Assembly (NCBI GenBank): GCA_002104905.1
Contig: MCFE01000597.1
Span: forward strand, 1-54,798
DNA: 54,798 nt
Source of the DNA: Basidiobolus meristosporus CBS 931.73
Lineage: Eukaryota; Fungi; Basidiobolomycota
Direction: 5' to 3'
Both the position numbers and the translations under genes were made by a program. The notes beneath the pieces were generated by a model that was given only the letters and a program-made list of their open reading frames with translations, was not told the origin of the DNA and made no database searches. Every line of letters starts with the position of its first letter. Position 1 is the first letter of the stretch. Of the stretch, positions 1 to 54,798 are shown one piece after another.

Positions 1-328
1 ACGATTGATTGATAAGTAGACAGAGTGTTTAGGGTTTCGAGTTGCTGATGAGAGCCAAGTAGCCGGGGCATTTCGTTACCTTCAATCACACCCTCTTAAG
101 CGTGACGAAATATCCATTTCTAGACTTTGTGTCTATACCGTTGAGCTGGCTCAACTTCAGTCAGCCTATTTCACATCATTGCATTGCGCTGCTGTCAGCA
201 ACAAGAATCATCAAATCTCGAAGTTAATTCGACCACACCTTCACGGTCTGAGATAGGTAAACATGGGATACACATATGAGGAATAAAAAACAGAGGGGAG
301 AGCCGTTGCATTTCTGCTGCTTTTTAAA

Positions 329-1386
329 AGGAACCTCCTCGTGTTCTTAGCCTTTGGTGCCATCGCCTCCTCTGCTATTGACTCTTCCCAGGATTCTTGC
401 CCAATAAATAACAACTCTTGCGCCATATCTAACGCTGATTTGTGCCGCGTCCCGCCCTACGGGATTTTTGTCCTCACTCAACAGGTATGTCCCATCAACA
501 AGAAACCCCTTGTGCAGCAGCCAAGTAATCCAGTGAATCCATGGTCCCGAGGATGCCTTTACGCTACATGGGCTATGGCCAGACACTTGGTAAGCGACTT
601 TCAGTATCCATTTTGTAAATGGTGTTACAGAGTTCTTTTTGATCTAGCTCTGGCGGCCAAGGTACATCTGATGGCCGTGATTCATTCAGGGCCTACTTGG
701 AAGTTGAAAAGATTGTCCGAGATGCTAACAGTACCCTTTACTATCAAATGAAGCTCTACTGGTCTTCCTACAACGGTGACAATGGCATCTTCTGGTGAGC
801 GGACTTTCGCCGACTTTTCACCACTGAGCACTAATGAATTTTGGCCGGACATGTAGGGAGTATCAATGGAGCAAGCACGGAACTTGCGTATCGATCCTAA
901 ACCCAGCGTGCTATGACTCAAGCTATCGCAAAGAGCTACCGGCATTGTACATGGACTGACTCACAGGTGTACTGCTTACTGCTAACTGCAACTAGACATC
1001 ACAGTATCGCCACGAAGCTAAGCCTTATATGGATTTGATGGAATTGGTTGGTGTATATGCAATGCTGATTCTCATGCTGCCTTCTTGGTTATCCCAAACA
1101 CCACGGTTCATAGCACAATGAAAAGTGTAGATGACTAGTGTTACTGAGCGTGTAACTAGTTTTTTTGAGAGTAGCCGCTTTGACAGCACTTGAATTTCTG
1201 CTATTTTCCTACGTTCCTCGTACAAAGTTTTTGCAAGGGAGCAACTATCTTACAATACCATCAATAGATGACCTGGTGCTTCGAAGTAGCCAAGAGATAT
1301 TTATTCAAAATTGTAGCCATAGCACCCATTGCATCCAGATAGTGTACTTTCGTAGCCAGATGGAGCAATGGTGGGGGCACCCTTAG
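329..1386 (+). pseudogene. Ribonuclease T2 family gene, intron-containing, probably pseudogenised (3' exon structure uncertain)
   Basis: Spliced manually. Exon ~329-484 reads (R)NLLVFLAFGAIASSAIDS...CRVPPYGIFVLTQQ, which is signal-peptide-like. Intron 485-533 (GTATGT..CAG). Exon 534-589 reads *IHGPEDAFTLHGLWPDT and contains the CAS I motif. Intron 590-647 (GTAAGC..TAG). Exon 648-794 ends ...YWSSYNGDNGIFW. Intron 795-856 (GTGAGC..TAG). The exon from 857 reads EYQWSKHGTCVSILNPACYDSSY and contains the CAS II motif. There is no in-frame ATG (AGG at 329-331), and in-frame TGA occurs at 534-536 and 957-959. ORF 1165-1386 (..NCSHSTHCIQIVYF..) may be the remnant last exon. Confidence 0.8.
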
Positions 1387-1389
1387 TCT

Positions 1390-2517
1390 CTAGACGCGCT
1401 TACCAAGCCCAGCTTTTTCGTACACCATATCGATCGACTTCATCGAGCTCAAGAAGTCATCCCCATCAACTGCGCTATTTTCATCGACCTGATGCCAAAA
1501 TGGATCTTTGGTTACATTGAAGACTCTTCTTGCGAAGGTTTCTAGTTGGTACCGATATGTGCTATACCAGTCTACCTGCTCCGGCTGGTTGGGATACCGA
1601 TATATAGATTCGGTCACTGATTCTCCACCTTTAAGCTCCATCACGGTGAGTGCGTTGTGATTGTGAGGAAGTACATACCCATCCAGTGTTAGACAATGGG
1701 ATTCTGTATAAACCTTGACGATTTGCACCTCCTCTTTTAGCCCTTCTTTGCTCAACCCACATTCGATATGGGCCGTTCTTCCGTTCCCGAAATCAAGGTC
1801 TGCCTCAATCTCGTTATCGATTCTCTTATCGCCACCAGGTAAATGAGTAGCCTTCGCATTCGTACATTCAATAGGCTCCGCAGCAAAGAAGTACCGGCAA
1901 GCGGACAACACGTAGCCGAGATCCATCAAGGCCCCACCTGCGAACTCGAAGTCGTACCGGAAATCGGTAGGCTGGCAGACTCCCGGCACCAGAAAGAACT
2001 GGGCCTCAATGCGTGTAGGGGCGCCGTACTTTTTAGAAGCCAGTAGCTCGCGTACGTGCTGCATGAACGGGTGAAACCGGTTATGGAAAGCCTCGAGGAG
2101 GACCAGATTTTTCGCCTGCGCCTTGTTTAATAACTCCAGGGCCTGCTCAGCGTTAGAAGCGCCGGGCTTTTCGACCAGTACGTGTTTCCCCGAGTTGAGC
2201 GCTCGTAGGGTCCAACTGTGATGCAAACTGTTGGGCAGGGCGTTGTAGATGGCGTCAACCTCGGGGTCGTTGACGAGCGCCTCGTAGTCCTCATATACTT
2301 TGGGGAGGCTCCACTTTTGAGCGTACTCGGTGGCTCGAGCTTTGTCACGAGCAGCAACACCAGCGATGATGACGGACGACATGGACTTTGCTGGTCGGAT
2401 GACGGCGTTAGGGGCGATATTGGAGGCACCCAAGAGGCCAATTCGCAGTGCGTTGGGTTCTTTGTTGCTTTCGACTGGATTGTTAATAAGGTCACGACGC
2501 TGCTTGTCCGTCATCAT
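1390..2517 (-). CDS. Gfo/Idh/MocA family NAD(P)-dependent oxidoreductase (dihydrodiol/D-xylose dehydrogenase-like), 375 aa, intronless
   Basis: Intact ORF. It shows the Rossmann start LRIGLLGASNIA, the family motif HVLVEKP, EAFHNRFHP and the catalytic-region motif GGALMDLGY. CpG content is normal. Confidence 0.92.
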   Translation of the reverse strand: MMTDKQRRDLINNPVESNKEPNALRIGLLGASNIAPNAVIRPAKSMSSVIIAGVAARDKARATEYAQKWSLPKVYEDYEALVNDPEVDAIYNALPNSLHHSWTLRALNSGKHVLVEKPGASNAEQALELLNKAQAKNLVLLEAFHNRFHPFMQHVRELLASKKYGAPTRIEAQFFLVPGVCQPTDFRYDFEFAGGALMDLGYVLSACRYFFAAEPIECTNAKATHLPGGDKRIDNEIEADLDFGNGRTAHIECGLSKEGLKEEVQIVKVYTESHCLTLDGYVLPHNHNALTVMELKGGESVTESIYRYPNQPEQVDWYSTYRYQLETFARRVFNVTKDPFWHQVDENSAVDGDDFLSSMKSIDMVYEKAGLGKRV

Positions 2518-3200
2518 GGATACTTCGATCGTCCTGCCATCAGAGGATTGGTGTGGCCGTATTTATATGAGCTCATCCGGTCACATGTCGTCAGACAGTC
2601 AATCCGCATAAGGCACAAACTACATACCACACTATCATTAGCAATCATCGATCTGCCATGAAAATTTCCGAGTAAACGCCAAATGCCGGTTGGTTTCGAC
2701 CAATCGCAGCATTCAAGAGGAAATCAGGAGCCAGAAAACCCATTCCGCCTTGCAGAGGCCCGCAATTTTGAAATCACCCCCAACTGGAAAGGTGGTGATC
2801 ACGTATTGCTCCGTCACGGTGGTTGCTGTATTCATAAGGTGGCGAGGGCATTTGGGAGGTGCATCGATTAAAGCTTGTATGAAGGTGATAAGATACGCAC
2901 ATTGCAAACCTTCTACGGTCAAACGTCGTCCATAAGCATATCTCTTTCCGGATCTATGATTATTTCAGTCAAGAACTGCAAAAATCAATCGAACAGATGA
3001 CTAGTATTTTAACAGGTCATAACTGTACAATCCGGCACGTATCACAAGCGTCATAAAATGCGTCATGCAAGGTGCAGAAAGGCTGGGAGCCCAAATATTG
3101 TTGATGTGCTTTTTTATTGGGCATAAATATCAATAGTGGTGGGCAATGGAATCTGGGCAAGCATACTCTTGCTTGGCAGCACTATAGCAGTGTAGACATA

Positions 3201-4100
3201 AGACTTGTTCCATTGGATAGTGCGACATAGTGCCAGCCTGTTTTAGTGCTGGATCAATCTGGCACTCTACGGCACTATCTGACACTCTAATTTTTACCAT
3301 TATGCCAGTGGTAGGATACAGTTACTGGTATTTTTACTCAATCTTACTTGTGTTGCTTAGAACAGTGCTTATCTTGCTTTATTTAACTTCATAATGCTCC
3401 AGACACCTTTCTCTCAGTGGATGTCTTCTTGTATGAATATACTGTGCATCAATAGGTATCTTAACTATTTTACCTATTCTGCTATTTTCTCCTATATATG
3501 ACTTTCCTCTGTATTTACCTGCTAATATGCTGAATCTCTTTAGATATCCAAATGTATGCTCTACTCTCACTCTGAAATGATTAAATATCTCATTGTAGAG
3601 CTTCTGCTTCCTGCTAAGCACTCCATTCCTTGGCTTCCTATGAGCAGTAATACATCCTGATCTCTGGGAATCCTCTCCTACATAAGATAAGTCTGCCATA
3701 CATTTCTCTCCTCTACTGGACCAGATGAAGTCACCCTCAATGTCAGACAGTGCTTGAAACTTCACACAGTGTGCCTTGAATTTACCAGAATAAAAGTGCC
3801 TCTGCCCTCCAGAAGGTCTGTTAATCCTGACTGAAAGGTATCCAAAATACTCCTAATATAGAACCTGTTGCTGAACACTCTGGGATATGGCAGACTATTG
3901 GAGCTTCTGAACCTAGTATTCCAAGCTTGCTCTGAGTCATTCATACCCTCTGCAAGGTGGTTCTCCATTGCTGTCTGCTGGGAATGAAAGCTTTTAAGAC
4001 TTCTGTTGCCATGAATGATGTGATGAAACCTTGTAGGGCAATAGTTCTTGTTATAGCAGAGAAGCTTAACAATGGATCTCCTTGGGTAGACTGGGGTAGA
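3201..4100 (-). mobile_element. Decayed DNA transposon of the IS5/PIF-Harbinger/ISL2EU group (DDE_Tnp_4-type transposase) with one visible TIR
   Basis: Joining across a frameshift near 3835 gives ILDTF..VRINRPSGGQRHFYSGKFKAHCVKFQALSD...ADLSYVG...HRKPRNGVLSRKQKLYNEIFNHFRVRVEHTFGYLKRFSIL, matching DDE_Tnp_4 motifs (DxGY, N..S..RV.VEH.FG.LK). The TIR AGACTTGTTCCATTGGATAGTGC starts at 3201, followed by GGCACT(A/C)T subterminal repeats. The other end was not found, so the right boundary is approximate. Confidence 0.8.
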
Positions 4101-6185
4101 TGGTCCACAGTACTTGGAATAGATCTCCTCTAATGTGTCAAATGGAAATTTAGTGGTGTTGATGGGATTGTTGAGAAAATACTATTCCAATGAGTAAGGC
4201 ATATCAGGATTGGTATGCAATTGAATTGTGATGATATGAATTGATTTGGTGCAATCAGCTTGATTTATCTGATATTCCATGTATTATGAATAAATCTCCA
4301 TCAATTGCCATGTATCCCATCATTATGTTGCAAAAATCATCCTCAAACAATGACTTGGTGACTTTTTAATGATTTACTTACATGTTTATAATTGAATCGG
4401 AAATCTGCAATTGATGTGATATGATCTGTGTCAATGGAATCCAAGAAGCATCATGCTTAGTATATGGAAAACCCAACAATCCCATTAGTTTTCATGCATA
4501 TTGCATATCAGACCAGGTTGATGCCAATATACTACTGTATAAGTATTGAAATCTGTCACTGTGGTCCCTATACCAAGTCTTAACTTATCTTTAGTACCAT
4601 CCAGACAAAATACATCCCCCAGCTCACAAGCATGGTCTGGACTGGAAAAGTCTATGTTGGATCTATTCAAGCTCTTGCCAAGTGCTTTTAATATGGCCCA
4701 AGTGTCTATGATGAGCCTTCATACAGATACATATGCACTACTCATTAATCTAGCAGAACTGGGTACCTCAGAGAGTTGACAGAGATGGAAGAATCCAAGT
4801 AGAAAGCTATGGCATGAGTTATACATCAAGATACCAGCAGATGTATGTAAGAAGATATATAAAAAGACAAGTACTGAAATCAAGATTGAGCTGACTGTGA
4901 GGGCATTTGATGAGGAAGCCGCATGCAATCTATGCAGTATGGGCTGGACATGTCTGTTTGTGCCTCAACTTTGGGAACTAAAGAGATTTTGAATGAGTTG
5001 TTGCCTCAAATGACTAATGCTCTATGTGATATACTAGTAGAGCTAAGTGGCTTCTGAGAGCAATACACACAGGACTCATCAAGGCAACATTTACAAAGTA
5101 TCAGACCAAGGGTAAGTGGGTACCTTGAGGAATCAGAAGGCATGAAGTCAACACATGTCAGTTCAATGTGCATGCTTCAGAGCAAAACCACCAGAACTTA
5201 CCAAACTACTCATTTGAACACAAGTGCATTGGAGTGGGCCAAGTTGTGTCAACATGTAACCTCACACCAAACTCAGCCAAGGGCTATACCAACACATCAA
5301 GTTGCACCTGCACATGCCAGCACACCTGAACATCAGCAAGTTACTTCTGGTGAACTGACTGATATTGACCCACATGAAGTGCTTCCACCACCAGAGGCTT
5401 AGGCAAATAAATGAATGCATCAGCATGTGGCACTTCAGGCTGGTTCCATAATATCTTCTGGAGCAATTCAGCACAGCCAAGCTCTAGCAATGCACTCATC
5501 AACTAGGAGGCAAAACACTGACTACAAGCACACAAGTAGCCAAGATGATAGTCAACAAGGAAGTAATTCAGGTGTGCAAAGTGAATTACAACCAAAAGCT
5601 TCAGCAGTAATCCCTGTGAGAAAAAATCTAGGAGAAGCTGATACAATTGCATTGAGTTGCTACAATTTGTCATGATCCAAATAGTTCATTTTTTGCAATC
5701 CAAATCAAGCCATTGCACATCAGTGATCACTAGATTTTTGTTGTAAGTAATATCAAGGTTGCTTCACATTTGATACAGAGCCCCTATAATAAACATCCTG
5801 CATATGTATACATCATCTGTAACACCAGTGCAGCTATTTGATCTGATTAGCACCTACACAATTGGTTGTGTGCTTGCTATGACACCTTGCCCAATCACTA
5901 AGATTAGGGATTTACTTGCTCAATGGGCAAAATAGGTTATTTGATGGCAATTTAGGTAGTTTGTGTATTGGTCAATGAGTAAATTGGGGGCTAAGAGCTT
6001 CAGACTACTTTTAAACCAATCAGTTATTGACATACCATCCAATTGGAGCAATTGTCACAAAAATGGTAAGTATCAGTGTAACTTAGAATGTGAAACATAT
6101 TTATTTCCATTTACATTAAAGCAGCATATCTAAGTACTGGATTTTACCTACCACAATAATGGTATTCAATTGCGCATGTGCTGCA

Positions 6186-6534
6186 TGTTGTAAGAGTCTT
6201 GGAGATATTGGAAGTGATTGGGAGGACAAGTAGATTATGTGGTTTTCACTTAATGATTTATTGAATGTAAAAGTAGTATTTATACTTTTACCTGGTCTTG
6301 GCATTACATACACATAGAATAGGTTAAGGAAGGTCCCAAGAACATGTGTGCAAAGTTTGGGGCTGTTTGGACAACTTTGAGAATTTTCATGTTCTGGGTA
6401 CCTGGTATTTTGGTGAAAATATTCTAAGTAAATCCCAACAAGGAATTTGGTCAGTATTCTCTAGGATTTGAAGGTGATGATCTAAGTGACTAAGTTAGGT
6501 GAATATTTAGGTGGAAATACAAATTTTTACAACA
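6186..6534 (-). mobile_element. Copia solo LTR (349 bp) with intact 5-bp TSD
   Basis: Bounded by TGTTGTAA...TTACAACA and flanked on both sides by CTGCA (6181-6185, 6535-6539). It is close to identical to the LTR at 42724-43072. Confidence 0.93.
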
Positions 6535-9509
6535 CTGCAAGCATTACAAGTTGACACAATTGCTTGTGCCAACCTCATTGTGTCCAATTCTGCCATAGTG
6601 TGTGAGATTGCCCCACATAGTGCAAAATAGTCCAAGAGTAATCCTGCCTACTGGTAGCTACAATACCATGCCCAATTGTTCTTTGCAACTGTGGATTGCA
6701 CTGTGCACCCTGGCACAGTACAATGGAACAGGTCTATACCATTTGTGTTACAACCTGCTGGCTTGTACTCATAGTGTTCTCAAAATTTTGTTGGTCAGAT
6801 TGGGCACCATTGAGGAGTACCAAGTTGAGTGTACCAAGATTTTGTTGGTTTATGGCATCAAAGTTGCTGTTGTTATTGTGTAGCCTTATGAGCATAGCAT
6901 TTGCAATGCACTAGCTTGAAGCTTGACACACAATGTAGTTATTTAGTACTGCAGGTACTATCTTGGGACTCAAGATTCTAAACACCATAGATGTGGGGTA
7001 CCTAACTTCAGTACTATCTGTTTCTGAAGGCTACTGCATTCTGTGCATGGTGGCTGAAAAGAGAAAACTCTTTGTTTGACAAGTTTCAAATCTCAGCCTA
7101 TTGAAATAATCTCCCTCTACCCCTGACTTAGTGTTGGACTCCTCTAACCTGATCCCAGAAATATGGGTGGTGTCAAGTCTGATATAAGGATCCCTTGGGC
7201 TTGACATAATTTGCAAGATAGCAACCCTTACCATCATGTATGTCAGACTATCAGGTGTTTAGATCAATTGCTTTATCTGGTACCCAGCTGGCCTTTGCTA
7301 GCTGGTCCCTTTATAGACTGAGTGAAGCACTTGCCCAGAGCTACATTGCTTACTCTGAAATATGATAAAGTAGTATTTCTATTTTCTATATGTTGATCAG
7401 ATGATAGATTCTTGCTTTTAAAACTACACTGCAGCATCTGGTCATATTGCTTATTATGCCTTGAAGTCTCTGCCAACAACTCTATGCAAAATAAATGTGA
7501 TGGTCCTGTCAAATGGATGTCACATAATTTAAGTCCCATGACTAAGAGATATTGATGCCAGTAAGAAACTGTACCAAAACAGCTGGAAAAAATGAACCCC
7601 AGATAATGCAAAAAAATGTCTCAAATGTTCTCATCACAATGGTCCGTAGGTTGCTTTTGATTGTTGCTCTAGCTTTTATCTCACTTTCTGACACAAGATG
7701 TTCAATCTTATCTTATGTTAATGTATATTGATGCATTATGAAGCAGCACTCCAACCTCTTGGTGTGCCTATTAATGTTCCAAAATTCTACTATTGGCATT
7801 GCAATGTTGTTACTTTGCATATCTGTGGGGTCATCATTCTGTCTACAAATGAAGGATGTGAAGGCTGTGGTAGACAAATTGCCTTTCTTGAATACTCATT
7901 TATCCTAGTATGGTGGATTTCAATTGTCTAAGCTTCAAGAATCTGTGAAAACAGTTGTTGTCATGCTGGTAATTCTTCTTGGCTATCACAGGTGTCAGAT
8001 TGTGCTAGGTGGATGGCATCAATTGGTGGCAACTGCAGCTTTTCTCTCACACTTTGGAGTCTTTGCCTTGGGTGGGCTTTTTTTCTTCTCCTTTCCACTT
8101 ACCACTGATGGGTTGTTTACTGCACTTTCACTGTCTCTAAGAAAAATATTCAACAAGCAGCCACCATAATGCAGACTAAATATCAGCTGAGTTCCAAGTT
8201 TCTCAAAACTGATAGTTCTCTATTTCTCAGGTGCCAGCTATTGACCAGACAAGTAAGTCTATTTTCCAGGAGGAGACTGAGCCAATCAGCATTCACACCA
8301 AACTTTGTAACTAGCTTATCATTACTTCTATTGAATATTGCAATTGAAAATTTGAGCAACAAAAACAATCTGTTTACCAGCAAAATGTCATTAGAATCCC
8401 AGCCAATAATAAGCTAAAGATCAGATGAACTTCAAGCATGAGATCTCCCATGGAGTAAGTGCTTCTTGTACTGCTGTACATCTTTTTCTTGTTAAATGCT
8501 ATAGCAGTGCCTCTGTTTGTGCTTCTTTGTCCCTTTCCAGCACTCTTCTATCTACCTCATGGTTCTTTACCGCTTCTTTTGAGCATGCAGCTCTGCTTGA
8601 GGTGGGCCCTTGAGAAGCTACTAGACTTTGACCATGGCACCCTTGTACCTCTGTCTTTGATTATTTTGAATACTATTGCAATATCCTATTAGCACACTGA
8701 TTCTGGTCTAAGATCCATTTGCTTGTTTGAATTCAGAATAATGTATATAGAACTAGTCAAGCACAATCTACTTGGCCTTAGGCTCCTGGTGATCCCGCTG
8801 TATGCCAGCCTGTAGATGATTGCATGTCAGCCTTTTCAAGGCCTTGTAAACATTAGCTCACTCTGTGGTAATGGAAAGTACTCTATTACTACAATATCTC
8901 AAAATTAATATTGCACTCATTTCTTTATTTCGCTTTTTGCTATCATAGCACACAAGTGAAAGATCAAGAAGTTTCAGCTTTGAAGGACAAATACTCCAGA
9001 CCCTGACAAGCAATTCACCCAAAAAATTATGTCATACAGAACACACAGTAGCCAACATATGTTTCAAATTACAGCTCATTTGAAGCAGCACTTAAGGAGT
9101 TATGACCAAAAGAGTCCAATTGTTACATATACTAGGCCTCTATTGCAAGGATTACCATTGTGACTTTGATCACATGTAACTTTCAGACCAGCCAATAAAA
9201 TCATGTGATATATTTGCAGGTGCTGCGCCTATGTTTGATCTACAACACTGCACAATTTTAGCTTTGGATTGTGTGTATTGTTTGCGCAATTGTCCAAAAA
9301 CTTTGATCCTTCAGAAATTTCAAATGTATGACTTCCCCAGCTAAAAAAAAAGGGAGCCTCTCTTTCCAGAATCTCCCCACTATTATTACAAGTTTATAGA
9401 TTATAAGACTTCCCCTGCATCACTTGCACTGTTGAGTATTCTGACTTTGATCAGTACTACATCAGTAAAGATACCACAAAGCTAACAAGAATCCAATCTA
9501 AGTTCTACA

Positions 9510-9680
9510 AGAAACTACCACTTTTCTGCTGAAAAAGTCCCCTCTAAGAAACCCCTTTACTCTGAAGACTCCCCTTTAAGAAACATCTTTACTCTAAAGA
9601 AGCCCCTTTACTCTTAAGACACCCCTTTGATCCAAAGACCCCTTTAGAGACTTCTACAACACACCCCTTTAGGTTAAAGG
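9510..9680. repeat. Degenerate short tandem repeat built on CCCCTTT(A)CTCT(G/A/T)AAGA
   Basis: About 8-9 imperfect copies are visible, e.g. CCCCTTTACTCTGAAGAC, CCCCTTTACTCTTAAGAC, CCCCTTTGATCCAAAGAC. Confidence 0.55.
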
Positions 9681-11449
9681 GGAGTTCAGAATCTCTACTT
9701 TAGAAAATATTTTCTCAGAAAGGAAAGTGACTTCCAAACAAGGAAAAGTTACTCTGAAAGTAAATAAGCTCAATAGTCAACAGAAGGTCATAACTCTGCT
9801 TCAGAAGTGAGAATCACTGTCTATAGTATATTTTGAGCCTAAGATTTAGGATATTAGTCAAAGTTATATCTTCCATTGGTATATCAAACTCCCAATAAAT
9901 TATTTCAGTATTGGCATACTGGAAGTTGTTGTATATTGTTGATTAGCCTCTACATTTTAGAATAAGCCCTAAAATAATCATAATGCAACACAACAACTCC
10001 TCAGCAGTGTGCTCTGCAGCTTCATAGATCTCAATGTCTTTTGACTCTTGAGTTTTGGCTTGCATATCAGAGTTTCTCCATCACATGCTATGACAGGTTT
10101 TTTTGTGGGCTTAATCTTTGGGCACTTTTGTTGTATTTAAAAGACTGTACAGTAGTACTCTGCTGTTACATCATGAAATGGGGTAGTCCTGGTCTGTGAA
10201 ATAACACCACTTGAGTCCCTTCTTGGTGGAAAATGTACTGCACTCTATACCTGAGGTATTGAATCCTTTGCATGTATTATTCACTTATCCAGTCTCCAGA
10301 CTTTTTCCTGATTTCTCCATGCAATTGCATTTGTGGAGCTAGCCACTGCACTCAATTACCTCATCAATGCTCTGGTACTAGATGAATACATGCCTCAAAA
10401 TACTGGAGGAGATAATGTTATGATGTTCATTTGCTAGCTACACCAGTAGCAAGGCAATTGCTACCTACTCATCTTCCTGATTCTTATGGTCAGCTTGTGG
10501 CTCTGCAAAGATTTGCAATAGGATATTTACTTGAATGAGATTTTGGGAAGTCTGCATTACTTCCTTCAAGGAGCACACTGATAATAAGATTTTTTTCAGA
10601 TATAGCCCTACTTATGCAGGTCAAACCAAAATGTTGTCTAACTGTTCTCCTGCTGATCAGGTTCTTGCAATAAGGATGTCTTAATGCCAGTAGCTTGGAC
10701 TTATTGACCTTCCACACTATCTTGTGATGAGATTGTAACAGGGTTTGCCGGTTTTATTGCCAAGAAGAGTTAAAAATTTGATGGTTTTTAGCAGTGTTTT
10801 GGCAAGAATTGTACAGCTTCTTTACATCCTTGATGCAGTCAACATTTATTTGAGCAGACTTAACTGGCCAATACATCCAGCTGCCATTTATGGCAAAATA
10901 TATAACAGTGTTCTGACAGCATTTTAGAGGACCTCTGCTGCCATTTTAACTGTAGTAAAGCAGCCCACAGATAATTCTCTATAATGCTACTGTACCACCT
11001 TACCAAACAATATTTCCTTTTCTACCTCTCCTTATGCCACTTATATATTCCATTCAAGAATCACCCCTCTTTATTTGCCTACCATCTACTACCACAGGCA
11101 TTTGACTTGAAACTTGAATTAAAAAGAGCTATGGCCTTCTGCTTACTAATCACAACTTGAGCACACTCCATGTGCAATTGGCGCACTTTTATCACCCCAA
11201 CTTGATGACTTTAAGTGTGATAGTTTGTGTAGAAGTTGGCTTGTGACCTGGAGAAGCCTGGCATACTTTGGTAAAGCTGTCCTTATAAAAATTAGTTTCT
11301 TATTGTGCCCAACCCTATGCTGCATTACTTATCTGATTACTCACACATTGGGGCTGCTTAGCTTCTGAATGCCAGTCCTAAAGGTGTCCGCATGTGCATA
11401 TCTGTCCTTAGTTTTATCCACTCTTCCTAGCTCTCATCTGTATGCCAAT

Positions 11450-13200
11450 GCATCCCATCTATGATAGGCTTAAAGCTTATATTCTTGATAGATTGGGATT
11501 TGGGAGTACCTGCACCTTGACTAGTCTTGCCCACAAATCTGCCTCATAGGAAACTTCTAGAAGGTGTAGCAAGACCCAATATTCTCTGCATTTCAAGTAA
11601 GATAGAGCACACAATCTACACATTAGCAGTGAAGATCTATGCATCCAGCTTTATAATTATGGTAAAGCCTCTTGAATCCCATTGCAAGCTCCTTGTATAA
11701 AAGCAGTAGATATGCCAAACTGGCATTGGTGATCTGCTTGTTGTTAAATAATTGTACAATGTCAACATATGACTCCCAATGCTTTCAATGTACTCTTGAC
11801 AGAGATTGCTTCAGAGGCCACTTGATTAAATACATATTCTGTGCATTCAGTCCTTGCATTGGTATTGTACAAATGAATATGCTTATATATTGGAGCACAT
11901 TAGAAGTACGTTGGGTAGTGGATGTTCTGTATTTCTTGCCAGTTCTTTGAAGTTTCACAGATATCTCAAAAGACTCATTGAGCCTCATATGCCACATATA
12001 CAGCTTAGCCATTAGTATAAGGATATTGTTGAAAAGTAAATGCGTTGCTCCCAGTGGAAAGCTTTTGCTCCAGCAGATAACCTCTATCTTAAGTATCACT
12101 AGCTTCCAGTTAATTCCAAACTCTGGCCAATGTCATATAGCTTGCCAACTTTGCCACAAATGCATGCTGACTTCTGTTTGTTCTCCATGTGGGAAGATTT
12201 TGTCTTTAACATTAAGGCAAATGCAGTTGAAGGCATTTTGTTCTTTCTTGTGGTACTTTAAGGCTTCCTCTCCTGCATTTTTAGGAGGGCATTCTTCTTA
12301 CATGACAATATCCCAAAGGCCTTTTTCTTGCAGCAGCATCTTCAGCTTCACCTTCCACACTTGGTAGCTAGATCCATCCAACTTTTCAGCAGGGGGGAAA
12401 ATTCCAGTAATAGCAGTAGTAGACATTGCAGAGAGTGACAGCTTGGGGCTTATAACCTGTTGTAAGAGTCTTGGAGCTATTGGAAGTGATTTGACAGAAC
12501 AAGTGGATTATGTGGTTTTCACTTAATGGTTAATTGAATGTAAGAGTTGTATTTATACTTTTGCATGGCCTTGGCATAACAAACACACAGAATAGGTTAA
12601 GAAAGTCCCAAGAACAAGTGTGCAAAGCTTGGGGCTGTTTGGACAACTTTGAGAATTTTCATGTTCTAGATGCCTGGTATTTTGGTGAAAGTATTCTAAG
12701 TAAATCCAACAAGGAGCTTATTTGGTAGTCTCTAGAATTTGAAGGTAATAATTTAGGTGACTAAGTTAGGTGAATATTTAGGTGGAATGGCAAATTTTTA
12801 CAACAATATAAGCCATCAAAGTAGCCCTTGCTTCTTAATTACCTGCAATGTTTGGCATCAAATATATTGTAAATATTTGTGCATGCATGATATTGAGTGT
12901 GGTACTTCATAGCTTCACAATACTTGTCAGAGTGCATGAGCTTCTGTACATGGGGTATTAGTGGAATATATCAAGAGCATGAATAATGTTTCCTTCTATT
13001 GTGGTGGATTTCTGACATGTTGGACACCTTGCAACAGTGGCATTTTCTGAAGTAAATGTCATGCCACTGTTAACACATGCCAGTATCAAGACAGTCTCTG
13101 GTTCATATGTTGCATGAAAGTTGTCCACTTGTACCATGTACATGGTAGTGCATTTGGAAATGATTTTGGCAAAAAGTTGAAGTAAATCCTCAAAGTCCCC
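11450..13200 (-). mobile_element. Decayed CACTA/EnSpm-like (Tnp2/Transposase_21) transposase, interrupted by a Copia fragment
   Basis: Minus-strand fragments: ILACVNSGMTFTSENATVARCPTC (compare Tnp2 IDAC..C....CP.C), PHVQKLMHSDKYCEAMKYH...NIFDAKH, and left of the Copia insert LKQSLSRVH*KHWESYVDIVQLF...GFKRLY (DUF4218-like segment). Contains stops and frameshifts. Confidence 0.55.
12200..12805 (-). mobile_element. Truncated Copia: 5' LTR (12458-12805), PBS (12446-12457) and gag N-terminus
   Basis: 348-bp LTR followed on the minus strand by GGTTATAAGCCC, then MSTTAITGIFPPAEKLDGSSYQVWKVKLKMLLQEKGLW (DUF4219-type gag start). Similarity to 46800-47040 stops near 12200. Confidence 0.88.
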
Positions 13201-14778
13201 ATATCTGAAATTGGTGGAACCATGCCACTTCTCAAGCTACAACATCACATCATTCACTGGAAGTTGAACTACTGGGCTCACCTTGCTCCATAAAGTATTC
13301 TTGGCACTTTTGTCCATAAGTATTGTCTCATTGCAAGTTGAGATTTTGCCAGGCTCATCAAGGCTACTGTTGATAGGGGAGATAGGCTCATAGCTCATTA
13401 ATGAGCCTTCTACTTAAGCGCTATCACTCTGCATGCCATATTCAGAAGGCTAAGATGAGCCTAAAGATGTCACAAACTCACCTGACTTAGTTTGTGCAAG
13501 GTGACAAGTAGAGCTAGGTGCTGTTATAAAAGTATCAAGTGGCTGACAAGTTATTGTTGGGACAGTAGTGACTGATGGATGGTCTATATGACTTGTGTGG
13601 CAAAACACTGGCCATAATCCTTGTAATTCCTCATACGCTGTCTGCATGCTTCATGGCTGAGAGGCTTGTTACAGTAGACACATGGTCATTTTTTGCTTCT
13701 CTGATGGCATTTGATCAGAGTAGTCTTGTCCTTGGGGCAGCATTTATCAAGAAGTAAACATAGTTTGGTGCAAGAAGCACTCAGACAAAGTAGCAGTGAA
13801 AGACCTGGCAGTGATATAGGTAAAGGTGTAAGGGAAAAAAGTTCACCCAAGCCAGAGACAGGGAAGCGTAAGAAAAAAGCTGCAGTTCTCACCAATTTAG
13901 CACTTTAAGCCCAGAACAGGCAGAATCCTATCATAGCCAAGAAGAATTGCCAACAAAACAATAGTTGTTTTCTCAAGAGTTGGAAGATCAGCCAGCTAAA
14001 CTACACTCCAGTGAGATAAATGAGCTTGCAAAGAAAGGCAATTTGTCTACCATAGCCTCAACATCCTCAATTGTAGACAGAGTGGAGATCACACTTACAG
14101 ACAAAGCAACAATGTTGAGAACTCAAAAGACAATATCAATGCCTACAGTGTAGTTTTGGGGCAATAGCAGGCACAGCAAAAGGTTGCAGCACTTCTTCAA
14201 GAGCAGTGCTCAAGAAAACACACTTGAATATTGCATGGATTTATTGCAACAACTGGCAGATGAGGTGCTAGACCTTTCAATGCTGGCCAAGGATCAGGAC
14301 ATAGGGGAACCAGTGAATGAACAACAACACAAAGTTATGGGGTTGCTGCCAAAGGCATGGAAAAAGGGTTTTTTAACAGAAATACTTATTCAAAGATCAA
14401 TTTTGATGGAGTTACTTGTTAAGTGTGAGGTTTAGACTAATGTTAGTGTTGGGTATAGGGACTTGTATAGGTCAATATAATTGGCAATTGAGGTACAACT
14501 GAAGTTTCAAAGGAAATAAATCTATTTTTATGCATGTAAAGTAAGAGATTTGGTTGAGTTAGGAAGTAAGGATTGTGAGAAAGGGCAATAGCAAATCAAT
14601 GCACCCAAACATAGGATGTGATTGAGTGTCCAGGATCAGAAAGTTAGAGAATTGGCAGAGGACCAATCAAAAGCTGCTTATGTATTGTTGTGATGAAAAT
14701 TCAAACTAAATTTTTAGTGAAAACTGGGGTGCAATTTTTTTCAACAGTCTTTACACAGTGACCTTATGGGGACAATAC

Positions 14779-15128
14779 TGTTGTAAGAGTCTTGGAGATA
14801 TTGGAAGTGATTTGGGTGAACAAGTAGATTATGTGGTTTTCACTTAATCATTTATTGAATGTAAAAGTAGTATTTATACTTTTACCTGGTCTTGGCATTA
14901 CAAACATGTAGAATAGGTTAAGGAAGGTCCCAAAAACATGTGTGTAAAGTTTGGGGCTGTTTGGACAGCTTTGAGAATTTTGATGTTCTGGGTACCTGGT
15001 ATTATGGTGAAAATATTCCAAGTAAATCCTGAAAAGGAATTTGGTCAGTATTATCTAGGATTTGAAGGTAAAGATCAAAGTGACTAAGTTAGGTGAATAT
15101 TTAAGTGGAATTACTAGTTTTTACAACA
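14779..15128 (-). mobile_element. Copia LTR copy (350 bp), no TSD
   Basis: Same LTR family, bounded by TGTTGTAA...TTACAACA. Flanks AATAC and ACTTG do not match. Confidence 0.88.
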
Positions 15129-15461
15129 ACTTGTAACATACTAATAGGAATTTGAAAAAGCATCTTGGGGATGCTTTCCTGCTGATACGGAGCAAGTTTA
15201 GAGTAGGTAAATGATCCACTACATACTACATTTTAACTTACTGTAACAGAGCAATTTGATGTTATTCAAGAGAACAACAAGATGTATTACTTCCCAGCAT
15301 AGAAGCTGAGTGGATCCCAGCTTATAAGACAATACATGGCTTGGAAAGCACTGTAAATATTTAGGTCTGAATCAATTTCCCCTATAGTATTGACAACAAT
15401 AAATGATGTATATCTTTCCTTAGAAAAAGCTAAGAAAAGCCCTGTACAATACCATCAAAAC

Positions 15462-15810
15462 TGCTGTAGGAGTTCTGGAGCTATTGGAAGTGATTGGAAG
15501 AGTAACTGTATTTTGTGCTTTTCACTTGATATTTTATTGAATTTTTAAGTAGTACTTTTACCTTGACAAAGTCTTGGCAGAGCTTATACACAAGACATTC
15601 TCAGGAAAGTCTCAAGAGCATGTGTTCCCAGCTTGGGGCTGCTTGGTCAACTTGGAGAAATATCATGTTCTGGGTACATGACATTTTGGTCAAGAATATT
15701 TGAAGTAAATCCTGCTAAGGAATTTGTTCAAAATTCTCTACGATTGGTAGACAAGGGTCTAAGTGATTAAGCTAGGTGAATATGTAGGTGTAATTACAAG
15801 TCTTACAACA
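15462..15810 (-). mobile_element. Older, diverged Copia solo LTR
   Basis: TGCTGTAGG...CTTACAACA, collinear with the LTR consensus but with many substitutions. Flanks AAAAC and AAAAA match at 4 of 5 positions. Confidence 0.75.
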
Positions 15811-16189
15811 AAAAAATCGGCTGAATTCAAAGTTTTGCCAAACTAATGACTCCAAATTTCTTGAGTACTAGCAACTTGGCAGAGAAGCCCACATATTTGT
15901 TTTGAGGAAACTGGCCCAACTAGCAATTATACCAGATATGGTAATCAACGGCACATTACCTCCATCAGAAATCGCTACTAAAAACCTGAAGGATTAACAT
16001 CAGCTGAATGCCAGTAAAATGGCCATTAAGCACAAGCAGAATACCAGCAAATTGTCAGATGAATTCCAAATTTGAGATATTTCGTAGGGACTAAGTAAAA
16101 GTTCCACTCTGCATGATACAACTCAGCACATATACTTAGGCATCCTTTCATCCAGGGGGCTACCAAGGATACCTCAGTGTAGTTTGTCT

Positions 16190-16390
16190 ACTGTCCTAAT
16201 GATGCACTATTACATTCAATAAATCATTAAATGAAAGCCTCATAACCCACAGGCTCCCCTGGTCACTTCCAATACCTCGAAAACTATGACAACAGATTAT
16301 GAGCCCCAAGCTGTCACTTTTTGGAATCCCTACTACCGCTATTACTGGAATTTTTCCCTCCGCTGAGAAGTTAGCTGGATCTACCAACCA
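16190..16390 (+). mobile_element. Highly diverged Copia remnant: LTR 3' end, PBS and gag start
   Basis: ...TCACTTCCAATACC...GACAACA ends at 16294. GATTATGAGCCC follows at 16295-16306, then sequence matching the gag start seen at 42636. Confidence 0.65.
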
Positions 16391-19133
16391 GCCACAAAAA
16401 TAGGCATTTTCTCACACGCTAGCGGGTTCTATAGATAATTCAGCACCGTTCTACTTGGGAGTCTTGGAAAGTTTTAGATTTGCTGAAACATCCTGTTGAT
16501 CCTCTCCCAAGATCAAATCCGGGAGTTAATCTTGCTTTTTCTAACAAGTTGCATACATATGCCGCCCTGGAAAAGATGATGAGTGGCGCAATAGATCCGC
16601 AATGACGCAATTCATTCTCTATCAGGGGAATTGTTACTCCTAATTACTCTATTGGTAGAGAGATTCATCAAATCCAGCAGAAAAAATAAGGTTGTTTAGT
16701 TATACCCTTTAACAAGCACCTCAGGGAAAGCTTAGGCAAGTATTGTTATACCATGTGGGTGTTCGCGAAGGTAGCCTTTGCCGCCAATTGTGTTTAGATC
16801 CCTGCACCAGGCTTGGTGTTCGATTAGGCTTGATAGGCATGAAGGGCAAAACACTCGATCGATCTTTCCTTCCTTTAAGCTCTGTTTGCTATATGCTTAC
16901 ACCACCCGGAGTACTAGCCTAGGCTGTTGTGACGAGAACCGCCGAATCTATGGAAAATGTGATTCGCGGGCTCATATCTGCAGCGTACTAGCAATATCAT
17001 CACGAAGCCAGCACTCATTAAACACATATTTCCCCTTCATATGGCTCAACAAGTGCCTAGCAATACCAACAATACGCTTTGATGTACTCCAGGCTCCACT
17101 TTTATCGGACATTCAGTAGGTGCTCAATAGACTGGCCGTTGACTGCTGTCTGCCTTGCGACAGCTCCAACTTCAGATCAACCGCCAATTCGATTCACTCC
17201 ACTGGCTCTCGGAGATCTGGAAAGCGAATTTGAAGTTGGATTTTCTTTGCCTATTACTTTAACATGAAGGTCATGGTAGTGGCTGGATTCTGTGGATTTG
17301 ACGAGAAATCCCCTCACCAAGCCGTAATTCATATCTCGGGCATCCCATGTCAATATAGATGGATCCTCAGCGAGGTATCCCGCCAGCTTTTCCAGACTCC
17401 GAAGGGCTTTTCATTGGTTCATGCATAGAAATTTCCACCCTGCAACTGCCCAGATAGTGCGTTGATTTTCTACATTCAAGCGACCTTCTTACAATTGTGG
17501 CAAGCCTCACCTGGTCACCTTCAAGCCCAAGCTGGGCGTTGTGGATGGCTGATTGCTAAGTCAGTTGATTTAGTGTCGGTGTTCGAGACATAAGGTGTTT
17601 GGTCATATCTCTGTACCAAAGTGAGGCATCATTTAGCTGGTTGGTCGCTATTTGTAGCCTTCAACGGTACCACAGGCTTCATTTGAGCAAACTTGGCTTG
17701 CTTATCAGCCAAACACAGGTCTGATGAACCCACTTTTACTATCTTGCGGTCCGGATGTGTTGGCCTGTATCACCACATATGTCACGATGTGGATAGCCTT
17801 TTCCCTCACCGTGACAGATAGGCTACAAGTTTGGGAGCTACCCTTGTAGTGATGAGGCTTCTCTCTCCCTTCAGTGGCGCGAAGAGCCCTCCAATCGCCT
17901 GGTATTGAGTTTCGCGAAGAGGTGTGCCGCATATGTCGATGTCGGCATATCTCAGTCTAGAAGCGAGCAGAGCCTGGATCCCCAAGAAACCCATATCCAC
18001 CGATGCCAGCCAACGTAAGAATTTATTGCCAATAGATGAGGTGGGCACAGAGTAGTCCCCTCAATGCATTTTCATTATCAGTTGCAGGTCCTTTGTAGAC
18101 CAGGGAGTTCGTTCCTCTACCTATACCTTATTCAACAATCCTATTTTTGACCCACCAATCACAGTCCGAAGGTCGAAAACATTTCCGGGATTTCTTCGAT
18201 CAAACCGCTGAAGAATTTCCATCTATTATCGAATGCATGAGCTTCCCGAATTTGAGTTGCTGAGCCCTTGCCGAGAGTCAGGTGCGAGGTTGACCGATCC
18301 TTATTGGTGCAGCGCGCTGCTTGCAGTCAACTTGGTGCACAGACCACTTATTGTCCCAATAACCAGCGATCCTCCAGCACCGAAAAAGCTGGATGTCGTA
18401 TTTTTCAATCCAATTAAGAGATCCGCATCTTTTTAGGAAGTCCCCATCATTGATCACTCCGAAATTGGAGTATAAACAGATGGACCATTCATCCCGCCAG
18501 GACGCTTATCTATTGGCTGAAGGACAATGTTGCCTGCCTCCTACCACACTCCCATCCAGGATGGACCGAGCCTTGATACCGGAATAAATCAGGTATCCTT
18601 GACAAAAGCCTCCGTAGATTGTGGTTCAGAATGGAAGCGCGATTAAGCAGAGTACTCACGATTGATATGGATACTGGATGTAGACCAAGAGTGCCTAATG
18701 TGTAGGTTATCTGGACAGGAGCCGAGGTGACCTTGGGTTTCGGGATCATTTTTCGCACCGTTCTCTCTCGTCGCCTCCAATCCGAACAAGTGTGGAAAAT
18801 CATCCGGATTTGGTTTCCCAAGAAGCTATATGGGGACCGAAGTCCCACATCCCAGGAAGGATTTATTTCTGTTTTCCGCAGGGCTCACGATTGCGGAAGT
18901 ATGTTCTCCCTGGCGATAACCATCAATCCTTCTCAATCAGATTCACTAGATATCTCCCTCAGTCTCGATTCGGCTGGGTGATGTGTTTCAATTCTCCCAT
19001 CGCAACACGCGTTCCGAGATAGTGGCCAAATTTTGGAACAAAGGGTTTTATTGTTTCTCTTTAATATTACATAGTTACACCGGATGGGTGCGGGAATTGG
19101 TTCTACCCCGTTTGTTCTACAAGTGATTCTAAT

Positions 19134-22100
19134 CTATGGCCAGTCACAGATGATGGATTGGCCGTTCGTTTTACATACCGTCCCGGCGGCACAGTGGTTT
19201 TCGTAAAGCTGGCCGTTAGCGCAGATGGTGAACTTGTCAGAGATTCCTGAAAGGGCGCATTCATAGGCACCATTAACACATTTGGCCCCCGTGGGCTCAG
19301 TGGTGGGATTGGAGGTGACGGTGACCGTGGATGGAGCGCAGTTTTCTTTGATAGTTACTGTCTTGACGGGAGCATGAACGGTAACAGTCACTGGCTCGGC
19401 AACCACTGTGACTGTGGGCTGCGAGATGACAGTTGGGACAGCGGTGACCGTGATGGTCTCAGTGTAGGCTGGTTGGTGCTCAACAACATCAATAGTGACG
19501 GTCTTCACAGGCAACTCAGTATTTCTATCAGATCCCCGAGCTGCAGTTGGTACAGCAACTTCAGTACCCGTAGAAACAATAGCTTCCGTGGTGATAGTGG
19601 TGTATTCATTATCACCAGCTGTCTTCACAATCGTACGATATATGGTTTCATCTTGTTGACCGTTGCCGTCATTGGAATGATGTCCATTTGTGGCTACTGA
19701 GGCAGTGTGGGTAGCCTCTGGAGTCTGACTCTCAACAGTAGTGGAACTCTGGTAATCAATGGTTTCTCTAACAGTTTGAGTATATGTGCGCACTTGAGCC
19801 CCTCCGCTACCACTCAAAGATTCAGTAGCGGTGACAAATACGGTATCAGTGTTTACACGCTCCGAAGACTGCCTTTGATGAGTAGCAGGGTTTACGTGAG
19901 TAGAACGACTGGCCTTTGGAGTCTCATTTCCAGCAGCCCTACCGGGTCCGGTAACCTTAGCACTTTGAGTTTCCTTAGTGTAGTAGGCAGAGGAATGACC
20001 TTGAGAGTTACCATTGCTATTGATGGATTCGGTCACAGTGTAGTAAACAGTGTCAGTATCAGTATCAATGCTCTCGTAGTGTCCACTGTTGGAGGGATGC
20101 TCCTTGTGAGCGTCAGAGCTCAAGTGAGCAGAGTGGGTAGCCTTGGGAGATTCACCTCCAGAAGCGCTACCATGTCCGGTAGCCCTGGCACTATGAGTTT
20201 CCTTGGTGGAATGGGCAGAAGAATGACCTTGAGAGTTTCCATTGCCATTGATAGTATCAGTCACAGTGTGATAAACAGTGTCAGTATCAGTTTCAATGCT
20301 CTCGTGGTGTCCACTGCTGGATGGATGCTCGTTGTGAGCGCCAGAGCTCAAGTGAGCAGAGTGGGTAGCCTTGGGAGATTCACTTCCAGAAGCGCTACTG
20401 TGTCCAGTAGCCTTAGCATCTTGAGTTTCCTTAGTGGAGTAGGCAGAGGAATGGCCTCGTGAGTTACCATTACCATTGATAGTATCAGTCACGGTGTAGT
20501 AAACAGTGTCAGTATCAGTATCAATGCTCTCGTAGTGTCCACTGTTGGAGGGATGCTCCTTGTGAGCGCCAGAGCTCAAGTGAGCAGAGTGAGTGGCCTT
20601 GGGAGATTCACTTCCAGAAGCACTACCGTGTCCAGTAGTCCTGGCACTTTGAGTTTCCTCGGTGGAGTAGGCAGAGGAATGACCTTGAGAGTTACCATTA
20701 CCATTGATAGTATCAGTCACGGTGTAGTAAACGGTGTCAGTATCAGTTTCAATGCTCTCGTGGTGTCCACTGCTGGATGGATGCTCGTTGTGAGCGCCAG
20801 AGCTCAAAGGAGCAGAGTGGGTAGCCTTGGGAGATTCACTTCCAGCAGCGCTACCAGTTTCAATGCTCTCGTAGTGTCCACTATTGGAGGGATGCTCGTT
20901 GTGAGCGCCAGAGCTCAAAGGAGCAGAGTGGGTAGCCTTGGGAGATTCACTTCCAGCAGCGCTACCAGTTTCAATGCTCTCGTAGTGTCCACTATTGGAG
21001 GGATGCTCGTTGTGAGCGCCAGAGCTCAAGTGAGCAGAGTGGGTAGCCTTGGGAGATTCACTTCCAGAAGCGCTACCATGTCCGGTAGCCCTGGCACTTT
21101 GAGTTTCCTTGGTGGAGTGGGCAGAAGAATGTCCTTGAGAGTTACCATTACCATTGATAGTATCAGTCACGGTGTAGTAAACGGTGTCAGTATCAGTTTC
21201 AATGCTCTCGTGGTGTCCACTGCTGGATGGATGCTCGTTGTGAGCGCCAGAGCTCAAAGGAGCAGAGTGGGTAGCCTTGGGAGATTCACTTCCGGCAACG
21301 CTACCATGTCCGGTTATTCTGGCACTTTGAGTTTCCTTGGTGGAGTGGGCAGAGGAGTGGCCTTGAGAGTTACCATTACCATTGATAGTATCAGTCACAG
21401 TGTGATAAACAGTGTCAGTATCAGTTTCAATGCTCTCGTAGCGTCCACTGTTGGAGGGGTACTCGTTGTGAGCACTCTGGCTTAATTGGGCGGAGTGGGT
21501 AGCCTTTGGAGACTCGTGTGATGCAGCAGACGCTGGTGCAGTTACCGTTACATCATGAGTAACGGTATGCGTTTCCGTACGGATTGAGTAATGAACCACG
21601 CTTCTCGCGGATTGATGCATTACCGAAGCAGGACTATGGCTACTAAGTGGGTTTCTATTCACTGTTTCATACTTAATAATTGTATCAACAACAGTGGTAA
21701 CGACCGTTTCAGTGGTAACCGGAATGGTTCGTACTTGGGTAGGTTTTTGCGACTCGGCCGACTTGGAAACAATTTGTGGTTCTGTTGACACAGTGATTCC
21801 ATGAGATTCAACGGACCCGGCGGATCTGTGAGCACCTGAAGATTCGGACGGCTTGTGTGACTCCACTGACTGAGTTTCCTTGGGAGACCTGGAGGACTCA
21901 GTTGGCCCGTAAGATTCAGCGGACTTGGTAGATCTATGCGCAGCTGAGGATTCAGAGTGTTTGTGCGACCCGTCAGATTGGCTTTCTTTACGAGACACAG
22001 TGGGCTTGTGAGATTCATCGGATTCGGTAGATCTATGAGTATTGGGGGGTTCATCAGGCTTGCGAGATTCCTTAGGCTTACGAGACTCAACAGATTTGCT

Positions 22101-25100
22101 TTCCATACGGGACTCCGAAGACTCGGTTGGCTTGTGAGACTCAGCTGACTCAGAGGCCTTAGTGGACTTATAAGATTCAACAGACTTGGTAGATATATAA
22201 GACTGAGTGGACTCGGAAGATCTATGAGAAGCTGAAGACTCCATAGATTTGTGAGTAGCTGCTGATTCGCTAGCCTTCTGAGACTCAACCGATTGACGTC
22301 TCTTACGAGACTCGGAAGCCTCAGTTGGCTTGTGAGACTCAACGGGTTCGGTAGATCTATAAGGAGCGGAAGATTCAATGGGCTTGTAAGATCTAACGGA
22401 TTCAGTAGACCTATTAGTGTTAGAGGTTTCGACATGCTTGCGAGAATCAGTTGGCTTCTGGGGCTTCGAAGATTCGGTTGAATGGTGATGTTCAGCAGAC
22501 TCAGTTGATTTGTGCGCAGCCGATGATTCGGAGTGCTTGGGCGTCTCGACCGGTTTGACTTCCTTATGAGACACAGAGGCCTCAGTTGGCTTGTGAGATT
22601 CAACGGATGTAGTAGATCTATGAGTGTTCGAGGATTCAGCTGGCTTGCGAGATTCAACAGACTCGGTAGATCTATGGGCAGCTGATGATTCAGCGTGCTT
22701 GGTCAACTTCGCCGACTTGCTTTCCTTACGAGACTCGGAGGCCTCAGTGGGCTTGCGAGATTCAACGGATTTAGTAGATCTATGAGTGTTCGAGGATTCA
22801 GCAGGCTTGAGAGATTTAACAGACTCGGTAGATCTGTGGGCAGCTGATGATTCAGCGTGCTTGGTCAACTTCGCCGACTTGCTTTGCTTACGAGACTCGG
22901 AGGCCTCAGTAGGCTTGTCTGTCTGAACGGACTCGATGGATCTGTGAGTAGTTGTGGGCTCAACGGGCTTGCGAGACTCCTCAGATTTACTTCCCTTCTG
23001 GGACTCTAAAGATTCGGTAGATCTGTGCGAGGCTGATGACTCAATTGGTTTGCGAGATTCATTGGACTCGGTCGATCTGTGAGTTGCCGTGGATTTAGCA
23101 GATTTCTGAGTTTCCGTATGCGTACGAGACTCAACAGATTTGCCTTCCCTACGGGACTCCGAAGACTCAGCGGACCTGTGAGATTCAACGGACTCAGAGG
23201 CCTTGGTGGACTGGTGAGATTCAGACTCGGTCGATCTGTGAGTTGTCGTGGATTCAGTAGGCTTGCGGGATTCCGTCGGCTTAGGTGACTCAGCAGATTT
23301 GCTTTCTCTGCGGGGCTCCGAAGACTCAGTGGGCTTGTGAGACTCAACGGACTCAGTGGACCCGTGTGCAGCTGATGATTCAGAGTGCTTATGCGTCTCA
23401 ACAGATTTGCCTTCCTTATGGGATTCTGAAGACTTGGTTGGCTTGTGAGATTTAGCTGACTCGGAAGCTCTGTGAGTGCTCGACGCTTCGGCAGACTTTT
23501 GGGATTCTGTAGGCTTACGGGGCTCTACAGATTTGCTTTCCTTATGAGACTCCGAAGGCTCGACTGACTTGTGCGATTCAACAGACTCGGTGTATCTATG
23601 AGAAGCTGTTGATTCCGTTGGTTTGTGAGATTCATCGGACACAGTAGATCTGTGAGTTGTCGTAGATTCAGCAGATTTCTGAGATTCCGTATGCGTACGA
23701 GACTCGACAGATTTGCCTTCCCTACGGGACTCTGAAGACGCAGTGGGCTTGGGAGATTCAACGGACTCAGTAGATTCGTGTGCAGTTGATGATGCAGAGT
23801 GCTTGGGCGTTTCGACCGATTTGGCTTCTTTATGAGACTCAGAGGCGACAGTGGGCTTGTGAGATTCAATGGACTCCATGGATCTTTGAGTGTGAGAAGG
23901 TTCAGCAGGCTTATGTGACTCAGCAGATTTGCCTTCCCTATGGGACTCCGAAGATTCAGTGGGCTTGGGAGATTCAACGGACCCAGTAGATTCGTGTGCA
24001 GTTGATGATGCAGAGTGCTTGGGCGTCTCGACCGACTTGGCTTCCTTATGAGACTCTGAGGACGCAGTGTGCTTGTGAGATTGAATGGACTCTGTGGATC
24101 TGTGAGTGTGAGAAGGTTCAGCTGGCTTGTGCGATTCTGTAGGCTTACGGGGCTCTACAGATTTGCTTTCCTTATGATGCTCCGAAGACTCGGCTGATCT
24201 GTGGGATACAACAGACCCAGTGGAACTGTGCGAGACTGGTGATTCGGTTGGTTTGTGTGATTCATCGGACTCGGTCGATCTGTGGGCTGTTGTGGATTCC
24301 ACAGTCTTGCGGGATTCCGTAGACTTACGTGACTCAGTAGATTTGCTTTCTCTCCGGGTCTCCGAAGACTCAGTGGGCTTGTGAGACTCAACGGACTCAG
24401 TGGACCCGTGTGCAGCTGATGATTCAGAGTGCTTATGCGTCTCAACAGATTTGCCTTCCTTATGGGATTCTGAAGACTTAGTTGGCTTGTGAGATTCAGC
24501 GGACTCGGAAGCTCTGTGAGTGTTCGACGCTTCAGCAGGCTTTTGAGATTCTGTAGGCTTACGGGGCTCTGCGGATTTGCTTTCCTTATGAGACTCCGAA
24601 GACTCGACCGGCTTGAGAGATTCAACAGACTCAGTAGATCTGTGAGTGTTCGACGCTTCAGCTGGCTTTTGGGATTCTGTAGGCTTACGAGGCGCTACAG
24701 ATTGGCTTTCCTTATGGGATTCCGAAGACTTGGTGGGCTTGTGAGATTCAGCGGACTCGGAAGCTCTGTGAGTGTTCGACGCTTCAGTAGGCTTTTGAGA
24801 TTCTGTTGGCTTACGGGGCTCTACAGATTTGCTTTCCTTATGAGACTCCGAAGGCTCGACTGGCTTGTGCGATTCAACAGACTGGGTAGATCTATGAGAG
24901 GCTGGTGATTCAGTTGGTTTGTGAGATTCAACGGACTCAGTAGATATGTGAGTGTTCGAAGGTTCAGCTGACTTGTGCGATTCAGTTGGTTTACGAGGCT
25001 CTGCAGATTTGCTTTCCTGATGGGACTTCGAAGACTCGGCTGATCTGTGGGATGCAACAGAACCAGTGGAACTGTGCGAGACTGATGATTCGGTTGGTTT

Positions 25101-28100
25101 GTGTGATTCATCGGACTCGGTCGATCTGTGGGCTGTCGTGGATTCCACAGTCTTGCGGGATTCCGTAGACTTACGTGACTCAGCAGATTTGCTTTCTCTG
25201 CGGGGCTCCGAAGACTCAGTGGGCTTGTGAGACTCAACGGACTCAGTGGACCCGTGTGCAGCTGATGATTCAGAGTGCTTATGCGTCTCAACAGATTTGC
25301 CTTCCTTATGGGATTCTGAAGACTTGGTTGGCTTGTGAGATTTAGCTGACTCGGAAGCTCTGTGAGTGCTCGACGCTTCAGCAGGCTTTTGAGATTCTGT
25401 AGGCTTACGGGGCTCTACAGATTTGCTTTCCTTAGGAGACTCCGAAGGCTCGACTGACTTGTGCGATTCAACAGACTCGGTGGATCTGTGAGAAGCTGTT
25501 GATTCCGTTGGTTTGTGAGATTCATCGGACACAGTAGATCTGTGAGTTGTCGTAGATTCAGCAGATTTCTGAGATTCCGTATGCGTACGAGACTCGACAG
25601 ATTTGCCTTCCCTACGGGACTCTGAAGACGCAGTGGGCTTGGGAGATTCAACGGACTCAGTAGATTCGTGTGCAGTTGATGATGCAGAGTGCTTGGGCGT
25701 TTCGACCGATTTGGCTTCTTTATGAGACTCAGAGGCGACAGTGGGCTTGTGAGATTCAATGGACTCCATGGATCTTTGAGTGTGAGAAGGTTCAGCAGGC
25801 TTATGTGACTCAGTAGGCTTACGAGGCTCTACGGAGTTGCTTTCCTTATGATGCTCCGAAGACTCGGCTGACCTGTGGGGTACAGCAGACCCAGTGGAAC
25901 TGTGTGAGACTGGTGATTCAGTTGGTTTGTGAGATCTATCAGACTCGGTCGATCTGTGAGTTGTCGAAGATTCAGCAGGCTTGCGGGATTCCGTAGGCTT
26001 ACGTGACTTCGCAGATTTGTCTTCCCTATGGGACTTCGAAGACTCGGTTGGCTTGTGGGAATCAGCGGACTCAGAGGCCTTAGTGGGCTTGTGAGATTCA
26101 ATAGATTCCACAGATCTTGAGGCTAGTGAAGGCTCAGCAGGCTTGTGCGATTCTGTAGGTTTGCGAGGCTCAACAGATTTGCCTTCCCTACGGGACTCCG
26201 ACGACTCAACTGGCTTGTGAGAGGCTGGTGATTCAGTTGGTTTGTGAGATTCATCAGACTTGGTCAATCTGTGAGTGTGAGAAGGTTCAGCTGGCTTGTG
26301 TGATTCTGTAGGCTTACGGGGCTCTACAGATTTGCTTTCCTTATGATGCTCCGAAGACTCGGCTGATCTGTGGGATACAACAGACCCAGTGGAACTGTGC
26401 GAGACTGATGATTCGGTTGGTTTGTGTGATTCATCGGACTCGGTCGATCTGTGGGCTGTCGTGGATTCCACAGTCTTGCGGGATTCCGTAGACTTACGTG
26501 ACTCAGCAGATTTGCTTTCTCTGCGGGGCTCCGAAGACTCAGTGGGCTTGTGAGACTCAACGGACTCAGTGGACCCGTGTGCAGCTGATGATTCAGAGTG
26601 CTTATGCGTCTCAACAGATTTGCCTTCCTTATGGGATTCTGAAGACTTGGTTGGCTTGTGAGATTTAGCTGACTCGGAAGCTCTGTGAGTGTTCGACGCT
26701 TCAGCAGGCTTTTGAGATTCTGTAGGCTTACGGGGCTCTACAGATTTGCTTTCCTTAGGAGACTCCGAAGGCTCGACTGGCCTGTGCGATTCATCAGAAG
26801 CAGTAGATCTATCAGTGTTTGAAGGTTCAGCAGGCTTGTGTGATTCCGTCGGTTCACGAGGCTCTGTAGATTTGCTTTCCTGATGGGACTTCGAAGATCC
26901 GGTTGGCTTGTGAGATTCAACGGGCTCAGTGGATTTGTGTGCAGCTGATGACTCGAAGTGCTTGTGCGACTCAGCCGATTTGCTTTCCTTACGAGGTTCC
27001 GAGGATTCGGTAGATTTGTGAGCAGCTGATGATTCAGTGTGCCTGTGCGTCTCGATCGATTTGCTTTCTTTGTGAGATTTTGATGACTCAGATGGCTTTC
27101 GAGACTCAATGGACCCAGTAGATTTATGTGCAACTGATGACTCTGAGTGCTTGTGCGACTCAACTGATTTGCTTTCCTTGTGAGTCTCCGTCGACTCTGC
27201 TGCCTTGTGGGATTCAACAGACTTGGTAGATCTGTGAGAGGCTGGTGATTCAGTTGGCTTGTGTGCCCCATCGGATCCAGTAGATCTATGAGGGTGCGAG
27301 GGTTCAGCAGGTTTGTGAGATTCCGTAGGCTTAGGAGACTCGACAGATTTGTTTTCCTTGTGAGATTTTGAAGACTCGGTTGGTTTGTGAGATTCAGCTG
27401 ACACAGTAGATCTATGGGTAACTGATGACTCTGAGTGCTTGTGCGACTCGACCGATTTGCTTTCCTTACGAGACTCAGAGGTCTCAGTGGGCTCATGAGA
27501 TTTAACAGACTCGGCAGATCTGTGAGAGGCTGGGGACTCGGATGGTTTGTGAGATTCAGCGGACTCAACGGATCTATGAGTGCTTGAGGATTTAGCAGGT
27601 TTGCGAGTATCGATAGACTTAGGAGACTCAGAGGCCCTAGTGGAACTGCGAGAATCGGCGGATGCGGTAGATCTTAGAGTGCTTGAGGATTCAGTGGGCT
27701 TGTGGGTATCGGTATGCATACCAGACTCGATAGATTTACTGTCATTATGAGGTTCCGAAGATTTCGTTGGCTTGTGGGACTCGACGGACTCAGTAGATCT
27801 GTGAGAGACTGGTGATTCAGTTGGTTTGCGAGATTCCGTAGGCTTACGAGACACCACAGATTTGGTAGACTTGTTTACTGTGCTATTATCCAATGATTCT
27901 GTAGCCTTATGAGATTCCATAGACTTGCTTTGTTCACGGGACTTCGAAGACTCAATGGAGTTAGTAGGCTGCTGAGAGGTTGAGGGTATAACAGACTTGC
28001 TCTCTTTGTGGGAAGCTATTGGAGACTCCGAAGCAACAGTAGGCCTATGGGTTTCAGACCGTTCTGTAGGCTTATGAGATGTAGAAGACTCGGCAGGCTT

Positions 28101-31100
28101 GCGTGGCTCTACAGACTTGGTATCGCGGTGGGTCTGTGATGAGGCGATGCGCTTGTGTGTTTCAACAGTTGCCGAAGATTGATGAGAAACCGAAGTTTCA
28201 GTAGACTTATCAGATTTACTTGATTTGGTGGATTCGCGCACAGTTGAAGATCCTCGTGAATGATTCTTCAAGGTAGACGAGGCAGGCTTGGTAGATGGGC
28301 CAGTAGTGAAGGTATTAGCGTGCTTCTTACACTCAATACCGACAGCAGTGTTCATGCAAACTGAGTTGTCACCACAAGTGCCACTCCCAGTTGCCTTCGA
28401 ATTCTCACAAGTGACATAGTACGGCGAGCTGCCAGGAACGGTGCATCTCTCCTTCTGATCGCAAATGGGGGTGGATGTGCAAGGGTGAACTTGGTACGAG
28501 TGGGTGTTCTTCCCGCAGACCAAGCCCATTGGACATTGCTGCCATTCCCACACATTTCCGTTAGGTCCGGTGGTACAGGTTCGATAGGTGTTCACTCCTC
28601 CTTCAACGCAATGAGTAGAGCCAAGTGAGCAGCTAGCATCAGGAATACTTTCTACCGCCACACAGTTGATATTTTCACCGTCCTGTTCACATACTGTCCC
28701 ATTGTTACAATCATTCTCATACTCCTGTTCTTTGCTCCAGTAGTGGTATCTGTTGGATACTCCAGAGTTGAAGCACTTGGCATCCTTGCGACTACCTCTG
28801 ATATTGCTCGTGGGGTTTGGCTTGGTGCTGGAGGTTGTCGAGGATGAACTAGCAGAGCCCTGTGGGGGCACTCCACACTCCTTGAAAGCACCATTCTGCT
28901 CGATGCAGACTAGGCCTGTGCTGCACTCAGATGGAACCCATTTGCCGAACGAGCACTGACCAAAGTGCTTGGAATCAAGGCACTTGAATGTTCCCTCAGT
29001 GCAAGGCACATTTGAAGGACCAGCTTGCTGGCTACTGGTTGCTGCAGACGACAAAGAGATCTCGGATTGAGTATGCTTCTCCCTAGTTGTCACTGAATGT
29101 TGCTCGATAGATGTCGACGTTGGCTTAGTTTCTGAGCTTGTAGCTGTTGAGGGTTTGACGCTCGGTACTAATACCTGACTTTTAGAAAGTGTTTTCATTG
29201 GCGAAGTGCCTGGTTGGGTGGAAATCCTACTTGAATCATCTTTGGTATCAGCAGTTGACGTAGTCGAACTACTAGATGTATTGCCTCTTGCCGATGCTGA
29301 CTCGGTAGTGGGCGCCTTAGATGAGCTACTAGCACGTTTTTTACACTCGATCCCACTAGCAGTGTTCATACAGATTGAATTGTCACCACAGGTGCCACTT
29401 CCGGTTGCCTTCGAATTCTCGCAAGTGACATAGTACGGCGAGCTGCCAGGAACGGTGCATCTCTCCCTTTGATCGCAAATGGGGGTGGATGTGCAAGGGT
29501 ACACTAGGTACGAGTGGGTGTTCTTCCCGCAGACCAAGCCCATTGGACATTGCTGCCATTCCCACACATTTCCGTTAGGTCCGGTGGTACAGGTGCGATA
29601 GGTGTTCACTCCTCCTTCAACGCAATGGGTAGAGCCGAGGGCACACTTGTCGTCAGGAATGTTGGGCAACGCCACACAGTTGATGTTGTCGCCATCTTGC
29701 TCACATACTGTCCCGTTGTTACAATCGTTCGTGTACTCCTCGCCATTACTCCAGTAGTGGTATCTGTTGGACACTCCCGAGTTGAAGCACTTGGCATTCT
29801 TGCGATTACCTCTGATACTGCTGGTGGGGTTCGGCTTGGTGCTGGAGGTTGTCGAGGATGGACTAGCAGAGCCCTGTGGTGGCACTCCACACTCCTTGAA
29901 AGCACCATTCTGCTCGATGCAGACTAGGCCTGTGCTGCACTCAGATGGAACCCACTTGCCGAACGAGCACTGACCAAAGTGGGTGGAATCAAGGCACTTG
30001 AATGTTCCCTCAGTACAAGGCACGTTGGATGGCTCACCTTGCTTGCTGCTGGTTGCAGTAGATACTGATGATGATGATGTTGATAATGATGTAGGGTTCT
30101 TCGATTGAGTATGCTTTTCGATGGGTGTTGCTGACTGTTGGCCGGTAGACATCGACATTTCTTTGGTTTCTGAGCTTGTAGCAGCTGAAGGTTGGACGCT
30201 GGATGATGTAGTCATACTTTCAGTCAAAGTATTCATTGCCGAGCTGCTGGATGTAGTGTCTCTTGCCGATGCTGACTCGGTAGTATGTGACTTAGATGAG
30301 CTACTAGCACGCTGTTTACACTCGATGCCACTAGCAGTGTTCATACAGACTGAGTTAACACCACAAGTACCGCTCCCGGTTGCCTCCGAATTCTCACAAG
30401 TGACATAGTACGGCGAGCTGCCGGGAACGGTGCATCTCTCCTTCTGATCGCAAATGGGGGTGGATGTGCAAGGGTACACTTGGTACGAATGGGTGTTCTT
30501 CCCGCAGACCAAGCCCATTGGACATTGCTGCCATTCCCACACATTTCCGTTAGGTCCGGTGGTACAGGTGCGATAGGTGTTCACTCCTCCTTCAACGCAA
30601 TGGGTAGAGCCGAGGGCACACTTGTCGTCAGGAATGTTGGGCAACGCCACACAGTTGATGTTGTCGCCATCTTGCTCACATACTGTCCCGTTGTTACAAT
30701 CGTTCGTGTACTCCTCACCATTACTCCAGTAGTGGTATCTGTTGGACACTCCCGAGTTGAAGCACTTGGCATTCTTGCGATTACCTCTGATACTGCTGGT
30801 GGGGTTCGGCTTGGTGCTGGAGGTTGTCGAGGATGGACTAGCAGAGCCCTGTGGTGGCACTCCACACTCCTTGAAAGCACCATTCTGCTCGATGCAGACC
30901 AGTCCTGTGCTGCACTCAGATGGAACCCATTTGCCGAACGAGCACTGACCAAAGTGAGTGGAGTCGAGACACTTGAATGTTCCCTCAGTACAAGGCACGT
31001 TGGATGGCTCACCTTGCTTGCTGCTGGTTGCAGTAGATACTGATGATGATGATGTTGATAATGATGTGGGGTTCTTCGATTGAGTATGCTTTTCGATGGG

Positions 31101-34100
31101 TGTTGCTGACTGTTGGTCGGTAGACATCGACATTTGTTTGGTTTCTGAGCTTGTAGCAGCTGAAGGTTGGACGCTGGATGATGTAGTCAAACTCTCAGTC
31201 AAAGTATTCTTTGCCGAGCTGCTGGATGTAGTGTGTCTTGCCGATGCTGACTCGGTAGTATGTGACTTAGAGGAGCTACTAGCACGCTGTTTACACTCGA
31301 TGCCACTAGCAGTGTTCATACAGACTGAGTTAACACCACAAGTACCGCTCCCGGTTGCCTCCGAATTCTCACAAGTGACATAGTACGGCGAGCTGCCAGG
31401 AACGGTACATCTCTCCTTCTGATCGCAAATGGGGGTGGATGTGCAAGGGTACACTTGGTACGAATGGGTGTTCTTCCCGCAGACCAAGCCCATTGGACAT
31501 TGCTGCCATTCCCACACATTTCCGTTAGGTCCGGTGGTACAGGTGCGATAGGTGTTCACTCCTCCTTCAACGCAATGGGTAGAGCCGAGGGCACACTTGT
31601 CGTCAGGAATGTTGGGCAACGCCACGCAGTTGATGTTGTCGCCATCTTGCTCACATACTGTCCCGTTGTTACAATCGTTCGTGTACTCCTCGCCATTACT
31701 CCAGTAGTGGTATCTGTTGGACACTCCCGAGTTGAAGCACTTGGCATTCTTGCGATTACCTCTGATACTGCTGGTGGGGTTCGGCTTGGTGCTGGAGGTT
31801 GTCGAGGATGGACTAGCAGAGCCCTGTGGTGGCACTCCACACTCCTTGAAAGCACCATTCTGCTCGATGCAGACCAGTCCTGTGCTGCACTCAGATGGAA
31901 CCCATTTGCCGAACGAGCACTGACCAAAGTGAGTGGAATCAAGGCACTTGAATGTTCCCTCAGTACAAGGCACGTTGGATGGCTCACCTTGCTTGCTGCT
32001 GGTTGCAGTAGGTACTGATGATGATGCCGATAATGATGTGGGGTTCTTGGATTGAGTATGCTTTTCGATGGGTGTTACTGACTGTTGTTCGGTAGACTTC
32101 GACATTTGTTTGGTTTGTGAGCTTGTAGAAGCTGAAGGTTGGACGCTGAATGATGTGGTCAAACTCTCAGTCAAAGTATTCTTTGCCGAGCTCTTGGATG
32201 TAGTGTCTCTTGCCGATGCTGACTCGGTAGTGGGCGCCTTAGATGAGCTACTGGCACGTTTTTTACACTCGATCCCACTAGCAGTGTTCATACAGACTGA
32301 ATTGTCACCACAAGTGCCACTCCCGGTTGCCTCCGAATTCTCACAAGTGACATAGTACGGCGAGCTGCCAGGAACGGTGCATCTCTCCTTTTGATCGCAA
32401 ATGGGGGTGGATGTGCAAGGGTACACTTGGTACGAGTGGGTGTTCTTCCCGCAGACCAAGCCCATTGGACATTGCTGCCATTCCCACACATTTCCGTTAG
32501 GTCCGGTGGTACAGGTTCGATAGGTGTTCACTCCTCCTTCAACGCAATGGGTAGAGCCGAGGGCACACTTGTCGTCAGGAATGTTGGGCAACGCCACGCA
32601 GTTGATGTTGTCGCCATCTTGCTCACATACTGTCCCGTTGTTACAATCGTTCGTGTACTCCTCGCCATTACTCCAGTAGTGGTATCTGTTGGACACTCCC
32701 GAGTTGAAGCACTTGGCATTCTTGCGATTACCTCTGATACTGCTGGTGGGGTTCGGCTTGGTGCTGGAGGTTGTCGAGGATGGACTAGCAGAGCCCTGTG
32801 GTGGCACTCCACACTCCTTGAAAGCACCATTCTGCTCGATGCAGACTAGGCCTGTGCTGCACTCAGATGGAACCCACTTGCCGAACGAGCACTGACCAAA
32901 GTGGGTGGAATCAAGGCACTTGAATGTTCCCTCAGTACAAGGCAAGTTTGATGGCTCACCTTGCTTGCTGCTGGTTGCAGTAGATACTGATGATGATGAT
33001 GTTGATAATGATGTGGGGTTCTTCGATTGAGTATGCTTTTCGATTGGTGTTGCTGACTGTTGTTCGGTAGACTTCGAAATTTGTTTGGTTTGTGAGCTTG
33101 TAGAAGCTGAAAGTTGGACGCTGGATGATGTGGTCAAACTCTCAGTCAAAGTATTCTTTGCCGAGCTCTTGGATGTAGTGTCTCTTGCCGATGCTGACTC
33201 GGTAGTATGTGACTTAGATGAGCTACTAGCACGCTGTTTACACTCGATGCCACTAGCAGTATTCATACAGACTGAATTGTCACCACAAGTGCCACTCCCG
33301 GTAGCCTCCGAATTCTCACAAGTGACATAGTACGGCGAGCTGCCAGGAACGGTGCATCTCTCCTTCTGATCGCAAATGGGGGTGGATGTGCAAGGGTACA
33401 CTTGGTACGAGTGGGTGTTCTTCCCGCAGACCAAGCCCATTGGACATTGCTGCCATTCCCACACATTTCCATTAGGTCCGGTGGTACAGGTTCGATAGGT
33501 GTTCACTCCTCCTTCAACGCAATGGGTAGAGCCGAGGGCACACTTGTCGTCAGGAATGTTGGGCAACGCCACACAGTTGATGTTGTCGCCATCTTGCTCA
33601 CATACTGTCCCGTTGTTACAATCGTTCGTGTACTCCTCACCATTACTCCAGTAGTGGTATCTGTTGGATACTCCCGAGTTGAAGCACTTGGCATCCTTGC
33701 GATTACCTCTGATACTGCTGGTGGGGTTCGGCTTGGTGCTGGAGGTTGTCGAGGATGGACTAGCAGAGCCCTGTGGTGGCACTCCACACTCCTTGAAAGC
33801 ACCATTCTGCTCGATGCAGACTAGGCCTGTGCTGCACTCAGATGGAACCCATTTGCCGAACGAGCACTGACCAAAGTGAGTGGAGTCGAGACACTTGAAT
33901 GTTCCCTCAGTACAAGGCACGTTTGATGGCTCACCTTGCTTGCTGCTGGTTGCAGTAGATACTGATGATGATGATGCTGATAATGATGTGGGGTTCTTCG
34001 ATTGAGTATGCTTTTCGATGGGTGTTGCTGACTGTTGGTCGGTAGACATCGACATTTGTTTGGTTTCTGAGCTTGTAGCAGCTGAAGGTTGGACGCTGGA

Positions 34101-35024
34101 TGATGTAGTCATACTTTCAGTCAAAGTATTCTTTGCCGAGCTCTTGGATGTAGTGTCTCTTGCCGATGCTGACTCGGTAGTGGGTGACTTAGAGGAGCTA
34201 CTAGCACGCTGTTTACACTCGATCCCACTAGCAGTGTTCATACAGACTGAGTTAACACCACAAGTACCGCTCCCGGTTGCCTCCGAATTCTCACAAGTGA
34301 CATAGTACGGCGAGCCGCCAGGAACGGTGCATCTCTCCTTCTGATCGCAAATGGGGGTGGATGTGCAAGGGTACACTTGGTACGAGTGGGTGTTCTTCCC
34401 GCAGACCAAGCCCATTGGACATTGCTGCCATTCCCACACATTTCCGTTAGGTCCGGTGGTACAGGTGCGATAGGTGTTCACTCCTCCTTCAACGCAATGG
34501 GTAGAGCCGAGGGCACACTTGTCGTCAGGAATGTTGGGCAACGCCACGCAGTTGATGTTGTCGCCATCTTGCTCACATACTGTCCCGTTGTTACAATCGT
34601 TCGTGTACTCCTCACCATTACTCCAGTAGTGGTATCTGTTGGATACTCCCGAGTTGAAGCACTTGGCATCCTTGCGATTACCTCTGATACTGCTGGTAGG
34701 GTTAGGCTTGGTGCTGGAGACGATGGAGGAGGATCTTTTTGGTGGCTCACCACACTCTTTGAACACACCATTCTCTGCGATGCAAACCAGGCCTGGTGCG
34801 CACTCTGATGCATCCCACTTCCCAAATACGCACTCTCCAAAATGCTTGGAGTCTAAACATGTGAAGGTACCTTCCGTACACTCGGTGGTGCTTGCAGCGC
34901 GTTTCACCAACCGGCGGTGATTGGCGGTATCATTTACGGAATCCAAAACCTTCCTGGGCTGCGGATACGCAGCAATCCCGGCCGCGATGGCAAAGACTGC
35001 TAATGCTTTCGTAGCGAGACGCAT
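19134..35024 (-). CDS. Giant secreted mucin/adhesin-like protein, 5296 aa, with ~29 CBM19-like Cys-rich modules and His-rich repeats
   Basis: A single stop-free ORF of 15.9 kb. The first ATG is at 35024 (MRLATKALAVFAIAAGIAA, a signal peptide; the ORF track starts at an upstream TTG). It has a pro-segment ending RRLVKR, seven units each with four C-x-C...C-x2-G-x-V-C modules, an S/E/H/K/T/P stalk, 76-aa repeats, a V/T-rich segment and a terminal module KCVNGAYEC...HCAAGTVCKTNGQSIICDWP. No C-terminal hydrophobic TM/GPI signal is visible. The CBM19 assignment rests on Cys/aromatic spacing recalled for PF03427 and was not run. Confidence 0.9.
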   Translation of the reverse strand: MRLATKALAVFAIAAGIAAYPQPRKVLDSVNDTANHRRLVKRAASTTECTEGTFTCLDSKHFGECVFGKWDASECAPGLVCIAENGVFKECGEPPKRSSSIVSSTKPNPTSSIRGNRKDAKCFNSGVSNRYHYWSNGEEYTNDCNNGTVCEQDGDNINCVALPNIPDDKCALGSTHCVEGGVNTYRTCTTGPNGNVWEWQQCPMGLVCGKNTHSYQVYPCTSTPICDQKERCTVPGGSPYYVTCENSEATGSGTCGVNSVCMNTASGIECKQRASSSSKSPTTESASARDTTSKSSAKNTLTESMTTSSSVQPSAATSSETKQMSMSTDQQSATPIEKHTQSKNPTSLSASSSSVSTATSSKQGEPSNVPCTEGTFKCLDSTHFGQCSFGKWVPSECSTGLVCIEQNGAFKECGVPPQGSASPSSTTSSTKPNPTSSIRGNRKDAKCFNSGVSNRYHYWSNGEEYTNDCNNGTVCEQDGDNINCVALPNIPDDKCALGSTHCVEGGVNTYRTCTTGPNGNVWEWQQCPMGLVCGKNTHSYQVYPCTSTPICDQKERCTVPGSSPYYVTCENSEATGSGTCGDNSVCMNTASGIECKQRASSSSKSHTTESASARDTTSKSSAKNTLTESLTTSSSVQLSASTSSQTKQISKSTEQQSATPIEKHTQSKNPTSLSTSSSSVSTATSSKQGEPSNLPCTEGTFKCLDSTHFGQCSFGKWVPSECSTGLVCIEQNGAFKECGVPPQGSASPSSTTSSTKPNPTSSIRGNRKNAKCFNSGVSNRYHYWSNGEEYTNDCNNGTVCEQDGDNINCVALPNIPDDKCALGSTHCVEGGVNTYRTCTTGPNGNVWEWQQCPMGLVCGKNTHSYQVYPCTSTPICDQKERCTVPGSSPYYVTCENSEATGSGTCGDNSVCMNTASGIECKKRASSSSKAPTTESASARDTTSKSSAKNTLTESLTTSFSVQPSASTSSQTKQMSKSTEQQSVTPIEKHTQSKNPTSLSASSSVPTATSSKQGEPSNVPCTEGTFKCLDSTHFGQCSFGKWVPSECSTGLVCIEQNGAFKECGVPPQGSASPSSTTSSTKPNPTSSIRGNRKNAKCFNSGVSNRYHYWSNGEEYTNDCNNGTVCEQDGDNINCVALPNIPDDKCALGSTHCVEGGVNTYRTCTTGPNGNVWEWQQCPMGLVCGKNTHSYQVYPCTSTPICDQKERCTVPGSSPYYVTCENSEATGSGTCGVNSVCMNTASGIECKQRASSSSKSHTTESASARHTTSSSSAKNTLTESLTTSSSVQPSAATSSETKQMSMSTDQQSATPIEKHTQSKNPTSLSTSSSSVSTATSSKQGEPSNVPCTEGTFKCLDSTHFGQCSFGKWVPSECSTGLVCIEQNGAFKECGVPPQGSASPSSTTSSTKPNPTSSIRGNRKNAKCFNSGVSNRYHYWSNGEEYTNDCNNGTVCEQDGDNINCVALPNIPDDKCALGSTHCVEGGVNTYRTCTTGPNGNVWEWQQCPMGLVCGKNTHSYQVYPCTSTPICDQKERCTVPGSSPYYVTCENSEATGSGTCGVNSVCMNTASGIECKQRASSSSKSHTTESASARDTTSSSSAMNTLTESMTTSSSVQPSAATSSETKEMSMSTGQQSATPIEKHTQSKNPTSLSTSSSSVSTATSSKQGEPSNVPCTEGTFKCLDSTHFGQCSFGKWVPSECSTGLVCIEQNGAFKECGVPPQGSASPSSTTSSTKPNPTSSIRGNRKNAKCFNSGVSNRYHYWSNGEEYTNDCNNGTVCEQDGDNINCVALPNIPDDKCALGSTHCVEGGVNTYRTCTTGPNGNVWEWQQCPMGLVCGKNTHSYLVYPCTSTPICDQRERCTVPGSSPYYVTCENSKATGSGTCGDNSICMNTASGIECKKRASSSSKAPTTESASARGNTSSSSTTSTADTKDDSSRISTQPGTSPMKTLSKSQVLVPSVKPSTATSSETKPTSTSIEQHSVTTREKHTQSEISLSSAATSSQQAGPSNVPCTEGTFKCLDSKHFGQCSFGKWVPSECSTGLVCIEQNGAFKECGVPPQGSASSSSTTSSTKPNPTSNIRGSRKDAKCFNSGVSNRYHYWSKEQEYENDCNNGTVCEQDGENINCVAVESIPDASCSLGSTHCVEGGVNTYRTCTTGPNGNVWEWQQCPMGLVCGKNTHSYQVHPCTSTPICDQKERCTVPGSSPYYVTCENSKATGSGTCGDNSVCMNTAVGIECKKHANTFTTGPSTKPASSTLKNHSRGSSTVRESTKSSKSDKSTETSVSHQSSATVETHKRIASSQTHRDTKSVEPRKPAESSTSHKPTERSETHRPTVASESPIASHKESKSVIPSTSQQPTNSIESSKSREQSKSMESHKATESLDNSTVNKSTKSVVSRKPTESRKPTESPVSHRSTESVESHKPTKSSEPHNDSKSIESGMHTDTHKPTESSSTLRSTASADSRSSTRASESPKSIDTRKPAKSSSTHRSVESAESHKPSESPASHRSAESVKSHEPTETSESRKESKSVESHKHSESSVTHRSTVSAESHKPTESSKSHKENKSVESPKPTESHKPAEPSHPHRSTGSDGAHKPTESPASHRSTKSVESHKAAESTETHKESKSVESHKHSESSVAHKSTGSIESRKPSESSKSHKESKSIETHRHTESSAAHKSTESSEPRKESKSAESHKHFESSAAHKSTEPVESHKPTGSSKSHQESKSTEPREPTESHKPAEPSNTDRSTASDESHRPVEPSESPKESKSVEPRKPTESQKPAEASNTHRASESAKSHKPTKSSESHKEGKSVETHKHSESSAAHGSTESVESHKPTESSEPRRESKSAESRKSTESRKTVESTTAHRSTESDESHKPTESSVSHSSTGSVVSHRSAESSEHHKESKSVEPRKPTESHKPAEPSHTHRLTKSDESHKPTESPASHKPVESSESRREGKSVEPRKPTESHKPAEPSLASRSVESIESHKPTKASESADSHKPTESSKSHREDKSAKSRKPTESRKPAESSTTHRSTESDRSHKPTESPVSHSSTGSAVPHRSAESSEHHKESNSVEPRKPTESHKPAEPSHTQRSMESIESHKPTVASESHKEAKSVETPKHSASSTAHESTESVESPKPTASSESRREGKSVESRTHTESQKSAESTTTHRSTVSDESHKPTESTASHRSTESVESHKSVEPSESPKESKSVEPRKPTESQKPAEASSTHRASESAKSHKPTKSSESHKEGKSVETHKHSESSAAHGSTESVESHKPTESSEPRRESKSAESRKSTESRKTVESTTAHRSTESDESHKPTESSVSHSSTGSVASHRSAESSKSHQESKSAEPRKPTESHKSAEPSNTHISTESVESHKPTESPASHRSTQSVESHKPVEPSESHKESKSVEPRKPTESQKPTEASNTHRASESAESHKPTKSSESHKESQSVAPRKPTESQKPAEASNTHRSTESVESLKPVESSESHKESKSAEPRKPTESQKPAEASNTHRASESAESHKPTKSSESHKEGKSVETHKHSESSAAHGSTESVESHKPTESSETRRESKSTESRKSTESRKTVESTTAHRSTESDESHKPTESPVSHSSTGSVVSHRSAESSEHHKESKSVEPRKPTESHKPAEPSHTHRSTESIQSHKHTASSESHKEAKSVETPKHSASSTAHESTGSVESPKPTESSESHREGKSAESHKPAEPSHTQRSMESIESHKPTVASESHKEAKSVETPKHSASSTAHESTESVESPKPTASSESRREGKSVESRTHTESQKSAESTTTHRSTVSDESHKPTESTASHRYTESVESHKSVEPSESHKESKSVEPRKPTESQKSAEASSTHRASESAKSHKPTKSSESHKEGKSVETHKHSESSAAHGSTESVESHKPTESSEPRRESKSAESPKPTESRKPTESTTTHRSTESESHQSTKASESVESHRSAESSESRREGKSVESRTHTETQKSAKSTATHRSTESNESRKPIESSASHRSTESLESQKGSKSEESRKPVEPTTTHRSIESVQTDKPTEASESRKQSKSAKLTKHAESSAAHRSTESVKSLKPAESSNTHRSTKSVESRKPTEASESRKESKSAKLTKHAESSAAHRSTESVESRKPAESSNTHRSTTSVESHKPTEASVSHKEVKPVETPKHSESSAAHKSTESAEHHHSTESSKPQKPTDSRKHVETSNTNRSTESVRSYKPIESSAPYRSTEPVESHKPTEASESRKRRQSVESQKASESAATHKSMESSASHRSSESTQSYISTKSVESYKSTKASESAESHKPTESSESRMESKSVESRKPKESRKPDEPPNTHRSTESDESHKPTVSRKESQSDGSHKHSESSAAHRSTKSAESYGPTESSRSPKETQSVESHKPSESSGAHRSAGSVESHGITVSTEPQIVSKSAESQKPTQVRTIPVTTETVVTTVVDTIIKYETVNRNPLSSHSPASVMHQSARSVVHYSIRTETHTVTHDVTVTAPASAASHESPKATHSAQLSQSAHNEYPSNSGRYESIETDTDTVYHTVTDTINGNGNSQGHSSAHSTKETQSARITGHGSVAGSESPKATHSAPLSSGAHNEHPSSSGHHESIETDTDTVYYTVTDTINGNGNSQGHSSAHSTKETQSARATGHGSASGSESPKATHSAHLSSGAHNEHPSNSGHYESIETGSAAGSESPKATHSAPLSSGAHNEHPSNSGHYESIETGSAAGSESPKATHSAPLSSGAHNEHPSSSGHHESIETDTDTVYYTVTDTINGNGNSQGHSSAYSTEETQSARTTGHGSASGSESPKATHSAHLSSGAHKEHPSNSGHYESIDTDTDTVYYTVTDTINGNGNSRGHSSAYSTKETQDAKATGHSSASGSESPKATHSAHLSSGAHNEHPSSSGHHESIETDTDTVYHTVTDTINGNGNSQGHSSAHSTKETHSARATGHGSASGGESPKATHSAHLSSDAHKEHPSNSGHYESIDTDTDTVYYTVTESINSNGNSQGHSSAYYTKETQSAKVTGPGRAAGNETPKASRSTHVNPATHQRQSSERVNTDTVFVTATESLSGSGGAQVRTYTQTVRETIDYQSSTTVESQTPEATHTASVATNGHHSNDGNGQQDETIYRTIVKTAGDNEYTTITTEAIVSTGTEVAVPTAARGSDRNTELPVKTVTIDVVEHQPAYTETITVTAVPTVISQPTVTVVAEPVTVTVHAPVKTVTIKENCAPSTVTVTSNPTTEPTGAKCVNGAYECALSGISDKFTICANGQLYENHCAAGTVCKTNGQSIICDWP
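19950..21500 (-). repeat. Coding tandem repeat: six 228-nt (76-aa) units plus two 111-nt (37-aa) half units
   Basis: The TDTDTVY(Y/H)TVTDTINGNGNSQGHSS..SESPKATHSA..HESIE motif recurs with spacings of 228, 228, 228, 450 and 228 nt. Confidence 0.9.
21790..28320 (-). repeat. Low-complexity hierarchical coding repeat (S[HR]K[PS][TA]ES), ~2200 aa
   Basis: The 6-7-aa motif is nested in ~0.5-kb blocks that recur 2-4 times, e.g. near 26760-26270, 25440-24990, 24590-24110 and 23560-23260. Confidence 0.9.
28330..34885 (-). repeat. Seven near-identical ~975-nt coding units, each with four Cys-rich modules and Ser/Thr linkers
   Basis: Equivalent positions fall at 34639, 33664, 32689, 31717, 30742, 29767 and 28753 (spacings 975, 975, 972, 975, 975, 1014). 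Confidence 0.95.
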
Positions 35025-38000
35025 TATAGAAATAGCAATGAAAATCAACAACCCAATTTTCGGGCTATTTATAACTGTGATTGCTGACAGTCCCTTGACC
35101 GATTTTGGTAGATTTTTTGGACGAAATTTTCATCTCACTTCGATCAAAACTGATGACCGATCGTGTTGCAAAATCTGGATGACTATGTGTATCAATCTCC
35201 ACCAAGAAGATTCGAATATATTCCTGCATATAGAATGTTGCATCCAAAATGCCCATCACGAGTGAGATGAGCCAATGATCACTGAGGATCTCGTGAAGTT
35301 ATTGCGAGTCTTATTGCCTCCCACGTGAGAAGCACACCTGATTGCTCTTATCTTGACATATAGCCCCATTTATCTGCCTCTATTCGTAGCAGAAAATTTC
35401 CTGGAATCGAGGATAGAAAAATCATAGAACAGCATCCTTTCCGACAGGAACGCTGGCTGATTAAAAATCGAATGAGGCACTGATTAGAGGGTCCACATTC
35501 CTGAAAGGGCCGGGAATCTCGAAATATTAAGCGTGGGAGGCTACTTATTGGCCAAGTATGGAGCATTGGCCATGTATGGTAGAGCTATAGCCTCCGAAAT
35601 GGGATTATTACTATGACAGTATCGGGGACCCGCTTGTTCGCATTCTGCAGGCTACAGCCTTCGTCGGCTAAATCAGCCCGAATGAAGAGTCGCCAGGCAT
35701 TTGTTTTTGGATTAGTAAATACGCCAAACTTTAAGTTGGTCTGCATTTGGCCACTTTGGGATTGTCGTCATCTGTAATGCTTCCCATTGTTCCTGGGAAT
35801 TGTTTATGCCATCTCCAGGTGTTTCGAACTTTCTGCGCTGGTTGGCCTGGCTTACTCACGCCTGGAATCCCTCCAATTGGCGAATGTAGATGTTGACGTA
35901 AAAATTGGCATGATTATTGCACAGGCTTAATCAGACCACCGCATTCCCTGGGCATAGCGGATCTCAATACGACGGAGTGTATCTATCAGTGGTGATTGCG
36001 GATTAGAATTCGCCTCTCCAGTGGTGTGTATTTGGGGTGTCCAATGCAGGATTGCGTCTTGGTCAATGCTCTGCTAAGAGGGCCTGCATTACGTAAACTC
36101 TGGAGAAGAGGCATGTGTGGTCACCCGTGTTCTAGGGGATGTGAGCGCGGCAATGAGGCGTTGGCACACTCGGGGAATGGTGGATATGAATGACAACTCT
36201 CTTCTGCACCCCAGAATTTGCATCTCCGGTCCGATATTTCTGGTAGATCTGAATGATTTGTGGCAAAATATAGAGGATTGTGTTGCCTAGACAAACCGCT
36301 CTTCCATTATCAATGGCTTCCTAATCCATGCCGTATACGGCAGTCGGCCGAGTCTAATTCTGACCCAATGCTCTCACTGTGCCGTACATGCTAGCTCATC
36401 GCGAGATGGATCTATCGGATCACTTGAAGGAAAGTGGCTCACTAACCGGAATAGAAAGTAGCTGTGCAGGTGTCCGATATGGGACACTCCAATGCTTAAG
36501 GTTCATCTGGCATGAAGGAAAATAAGGGAATCAGCGCATGATGTCATCGAGTGACTCTCCAATATTTCCCGTCCTATATTTGGCACCCAAGCCATTCGAG
36601 CGATAACCTTATAGGGGGAATGCTCCATATTGGTCGCCCGGTAAATCTATTCACACTCGCCGAAAATACTCAGTGAGCCGTTTGGATTGCCCTTACCACA
36701 GAAGGTAACTACTTGATTTGCACTGAGGTTAGAAATCTCGGGTAAGTCATTTGCGTGAGCATTCCCACCAATCATCGTTGGTTCCTACCGATTTAGTGGA
36801 GATTCGGTCTGAACAAGCTACTGGCCCAGTATCCAGATATGGGTGATACACCGCTTGGAAACAATAAGCGAGTGCTGGTCAAATGTGATGCATCACCGGC
36901 GTCAGACTGAATAGAAGTGCCCTTGAGGGATCCAGCCTTTTACGTACATATCTTTCCAAACCGAGGTGATCGCTGAGCATTGCTTAGATTCAGCGCTTGA
37001 ATGATCGTTTAATTCGAAATAGATGGATGCGCATTTTTGGATGGTTGCGATAATTTGCCCACCGTCCTTTATGGCCATATTCGATAGATGCACCTCTACC
37101 CGTCCAAATTTCACCCACTTTTTGGGTGATTATCAGGGAGTCAGAATTCTTGGTTAATTTCCTGCTCATTTCCTGATTGAGTAGTCCTGGCTGGGTGGAA
37201 GATAGCCAGGATCTTTCTAGCCGGCTGCTCGATTGGCTCTCCTTACGTGCTTATCGCAAGCAGGCATTCGATCTCGGTGGCAGCGTCTTGGTCAGGAAGC
37301 ACGCTGATTCAGTTGCTCATTCGACCCTTGCTACTAAATGAGGTAATGGCTATCTAGGTGTATCAATGTTCCTCGTAGCCGTACAAGTTATCGCAAGTTG
37401 GGATGATAGGACTCATATAGCTTTACTGCCTTCTATTAGGGGTAACGCTGCATGAGAAGACACCAGATACCAAGTGAGAGGCTTGGGGCTTCATTCAAAG
37501 TGTCAGCGCTTACAGTCCGCGGTACAAGCGTTTGCAGAGCTACGCGATTCACAGCCTGCGAAAGCATGTATCTGGAGAGATGGTGCCGTCACTGATGGGA
37601 CGCCAACCGTTGGTTAGTTCGAGGCTGGCTCAAGTAGCTTGCTTAGAACAAGTGGACCAAGATGCCACAAAGCTGGTGGCTGACTGGAATGTTCGGAGCT
37701 TTTCGAGATCGCATGCATAAATGGATCGGTTCGATCGTTGTGTACAGTGCGCAATGTTTGGAGAAACGGATAACAATTACAACTATCTGGATGGCTGGCT
37801 TTGGAATTTCTTCAAACAATATGCTGCTTATCGAGGGAATCTCACGAGTACCCGATCTTGGGAAAGTCCCTACATCAAGGAGATCCAACGATACAACGCG
37901 TACTGTACGATGGCTGCTCTTTTGTAACTGGGCTCTGCCAGCAAGAGGAGTGGAATTTAATGGTCCTCTCACCCTACTAAGTGTCGGAATCACTAGAAAT

Positions 38001-40568
38001 GCGCACCGCGCTTTCGATGGTACATGCAGTGAATATGCACTTGCACCTTAGGGGTGGAGCTTATCTGTGAGATAAGAATATATTTGGCGTTGACCGCACG
38101 AATCAAGTGCCGCTCGATGCCATCGTGGCTGCCAAGCCAATCTTGGGCGAGCATGACTGGGAGAGATCTCAGCCTTCCAAATGTATAGGCCGTGTTGGAA
38201 GGGAAGTGGTCATTTGATGGGATGAGGGATCCGATGGAGAGTGCAAAAGTAGCTGGGTAGGTCACCAGCTCATCAGGGAAGGAATCGTGATTCGAATCGG
38301 TTCGAATCGTATAGCTCGTACAATATTGGTAGAGGAAAATCCCCGTTTTGTTGGATTATTATCAGAACCATCTCCGTAAATGTGAGTGGAAGAGATAAAG
38401 ATAGGTGTCAAGGAATTGCATGGAACATTGGCCGCCAGTAATGGGCTATCGTCGATGATGTTTGGAAGGGGCTGGGGTGACTCATTCCATTTGAACCCAA
38501 AACTACCGATGGCTTACATACGAGACGCAGTTCCACTCAGCTGTGGTGTAGAGACACACGTTGTTTTCTCCCGAGCAAGATATCGGGCGTTTTTGGCTAA
38601 TGCAAATCGTCCAACCAGACTCAAAGGCCAGAAACGTCTTGTACTATAATCTCCATCAAGCCACACATGCTGCAATGTCCTCTGTGGCTAGTGGAGCATG
38701 ATAATACCTCTTGGCTGTTTCCGTGCAGAACTTTATCAACATAACTGGCACTCGGTATGCCCCCCTAAATCAGGAAGATATTACTCGGTGCCTCACCACA
38801 AGGCACCCTTTATTTCTCCAACCAAGCATTGCCATGGTCATGTGGATCACGAAACTTTTCTTTCGTAGATCTTGCACCCAACCGTTCAGCCCTGTTGCGA
38901 ATCTCAAAACACCCCTCCATCACATTGATTGCAGCATGCCCTGCCTTGGTAGCGGCTCTAGATGCGAACAGAAGCAGTGTAGCCTGGTCTTTTGCTCATT
39001 TGGGATGGTATTCATTGTACACTAAATAGCGAGCGGATTGGAGTTGAAGGATTGGTGTGTTGCTCATTCGCCAATCGAATAGGCTAAACCACCTTCGCAC
39101 TAAACGGATATTGTCTAAGGATTTTCGCAGTGGGCGATCCTAGAATACTCTGACCGTGCTTTTCTGCGCTACAATCCGAAATCACTACATGGCCCAGCCC
39201 ATTTTAAGCGTAGGTTTCCCCGTCGCCTGGTCTGATTCTAAATGCGCGAGATGTTCCAGAAAGCGTATAGTCGTTTCCAGTGATCTGGAAACTATGGGGA
39301 AGAAAAAACCAGGATTGGCAAATTCGCGAAGCTTGTCCAATTTCGAGGAGCCAACCGCACCAAAAATATCGGCCTCAAGGAACGATTGTGTATGGTTGTT
39401 GTTTTATGACATAACCATTCGGCCATTTCGGGAACCTCGGGATTTTCCCTATTCTATCGAAATCCTGTTCGTCGGCGACCGCATTCTCAGTCGCACCCAA
39501 TTGGTTTCCGGGAAAAATCTTCTTTTTGTGGTCAAGTGGTTGCTTTCTGTAACAATGCACCAAGTCACGACTGGCTCCCTAAAGCCAAGTGTTCTAGATG
39601 CTTCCTTTCCAGATGGCTGGATTTTCTTAGGATCCGGGTTTTTGTACGGACGCAATCGCGTAGCAAGTTGCCATGGCACTCTAACTTCATGACCCTTGAA
39701 TTTGTGCTCTATGCTCTGACCTTGTTCTGATGGGACGATGTGTACCAATTTATTCCCGAATATCAATAATAATTGGCGGGCCGTACATCGGAATCTTCTC
39801 TTCAGATATTATTTTGTCAGCTGCCGTTCAATACCATGTATCCAGTATATGCCGTGCCTACAGTGATCAAAGATCAGAGAGGCGCCCAGGAGAATATTTT
39901 GTCACGTATTCATGAGATTCCAGTCTCGTATGTGCGTCCATTGTACTCAAAGTGTTGGGACACTTGCCTCTGGTAATGTTCTGCTGAAAGCCTAAGCCGA
40001 CTATTTCTGTAGCCTGACTTGAATGATATCGATGCTTTCCATTCTGGCTGTGAATGGCAATTGTAAGAAGCCCTTTGTGCACTTGTGGTAGTCGATCTAG
40101 ACGGTCATTGTTTTCATGACCATAAGCTGGTTATTCAAATCCGTAACTCTAGCTGAAACTCATAATATGGTCTCTACTGGAACACCATGCAAATGCCTGA
40201 CCATTTCCAACCTGAATGGAGCCTGAAATCTCAAAGTTGTGTGGTAACCTATAACAATATCATGGTTGATGGGCCATTGGACTTCTTTTCAGTCCTTCCC
40301 ATTCATAGGCTTTATCCATACTGGCTCATCAGTCGGAAAGCTTATAATAATGTAGATTCTGTCATTGATAAGCTCCGAACAAAATTGTCATCGATAGCCA
40401 TTACACCCTACCATAGGGGTACACCCTCCGTGAAATTGTTGCCAGAGTTTTGGAGATATTCAAGATAATTGGGAAAAGTAGATTAAATGGTGTTCACTTG
40501 ATGATTTACTCGATTTAAGAGCAGTACTCACATTTTAGCATGGTCTTAGTCCAACAAGCATATACAAT

Positions 40569-40645
40569 AGATATTTTCCGTTGGATAATGTCACATTGAG
40601 CCATGAGTGCCAAATAGTGCCACAGTTTGCCAGTGAGGTGTAGCC
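40569..40645. mobile_element. Left end of a TIR element of the same family as 3201 and 47277
   Basis: AAT|AGATATTTTCCGTTGGATAATGTCACATTGAGCCATGAGTGCCAAATAGTGCC aligns with the arm starting at 47277. It is cut by an LTR at 40646. Confidence 0.7.
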
Positions 40646-41212
40646 TGTTGTAAGAGTCTTGGAGATATCAAAAGTGATTGGGAGAACAAGCAGATAACAC
40701 AATTTTCACTTGATGATATATTGCATGTAAAAGTAGTATTTATACCTTTATATAGTCCTGGCAAAACAAACATATAGAATATGATGAGGAAGGTTCCAAG
40801 AGTATCTTTGCAAGGTTTGGGGCTGCTCAGACAACTTATCAAAATATCATCCTTTGGATACCAAATGTTTCAGTAATTTGTTCAGAATTCTCCAGGCCGT
40901 GCAGGTAATAATATAAGTGACTATGCTAGGTGGGTATTCAGGTGTAATAACAAAACTTACAACACTCCCACTCAACTAAGTAATCACATTAACCAGTGCT
41001 GATTGTGATCTAAGATATTGAAAATTGTCTCTAGCTAATGGCTTGGTGAATATGTCTGCAATCATTCCATCTTTAGGACAGTAAACTTAGTTACTATCTG
41101 CACCTTCACATATGCTATGGTGTCTAATATTCATGTACTTGACTCTGGCACAAAGAGCTGGATTTCAGCCTAATTGTTCACATTCTGGATAATCTTAAAA
41201 TAATGTAGAGGG
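40646..41212 (-). mobile_element. Copia 3' end: 3' LTR (40646-40964), PPT (40965-40973) and RNase H C-terminus
   Basis: The LTR is preceded on the minus strand by GAGTGGGAG and by ..YCPKDGMIADIFTKPLARDNFQYLR, the Copia RNase H end motif ADIFTK. Confidence 0.85.
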
Positions 41213-41511
41213 TGTTGTAAGAATGTTGGAGATATTGAAAGTGACTGGGAGAATAAGTGGAGTATGTGGTTTGCACTTAATAGCTTATTGAGTGTAAAGT
41301 TATACTAATACTTTTACATGGTCTCAGAAAAACAAAAATGTAGAATACATTTTAAAAGTACTCAACAGCATATGTGCAAGGCTGGGGCTGTTTGAAAACT
41401 TTGAGAGTTTTCATATTCTTGGTACATAATATTTTGGTGAGACTATGCTAGGCAAATTTCAATAAGAGATTTGGTCACCATTTTCTCAGACTTACAGGTA
41501 ATGGTCAAAGT
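41213..41511 (-). mobile_element. Diverged Copia LTR, interrupted at 41512
   Basis: Starts TGTTGTAAGAATGTTGGAGATATTG and follows the consensus to ..GGTCAAAGT, where another LTR begins. Confidence 0.8.
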
Positions 41512-42255
41512 TGTTGTAAAAGTTTGCAATCCACCTTAATACTCACCTGGCTTAGTCACTTTGATCATTACCTTCAAATCCTAGAGAATACTGACTAAAA
41601 TCCTTGTCAGGATTTACTCAGAATATTTTAACTAAAATATCAGCTATACAGAATATGAAAGTTAGATATGTTGTCCAAACAGCCCCAAACCTTGCATACA
41701 GGCTTTTGGGACCTTCCAAAACCTATCCTATGTGTTTATTATGCCAAGACCATGTAAAAGTATAAACACTACTTTTACATTTAATAAATCATTAAGTGAA
41801 AACCACATAATCTACTTGTTCTCCCAATCACTTCCAATATCTCCAAGGCTCTTACAACTGGTTATGGGCCCCAAGCTGTCATTCTATACAAATCTCTACT
41901 ACAGCTATTACTGGAACTTTTCTCCCTACTGAAAAGCTGGATGGATTCAGCTATCAAGAGCAGAAGGTGGAGATCAACATGCTGCTACAAAAAAGAGGCC
42001 TTTGGGATATTGTCATGAGAGAAGAATGCCCTCCTAAAAACATCCATGCTTAAGAGCAAAAACGGCAAAGAATGCCTGGAAGGCATTAGAAGACACCTAC
42101 CAGCCATGTTCAGCTGCTAAGAAAGTGTATCTTAGACAAGAATCCTTTACTTCAAATATGCTTCCAGAAATGAAAAATTTAATTAACAGAATCACCCTGC
42201 TGGTGGATGAGACGGAATCTGTGGGCATACCAAATGCTGATGAGGATGTGATAGT
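41512..42255 (+). mobile_element. Copia 5' portion: LTR (41512-41859), PBS (41860-41871) and deleted gag
   Basis: 348-bp LTR, then GGTTATGGGCCC, then gag-like ..EKLDGFSYQEQKVEINMLLQKRGLWDIVM.. and ..NAWKALEDTYQPCSAAKKVYLRQ.. Confidence 0.85.
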
Positions 42256-42723
42256 TGTTGTAAAAATTTGTGATTCCACCTGATTATTCACCCAATTTAG
42301 TCACTTAGATCATTACCTTCAAATCCTAGAGAATACCTACCAAATTCCTTGTTGGGATTTACTTGGAATATTTTCACCAAAATACCAGGAACACAGAACA
42401 TGAAACTTCTCAAGGTTATCCAAACAGTCCCAAACTTTGCACATATGCTCTTGAGACCTTCATTGACCTATTCTACAAGTTTGCTATGCCAAGACCATGT
42501 AAAAGTATAAATACTACTTATACATTCAATAAAACATTAAGTGAAACCATATAATCTGCCTGTTCTCCCCAATCACTCCCAATATCTCCAAGACTCTTAC
42601 AACAGGTTATGAGCCCCAAGCTATCACTCTCTGCCATGTCTACTACTGCTATTGCCGGAACTTTTTCCTCAGCTGAAAAGTTGAATGAAAATAACTACCA
42701 AGTGTGGAAGGGGAAGATGAAGA
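42256..42723 (+). mobile_element. Copia 5' portion: LTR (42256-42604), PBS (42605-42616) and gag start (ATG 42636)
   Basis: 349-bp LTR, then GGTTATGAGCCC, then MSTTAIAGTFSSAEKLNENNYQVWKGKMK, cut by the LTR at 42724. Confidence 0.88.
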
Positions 42724-45700
42724 TGTTGTATGAGTCTTGGAGATATTGGAAGTGATTGGGAGAACAAGTAGATTATGTGGTTTTCACTTAATGATTTATT
42801 GAATGTAAAAGTAGTATTTATACTTTTACCTGGTCTTGGCATTACCAACACGTAAAATAGGTTAAGGAAGGTCCCAAGAACATGTGTGCAAAGTTTGGGG
42901 CTGCTTGGACAACTTTGAGAATTTTCATGTTCTGGGTACCTGGTATTTTGGTGAAAATATTCCAAGTAAATCCCGACAAGGAATTTGGTCAGTATTCTCT
43001 AGGATTTGAAGGTGATGATCTAAGTGACTAAGTTAGGTGAATATATAGGTTGAAATACGAATTTTTACAACACTCCTACTCAGCTAAATGTTCATACTGA
43101 CTAGTCCTAATTTTGACCTAAGATATTCAAACTTGTCTCTAGCTAATGGTTTGGTAAATATGTCTGCAATCATTTCATCTGAAGGACAGTAAACTAAGCC
43201 AACTAAGTTATACTCAATAGCCTCACATATGAGCTGATGTCTAATATCTATGTGCTTAGTTCTTGCATGAGAAGTTGGATTTCTACCTGATTGTATGAAT
43301 TCTTATTATCTTGAAATAAAGTAATAGGTGCTTTTTGACATAGGCCTAAATCTGTAAAAAGCTTTCTTAACCACATTGCTTCCTTTGTTTCTTCACAGGC
43401 TGCCATATACTCTGCCTCTGTGGCAGAAAGTGCTACAGTTGGTTGCTTTCTTGAATTCCATGAAATTGCTCTTTACAGTAAAGAAAGGTGTAACCTGTGG
43501 TGGATCTTCTGTCTTCCAAATTTTGTCACCAATCAGTATCAGAGTATCCCACAACATCCTGTTCTGAATCCTTATAATTGTATCTTAAGCAGATATCAGC
43601 AGTTCCTTTTAGGTATCTAAAAATCCACTTAACTGATGCAATATGATCAGATCCATAATTCTGATTATGTTGGCTGACAACTCCCACTGAATATGAGACA
43701 TCTGGACGTGTTCTAAGCTTGATATACATTATACTGCAAGTCATAGATTGACAAGGAAAGTCAGGGCTTTCAGATGGCACCAAGCTCTCTTGATTTGGTT
43801 GAGTTTTGACCAAGTTGAGATTTGTCTCCATTGGGGTAGCTGCCGGTTTACAGTCTTCCATTTTGTACTTCTTTAGTATATCTTGCATATACTTGGACTG
43901 GCTTAGGGTAATAGTCTGGGTACTTCTGTCTGTGGAGAACTTAATCCCTAAGTAGTGATTGAGTTCTCCTAGATTGGACATCTTGAACTCCTTAGATAGG
44001 CTGGATTTAGTCTCTTCCAATGTTTCTAGGTCATTGGCAGCTATTATAAGCTCATCCACACATAGAGCTAATAGAACTGAATTTGCTCTATCTGGCTTGT
44101 AGTATACACTACAGTCAGCATTACTCCTTTTGAAACGCAAAGATTCCAAATAAGAATCTGTCTTGCAATTCCAGGCTATTGGTGATTATTTGAGACCATA
44201 TAGAGACTTTTTAAGCTTAAAGATCAAATGGGGGTTATCTTGGTCAACAAATCCATCAGGCTGGTCCATATACATGTCTCATCAAGTTTTCCATTCAAAA
44301 ATGCGGCTTTTACATCTATTTGATGAGTAAAAAACTTATATTTGGCTGTAATAGCCAATATTAATCTGATGGAATTAAACTTGGCTACCAGTGCAATGGT
44401 CTGAGTATAGTCAAGTCCTTTTGTTTGAGAGTATCCTTTGGCCACAAGTCTTGCTTTGTATCTTTCAACTGTACCATCAGCCTTGCGTTTTGTCTGGGAG
44501 ACCCATCAGCAACCAATTGAATTTTGGTTGATTGGTAATTTGACAAATTCACAAGTTTGATTCTCCATTAAGGCCTGATATTGCTCAGTCATTGCTGATC
44601 TCCAGAACTTTGTCTGAGGGCTATTTACGGCCTCTTTTACAGTCTGGGGCTCATCAATATGGACTGAACAGGCATAGGCTAAGTTTGTGCCCTCATTGAT
44701 ATAGTAATTTGGGCTATTTCTTGTCCAACTGGATCTCTGGGCATTTAATACTGGATTGATCACTTCTAGGATATTCCTAGGCACTGATTCTGGCTGAACC
44801 ACAGCTGTAGAGTCCTCTGGAGTAAAAAAGGACTCATTGTTTTGCACTGATTCAATCCTGACAATTGGTGGACTTGAGATCAGATTTTTGTCATCATTTG
44901 ATCTCATTTTTTGTGAAAATCTTGAATTTTCATCAAACAACACATTGTTGGACTTGATTAGCTTCTTTGCTTTGGCATTGTAGAGTCTTTATGCTTTACC
45001 CTCATTGCAGTAACTCAAAAATAAGCATTTTACACTTTTTGGCTCAAATTTTGACTGATTTCTGGGCAGTTTCTTGGCATCTGCTGTACACCCATATATT
45101 CTTAGATGTTCAGCACTTGGTCTGTGCCCATACTATGCTTCAAATGAAGTAGCATCACAAAGTACACTGTTATAACTCCTATTTTTAAGGTGTACAGCAG
45201 TGGCAACTGATTCTGCCCAAAATCATAGGATAATTTCTGATTATGGATCATGGATCTTGCCATATCAGTTATTGATCTGTTAGCACATTCTGCTACTCCA
45301 TTTTGCTGTTGGGAGTATGGTACAGTAGTCTCTTGTTTTATCCCATGAATTTTGCAGAAGTGGATGAAAAGTTTTAAGGTATATTCCAAAGCATATTTTC
45401 TTGATTTACTCACAAGTTTCTCTATCCACCATGGCTCTAAGCTCCATGAACTTAGACAGAGCTTCTTCCTTTCTCTCCATGAAGTAAATCTACATGTATC
45501 TTGTATAATCATCAATAAAAGTGATTAAATATTTCATCCCACCTGAGTATAAAGTTAGCATAGGTCCACATAGATCTGACTGAATTAGTTGTAATTATTT
45601 CTTAGTTTTGATTAACCCAGAGCTCTTGAACAATTGTCTGGCTTGTTTCCTATATATGCAGGCCTCACAGTGCTCTAAATTAGCTGAGGGATCAATTTTT

Positions 45701-48127
45701 ACTCAAGAAATTAGCTGATCTTTGATCATTTTGCACAAATAATCAAAATTGATGTGCCTTAATCTCCAGTGCCAAATCTTTGGTGTTTCTTCATTTGAGT
45801 CACTGATATTGGCTTCCAAATATGATGGAATATAAGTCATCTTGTATATATTCTGATCTCTGATACTCAAAGCAATATGGGTACCATTTTGATCAGTGAT
45901 CTTGAATCCAGAATTGTCAAAGCTGAATTAAGTCCTTCTCCAGTAGCCTTGCTTACTGATAGTAGGTTCTGAGCAATTTCTGGTACATGGAGTACTTCTT
46001 TAAAAGTCAGTGTATGGCTTCCTTCACTGCTTCTAAGGTTTACTTGGATAGTTCCTTCTCCCACTACATCAAGTGTTCTATTGTCACCCATGAAGACCTA
46101 CTTGATTGGAATTTCTTGATATTGGGTAAAAAGTTCTGTTTGGAGTGTAAAGTGTTGAGATGCTCCAAAGTCAATATACCACATCTGAGAATCCTTGTTT
46201 GTGATCATATTTAGTGCAGATACTAATAGTCAATCTTTAGTTGTTGCAGCATTTCCATATTCAGACTTTTTGTGCTGATGATCTTTCTGATTGTGACACT
46301 AGTCTGATGTGTGTTGTTTCCTTTTGCAGTAGTTGCAAAACAGGTTGTTGTTACCTTAGTAGGATGTTGGGTACCTCCTTTATTGGCTATCATTGCTTAT
46401 TAAAGCATTTTCTTCTTCCTTCTTATTGGCGCTTGATTTTCTTGATTCTTCATCCAGGAGCCCTCCATATATGTAAATTAAGGACAAATCTTCAGTTCTG
46501 GACTCTAGACTGATACAAGGCCCTGAAACCTCTCTGTCAAGCTATTCAGGATGGTAACTATCACATCCTCATCAGCAGTTGGTACACCCACAACTCCAGT
46601 ACTTCTACCAGCAGGGTAATTCTGTTAGTTTGATTTTTCATTTCTTCTCCTGGCTGTATTTGTGTAGTAAGTTATTCTTGTCTCAGATACATTCACTTAG
46701 CAGCTGTGCCTGACAGGTAGGTGTCTGCTAATCCCTTCCAGGCATTCTTTGCCAATTTTGCTCTTGAGTATAGAATTAGCAATTTGTTGCTAACATTAAG
46801 GCAAATGCAGCTAAAGACACTTTGTTCTTACTTAAGGTACTTTAAGACTTCCTCTCCCATGTTTTTAGAAGGGCATTCTTCTCCCATAACAATATGCCAA
46901 AGGCCTCTTTCTTGTAGCAGCATCTTCATCTTCCCCTTCCACACTTGGTAGTTATATACATCTAACTTTTCAGCAGAGGGAGACATTCCAGTAGTAGCAG
47001 TAGTATACATTGCAGATAGTGATAGCTTGGGGCTCATGACCTGTTGTAAGAGTCTTGGAGATATTGGAAGTGACTGGGAGGACAAGTAGATTATGTGGTT
47101 TTCACTTAATGATTTATTGCATGTAAGAGTAGTATTTATACTTTTACCTGATCTTGGCATTACAAACATGTTGAATAGGTAAAAGAAGGTCCCAAGAACA
47201 TGTACGCAAAGTTTGGGGCTGTTTGGACAACCTTGAGAATTTTCATGTTCTGGGTGCCTGGTATTTTAGTGAAAATAGACTTGTCCCGTTGGATAGGGCC
47301 ACATTGAGCCATGAGTGCCAAATGATGCCATAGTGTGCCAGAGAGGCCAAATGAGCCTCTACCCGGCCACAGAGTGTGAAACATAGCTCTGCATCTTCAT
47401 GTAAAGCAGCCCCTGTGTTTCACCCATTGCGCAGAAGAAAATCCATTTTTTGACCTTTTTTTATGGATCAATGTAGCTCAGGATGTGTTAGAGCACAGGA
47501 GAACTGAAGATATGCATCTGGTACTCAATACCCATGGCATTCTGAATCTAGCTCCTGTAGCTTGTATCATGTCACAAAAATGAATGGCACTATCTTGGTC
47601 CACTGGTACTATCTGGCACTATAGGTGCTTTGTATAGATCTTACTTCAGGGCTAATATTTAAATATAGTGCCAGATAGTACCAGTGGACCATGATAGTGC
47701 CATTCATTTTTGTGACATGATACAAGCTACAGGAGCTAGATTCAGAGTGCCATGGGTATTGAGTACCAGATGCATATCTTCAATCTGCTTGTGCTCTAAC
47801 ACATCCTGCACAACATTGATCCAAAAAAAAAGGTCAAAAAATGGATTTTCTCCAACACAATGGGTGAAACACAGGGGCTGCTTTGCATGAAGATGCGGAG
47901 CTATGTCTCACACTCTGTGGCCAGGTAGAGGCTCATTTGGCCTCTCTGGCTCACTATGGCATCATTTGGCACTCATGGCTCAATGTGGCACTATCCAATG
48001 GAACAAGTCTAATATTCTAAGTAAATCCCAACAAGGAATTTAGTCAGCTTTCTCTAGGATTTGAAGGTAATGATCAAGGTGACTAAGTTAGGTGAATGTT
48101 TAGGCGGAATTACAAATTCTTACAACA
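42724..48127 (-). mobile_element. Two-LTR Ty1/Copia retrotransposon, decayed (gag-PR-IN-RT-RH order), with a foldback element in its 5' LTR
   Basis: 5' LTR 47042-48127 is 349 bp after removing the 734-bp insert and 3-bp TSD. PBS 47030-47041. gag EKLDVYNYQVWKGKMKMLL, zinc knuckle CNYCKRKQHTSD*C (~46300), protease WYIDFGASQH (~46170), GAG-pre-integrase, integrase (QQNGVAECANRS), RT (SKGYSQTKGLDY; LCVDELIIA), RNase H (VVGYSDTDW). PPT GAGTAGGAG at 43073-43081; 3' LTR 42724-43072. Many stops and frameshifts. Confidence 0.92.
47277..48010. mobile_element. 734-bp non-autonomous foldback/MITE-like element: 347-bp inverted arms, 40-bp spacer, 3-bp TSD (AAT)
   Basis: Arms 47277-47623 and 47664-48010 are reverse complements. 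The flanks GTGAAAAT| and |AATATTCTAAG restore the LTR consensus GTGAAAATATTCTAAG with AAT duplicated. Confidence 0.92.
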
Positions 48128-50205
48128 GTGAGATCACTGATCAAAGTGGTGCCCATATTGCTTTGGGTATCAGAGAACAGAATCTATATAAGTTGACTTT
48201 ATTCCATCATACTTGGAAGCCAATATAAGTAACCTGAATGAAGAAACACCAATACTTTGGCACAGGAGATTTGGACACATCAATTTTGAATATTTGCACA
48301 AAATGATCAAAGATCAGCTAATTTCTGGAGAAAAATTGATCCCCCAGCTAATTTGGAGCACTGTGAAGCCTGCATGTATGAAAAGCAAGCCAGACAACTG
48401 TTCAAGAGCTCTGGGTTAATCAAAACTAAGAAAAGACTAGATCTAATTCACTCACATCTGTGTGAACCAATGCAAGTTTTATCCTTATGCAGGATGAAGT
48501 GTTTAATCACTTTTATTGATAATTATGCAAGATACATGTGGGTCTACTTCTTGGAGAGAAAGGAAGAGGCTCTGTCTAAGGTCAGGGAGCTCAAAGCTAT
48601 GATGGCAAGAGAAACTGGTGAAAAAATTAAGAAAATATGCTCTGACAATGGTGGAGAATATACCTCAAAACCTGTCATCCACTTCCACAAAATTCACGGA
48701 ATAAAGCAAGAGACTACTGTACCATACTCCCCACAGCAAAATTCAATAGCAGAATGTGCAAACAGATCAATAGTTGATACAGCAAGATCTATGATCCTTG
48801 ATAAATAGTTATCCTAAGATTTTTGGGCTGAATCAGTTGCCACAGCTGTATATCCTAAAAATAGGAGTTATAGTAGAATACTCTCTGATTCTACTCCATT
48901 TGAAGCATGGCATGGGTACAGACCAAGTGCTGAACATCTAGGAATATTTTGGTGTACCACATATGCCAAGAAACTGCCAAGCAATCAGCCAAAATTTGAG
49001 CCAAAAAGTGTAAAATGCATATTTTTGGGCTGCTACAATGAGAGTAAGGCATACAGACACTACAATACCAAAGCAAAGAAGCTGCTCAAGTCCAGGGATG
49101 TGTTGTTTGATGAAAGCTCAAAATTTTCACAAAAAATGACATCAGACAATGACAAAAATTTGATCTCAATTCCATCAATAGTCAGGATGGAGTCAGAGCA
49201 AAGCAATGAAGACTTTTTCACTTCAGAGGACTCTACAGCTGTGGTTCAGCTAGAATTGATGCCCAGAAATATCACAGAATTGATCATTTAAGTATCAAAT
49301 GCCCTGAGATCCAATTGGACAAGCAAAACAATCAGTCCTTTTTTACTCCAGAGGACTCTACAGCCATGGTTCAGCCAGAATCAGTGCCTAGGAATATCCT
49401 AGAAGTGATCATTCCAGTTTTAAATGCCCAGAGATCCAGTTGGACAAGACATAGCCCAAATTACTATATCAATGATGGAGCACACTTAGCCTATGCCTAA
49501 TCAGTCCATATTGATGAACCCCAGACTGTAAAAGAGGCCCTAAATAGCCCTCAGACAAAGTTTGAGAGACCTGCAATGACTGAAGAATATCAGGCCTGGA
49601 TAGGTAATTAAACTTGGGACTTGGTCTAATTACAAATCAGCCAAATATCAATTGGATGCCAACAGATCTTCAAGACAAAATACAAGGCTGATGGTACAGT
49701 TGAAAGATACAAAGTAGGACTTGTGGCCAAAGGATACTCTCAAACAAAAGGACCTGACTATACTGAGACCTTTGCACCAATAGCCAAGTTTAGTTCCATC
49801 AGATTAATATTTGCTATAGCAGCAAAATATGTGCATTTTATTCATCAAATGGATGTAAAAACTGCACTTTTGAACAGAGACATTAATGAGGCCATCTATA
49901 TGGACCAGCCTGATTGGTTTGCTGACCAAGATAGCCCCCATTTGGCCTGCAAGCTTAAAAGTCTCTATGTGGTCTCAATTAATCACCAAGAGCCTGGAAT
50001 TGCAAGATAGATTCTTATTCGGAATATCCAAGTTTCAAGAGGTGTAAGGCTGACTATGGTATATATTATAAGCTAGAAAGAGCAAATCCAGCTCTATTAG
50101 CTCTATATGTGGATGATCTTATAATAGCTGCCAATAACCTAGTTGCATTTAAAGAGACTAAATGCAGCCTATCTAAGAAGTTCAAGATGTCCAATGTAGA
50201 AGAAC
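48128..50205 (+). mobile_element. Copia pol fragment (GAG-pre-integrase, integrase, RT), same family, interrupted by a Ty3 element
   Basis: LWHRRFGHINF, EHCEACMYEKQ, LDLIHSHLCEPM, SDNGGEYTS, PQQNSIAECANRS, AKGYSQTKGPDY and HQMDVKTALL are present. It is the reverse-complement homologue of 43950-45900 and ends mid-RT at 50205. Confidence 0.9.
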
Positions 50206-53200
50206 TGTCATGATCACATGACAACCATGAACACCCAGGCCAAGTTTCAGCTTCCTAGCTCAATTTCCAAGAGATTCCTTCTGGAGCCTTCTACCACCTT
50301 CCAGAAAGTTCCTGACCATTCCAAACCATTGTTACACAATGGAACATTCCATGGAAGCTTTCCATTGTATTTTTCATAGTCCAGTACCATATATGGAAAT
50401 TCCATGTCACATGACTTAGTCACATGATCAGGTGACCCAATCCATTTCCCCATCCTGTCTCAGTGCTGTGTCATCTATGTCATTATCCCCAGCACCATTG
50501 CAGTGCCTTACCCCACAACCCCATTAGTATTAGCTAATATCTCTTGGCATCAGTATAGCCAAAAGTATAAATAGTCCTATCCCCCCTTAAGTATTCCTCA
50601 GTCTGATAAACACAGGTCTTGAATAAACAGCCTTGCCTTGAATCCTGCCTTGCCTTGATGGTCCACACCTAAGTCCTTTCCTGCCGTGCCTAGCTTTCCC
50701 TCCTGCCTTGTGTCTATTCATAACAGTTTTATCAGACTCTCCTGACTTACCTGTGGATCTCTGGCTTCTGCCCAAAGTTTGAAGAAAACTTGTAAAAGGA
50801 ATACTCACTGTAGGTATCACCCATCATCTTTCCCTAGTCTTGTCCTATAAAGGCAAAGATACTTTATCTTTGTAAAACTATTGGTCAAAGCTGCATTCAC
50901 TTTATTACCCTGCTGGTGGAGTTTACAGTTGTTATAGTATTGGAAGCTTTAGTACAATACTCTATCAAAGGATGTTGAAACCAGTACCTTCTGAAGTGAT
51001 GCTAACTTATTTAAGTTGGGGATTGTGGCCCAATAGTTGTATTCTTGACATACTAGTGGCTTTACAAACCCACAACCTAGTTTAGTATATTCCAGTATTC
51101 CTTGCAAGTTCCTCCGCCTTCCTCTGCTACCATGTCCAACCTAGAGCTGAACTTTGCCCAGCTCATGGCTGCCTTTATCTAACTACAGCAAGACCATGCA
51201 GACCTCACAAACACTCTTGCTCAGTTCCAGAACCAAAGTGTCCAGCAAACTAGCCATGTCCCAGTCTACCAAGAACCCAAGTATACTCCTGCTACCAAGT
51301 TCAATGGCTCTGAGAATGAATTCCGTGGCTTCATCAACATGGTGAAGAACAATCTTGCCCTCCAGCCCAACCGGTACCCCACTGACCAGGCCAAAGTTGG
51401 TTTCATCTCCAACCTGCTTACTGGTACAGCTCTCAAGTGGTTCTCCCCATTAGTGCAGACTAACTCTCCCCTCCTCAGAGACCACCAAGCTTTTTTCACT
51501 GAAATGGAGCTAACATTTGGTAACCTTGACCAAGCCAGAACTGCTGCCAACAAGATCAAGACCCTCAAGCAAGGGAACAAACCGCATCAGTCTATGCCTC
51601 AGAATTCCAACAACTCTCCAGTGACCTCAGCTCCTGGGGTCAAGCAGCCCTGATTAGCCAATTCCAAGATGGCCTCAATGATGAAGTTTGTGATCTGCTA
51701 CTCACACTCCCAGATCCAGATACATTGGTTGAAGCTATGCACCAAGCAATCCGGTGTGATAACAGACTATTCCAGAAGAAGCAAAAGAACCGTCAAAGAC
51801 ACATTCCTGTTGCAGTCCCAGCCCCTCCTGCTCCCCAAGTCACTCCAGAAGATCCCACGCAGATTGATAGTGCCAAATACAAGAAACTATCAAAGAGTGA
51901 AAAGTCCAGACGTCAACTAGCCAACCTCTGTCTATATTGTGGCCTATCAGGTCACTTTGCCAAGTCCTGCCCCAACAAGAAGTCCAGCTTCAAGCTGATG
52001 CAGTCCTCCAGTAACCAACCTGATTCAGATCTGTTGGGAAACTCCAATGTCCAGTTGCACTGACAGGCTTGCAACTGGACCCACCCATGAAAATCCAGCA
52101 TATCCAAGAATCTTCCTTTGCCACAAAATCTATCCAGTCCTTGAGAATGCCTTTCAAAATCCAGATCCCTGACTCCAGTCCTGTTCCAGCCCTAGCCCTG
52201 ATTGATTCCAGTGCTCATCCTGTTTCATTGACCAAGCCTTTGTCCAGAAGCACTCTATTCCTGTTTCCTTGAAATCCTGTCCAGTCCAAGTAGAAGTTAT
52301 TGATGGAAGATCACTCTCCTCTGGTGCCATTACCCATGAAACATGCTTACTCCAGCTGTCCAGTACTGCCCACCAAGAAAGAATTGCCTTCTACATCATC
52401 AACTCACCACACTATCCTATTGTGCTTGGAAGCTCATGGTTGAGCTACCACAATCCAAGTATTGATTGGAAATCCAAAATCCTGTCATTCACCAGATCCC
52501 ACCAAGTCAACTCCATGAAATCTCCAGACCCTGATAACCGTGAAAAGACTGTTGCCAACAGTTCAGCAGCCCAAGATACCTTGCCAGCCAAAGGAGCCCC
52601 CTCAGCAAACATACCAGCCAAGTACCAAGAGTTTGCCCATGTCTTTGACAAGAAGAAAGCAGAACTCCTCCCTGACCATTGGCCTTATGACTGCCCTATT
52701 GACCTTGAAGAGGGAAAAGTCCCTCCATTTGGCCCAATATATAACCTCTCCCAACCAGAGTTGAAAGAACTCCATGGTTATATTAAAGAAAACCTCCAGA
52801 AGGGTTTTATTCAGCACTCCAAATCACCTGCTGGAGCCCCAATCCTCTTTGCCAAGAAGAAGGATGGCACACTCAGAATGTGTGTGGACTACCGTGCTTT
52901 GAATAAGATCACAGTCAAGAGCCGCTACCCCCTGCCCCTGATCAACAAACTGTTGGATCAGCCATCTGCTGCCCAAGTCTTCACCAAGATTGACTTGAGA
53001 GGAGCATACAATCTTTTCAGAATCAAGCCCGGTGATGAATGAAAACTGCCTTTTGCACAAGATATGGTCACTTTGAATACAAAGTAATGCCATTTGGCCT
53101 CACCAATGCCCCTGCTGTGTTTCAACACCTCATGAATGACTTATTCCGTGAATACCTTGACCAGTTTGTGGTAATCTACCTTGATGATATTCTCATATAC

Positions 53201-54798
53201 TCCAAGAGCCAAGATGAACATGATGAACATGTCAAGAAAGTATTGAGAAAACTAGACTCTGCCAGTCTCTATGCCAAGCTAGAGAAGTGTGAATTTGACC
53301 AGAGAGAAGTGGAATTTCTTGGTTATCTCATCAGCCCTGAGGGAACAAGAATGGACCCAAAGAAAGTTGACTCAGTCCAATCATGGAAAACTCCAAGCTC
53401 AGTCAAGGAAGTACAATCCTTCCTGGGATTTGCCAACTTCTACCGCAGGTTCATAGCCAACTGCTCCAAGATAGTCACCCCTCTGACAAAGCTTACCCAG
53501 AAGAACACACCTTTTGCCTGGAATGAGGAGCAATCCAGCTCATTCAACCAACTCAAGAAATCTTTCCTGAAGGCCCCCCTGCTTGCCCACCCTGACCTTG
53601 AGAAGCAACTCATAGTGGAGACTGATGCTTCTGATTTTGCCCTTGGTGCCATACTCTCCCAGCATGATGAGGACAATGTGTTGCACCCCATTGCATTCTA
53701 CTCTTGCAAGCTTTCCCCTGCAGCGATCAACTATGATATCTATGATAAGGAGTTGCTTGCCATCATTGTAGCCTTTGAGCAATGGAGACACTACCAGGAC
53801 GGTGCAAAACACAAAATCAAAGTCTTCTGTGACCATAAGAACCTTGAATACTTTGCAACTTCTAAAGTACTGAACCGGAGACAAGCCAGATGGTCACTCT
53901 TCCTGTCCAGCTTTGACTTTACTATCACCTATAGACCTGGGGCAAAACAAGGAAAGCCTGATGCCCTGTCCAGAAAAAATGAATATGCCCTGGAAGAGGG
54001 AGAAGATGCCTGTCGGCAAATGGAACACCCATTGCTGAGCAAAAAACGTTTTGAGATTCTTGCCACCCAGTCCTCAAGTCTTGTCATCCCTTCTTTCCTA
54101 GTAAGGATATCAGAATCCCAAGCCTCTGATTTGACTTCCAGCACCGTCAAGAAATATCTGGAATCCCCAGTTGGGCCCCCTCCCAAGTTCCCAAACATCC
54201 AGAACCTGCATTTGGTAAACAACCTCATCTACCACAAGCAGCAGCTTTATGTCCCAGACCTTGCCACCCAGCTAGACATCATTAAGTCTTGGCATGATTC
54301 AATGGCTGCAGGCCACTTTGGTACTGCCAAAACCTGGAATGCTATCAAAAGAGATTTCTGGTGGCCTAGAATGATAACTTTTATCAAAGAGTACATTCGG
54401 ACTTGTGGTATTTGCAACCGTGCAAAACCAGCCTGACACCAGCCCTATGGACTTCTTCAACCCCTGCCTATCCCAGAACACCAATGGAGATCTATATCTA
54501 TGGACTTCATTACTGACCTCCCTGAGTCATGTGGCTTCAACGCTATACTTGTAGTGGCTGACTGGCTGACCAAGATGGCTCACTTTATCTCTTGCTGTAA
54601 GAACACTGATGCAAAAGAAACTGCTGCTTTAGTCCTGAATAATATTTTCCGCCTTCAAGGTATCCCCAGTGATATTGTGTCAGATAGAGGCCCACAGTTT
54701 GTGTCCAAGTTTTTGGAAACACTTCATGCAATACCTTGGTGTTCAAGTCAAGCTCTCTACTTCCTTCCATCCACAGTCTGATGGCCAGACTGAAAGAA
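50206..54798 (+). mobile_element. Ty3/Gypsy (chromovirus/Tf1-sushi-like) retrotransposon: 5' LTR ~50206-51050, gag 51132-52063, pol running off the window; decayed
   Basis: The LTR is TGTCA...TGACA, with TATAAAT at 50566 and AATAAA at 50622. gag FINMVKNNL...LTGTALKWF..., zinc knuckle CLYCGLSGHFAKSC, protease LIDSSA, RT ([20 protein letters not shown]), RNase H (ETDASD, YDKELLAI, DHKNL), integrase (H..GHFG...C..C; SMDFITDLP, SDRGPQFVS). Stops at 53040-53042 and 54434-54436; frameshifts near 51580, 51700 and 52215. Confidence 0.95.
52036..52080 (+). promoter_or_regulatory. Programmed -1 ribosomal frameshift signal (gag to pol)
   Basis: G GGA AAC lies in the correct phase at 52036-52042. After a 6-nt spacer comes a perfect 11-bp stem GTCCAGTTGCA (52049-52059) / TGCAACTGGAC (52070-52080) with a 10-nt loop. 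The -1 frame is open into the protease motif. Confidence 0.85.

Follow-up and report, generated by a model that had tools for sequence, protein, structure and literature searches.

A giant Basidiobolus protein with seven four-module Cys superrepeats and a His-rich stalk: a candidate multivalent chitin-binding lectin-mucin

The locus studied here raises the question of what a fungus does with a protein of 5,296 residues that carries small Cys modules at both ends and a long His-rich stalk between them. The window, i.e., the whole stretch of DNA analysed (54,798 nucleotides, contig MCFE01000597.1 of Basidiobolus meristosporus CBS 931.73), is assigned to the fungal assembly GCA_002104905.1; Basidiobolus is a fungus associated with the gut and with insects. 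The answer proposed below, to which about an even chance of being right is given, is that the gene codes for a giant, secreted, non-enzymatic, multivalent chitin-binding lectin-mucin that cross-links, coats or tethers chitin.

Anatomy of the gene and of the protein

The gene is a single uninterrupted ORF of 15.9 kb on the minus strand (19134..35024), with its ATG at 35024 and its stop at 19134-19136. An intact, intronless frame had been described by the sequence-only reading, together with a signal peptide, a pro-region ending in KR, 7 x 4 Cys modules, an S/E/H/K stalk, 76-aa repeats and a terminal Cys module. All these parts are found, in a frame of 5,296 aa without internal stop:

19134..35024, minus strand: complete intronless CDS, 5,296 codons plus stop (ORF reading, 0 internal stops)
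34968..35024, minus strand: predicted signal peptide, aa 1-19, MRLATKALAVFAIAAGIAA (hydropathy maximum; N-terminus similar to KAK9710459.1)
34899..34967, minus strand: short pro-region ending LVKR (aa 39-42), a kexin-type dibasic site (cleavage predicted from sequence)
28329..34880, minus strand: head, seven A-B-C-D superrepeats (aa 49-2232), 28 Cys modules with S/T-rich linkers (repeat comparison)
33774..33929, minus strand: example A module, aa 366-417 (passes Pfam CBM_19; pLDDT 78-89; VIA Z 6.1 to CHIT1 CBM14)
33237..33707, minus strand: example B, C and D modules, aa 440-596 (without Pfam match; CBM14/19-like by profile and model)
21765..28304, minus strand: stalk, aa 2241-4420, a Cys-free S/E/K/H/T/P polyampholyte (composition)
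19926..21515, minus strand: 76-aa His/Ser/Gly-rich repeats, aa 4504-5033, each with the beta-prone motif DTDTVYYTVTDTING (repeat analysis)
19293..19925, minus strand: T/V/I-rich beta-prone pre-tail, aa 5034-5244, e.g. YTETITVTAVPTVISQPTVTVVAEPVTVTV (sequence)
19137..19292, minus strand: C-terminal module T, 6 Cys, aa 5249-5293, ending ...IICDWP at the stop (sub-cutoff CBM_14/CBM_19; hhalign; short-read contigs)

The superrepeats, whose number is taken from one assembly only, start at aa 49, 371, 696, 1020, 1345, 1670 and 2008 (window positions 34880, 33914, 32939, 31967, 30992, 30017 and 29003). Each covers ~325 aa and holds four modules in the order A-B-C-D (4 Cys in B, 6 in each of the others) and an S/T linker of ~100 aa. 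Their DNA identity ranges from 84 to 98.5%, so that every copy is distinct. Conserved aromatic residues precede Cys4 in modules A, B, C and T.

The stalk (2,180 aa) consists largely of S (26%), E (15%), K (11%), T (10%) and H (8%), keeps a strict three-residue period [E/K]-[S/P]-[H/T/S/V] and matches no Pfam family. S-x-E sites are enriched in it. It contains 354 K+R, 345 D+E and 179 His (about one residue in 12), the charges being more evenly mixed than in shuffles; its computed net charge is +14 at pH 8 and +531 at pH 2. Its length, period, charge mixing and His content make it interesting for polymer and biomaterial science, regardless of the function of the protein. The 76-aa repeats that follow comprise 6 full, 2 half and 1 degenerate unit, with a DNA period of 228. 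A T-like module ending ...IICDWP is also present elsewhere in the same genome (short-read contigs, depth ~2.7 times), which weakly favours a shared tail module.

The protein had been claimed to be secreted, and this is supported by its N-terminus: MRLATKALAVFAIAAGIAA, followed by YPQ, is the most hydrophobic 19-aa window of the whole protein (KD 1.6), is predicted to be a signal peptide and resembles the N-terminus of KAK9710459.1 of Basidiobolus ranarum (...VVVAYPQ). A hydropathy scan reveals no second hydrophobic segment in the 5,296 aa, and the last 20 aa, where the protein ends in a Cys module (...IICDWP), have a mean KD of 0.06. By this crude hydropathy test there is thus no TM or GPI signal, and anchoring of either type was rejected. 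Enzyme function was likewise rejected, Pfam finding no catalytic domain along the full length. The earlier statement that catalytic domain and TM/GPI tail are both lacking therefore agrees with Pfam and hydropathy.

Dibasic sites suggest another reading, i.e., a polyprotein precursor from which kexin would free small lectins and stalk fragments, the giant form never acting whole. KR is found at six positions (aa 41, 96, 922, 1896, 2291 and 4241) and RR recurs within the stalk; in superrepeats 3 and 6 a KR (aa 922 and 1896) comes just behind module D, and the B. ranarum relatives are small, with one or two units. However, KR occurs at only 2 of the 6 superrepeat junctions, the others having QR, so that the KR sites do not form a regular design. 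A regular Kex2 polyprotein was rejected on this ground, and the precursor reading in general is judged quite unlikely.

Family and fold of the Cys modules

The same sequence-only reading counted ~29 CBM19-like modules and proposed an HMM comparison with PF03427 (CBM_19, gathering score 20.1 bits) and PF01607 (CBM_14, peritrophin-A, 22.1 bits). The outcome of this comparison is mixed. CBM_19 is passed by seven stretches of the head, which are the seven A modules only (25.9 and 24.3 bits; partial matches, profile positions 25-58 of 61). Modules B and C have no Pfam match and D gives only noise (EGF_3, Opy2). Module T remains below both cutoffs, with 19.5 bits for CBM_14 (17.9 on a shorter cut) and 14.8 bits for CBM_19; no other module has any match to the CBM_14 HMM. 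With modules of the A, C and T types from the giant protein and its database relatives aligned, CBM_19 is matched by 13 of 17.

Profile-profile comparison (hhalign) with the Cys positions fixed finds the module types alike (z 6-17, 0 of 30 shuffles) and ties module T to A, B, C and D. The putative inclusion of B and D in the clan comes mainly from this profile similarity to T.

The published CBM14 fold is small and disulfide-rich, with 3 N-terminal and 2 C-terminal antiparallel strands and disulfides C1-C3, C2-C6 and C4-C5. An AF2 model of the A-B-C-D unit was built on a 7-sequence alignment (mean pLDDT 63; A 78-89, B about 58, C about 63); it supersedes a single-sequence model that was good for module A only. 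In this model each of the four modules has a short strand plus two hairpins, i.e., the 3+2 strand plan of CBM14. Cys1 and Cys3 are jointly absent from the B modules and from module C of KAK9663756.1, as would be expected from a C1-C3 disulfide of the CBM14 type.

Structure prediction and Foldseek had also been suggested, and for the A-B-C-D unit they point to tandem CBM14/CBM19 proteins as best matches. Against Swiss-Prot models the first is peritrophin-48 (E 2.5e-5), then CPG-2, obstructor-E and CBD-1, with residues 1-231 aligned; against AFDB clusters it is a 'CBM family 19 domain-containing protein' (E 2e-9), accompanied by many chitin-binding type-2 proteins and one insect intestinal mucin. 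With VIA-align, module A matches the CBM14 domain of CHIT1 (Z 6.1) and Der p 23 (Z 5.2), and the B-C region, mainly module C, matches Avr4 (Z 4.6); no match to a solved structure reaches Z 8, and modules B and D have no specific one. Foldseek against the PDB gives only E values above 1e-3, with EHEP on top. A PDB sequence search with the A-B-C-D unit found nothing significant, and one with the module profile had as its best hits a Cys-rich eggshell protein (E 0.0036) and the CBM14 domain of CHIT1 (E 0.07). Atlas feature searches yielded sub-threshold leads only, to CBM_14/CBM_19 clusters and Ascomycota 'CBM19 domain-containing' proteins.

With moderate confidence, the model thus places all four modelled modules in the CBM14/19 clan at the level of the fold. 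As for the earlier count, the 29 Cys modules stand, and profiles and model give them a CBM14/19 fold; at the family level only A passes CBM_19. The CBM19 label was overstated: B, C and D, which make up 21 of the 29 modules, are without a Pfam family, T does not reach the cutoffs, and the confidence of the model is moderate.

A fold of this clan may serve another ligand. Neither EHEP nor Der p 23, both of CBM14 fold, binds chitin, and EHEP, with three CBM14 domains, binds phlorotannin. The modules could accordingly bind polyphenols, another glycan or protein, in a mucin-like barrier or a scavenger; the first place of EHEP among the PDB matches and the lack of a Pfam chitin-binding family for B, C and D agree with this. 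Against it, the A modules pass CBM_19, the best overall fold matches are chitin-binding proteins and aromatic residues are conserved before Cys4 in A, B, C and T. A ligand other than chitin is considered unlikely.

Relatives, selection and integrity of the gene

Among 1.84 billion proteins the A-B-C-D unit has only two clear relatives, both hypothetical proteins of B. ranarum: KAK9710459.1 (517 aa, E 1e-36) and KAK9663756.1 (386 aa, E 3e-32), with about 37% identity. These uncharacterised proteins share the A-B-C-D order and the conserved Cys positions, except for Cys1 and Cys3 of module C in KAK9663756.1. They differ by having one or two units, and neither stalk, 76-aa repeats nor module T. 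One of them, on a contig of 1.6 kb, is likely to be truncated.

The protein sets as searched yielded no giant homologue. In three word-seeded searches of a 5.8-billion-protein set, which did not find even the protein itself, there was no match for the head among proteins of 2,913-9,268 aa, for one superrepeat among proteins of 179-569 aa, or for the C-terminal 140 aa among proteins of 275-875 aa. Scanning the A-B-C-D alignment against prokaryotic genomes and JGI metagenomes gave no confirmed relative. By these sequence searches the protein appears restricted to the Basidiobolus lineage. In the literature, fungal CBM19 was met only on chitinases or in small uncharacterised secreted proteins, and no characterised fungal protein of such architecture was found. 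The protein searches gave no characterised protein of this architecture either; the sequence-only reading likewise knew of none.

The gene sits in a gene-poor contig with many transposon relics: each flank has ~4-5 kb without convincing ORFs, then such relics, and no functionally linked neighbour gene was found in the flanking DNA. This setting, and the absence of the gene from the public protein collection at the lengths searched, would suit a non-functional or mis-assembled repeat region that is open by accident. A frame of 5,296 codons cannot, however, arise by chance. Between copies, dN/dS is 0-0.15 for the modules vs. 0.4-0.8 for the linkers, and the modules of superrepeats 2 and 3 differ by 13 synonymous and 0 non-synonymous changes. 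The Cys modules are under strong purifying selection, and a chance ORF or pseudogene was rejected on the module dN/dS. As to assembly, besides the distinctness of each copy, independent short-read contigs from the source sample, used for the non-repetitive 3' end only, reproduce it through module T and the stop without a single mismatch. A non-functional or mis-assembled region is considered very unlikely.

Putative function and comparison with known systems

If the gene does code for a chitin-binding lectin-mucin, the protein would work as follows: (i) the signal peptide is removed, then LVKR is probably cut by kexin; (ii) the mature protein would carry 28 disulfide-knotted modules of the CBM14/19 clan at one end and one at the other, separated by ~3,000 disordered and probably O-glycosylated residues; (iii) the modules would attach to chitin non-covalently and with high avidity, and the His-rich stalk, its balanced charges well mixed, would serve as a long hydrated spacer, by computation close to neutral at pH 7-8 but strongly polycationic in acid; (iv) chitin fibrils in the Basidiobolus wall or spore surface would thus be cross-linked, coated or tethered. 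Insect peritrophins and intestinal mucins, CBD-1 of C. elegans and the Jacob lectins of Entamoeba play such a part, each in its own chitin matrix.

The same parts could be arranged outward, as an adhesin or glue. The protein would be held on the spore or hypha, perhaps by its C-terminal module, while the 28-module head would grip foreign chitin, most obviously insect exoskeleton; the polyampholyte stalk and the beta-prone repeats would supply cohesion. The head-stalk-tail plan is like that of fungal adhesins, the 76-aa repeats and the tail have T/V/I-rich beta-prone segments, and the T-like tail module recurs in the genome. Moreover, the capilloconidia of Basidiobolus stick to insect exoskeletons by adhesive tips (PMC10964425; PMC13370150). 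However, one module anchors more weakly than 28, so that the orientation could be reversed, and the same evidence fits binding to the fungus's own wall equally. In addition, cuticular chitin is mostly overlain by the epicuticle. The outward-facing reading is kept as a minority view and considered unlikely.

Of similarly low probability, and rather speculative, is that Basidiobolus has evolved a surface-protein class of its own, with the present protein as a giant member, in which a non-covalent C-terminal chitin-binding module would replace GPI or Pir attachment and the His-rich stalk of three-residue period would turn from neutral to polycationic in acid. The 28-module head would then be either the glue between capilloconidia and insect cuticle or a coat that would shield the wall on its way through a chitinase-rich acidic gut.

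Multivalent chitin-binding mucins are well known from the peritrophic matrix and nematode eggshell of animals and from the cyst wall of amoebae; a characterised fungal one was not found, and none of such size. If chitin binding is true, the lectin-mucin would be a candidate for two unexplained traits of Basidiobolus, i.e., the adhesive fixing of capilloconidia to insects and the persistence of a chitinous wall inside the gut of vertebrates that feed on insects. Giant intronless repeat genes of this kind may escape secretome comparisons of early-diverging fungi, since at the lengths searched the gene was not found among the public proteins.

Several groups of known proteins can be compared with it. 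Avr4 of Cladosporium fulvum and Pseudocercospora fuligena, which binds chitin and reportedly guards fungal chitin against chitinases, is likewise a secreted fungal protein of CBM14 fold and matches the B-C region, but is a single-domain, small effector of plant pathogens. It has been solved in complex with chitin hexasaccharide (6bn0). Yeast adhesins (Als, Flo, Epa) share a ligand-binding head, a long S/T-rich beta-prone stalk and C-terminal wall attachment (putative in Basidiobolus), and Atlas gave a weak lead to Als and flocculin clusters. Their head domains are unrelated, and they are GPI-anchored, whereas the protein studied here has no GPI signal and has as putative anchor a Cys module that would attach non-covalently.

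The Jacob lectins of Entamoeba have tandem 6-Cys chitin-binding domains with Ser/Thr-rich glycosylated spacers and are proposed to cross-link chitin fibrils in a 'wattle and daub' cyst wall (PMC2698119). They resemble the Basidiobolus protein by these domains and spacers and by conserved aromatics; they differ by 3-7 domains that are Entamoeba-specific and by the lack of a polyampholyte stalk, and no sequence relationship was found. CBD-1 and CPG-1/2 of the C. elegans eggshell are secreted multi-CBM14 scaffolds of a chitin layer and match at the fold level. They come, however, from an animal, do not exceed 1,319 aa, have other linkers and lack a His-rich stalk.

Taken as a whole, the A-B-C-D unit finds its best fold matches in insect peritrophins and intestinal mucins. 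Like them, the Basidiobolus protein is secreted, has tandem 6-Cys modules (chitin-binding by module type) and S/T-rich mucin-like linkers, and carries neither enzyme nor anchor. Peritrophins, unlike it, act in the animal gut with CBM14 modules, are far below 5,296 aa and lack a 2,180-aa charge-balanced, His-rich stalk and a lone C-terminal module; the A modules of the fungal protein are CBM19 by Pfam and sequence identity is only 12-16%. With a fungal assembly as its source and relatives from Basidiobolus only, the protein is no component of an animal peritrophic matrix. By its architecture, the protein looks like a fungal counterpart of the insect gut-lining proteins.

Organization and coding status of the giant gene

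The window corresponds to the entire contig MCFE01000597.1 (54,798 bp; assembly GCA_002104905.1). The giant gene, at 19134..35024 on the minus strand, consists of one open frame of 5,296 codons without any internal stop. The features of its product (aa numbers) and of the remainder of the contig (window positions) are as follows.

Features of the giant protein and other coding features of the contig
From the first ATG, minus strand: signal sequence MRLATKALAVFAIAAGIAA|YPQ, the 19-residue stretch of highest hydropathy in the whole protein
aa 39-42: LVKR, a kexin-type site
aa 49-2232: head, seven superrepeats (SR1-SR7) of ~325 aa each
aa 2241-4420 (window 21765-28304, minus strand): stalk, 0 Cys
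aa 4504-5033: 76-aa repeats, six full units, two half units (37 aa) and one degenerate unit
aa 5034-5244: pre-tail, with beta-prone stretches rich in T/V/I
aa 5249-5293: module T, a single 6-Cys module at the C-terminus, with ...IICDWP directly before the stop
Window 1390-2517, minus strand: GFO/IDH/MocA-type oxidoreductase, intronless, 375 aa
Window about 540-798, plus strand: 66-aa product of the public annotation with a weak ribonuclease T2 match, adjoining the oxidoreductase

Each superrepeat contains four Cys modules in the order A-B-C-D, with 4 Cys in module B and 6 Cys in each of the others, and a S/T-rich linker of ~100 aa follows each of superrepeats 1-6. His, Ser and Gly abound in the 76-aa repeats, which contain the motif DTDTVYYTVTDTING. 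The N-terminus is similar to that of the closest relative, P0001 of Basidiobolus ranarum (...VVVAYPQ). Pfam gives no enzyme domain over the entire protein length, and hydropathy of the whole protein reveals neither a second hydrophobic segment nor a hydrophobic C-terminus. The sequence-only reading was thus right about the open frame and its architecture, and about the absence of a catalytic domain and of a TM/GPI tail. Processing of a polyprotein by kexin is very unlikely: KR sites are found at aa 96, 922, 1896, 2291 and 4241, but at only two of the six superrepeat junctions.

DNA identity among superrepeats ranges from 84 to 98.5%, thus each copy is distinct. Their differences within the Cys modules are nearly all synonymous (SR2 and SR3 differ by 13 synonymous changes and 0 non-synonymous ones in 193 codons). 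In the Cys modules, dN/dS is 0-0.15 for all superrepeat pairs; the S/T linkers between these modules give 0.4-0.8. This indicates that the frame is read and that purifying selection acts on the folded modules. The stretch 17500-19900, which includes module T and the stop, is matched with 0 mismatches by short-read contigs of the source sample; the copy number of the repeat arrays is a count from one assembly. That the frame is an artefact or a dead gene is hardly credible, and the giant gene is a real, unusual gene.

It must be noted that only SR3 and SR6 end with ...ECKKRASSSSKAPTTES (aa 921-922 and 1895-1896; window 32259-32264 and 29337-29342), the remaining superrepeats ending with ...ECKQRASSSSKS(H/P)TTES. 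At synonymous sites, too, no two superrepeats are closer than SR3 and SR6 (dS 0.043). Their likeness hints at a higher-order duplication, three superrepeats at once.

The giant gene lies within an island of 46-51% GC flanked by AT-rich blocks (37-40% GC; window 4000-16000 and 40000-50000). Transposon relics in the latter, downstream block comprise an RT fragment of copia type and the core of an integrase (43526-44149, 48353-48808). A Ty3-type pol made of two overlapping ORFs (RT, RNase H, integrase zinc finger) is localized near the contig end (52269-54436), outside the AT-rich block, at 44-46% GC. Apart from the oxidoreductase, no ordinary gene was seen on the contig. A sequencing run of the same study, labelled as another organism, contains the pieces 17718-17975, 18184-18331 and 18491-18777, at least 99% identical and with no mismatches listed. 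These pieces sit downstream of the giant gene, whose coding 3' end is absent from that run; either repeats common to both or a low-coverage sample of the same strain, or of a nearly identical one, could account for them.

Identity of the cysteine modules

Against Pfam (PF03427/PF01607), module A is above the CBM_19 cutoff (25.9 and 24.3 bits vs. 20.1), with a partial match. Module T is under both cutoffs (CBM_14: 19.5 vs. 22.1 bits; CBM_19: 14.8 vs. 20.1), modules B and C have no Pfam match and module D gives only noise. Profile-profile comparison nevertheless connects all five module types, A, B, C, D and T (E-values: T-B 7e-8, T-D 2.5e-6, T-A 9e-6, T-C 8e-5, A-C 5e-5, B-D 3e-5). When cysteines were kept fixed and the other columns shuffled (n=30), none of the 30 shuffles reached the observed module-module score (z 6-17); the likeness of the modules therefore exceeds the shared Cys framework.

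One A-B-C-D unit was modelled with AlphaFold2 from a 7-sequence alignment (mean pLDDT 63; A ~78, B ~58, C ~63, D ~78). Each modelled module consists of a short strand and two hairpins, a predicted pattern that is the 3+2 strand plan of the CBM14 fold. In that fold the disulfides are C1-C3, C2-C6 and C4-C5; Cys1 and Cys3 are jointly missing in B modules and in module C of the B. ranarum protein P0002, in agreement with the prediction from the C1-C3 bridge. Among Swiss-Prot models, the fold search retrieves peritrophin-48 (E 2.5e-5), CPG-2, obstructor-E and CBD-1, residues 1-231 being aligned. Among AFDB clusters it retrieves a «CBM family 19 domain-containing protein» (E 2e-9), many chitin-binding type-2 proteins and one insect intestinal mucin, and in the ESM Atlas peritrophin I and Zoopagomycota GH18 chitinases bearing CBM_19. 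In the PDB, Foldseek gives EHEP (three CBM14 domains, E 2.7e-3) and then Blo t 12, the CHIT1 domain and Avr4 being matched with the first model only. VIA-align against the PDB, with every Z below 8 and a model of moderate confidence, relates module A to the CHIT1 CBM14 domain (Z 6.1) and Der p 23 (Z 5.2), and the B-C region, mainly module C, to Avr4 (Z 4.6). No solved structure is matched specifically by module B or module D. All fold searches on the predicted models agree in direction, i.e., CBM14/CBM19-type proteins, and the best matches of the unit, peritrophin-48 and CBM19 proteins, favour the CBM-type fold that had been proposed from sequence.

At the moderate confidence of the model, the 29 modules belong to the CBM14/19 clan, and seven of them score as CBM19 with the profile of that family. 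The initial count of ~29 CBM19-like modules thus holds for the clan and, as CBM19, for the seven A modules, and not for B, C, D and T. It is quite unlikely that the modules bind a ligand other than chitin, although EHEP and Der p 23 share the CBM14 fold without chitin binding.

Relatives of the four-module unit and of the tail

One A-B-C-D unit was compared exhaustively with 1.84 billion representative proteins (HMMER). Ten matches are found at E <= 1e-3, two of them strong, both annotated as «hypothetical protein» in B. ranarum.

Strong matches of the A-B-C-D unit
P0001, KAK9710459.1: 517 aa, module order B-C-D-A-B-C-D
P0002, KAK9663756.1: 386 aa, module order A-B-C-D

Both have ~37% identity with the query and keep the Cys positions, save Cys1 and Cys3 of P0002 module C. 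In the eight others, all of them small and secreted, A- or C-type modules stand in tandem, and five score at or near the Pfam CBM_19 cutoff. No giant homologue is found, either in this set or in word-seeded searches of a 5.8-billion-protein set (head vs. 2,913-9,268 aa; superrepeat vs. 179-569 aa; C-terminal 140 aa vs. 275-875 aa), and at these lengths the giant protein itself was not recovered from the latter. Prokaryotic genomes and metagenomes gave no confirmed relative. Within the reach of these searches, the four-module unit is specific to Basidiobolus, and the giant gene appears to be missing from public protein sets. P0002 reaches the end of a 1,601-bp contig (JASJQH010011619.1) and the translation of its locus is not identical to the deposited product; the annotation may fall short of the full B. 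ranarum gene.

In the source sample, another short-read contig overlies the end of module T at 19168-19206, with 7 mismatches over 39 bases and a depth of ~280 vs. ~106 for the giant gene. Its overhang translates to FAGSIICDWP. Judging from these reads, other genes of the same genome, probably multi-copy, carry T-like C-terminal modules.

The stalk and the possible function

The main residues of the stalk are S (26%), E (15%), K (11%), T (10%), H (8%) and P (7%). It contains 354 K+R, 345 D+E and 179 H, with a charged-residue fraction of 0.32 and a net charge per residue of 0.004. Opposite charges are more evenly interspersed than in shuffled sequences (delta 0.036 vs. 0.058 +/- 0.003; kappa ~0.11). 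Residue identity repeats at all lags that are multiples of three, to at least 63 residues, each triplet having E/K first, S/P second and H/T/S/V third. This phase is held over more than 1,200 residues, with a shift near aa 3800-4100. H followed by K/R (127 vs. 29 expected) and S-x-E (156 vs. 85 +/- 7 expected) are enriched. The computed net charge is +14 at pH 8, +53 at pH 7, +151 at pH 6, +412 at pH 4 and +531 at pH 2, and the contour length is ~785 nm. Since the polymer behaviour of well-mixed strong polyampholytes is established, the stalk should be an expanded, flexible chain, becoming a polycation in acid.

We consider, at about even odds, that the giant protein is a multivalent chitin binder of the peritrophin/Jacob-lectin type, whose modules would bind chitin multivalently and so cross-link, coat or tether it. 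An outward-facing glue for insect cuticle is unlikely, though capilloconidia have adhesive tips that attach to exoskeletons (PMC10964425). The orientation first proposed, in which the tail sits in the wall of the fungus itself and the head faces outward, gains plausibility from the recurrence of T-like tails; since 28 modules should outbind a single one, the opposite orientation is just as possible.

The closest architectural analogues include: (i) insect peritrophins and intestinal mucins; (ii) C. elegans CBD-1 and CPG-2; (iii) Entamoeba Jacob lectins, in which S/T spacers accompany tandem 6-Cys domains and for which chitin cross-linking is proposed (PMC2698119); (iv) the Avr4 chitin shield. 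Multi-module chitin-binding mucins are thus already known; what sets this putative member apart is the fungal host, the size, the apparent restriction to Basidiobolus and the periodic stalk with its predicted pH switch.
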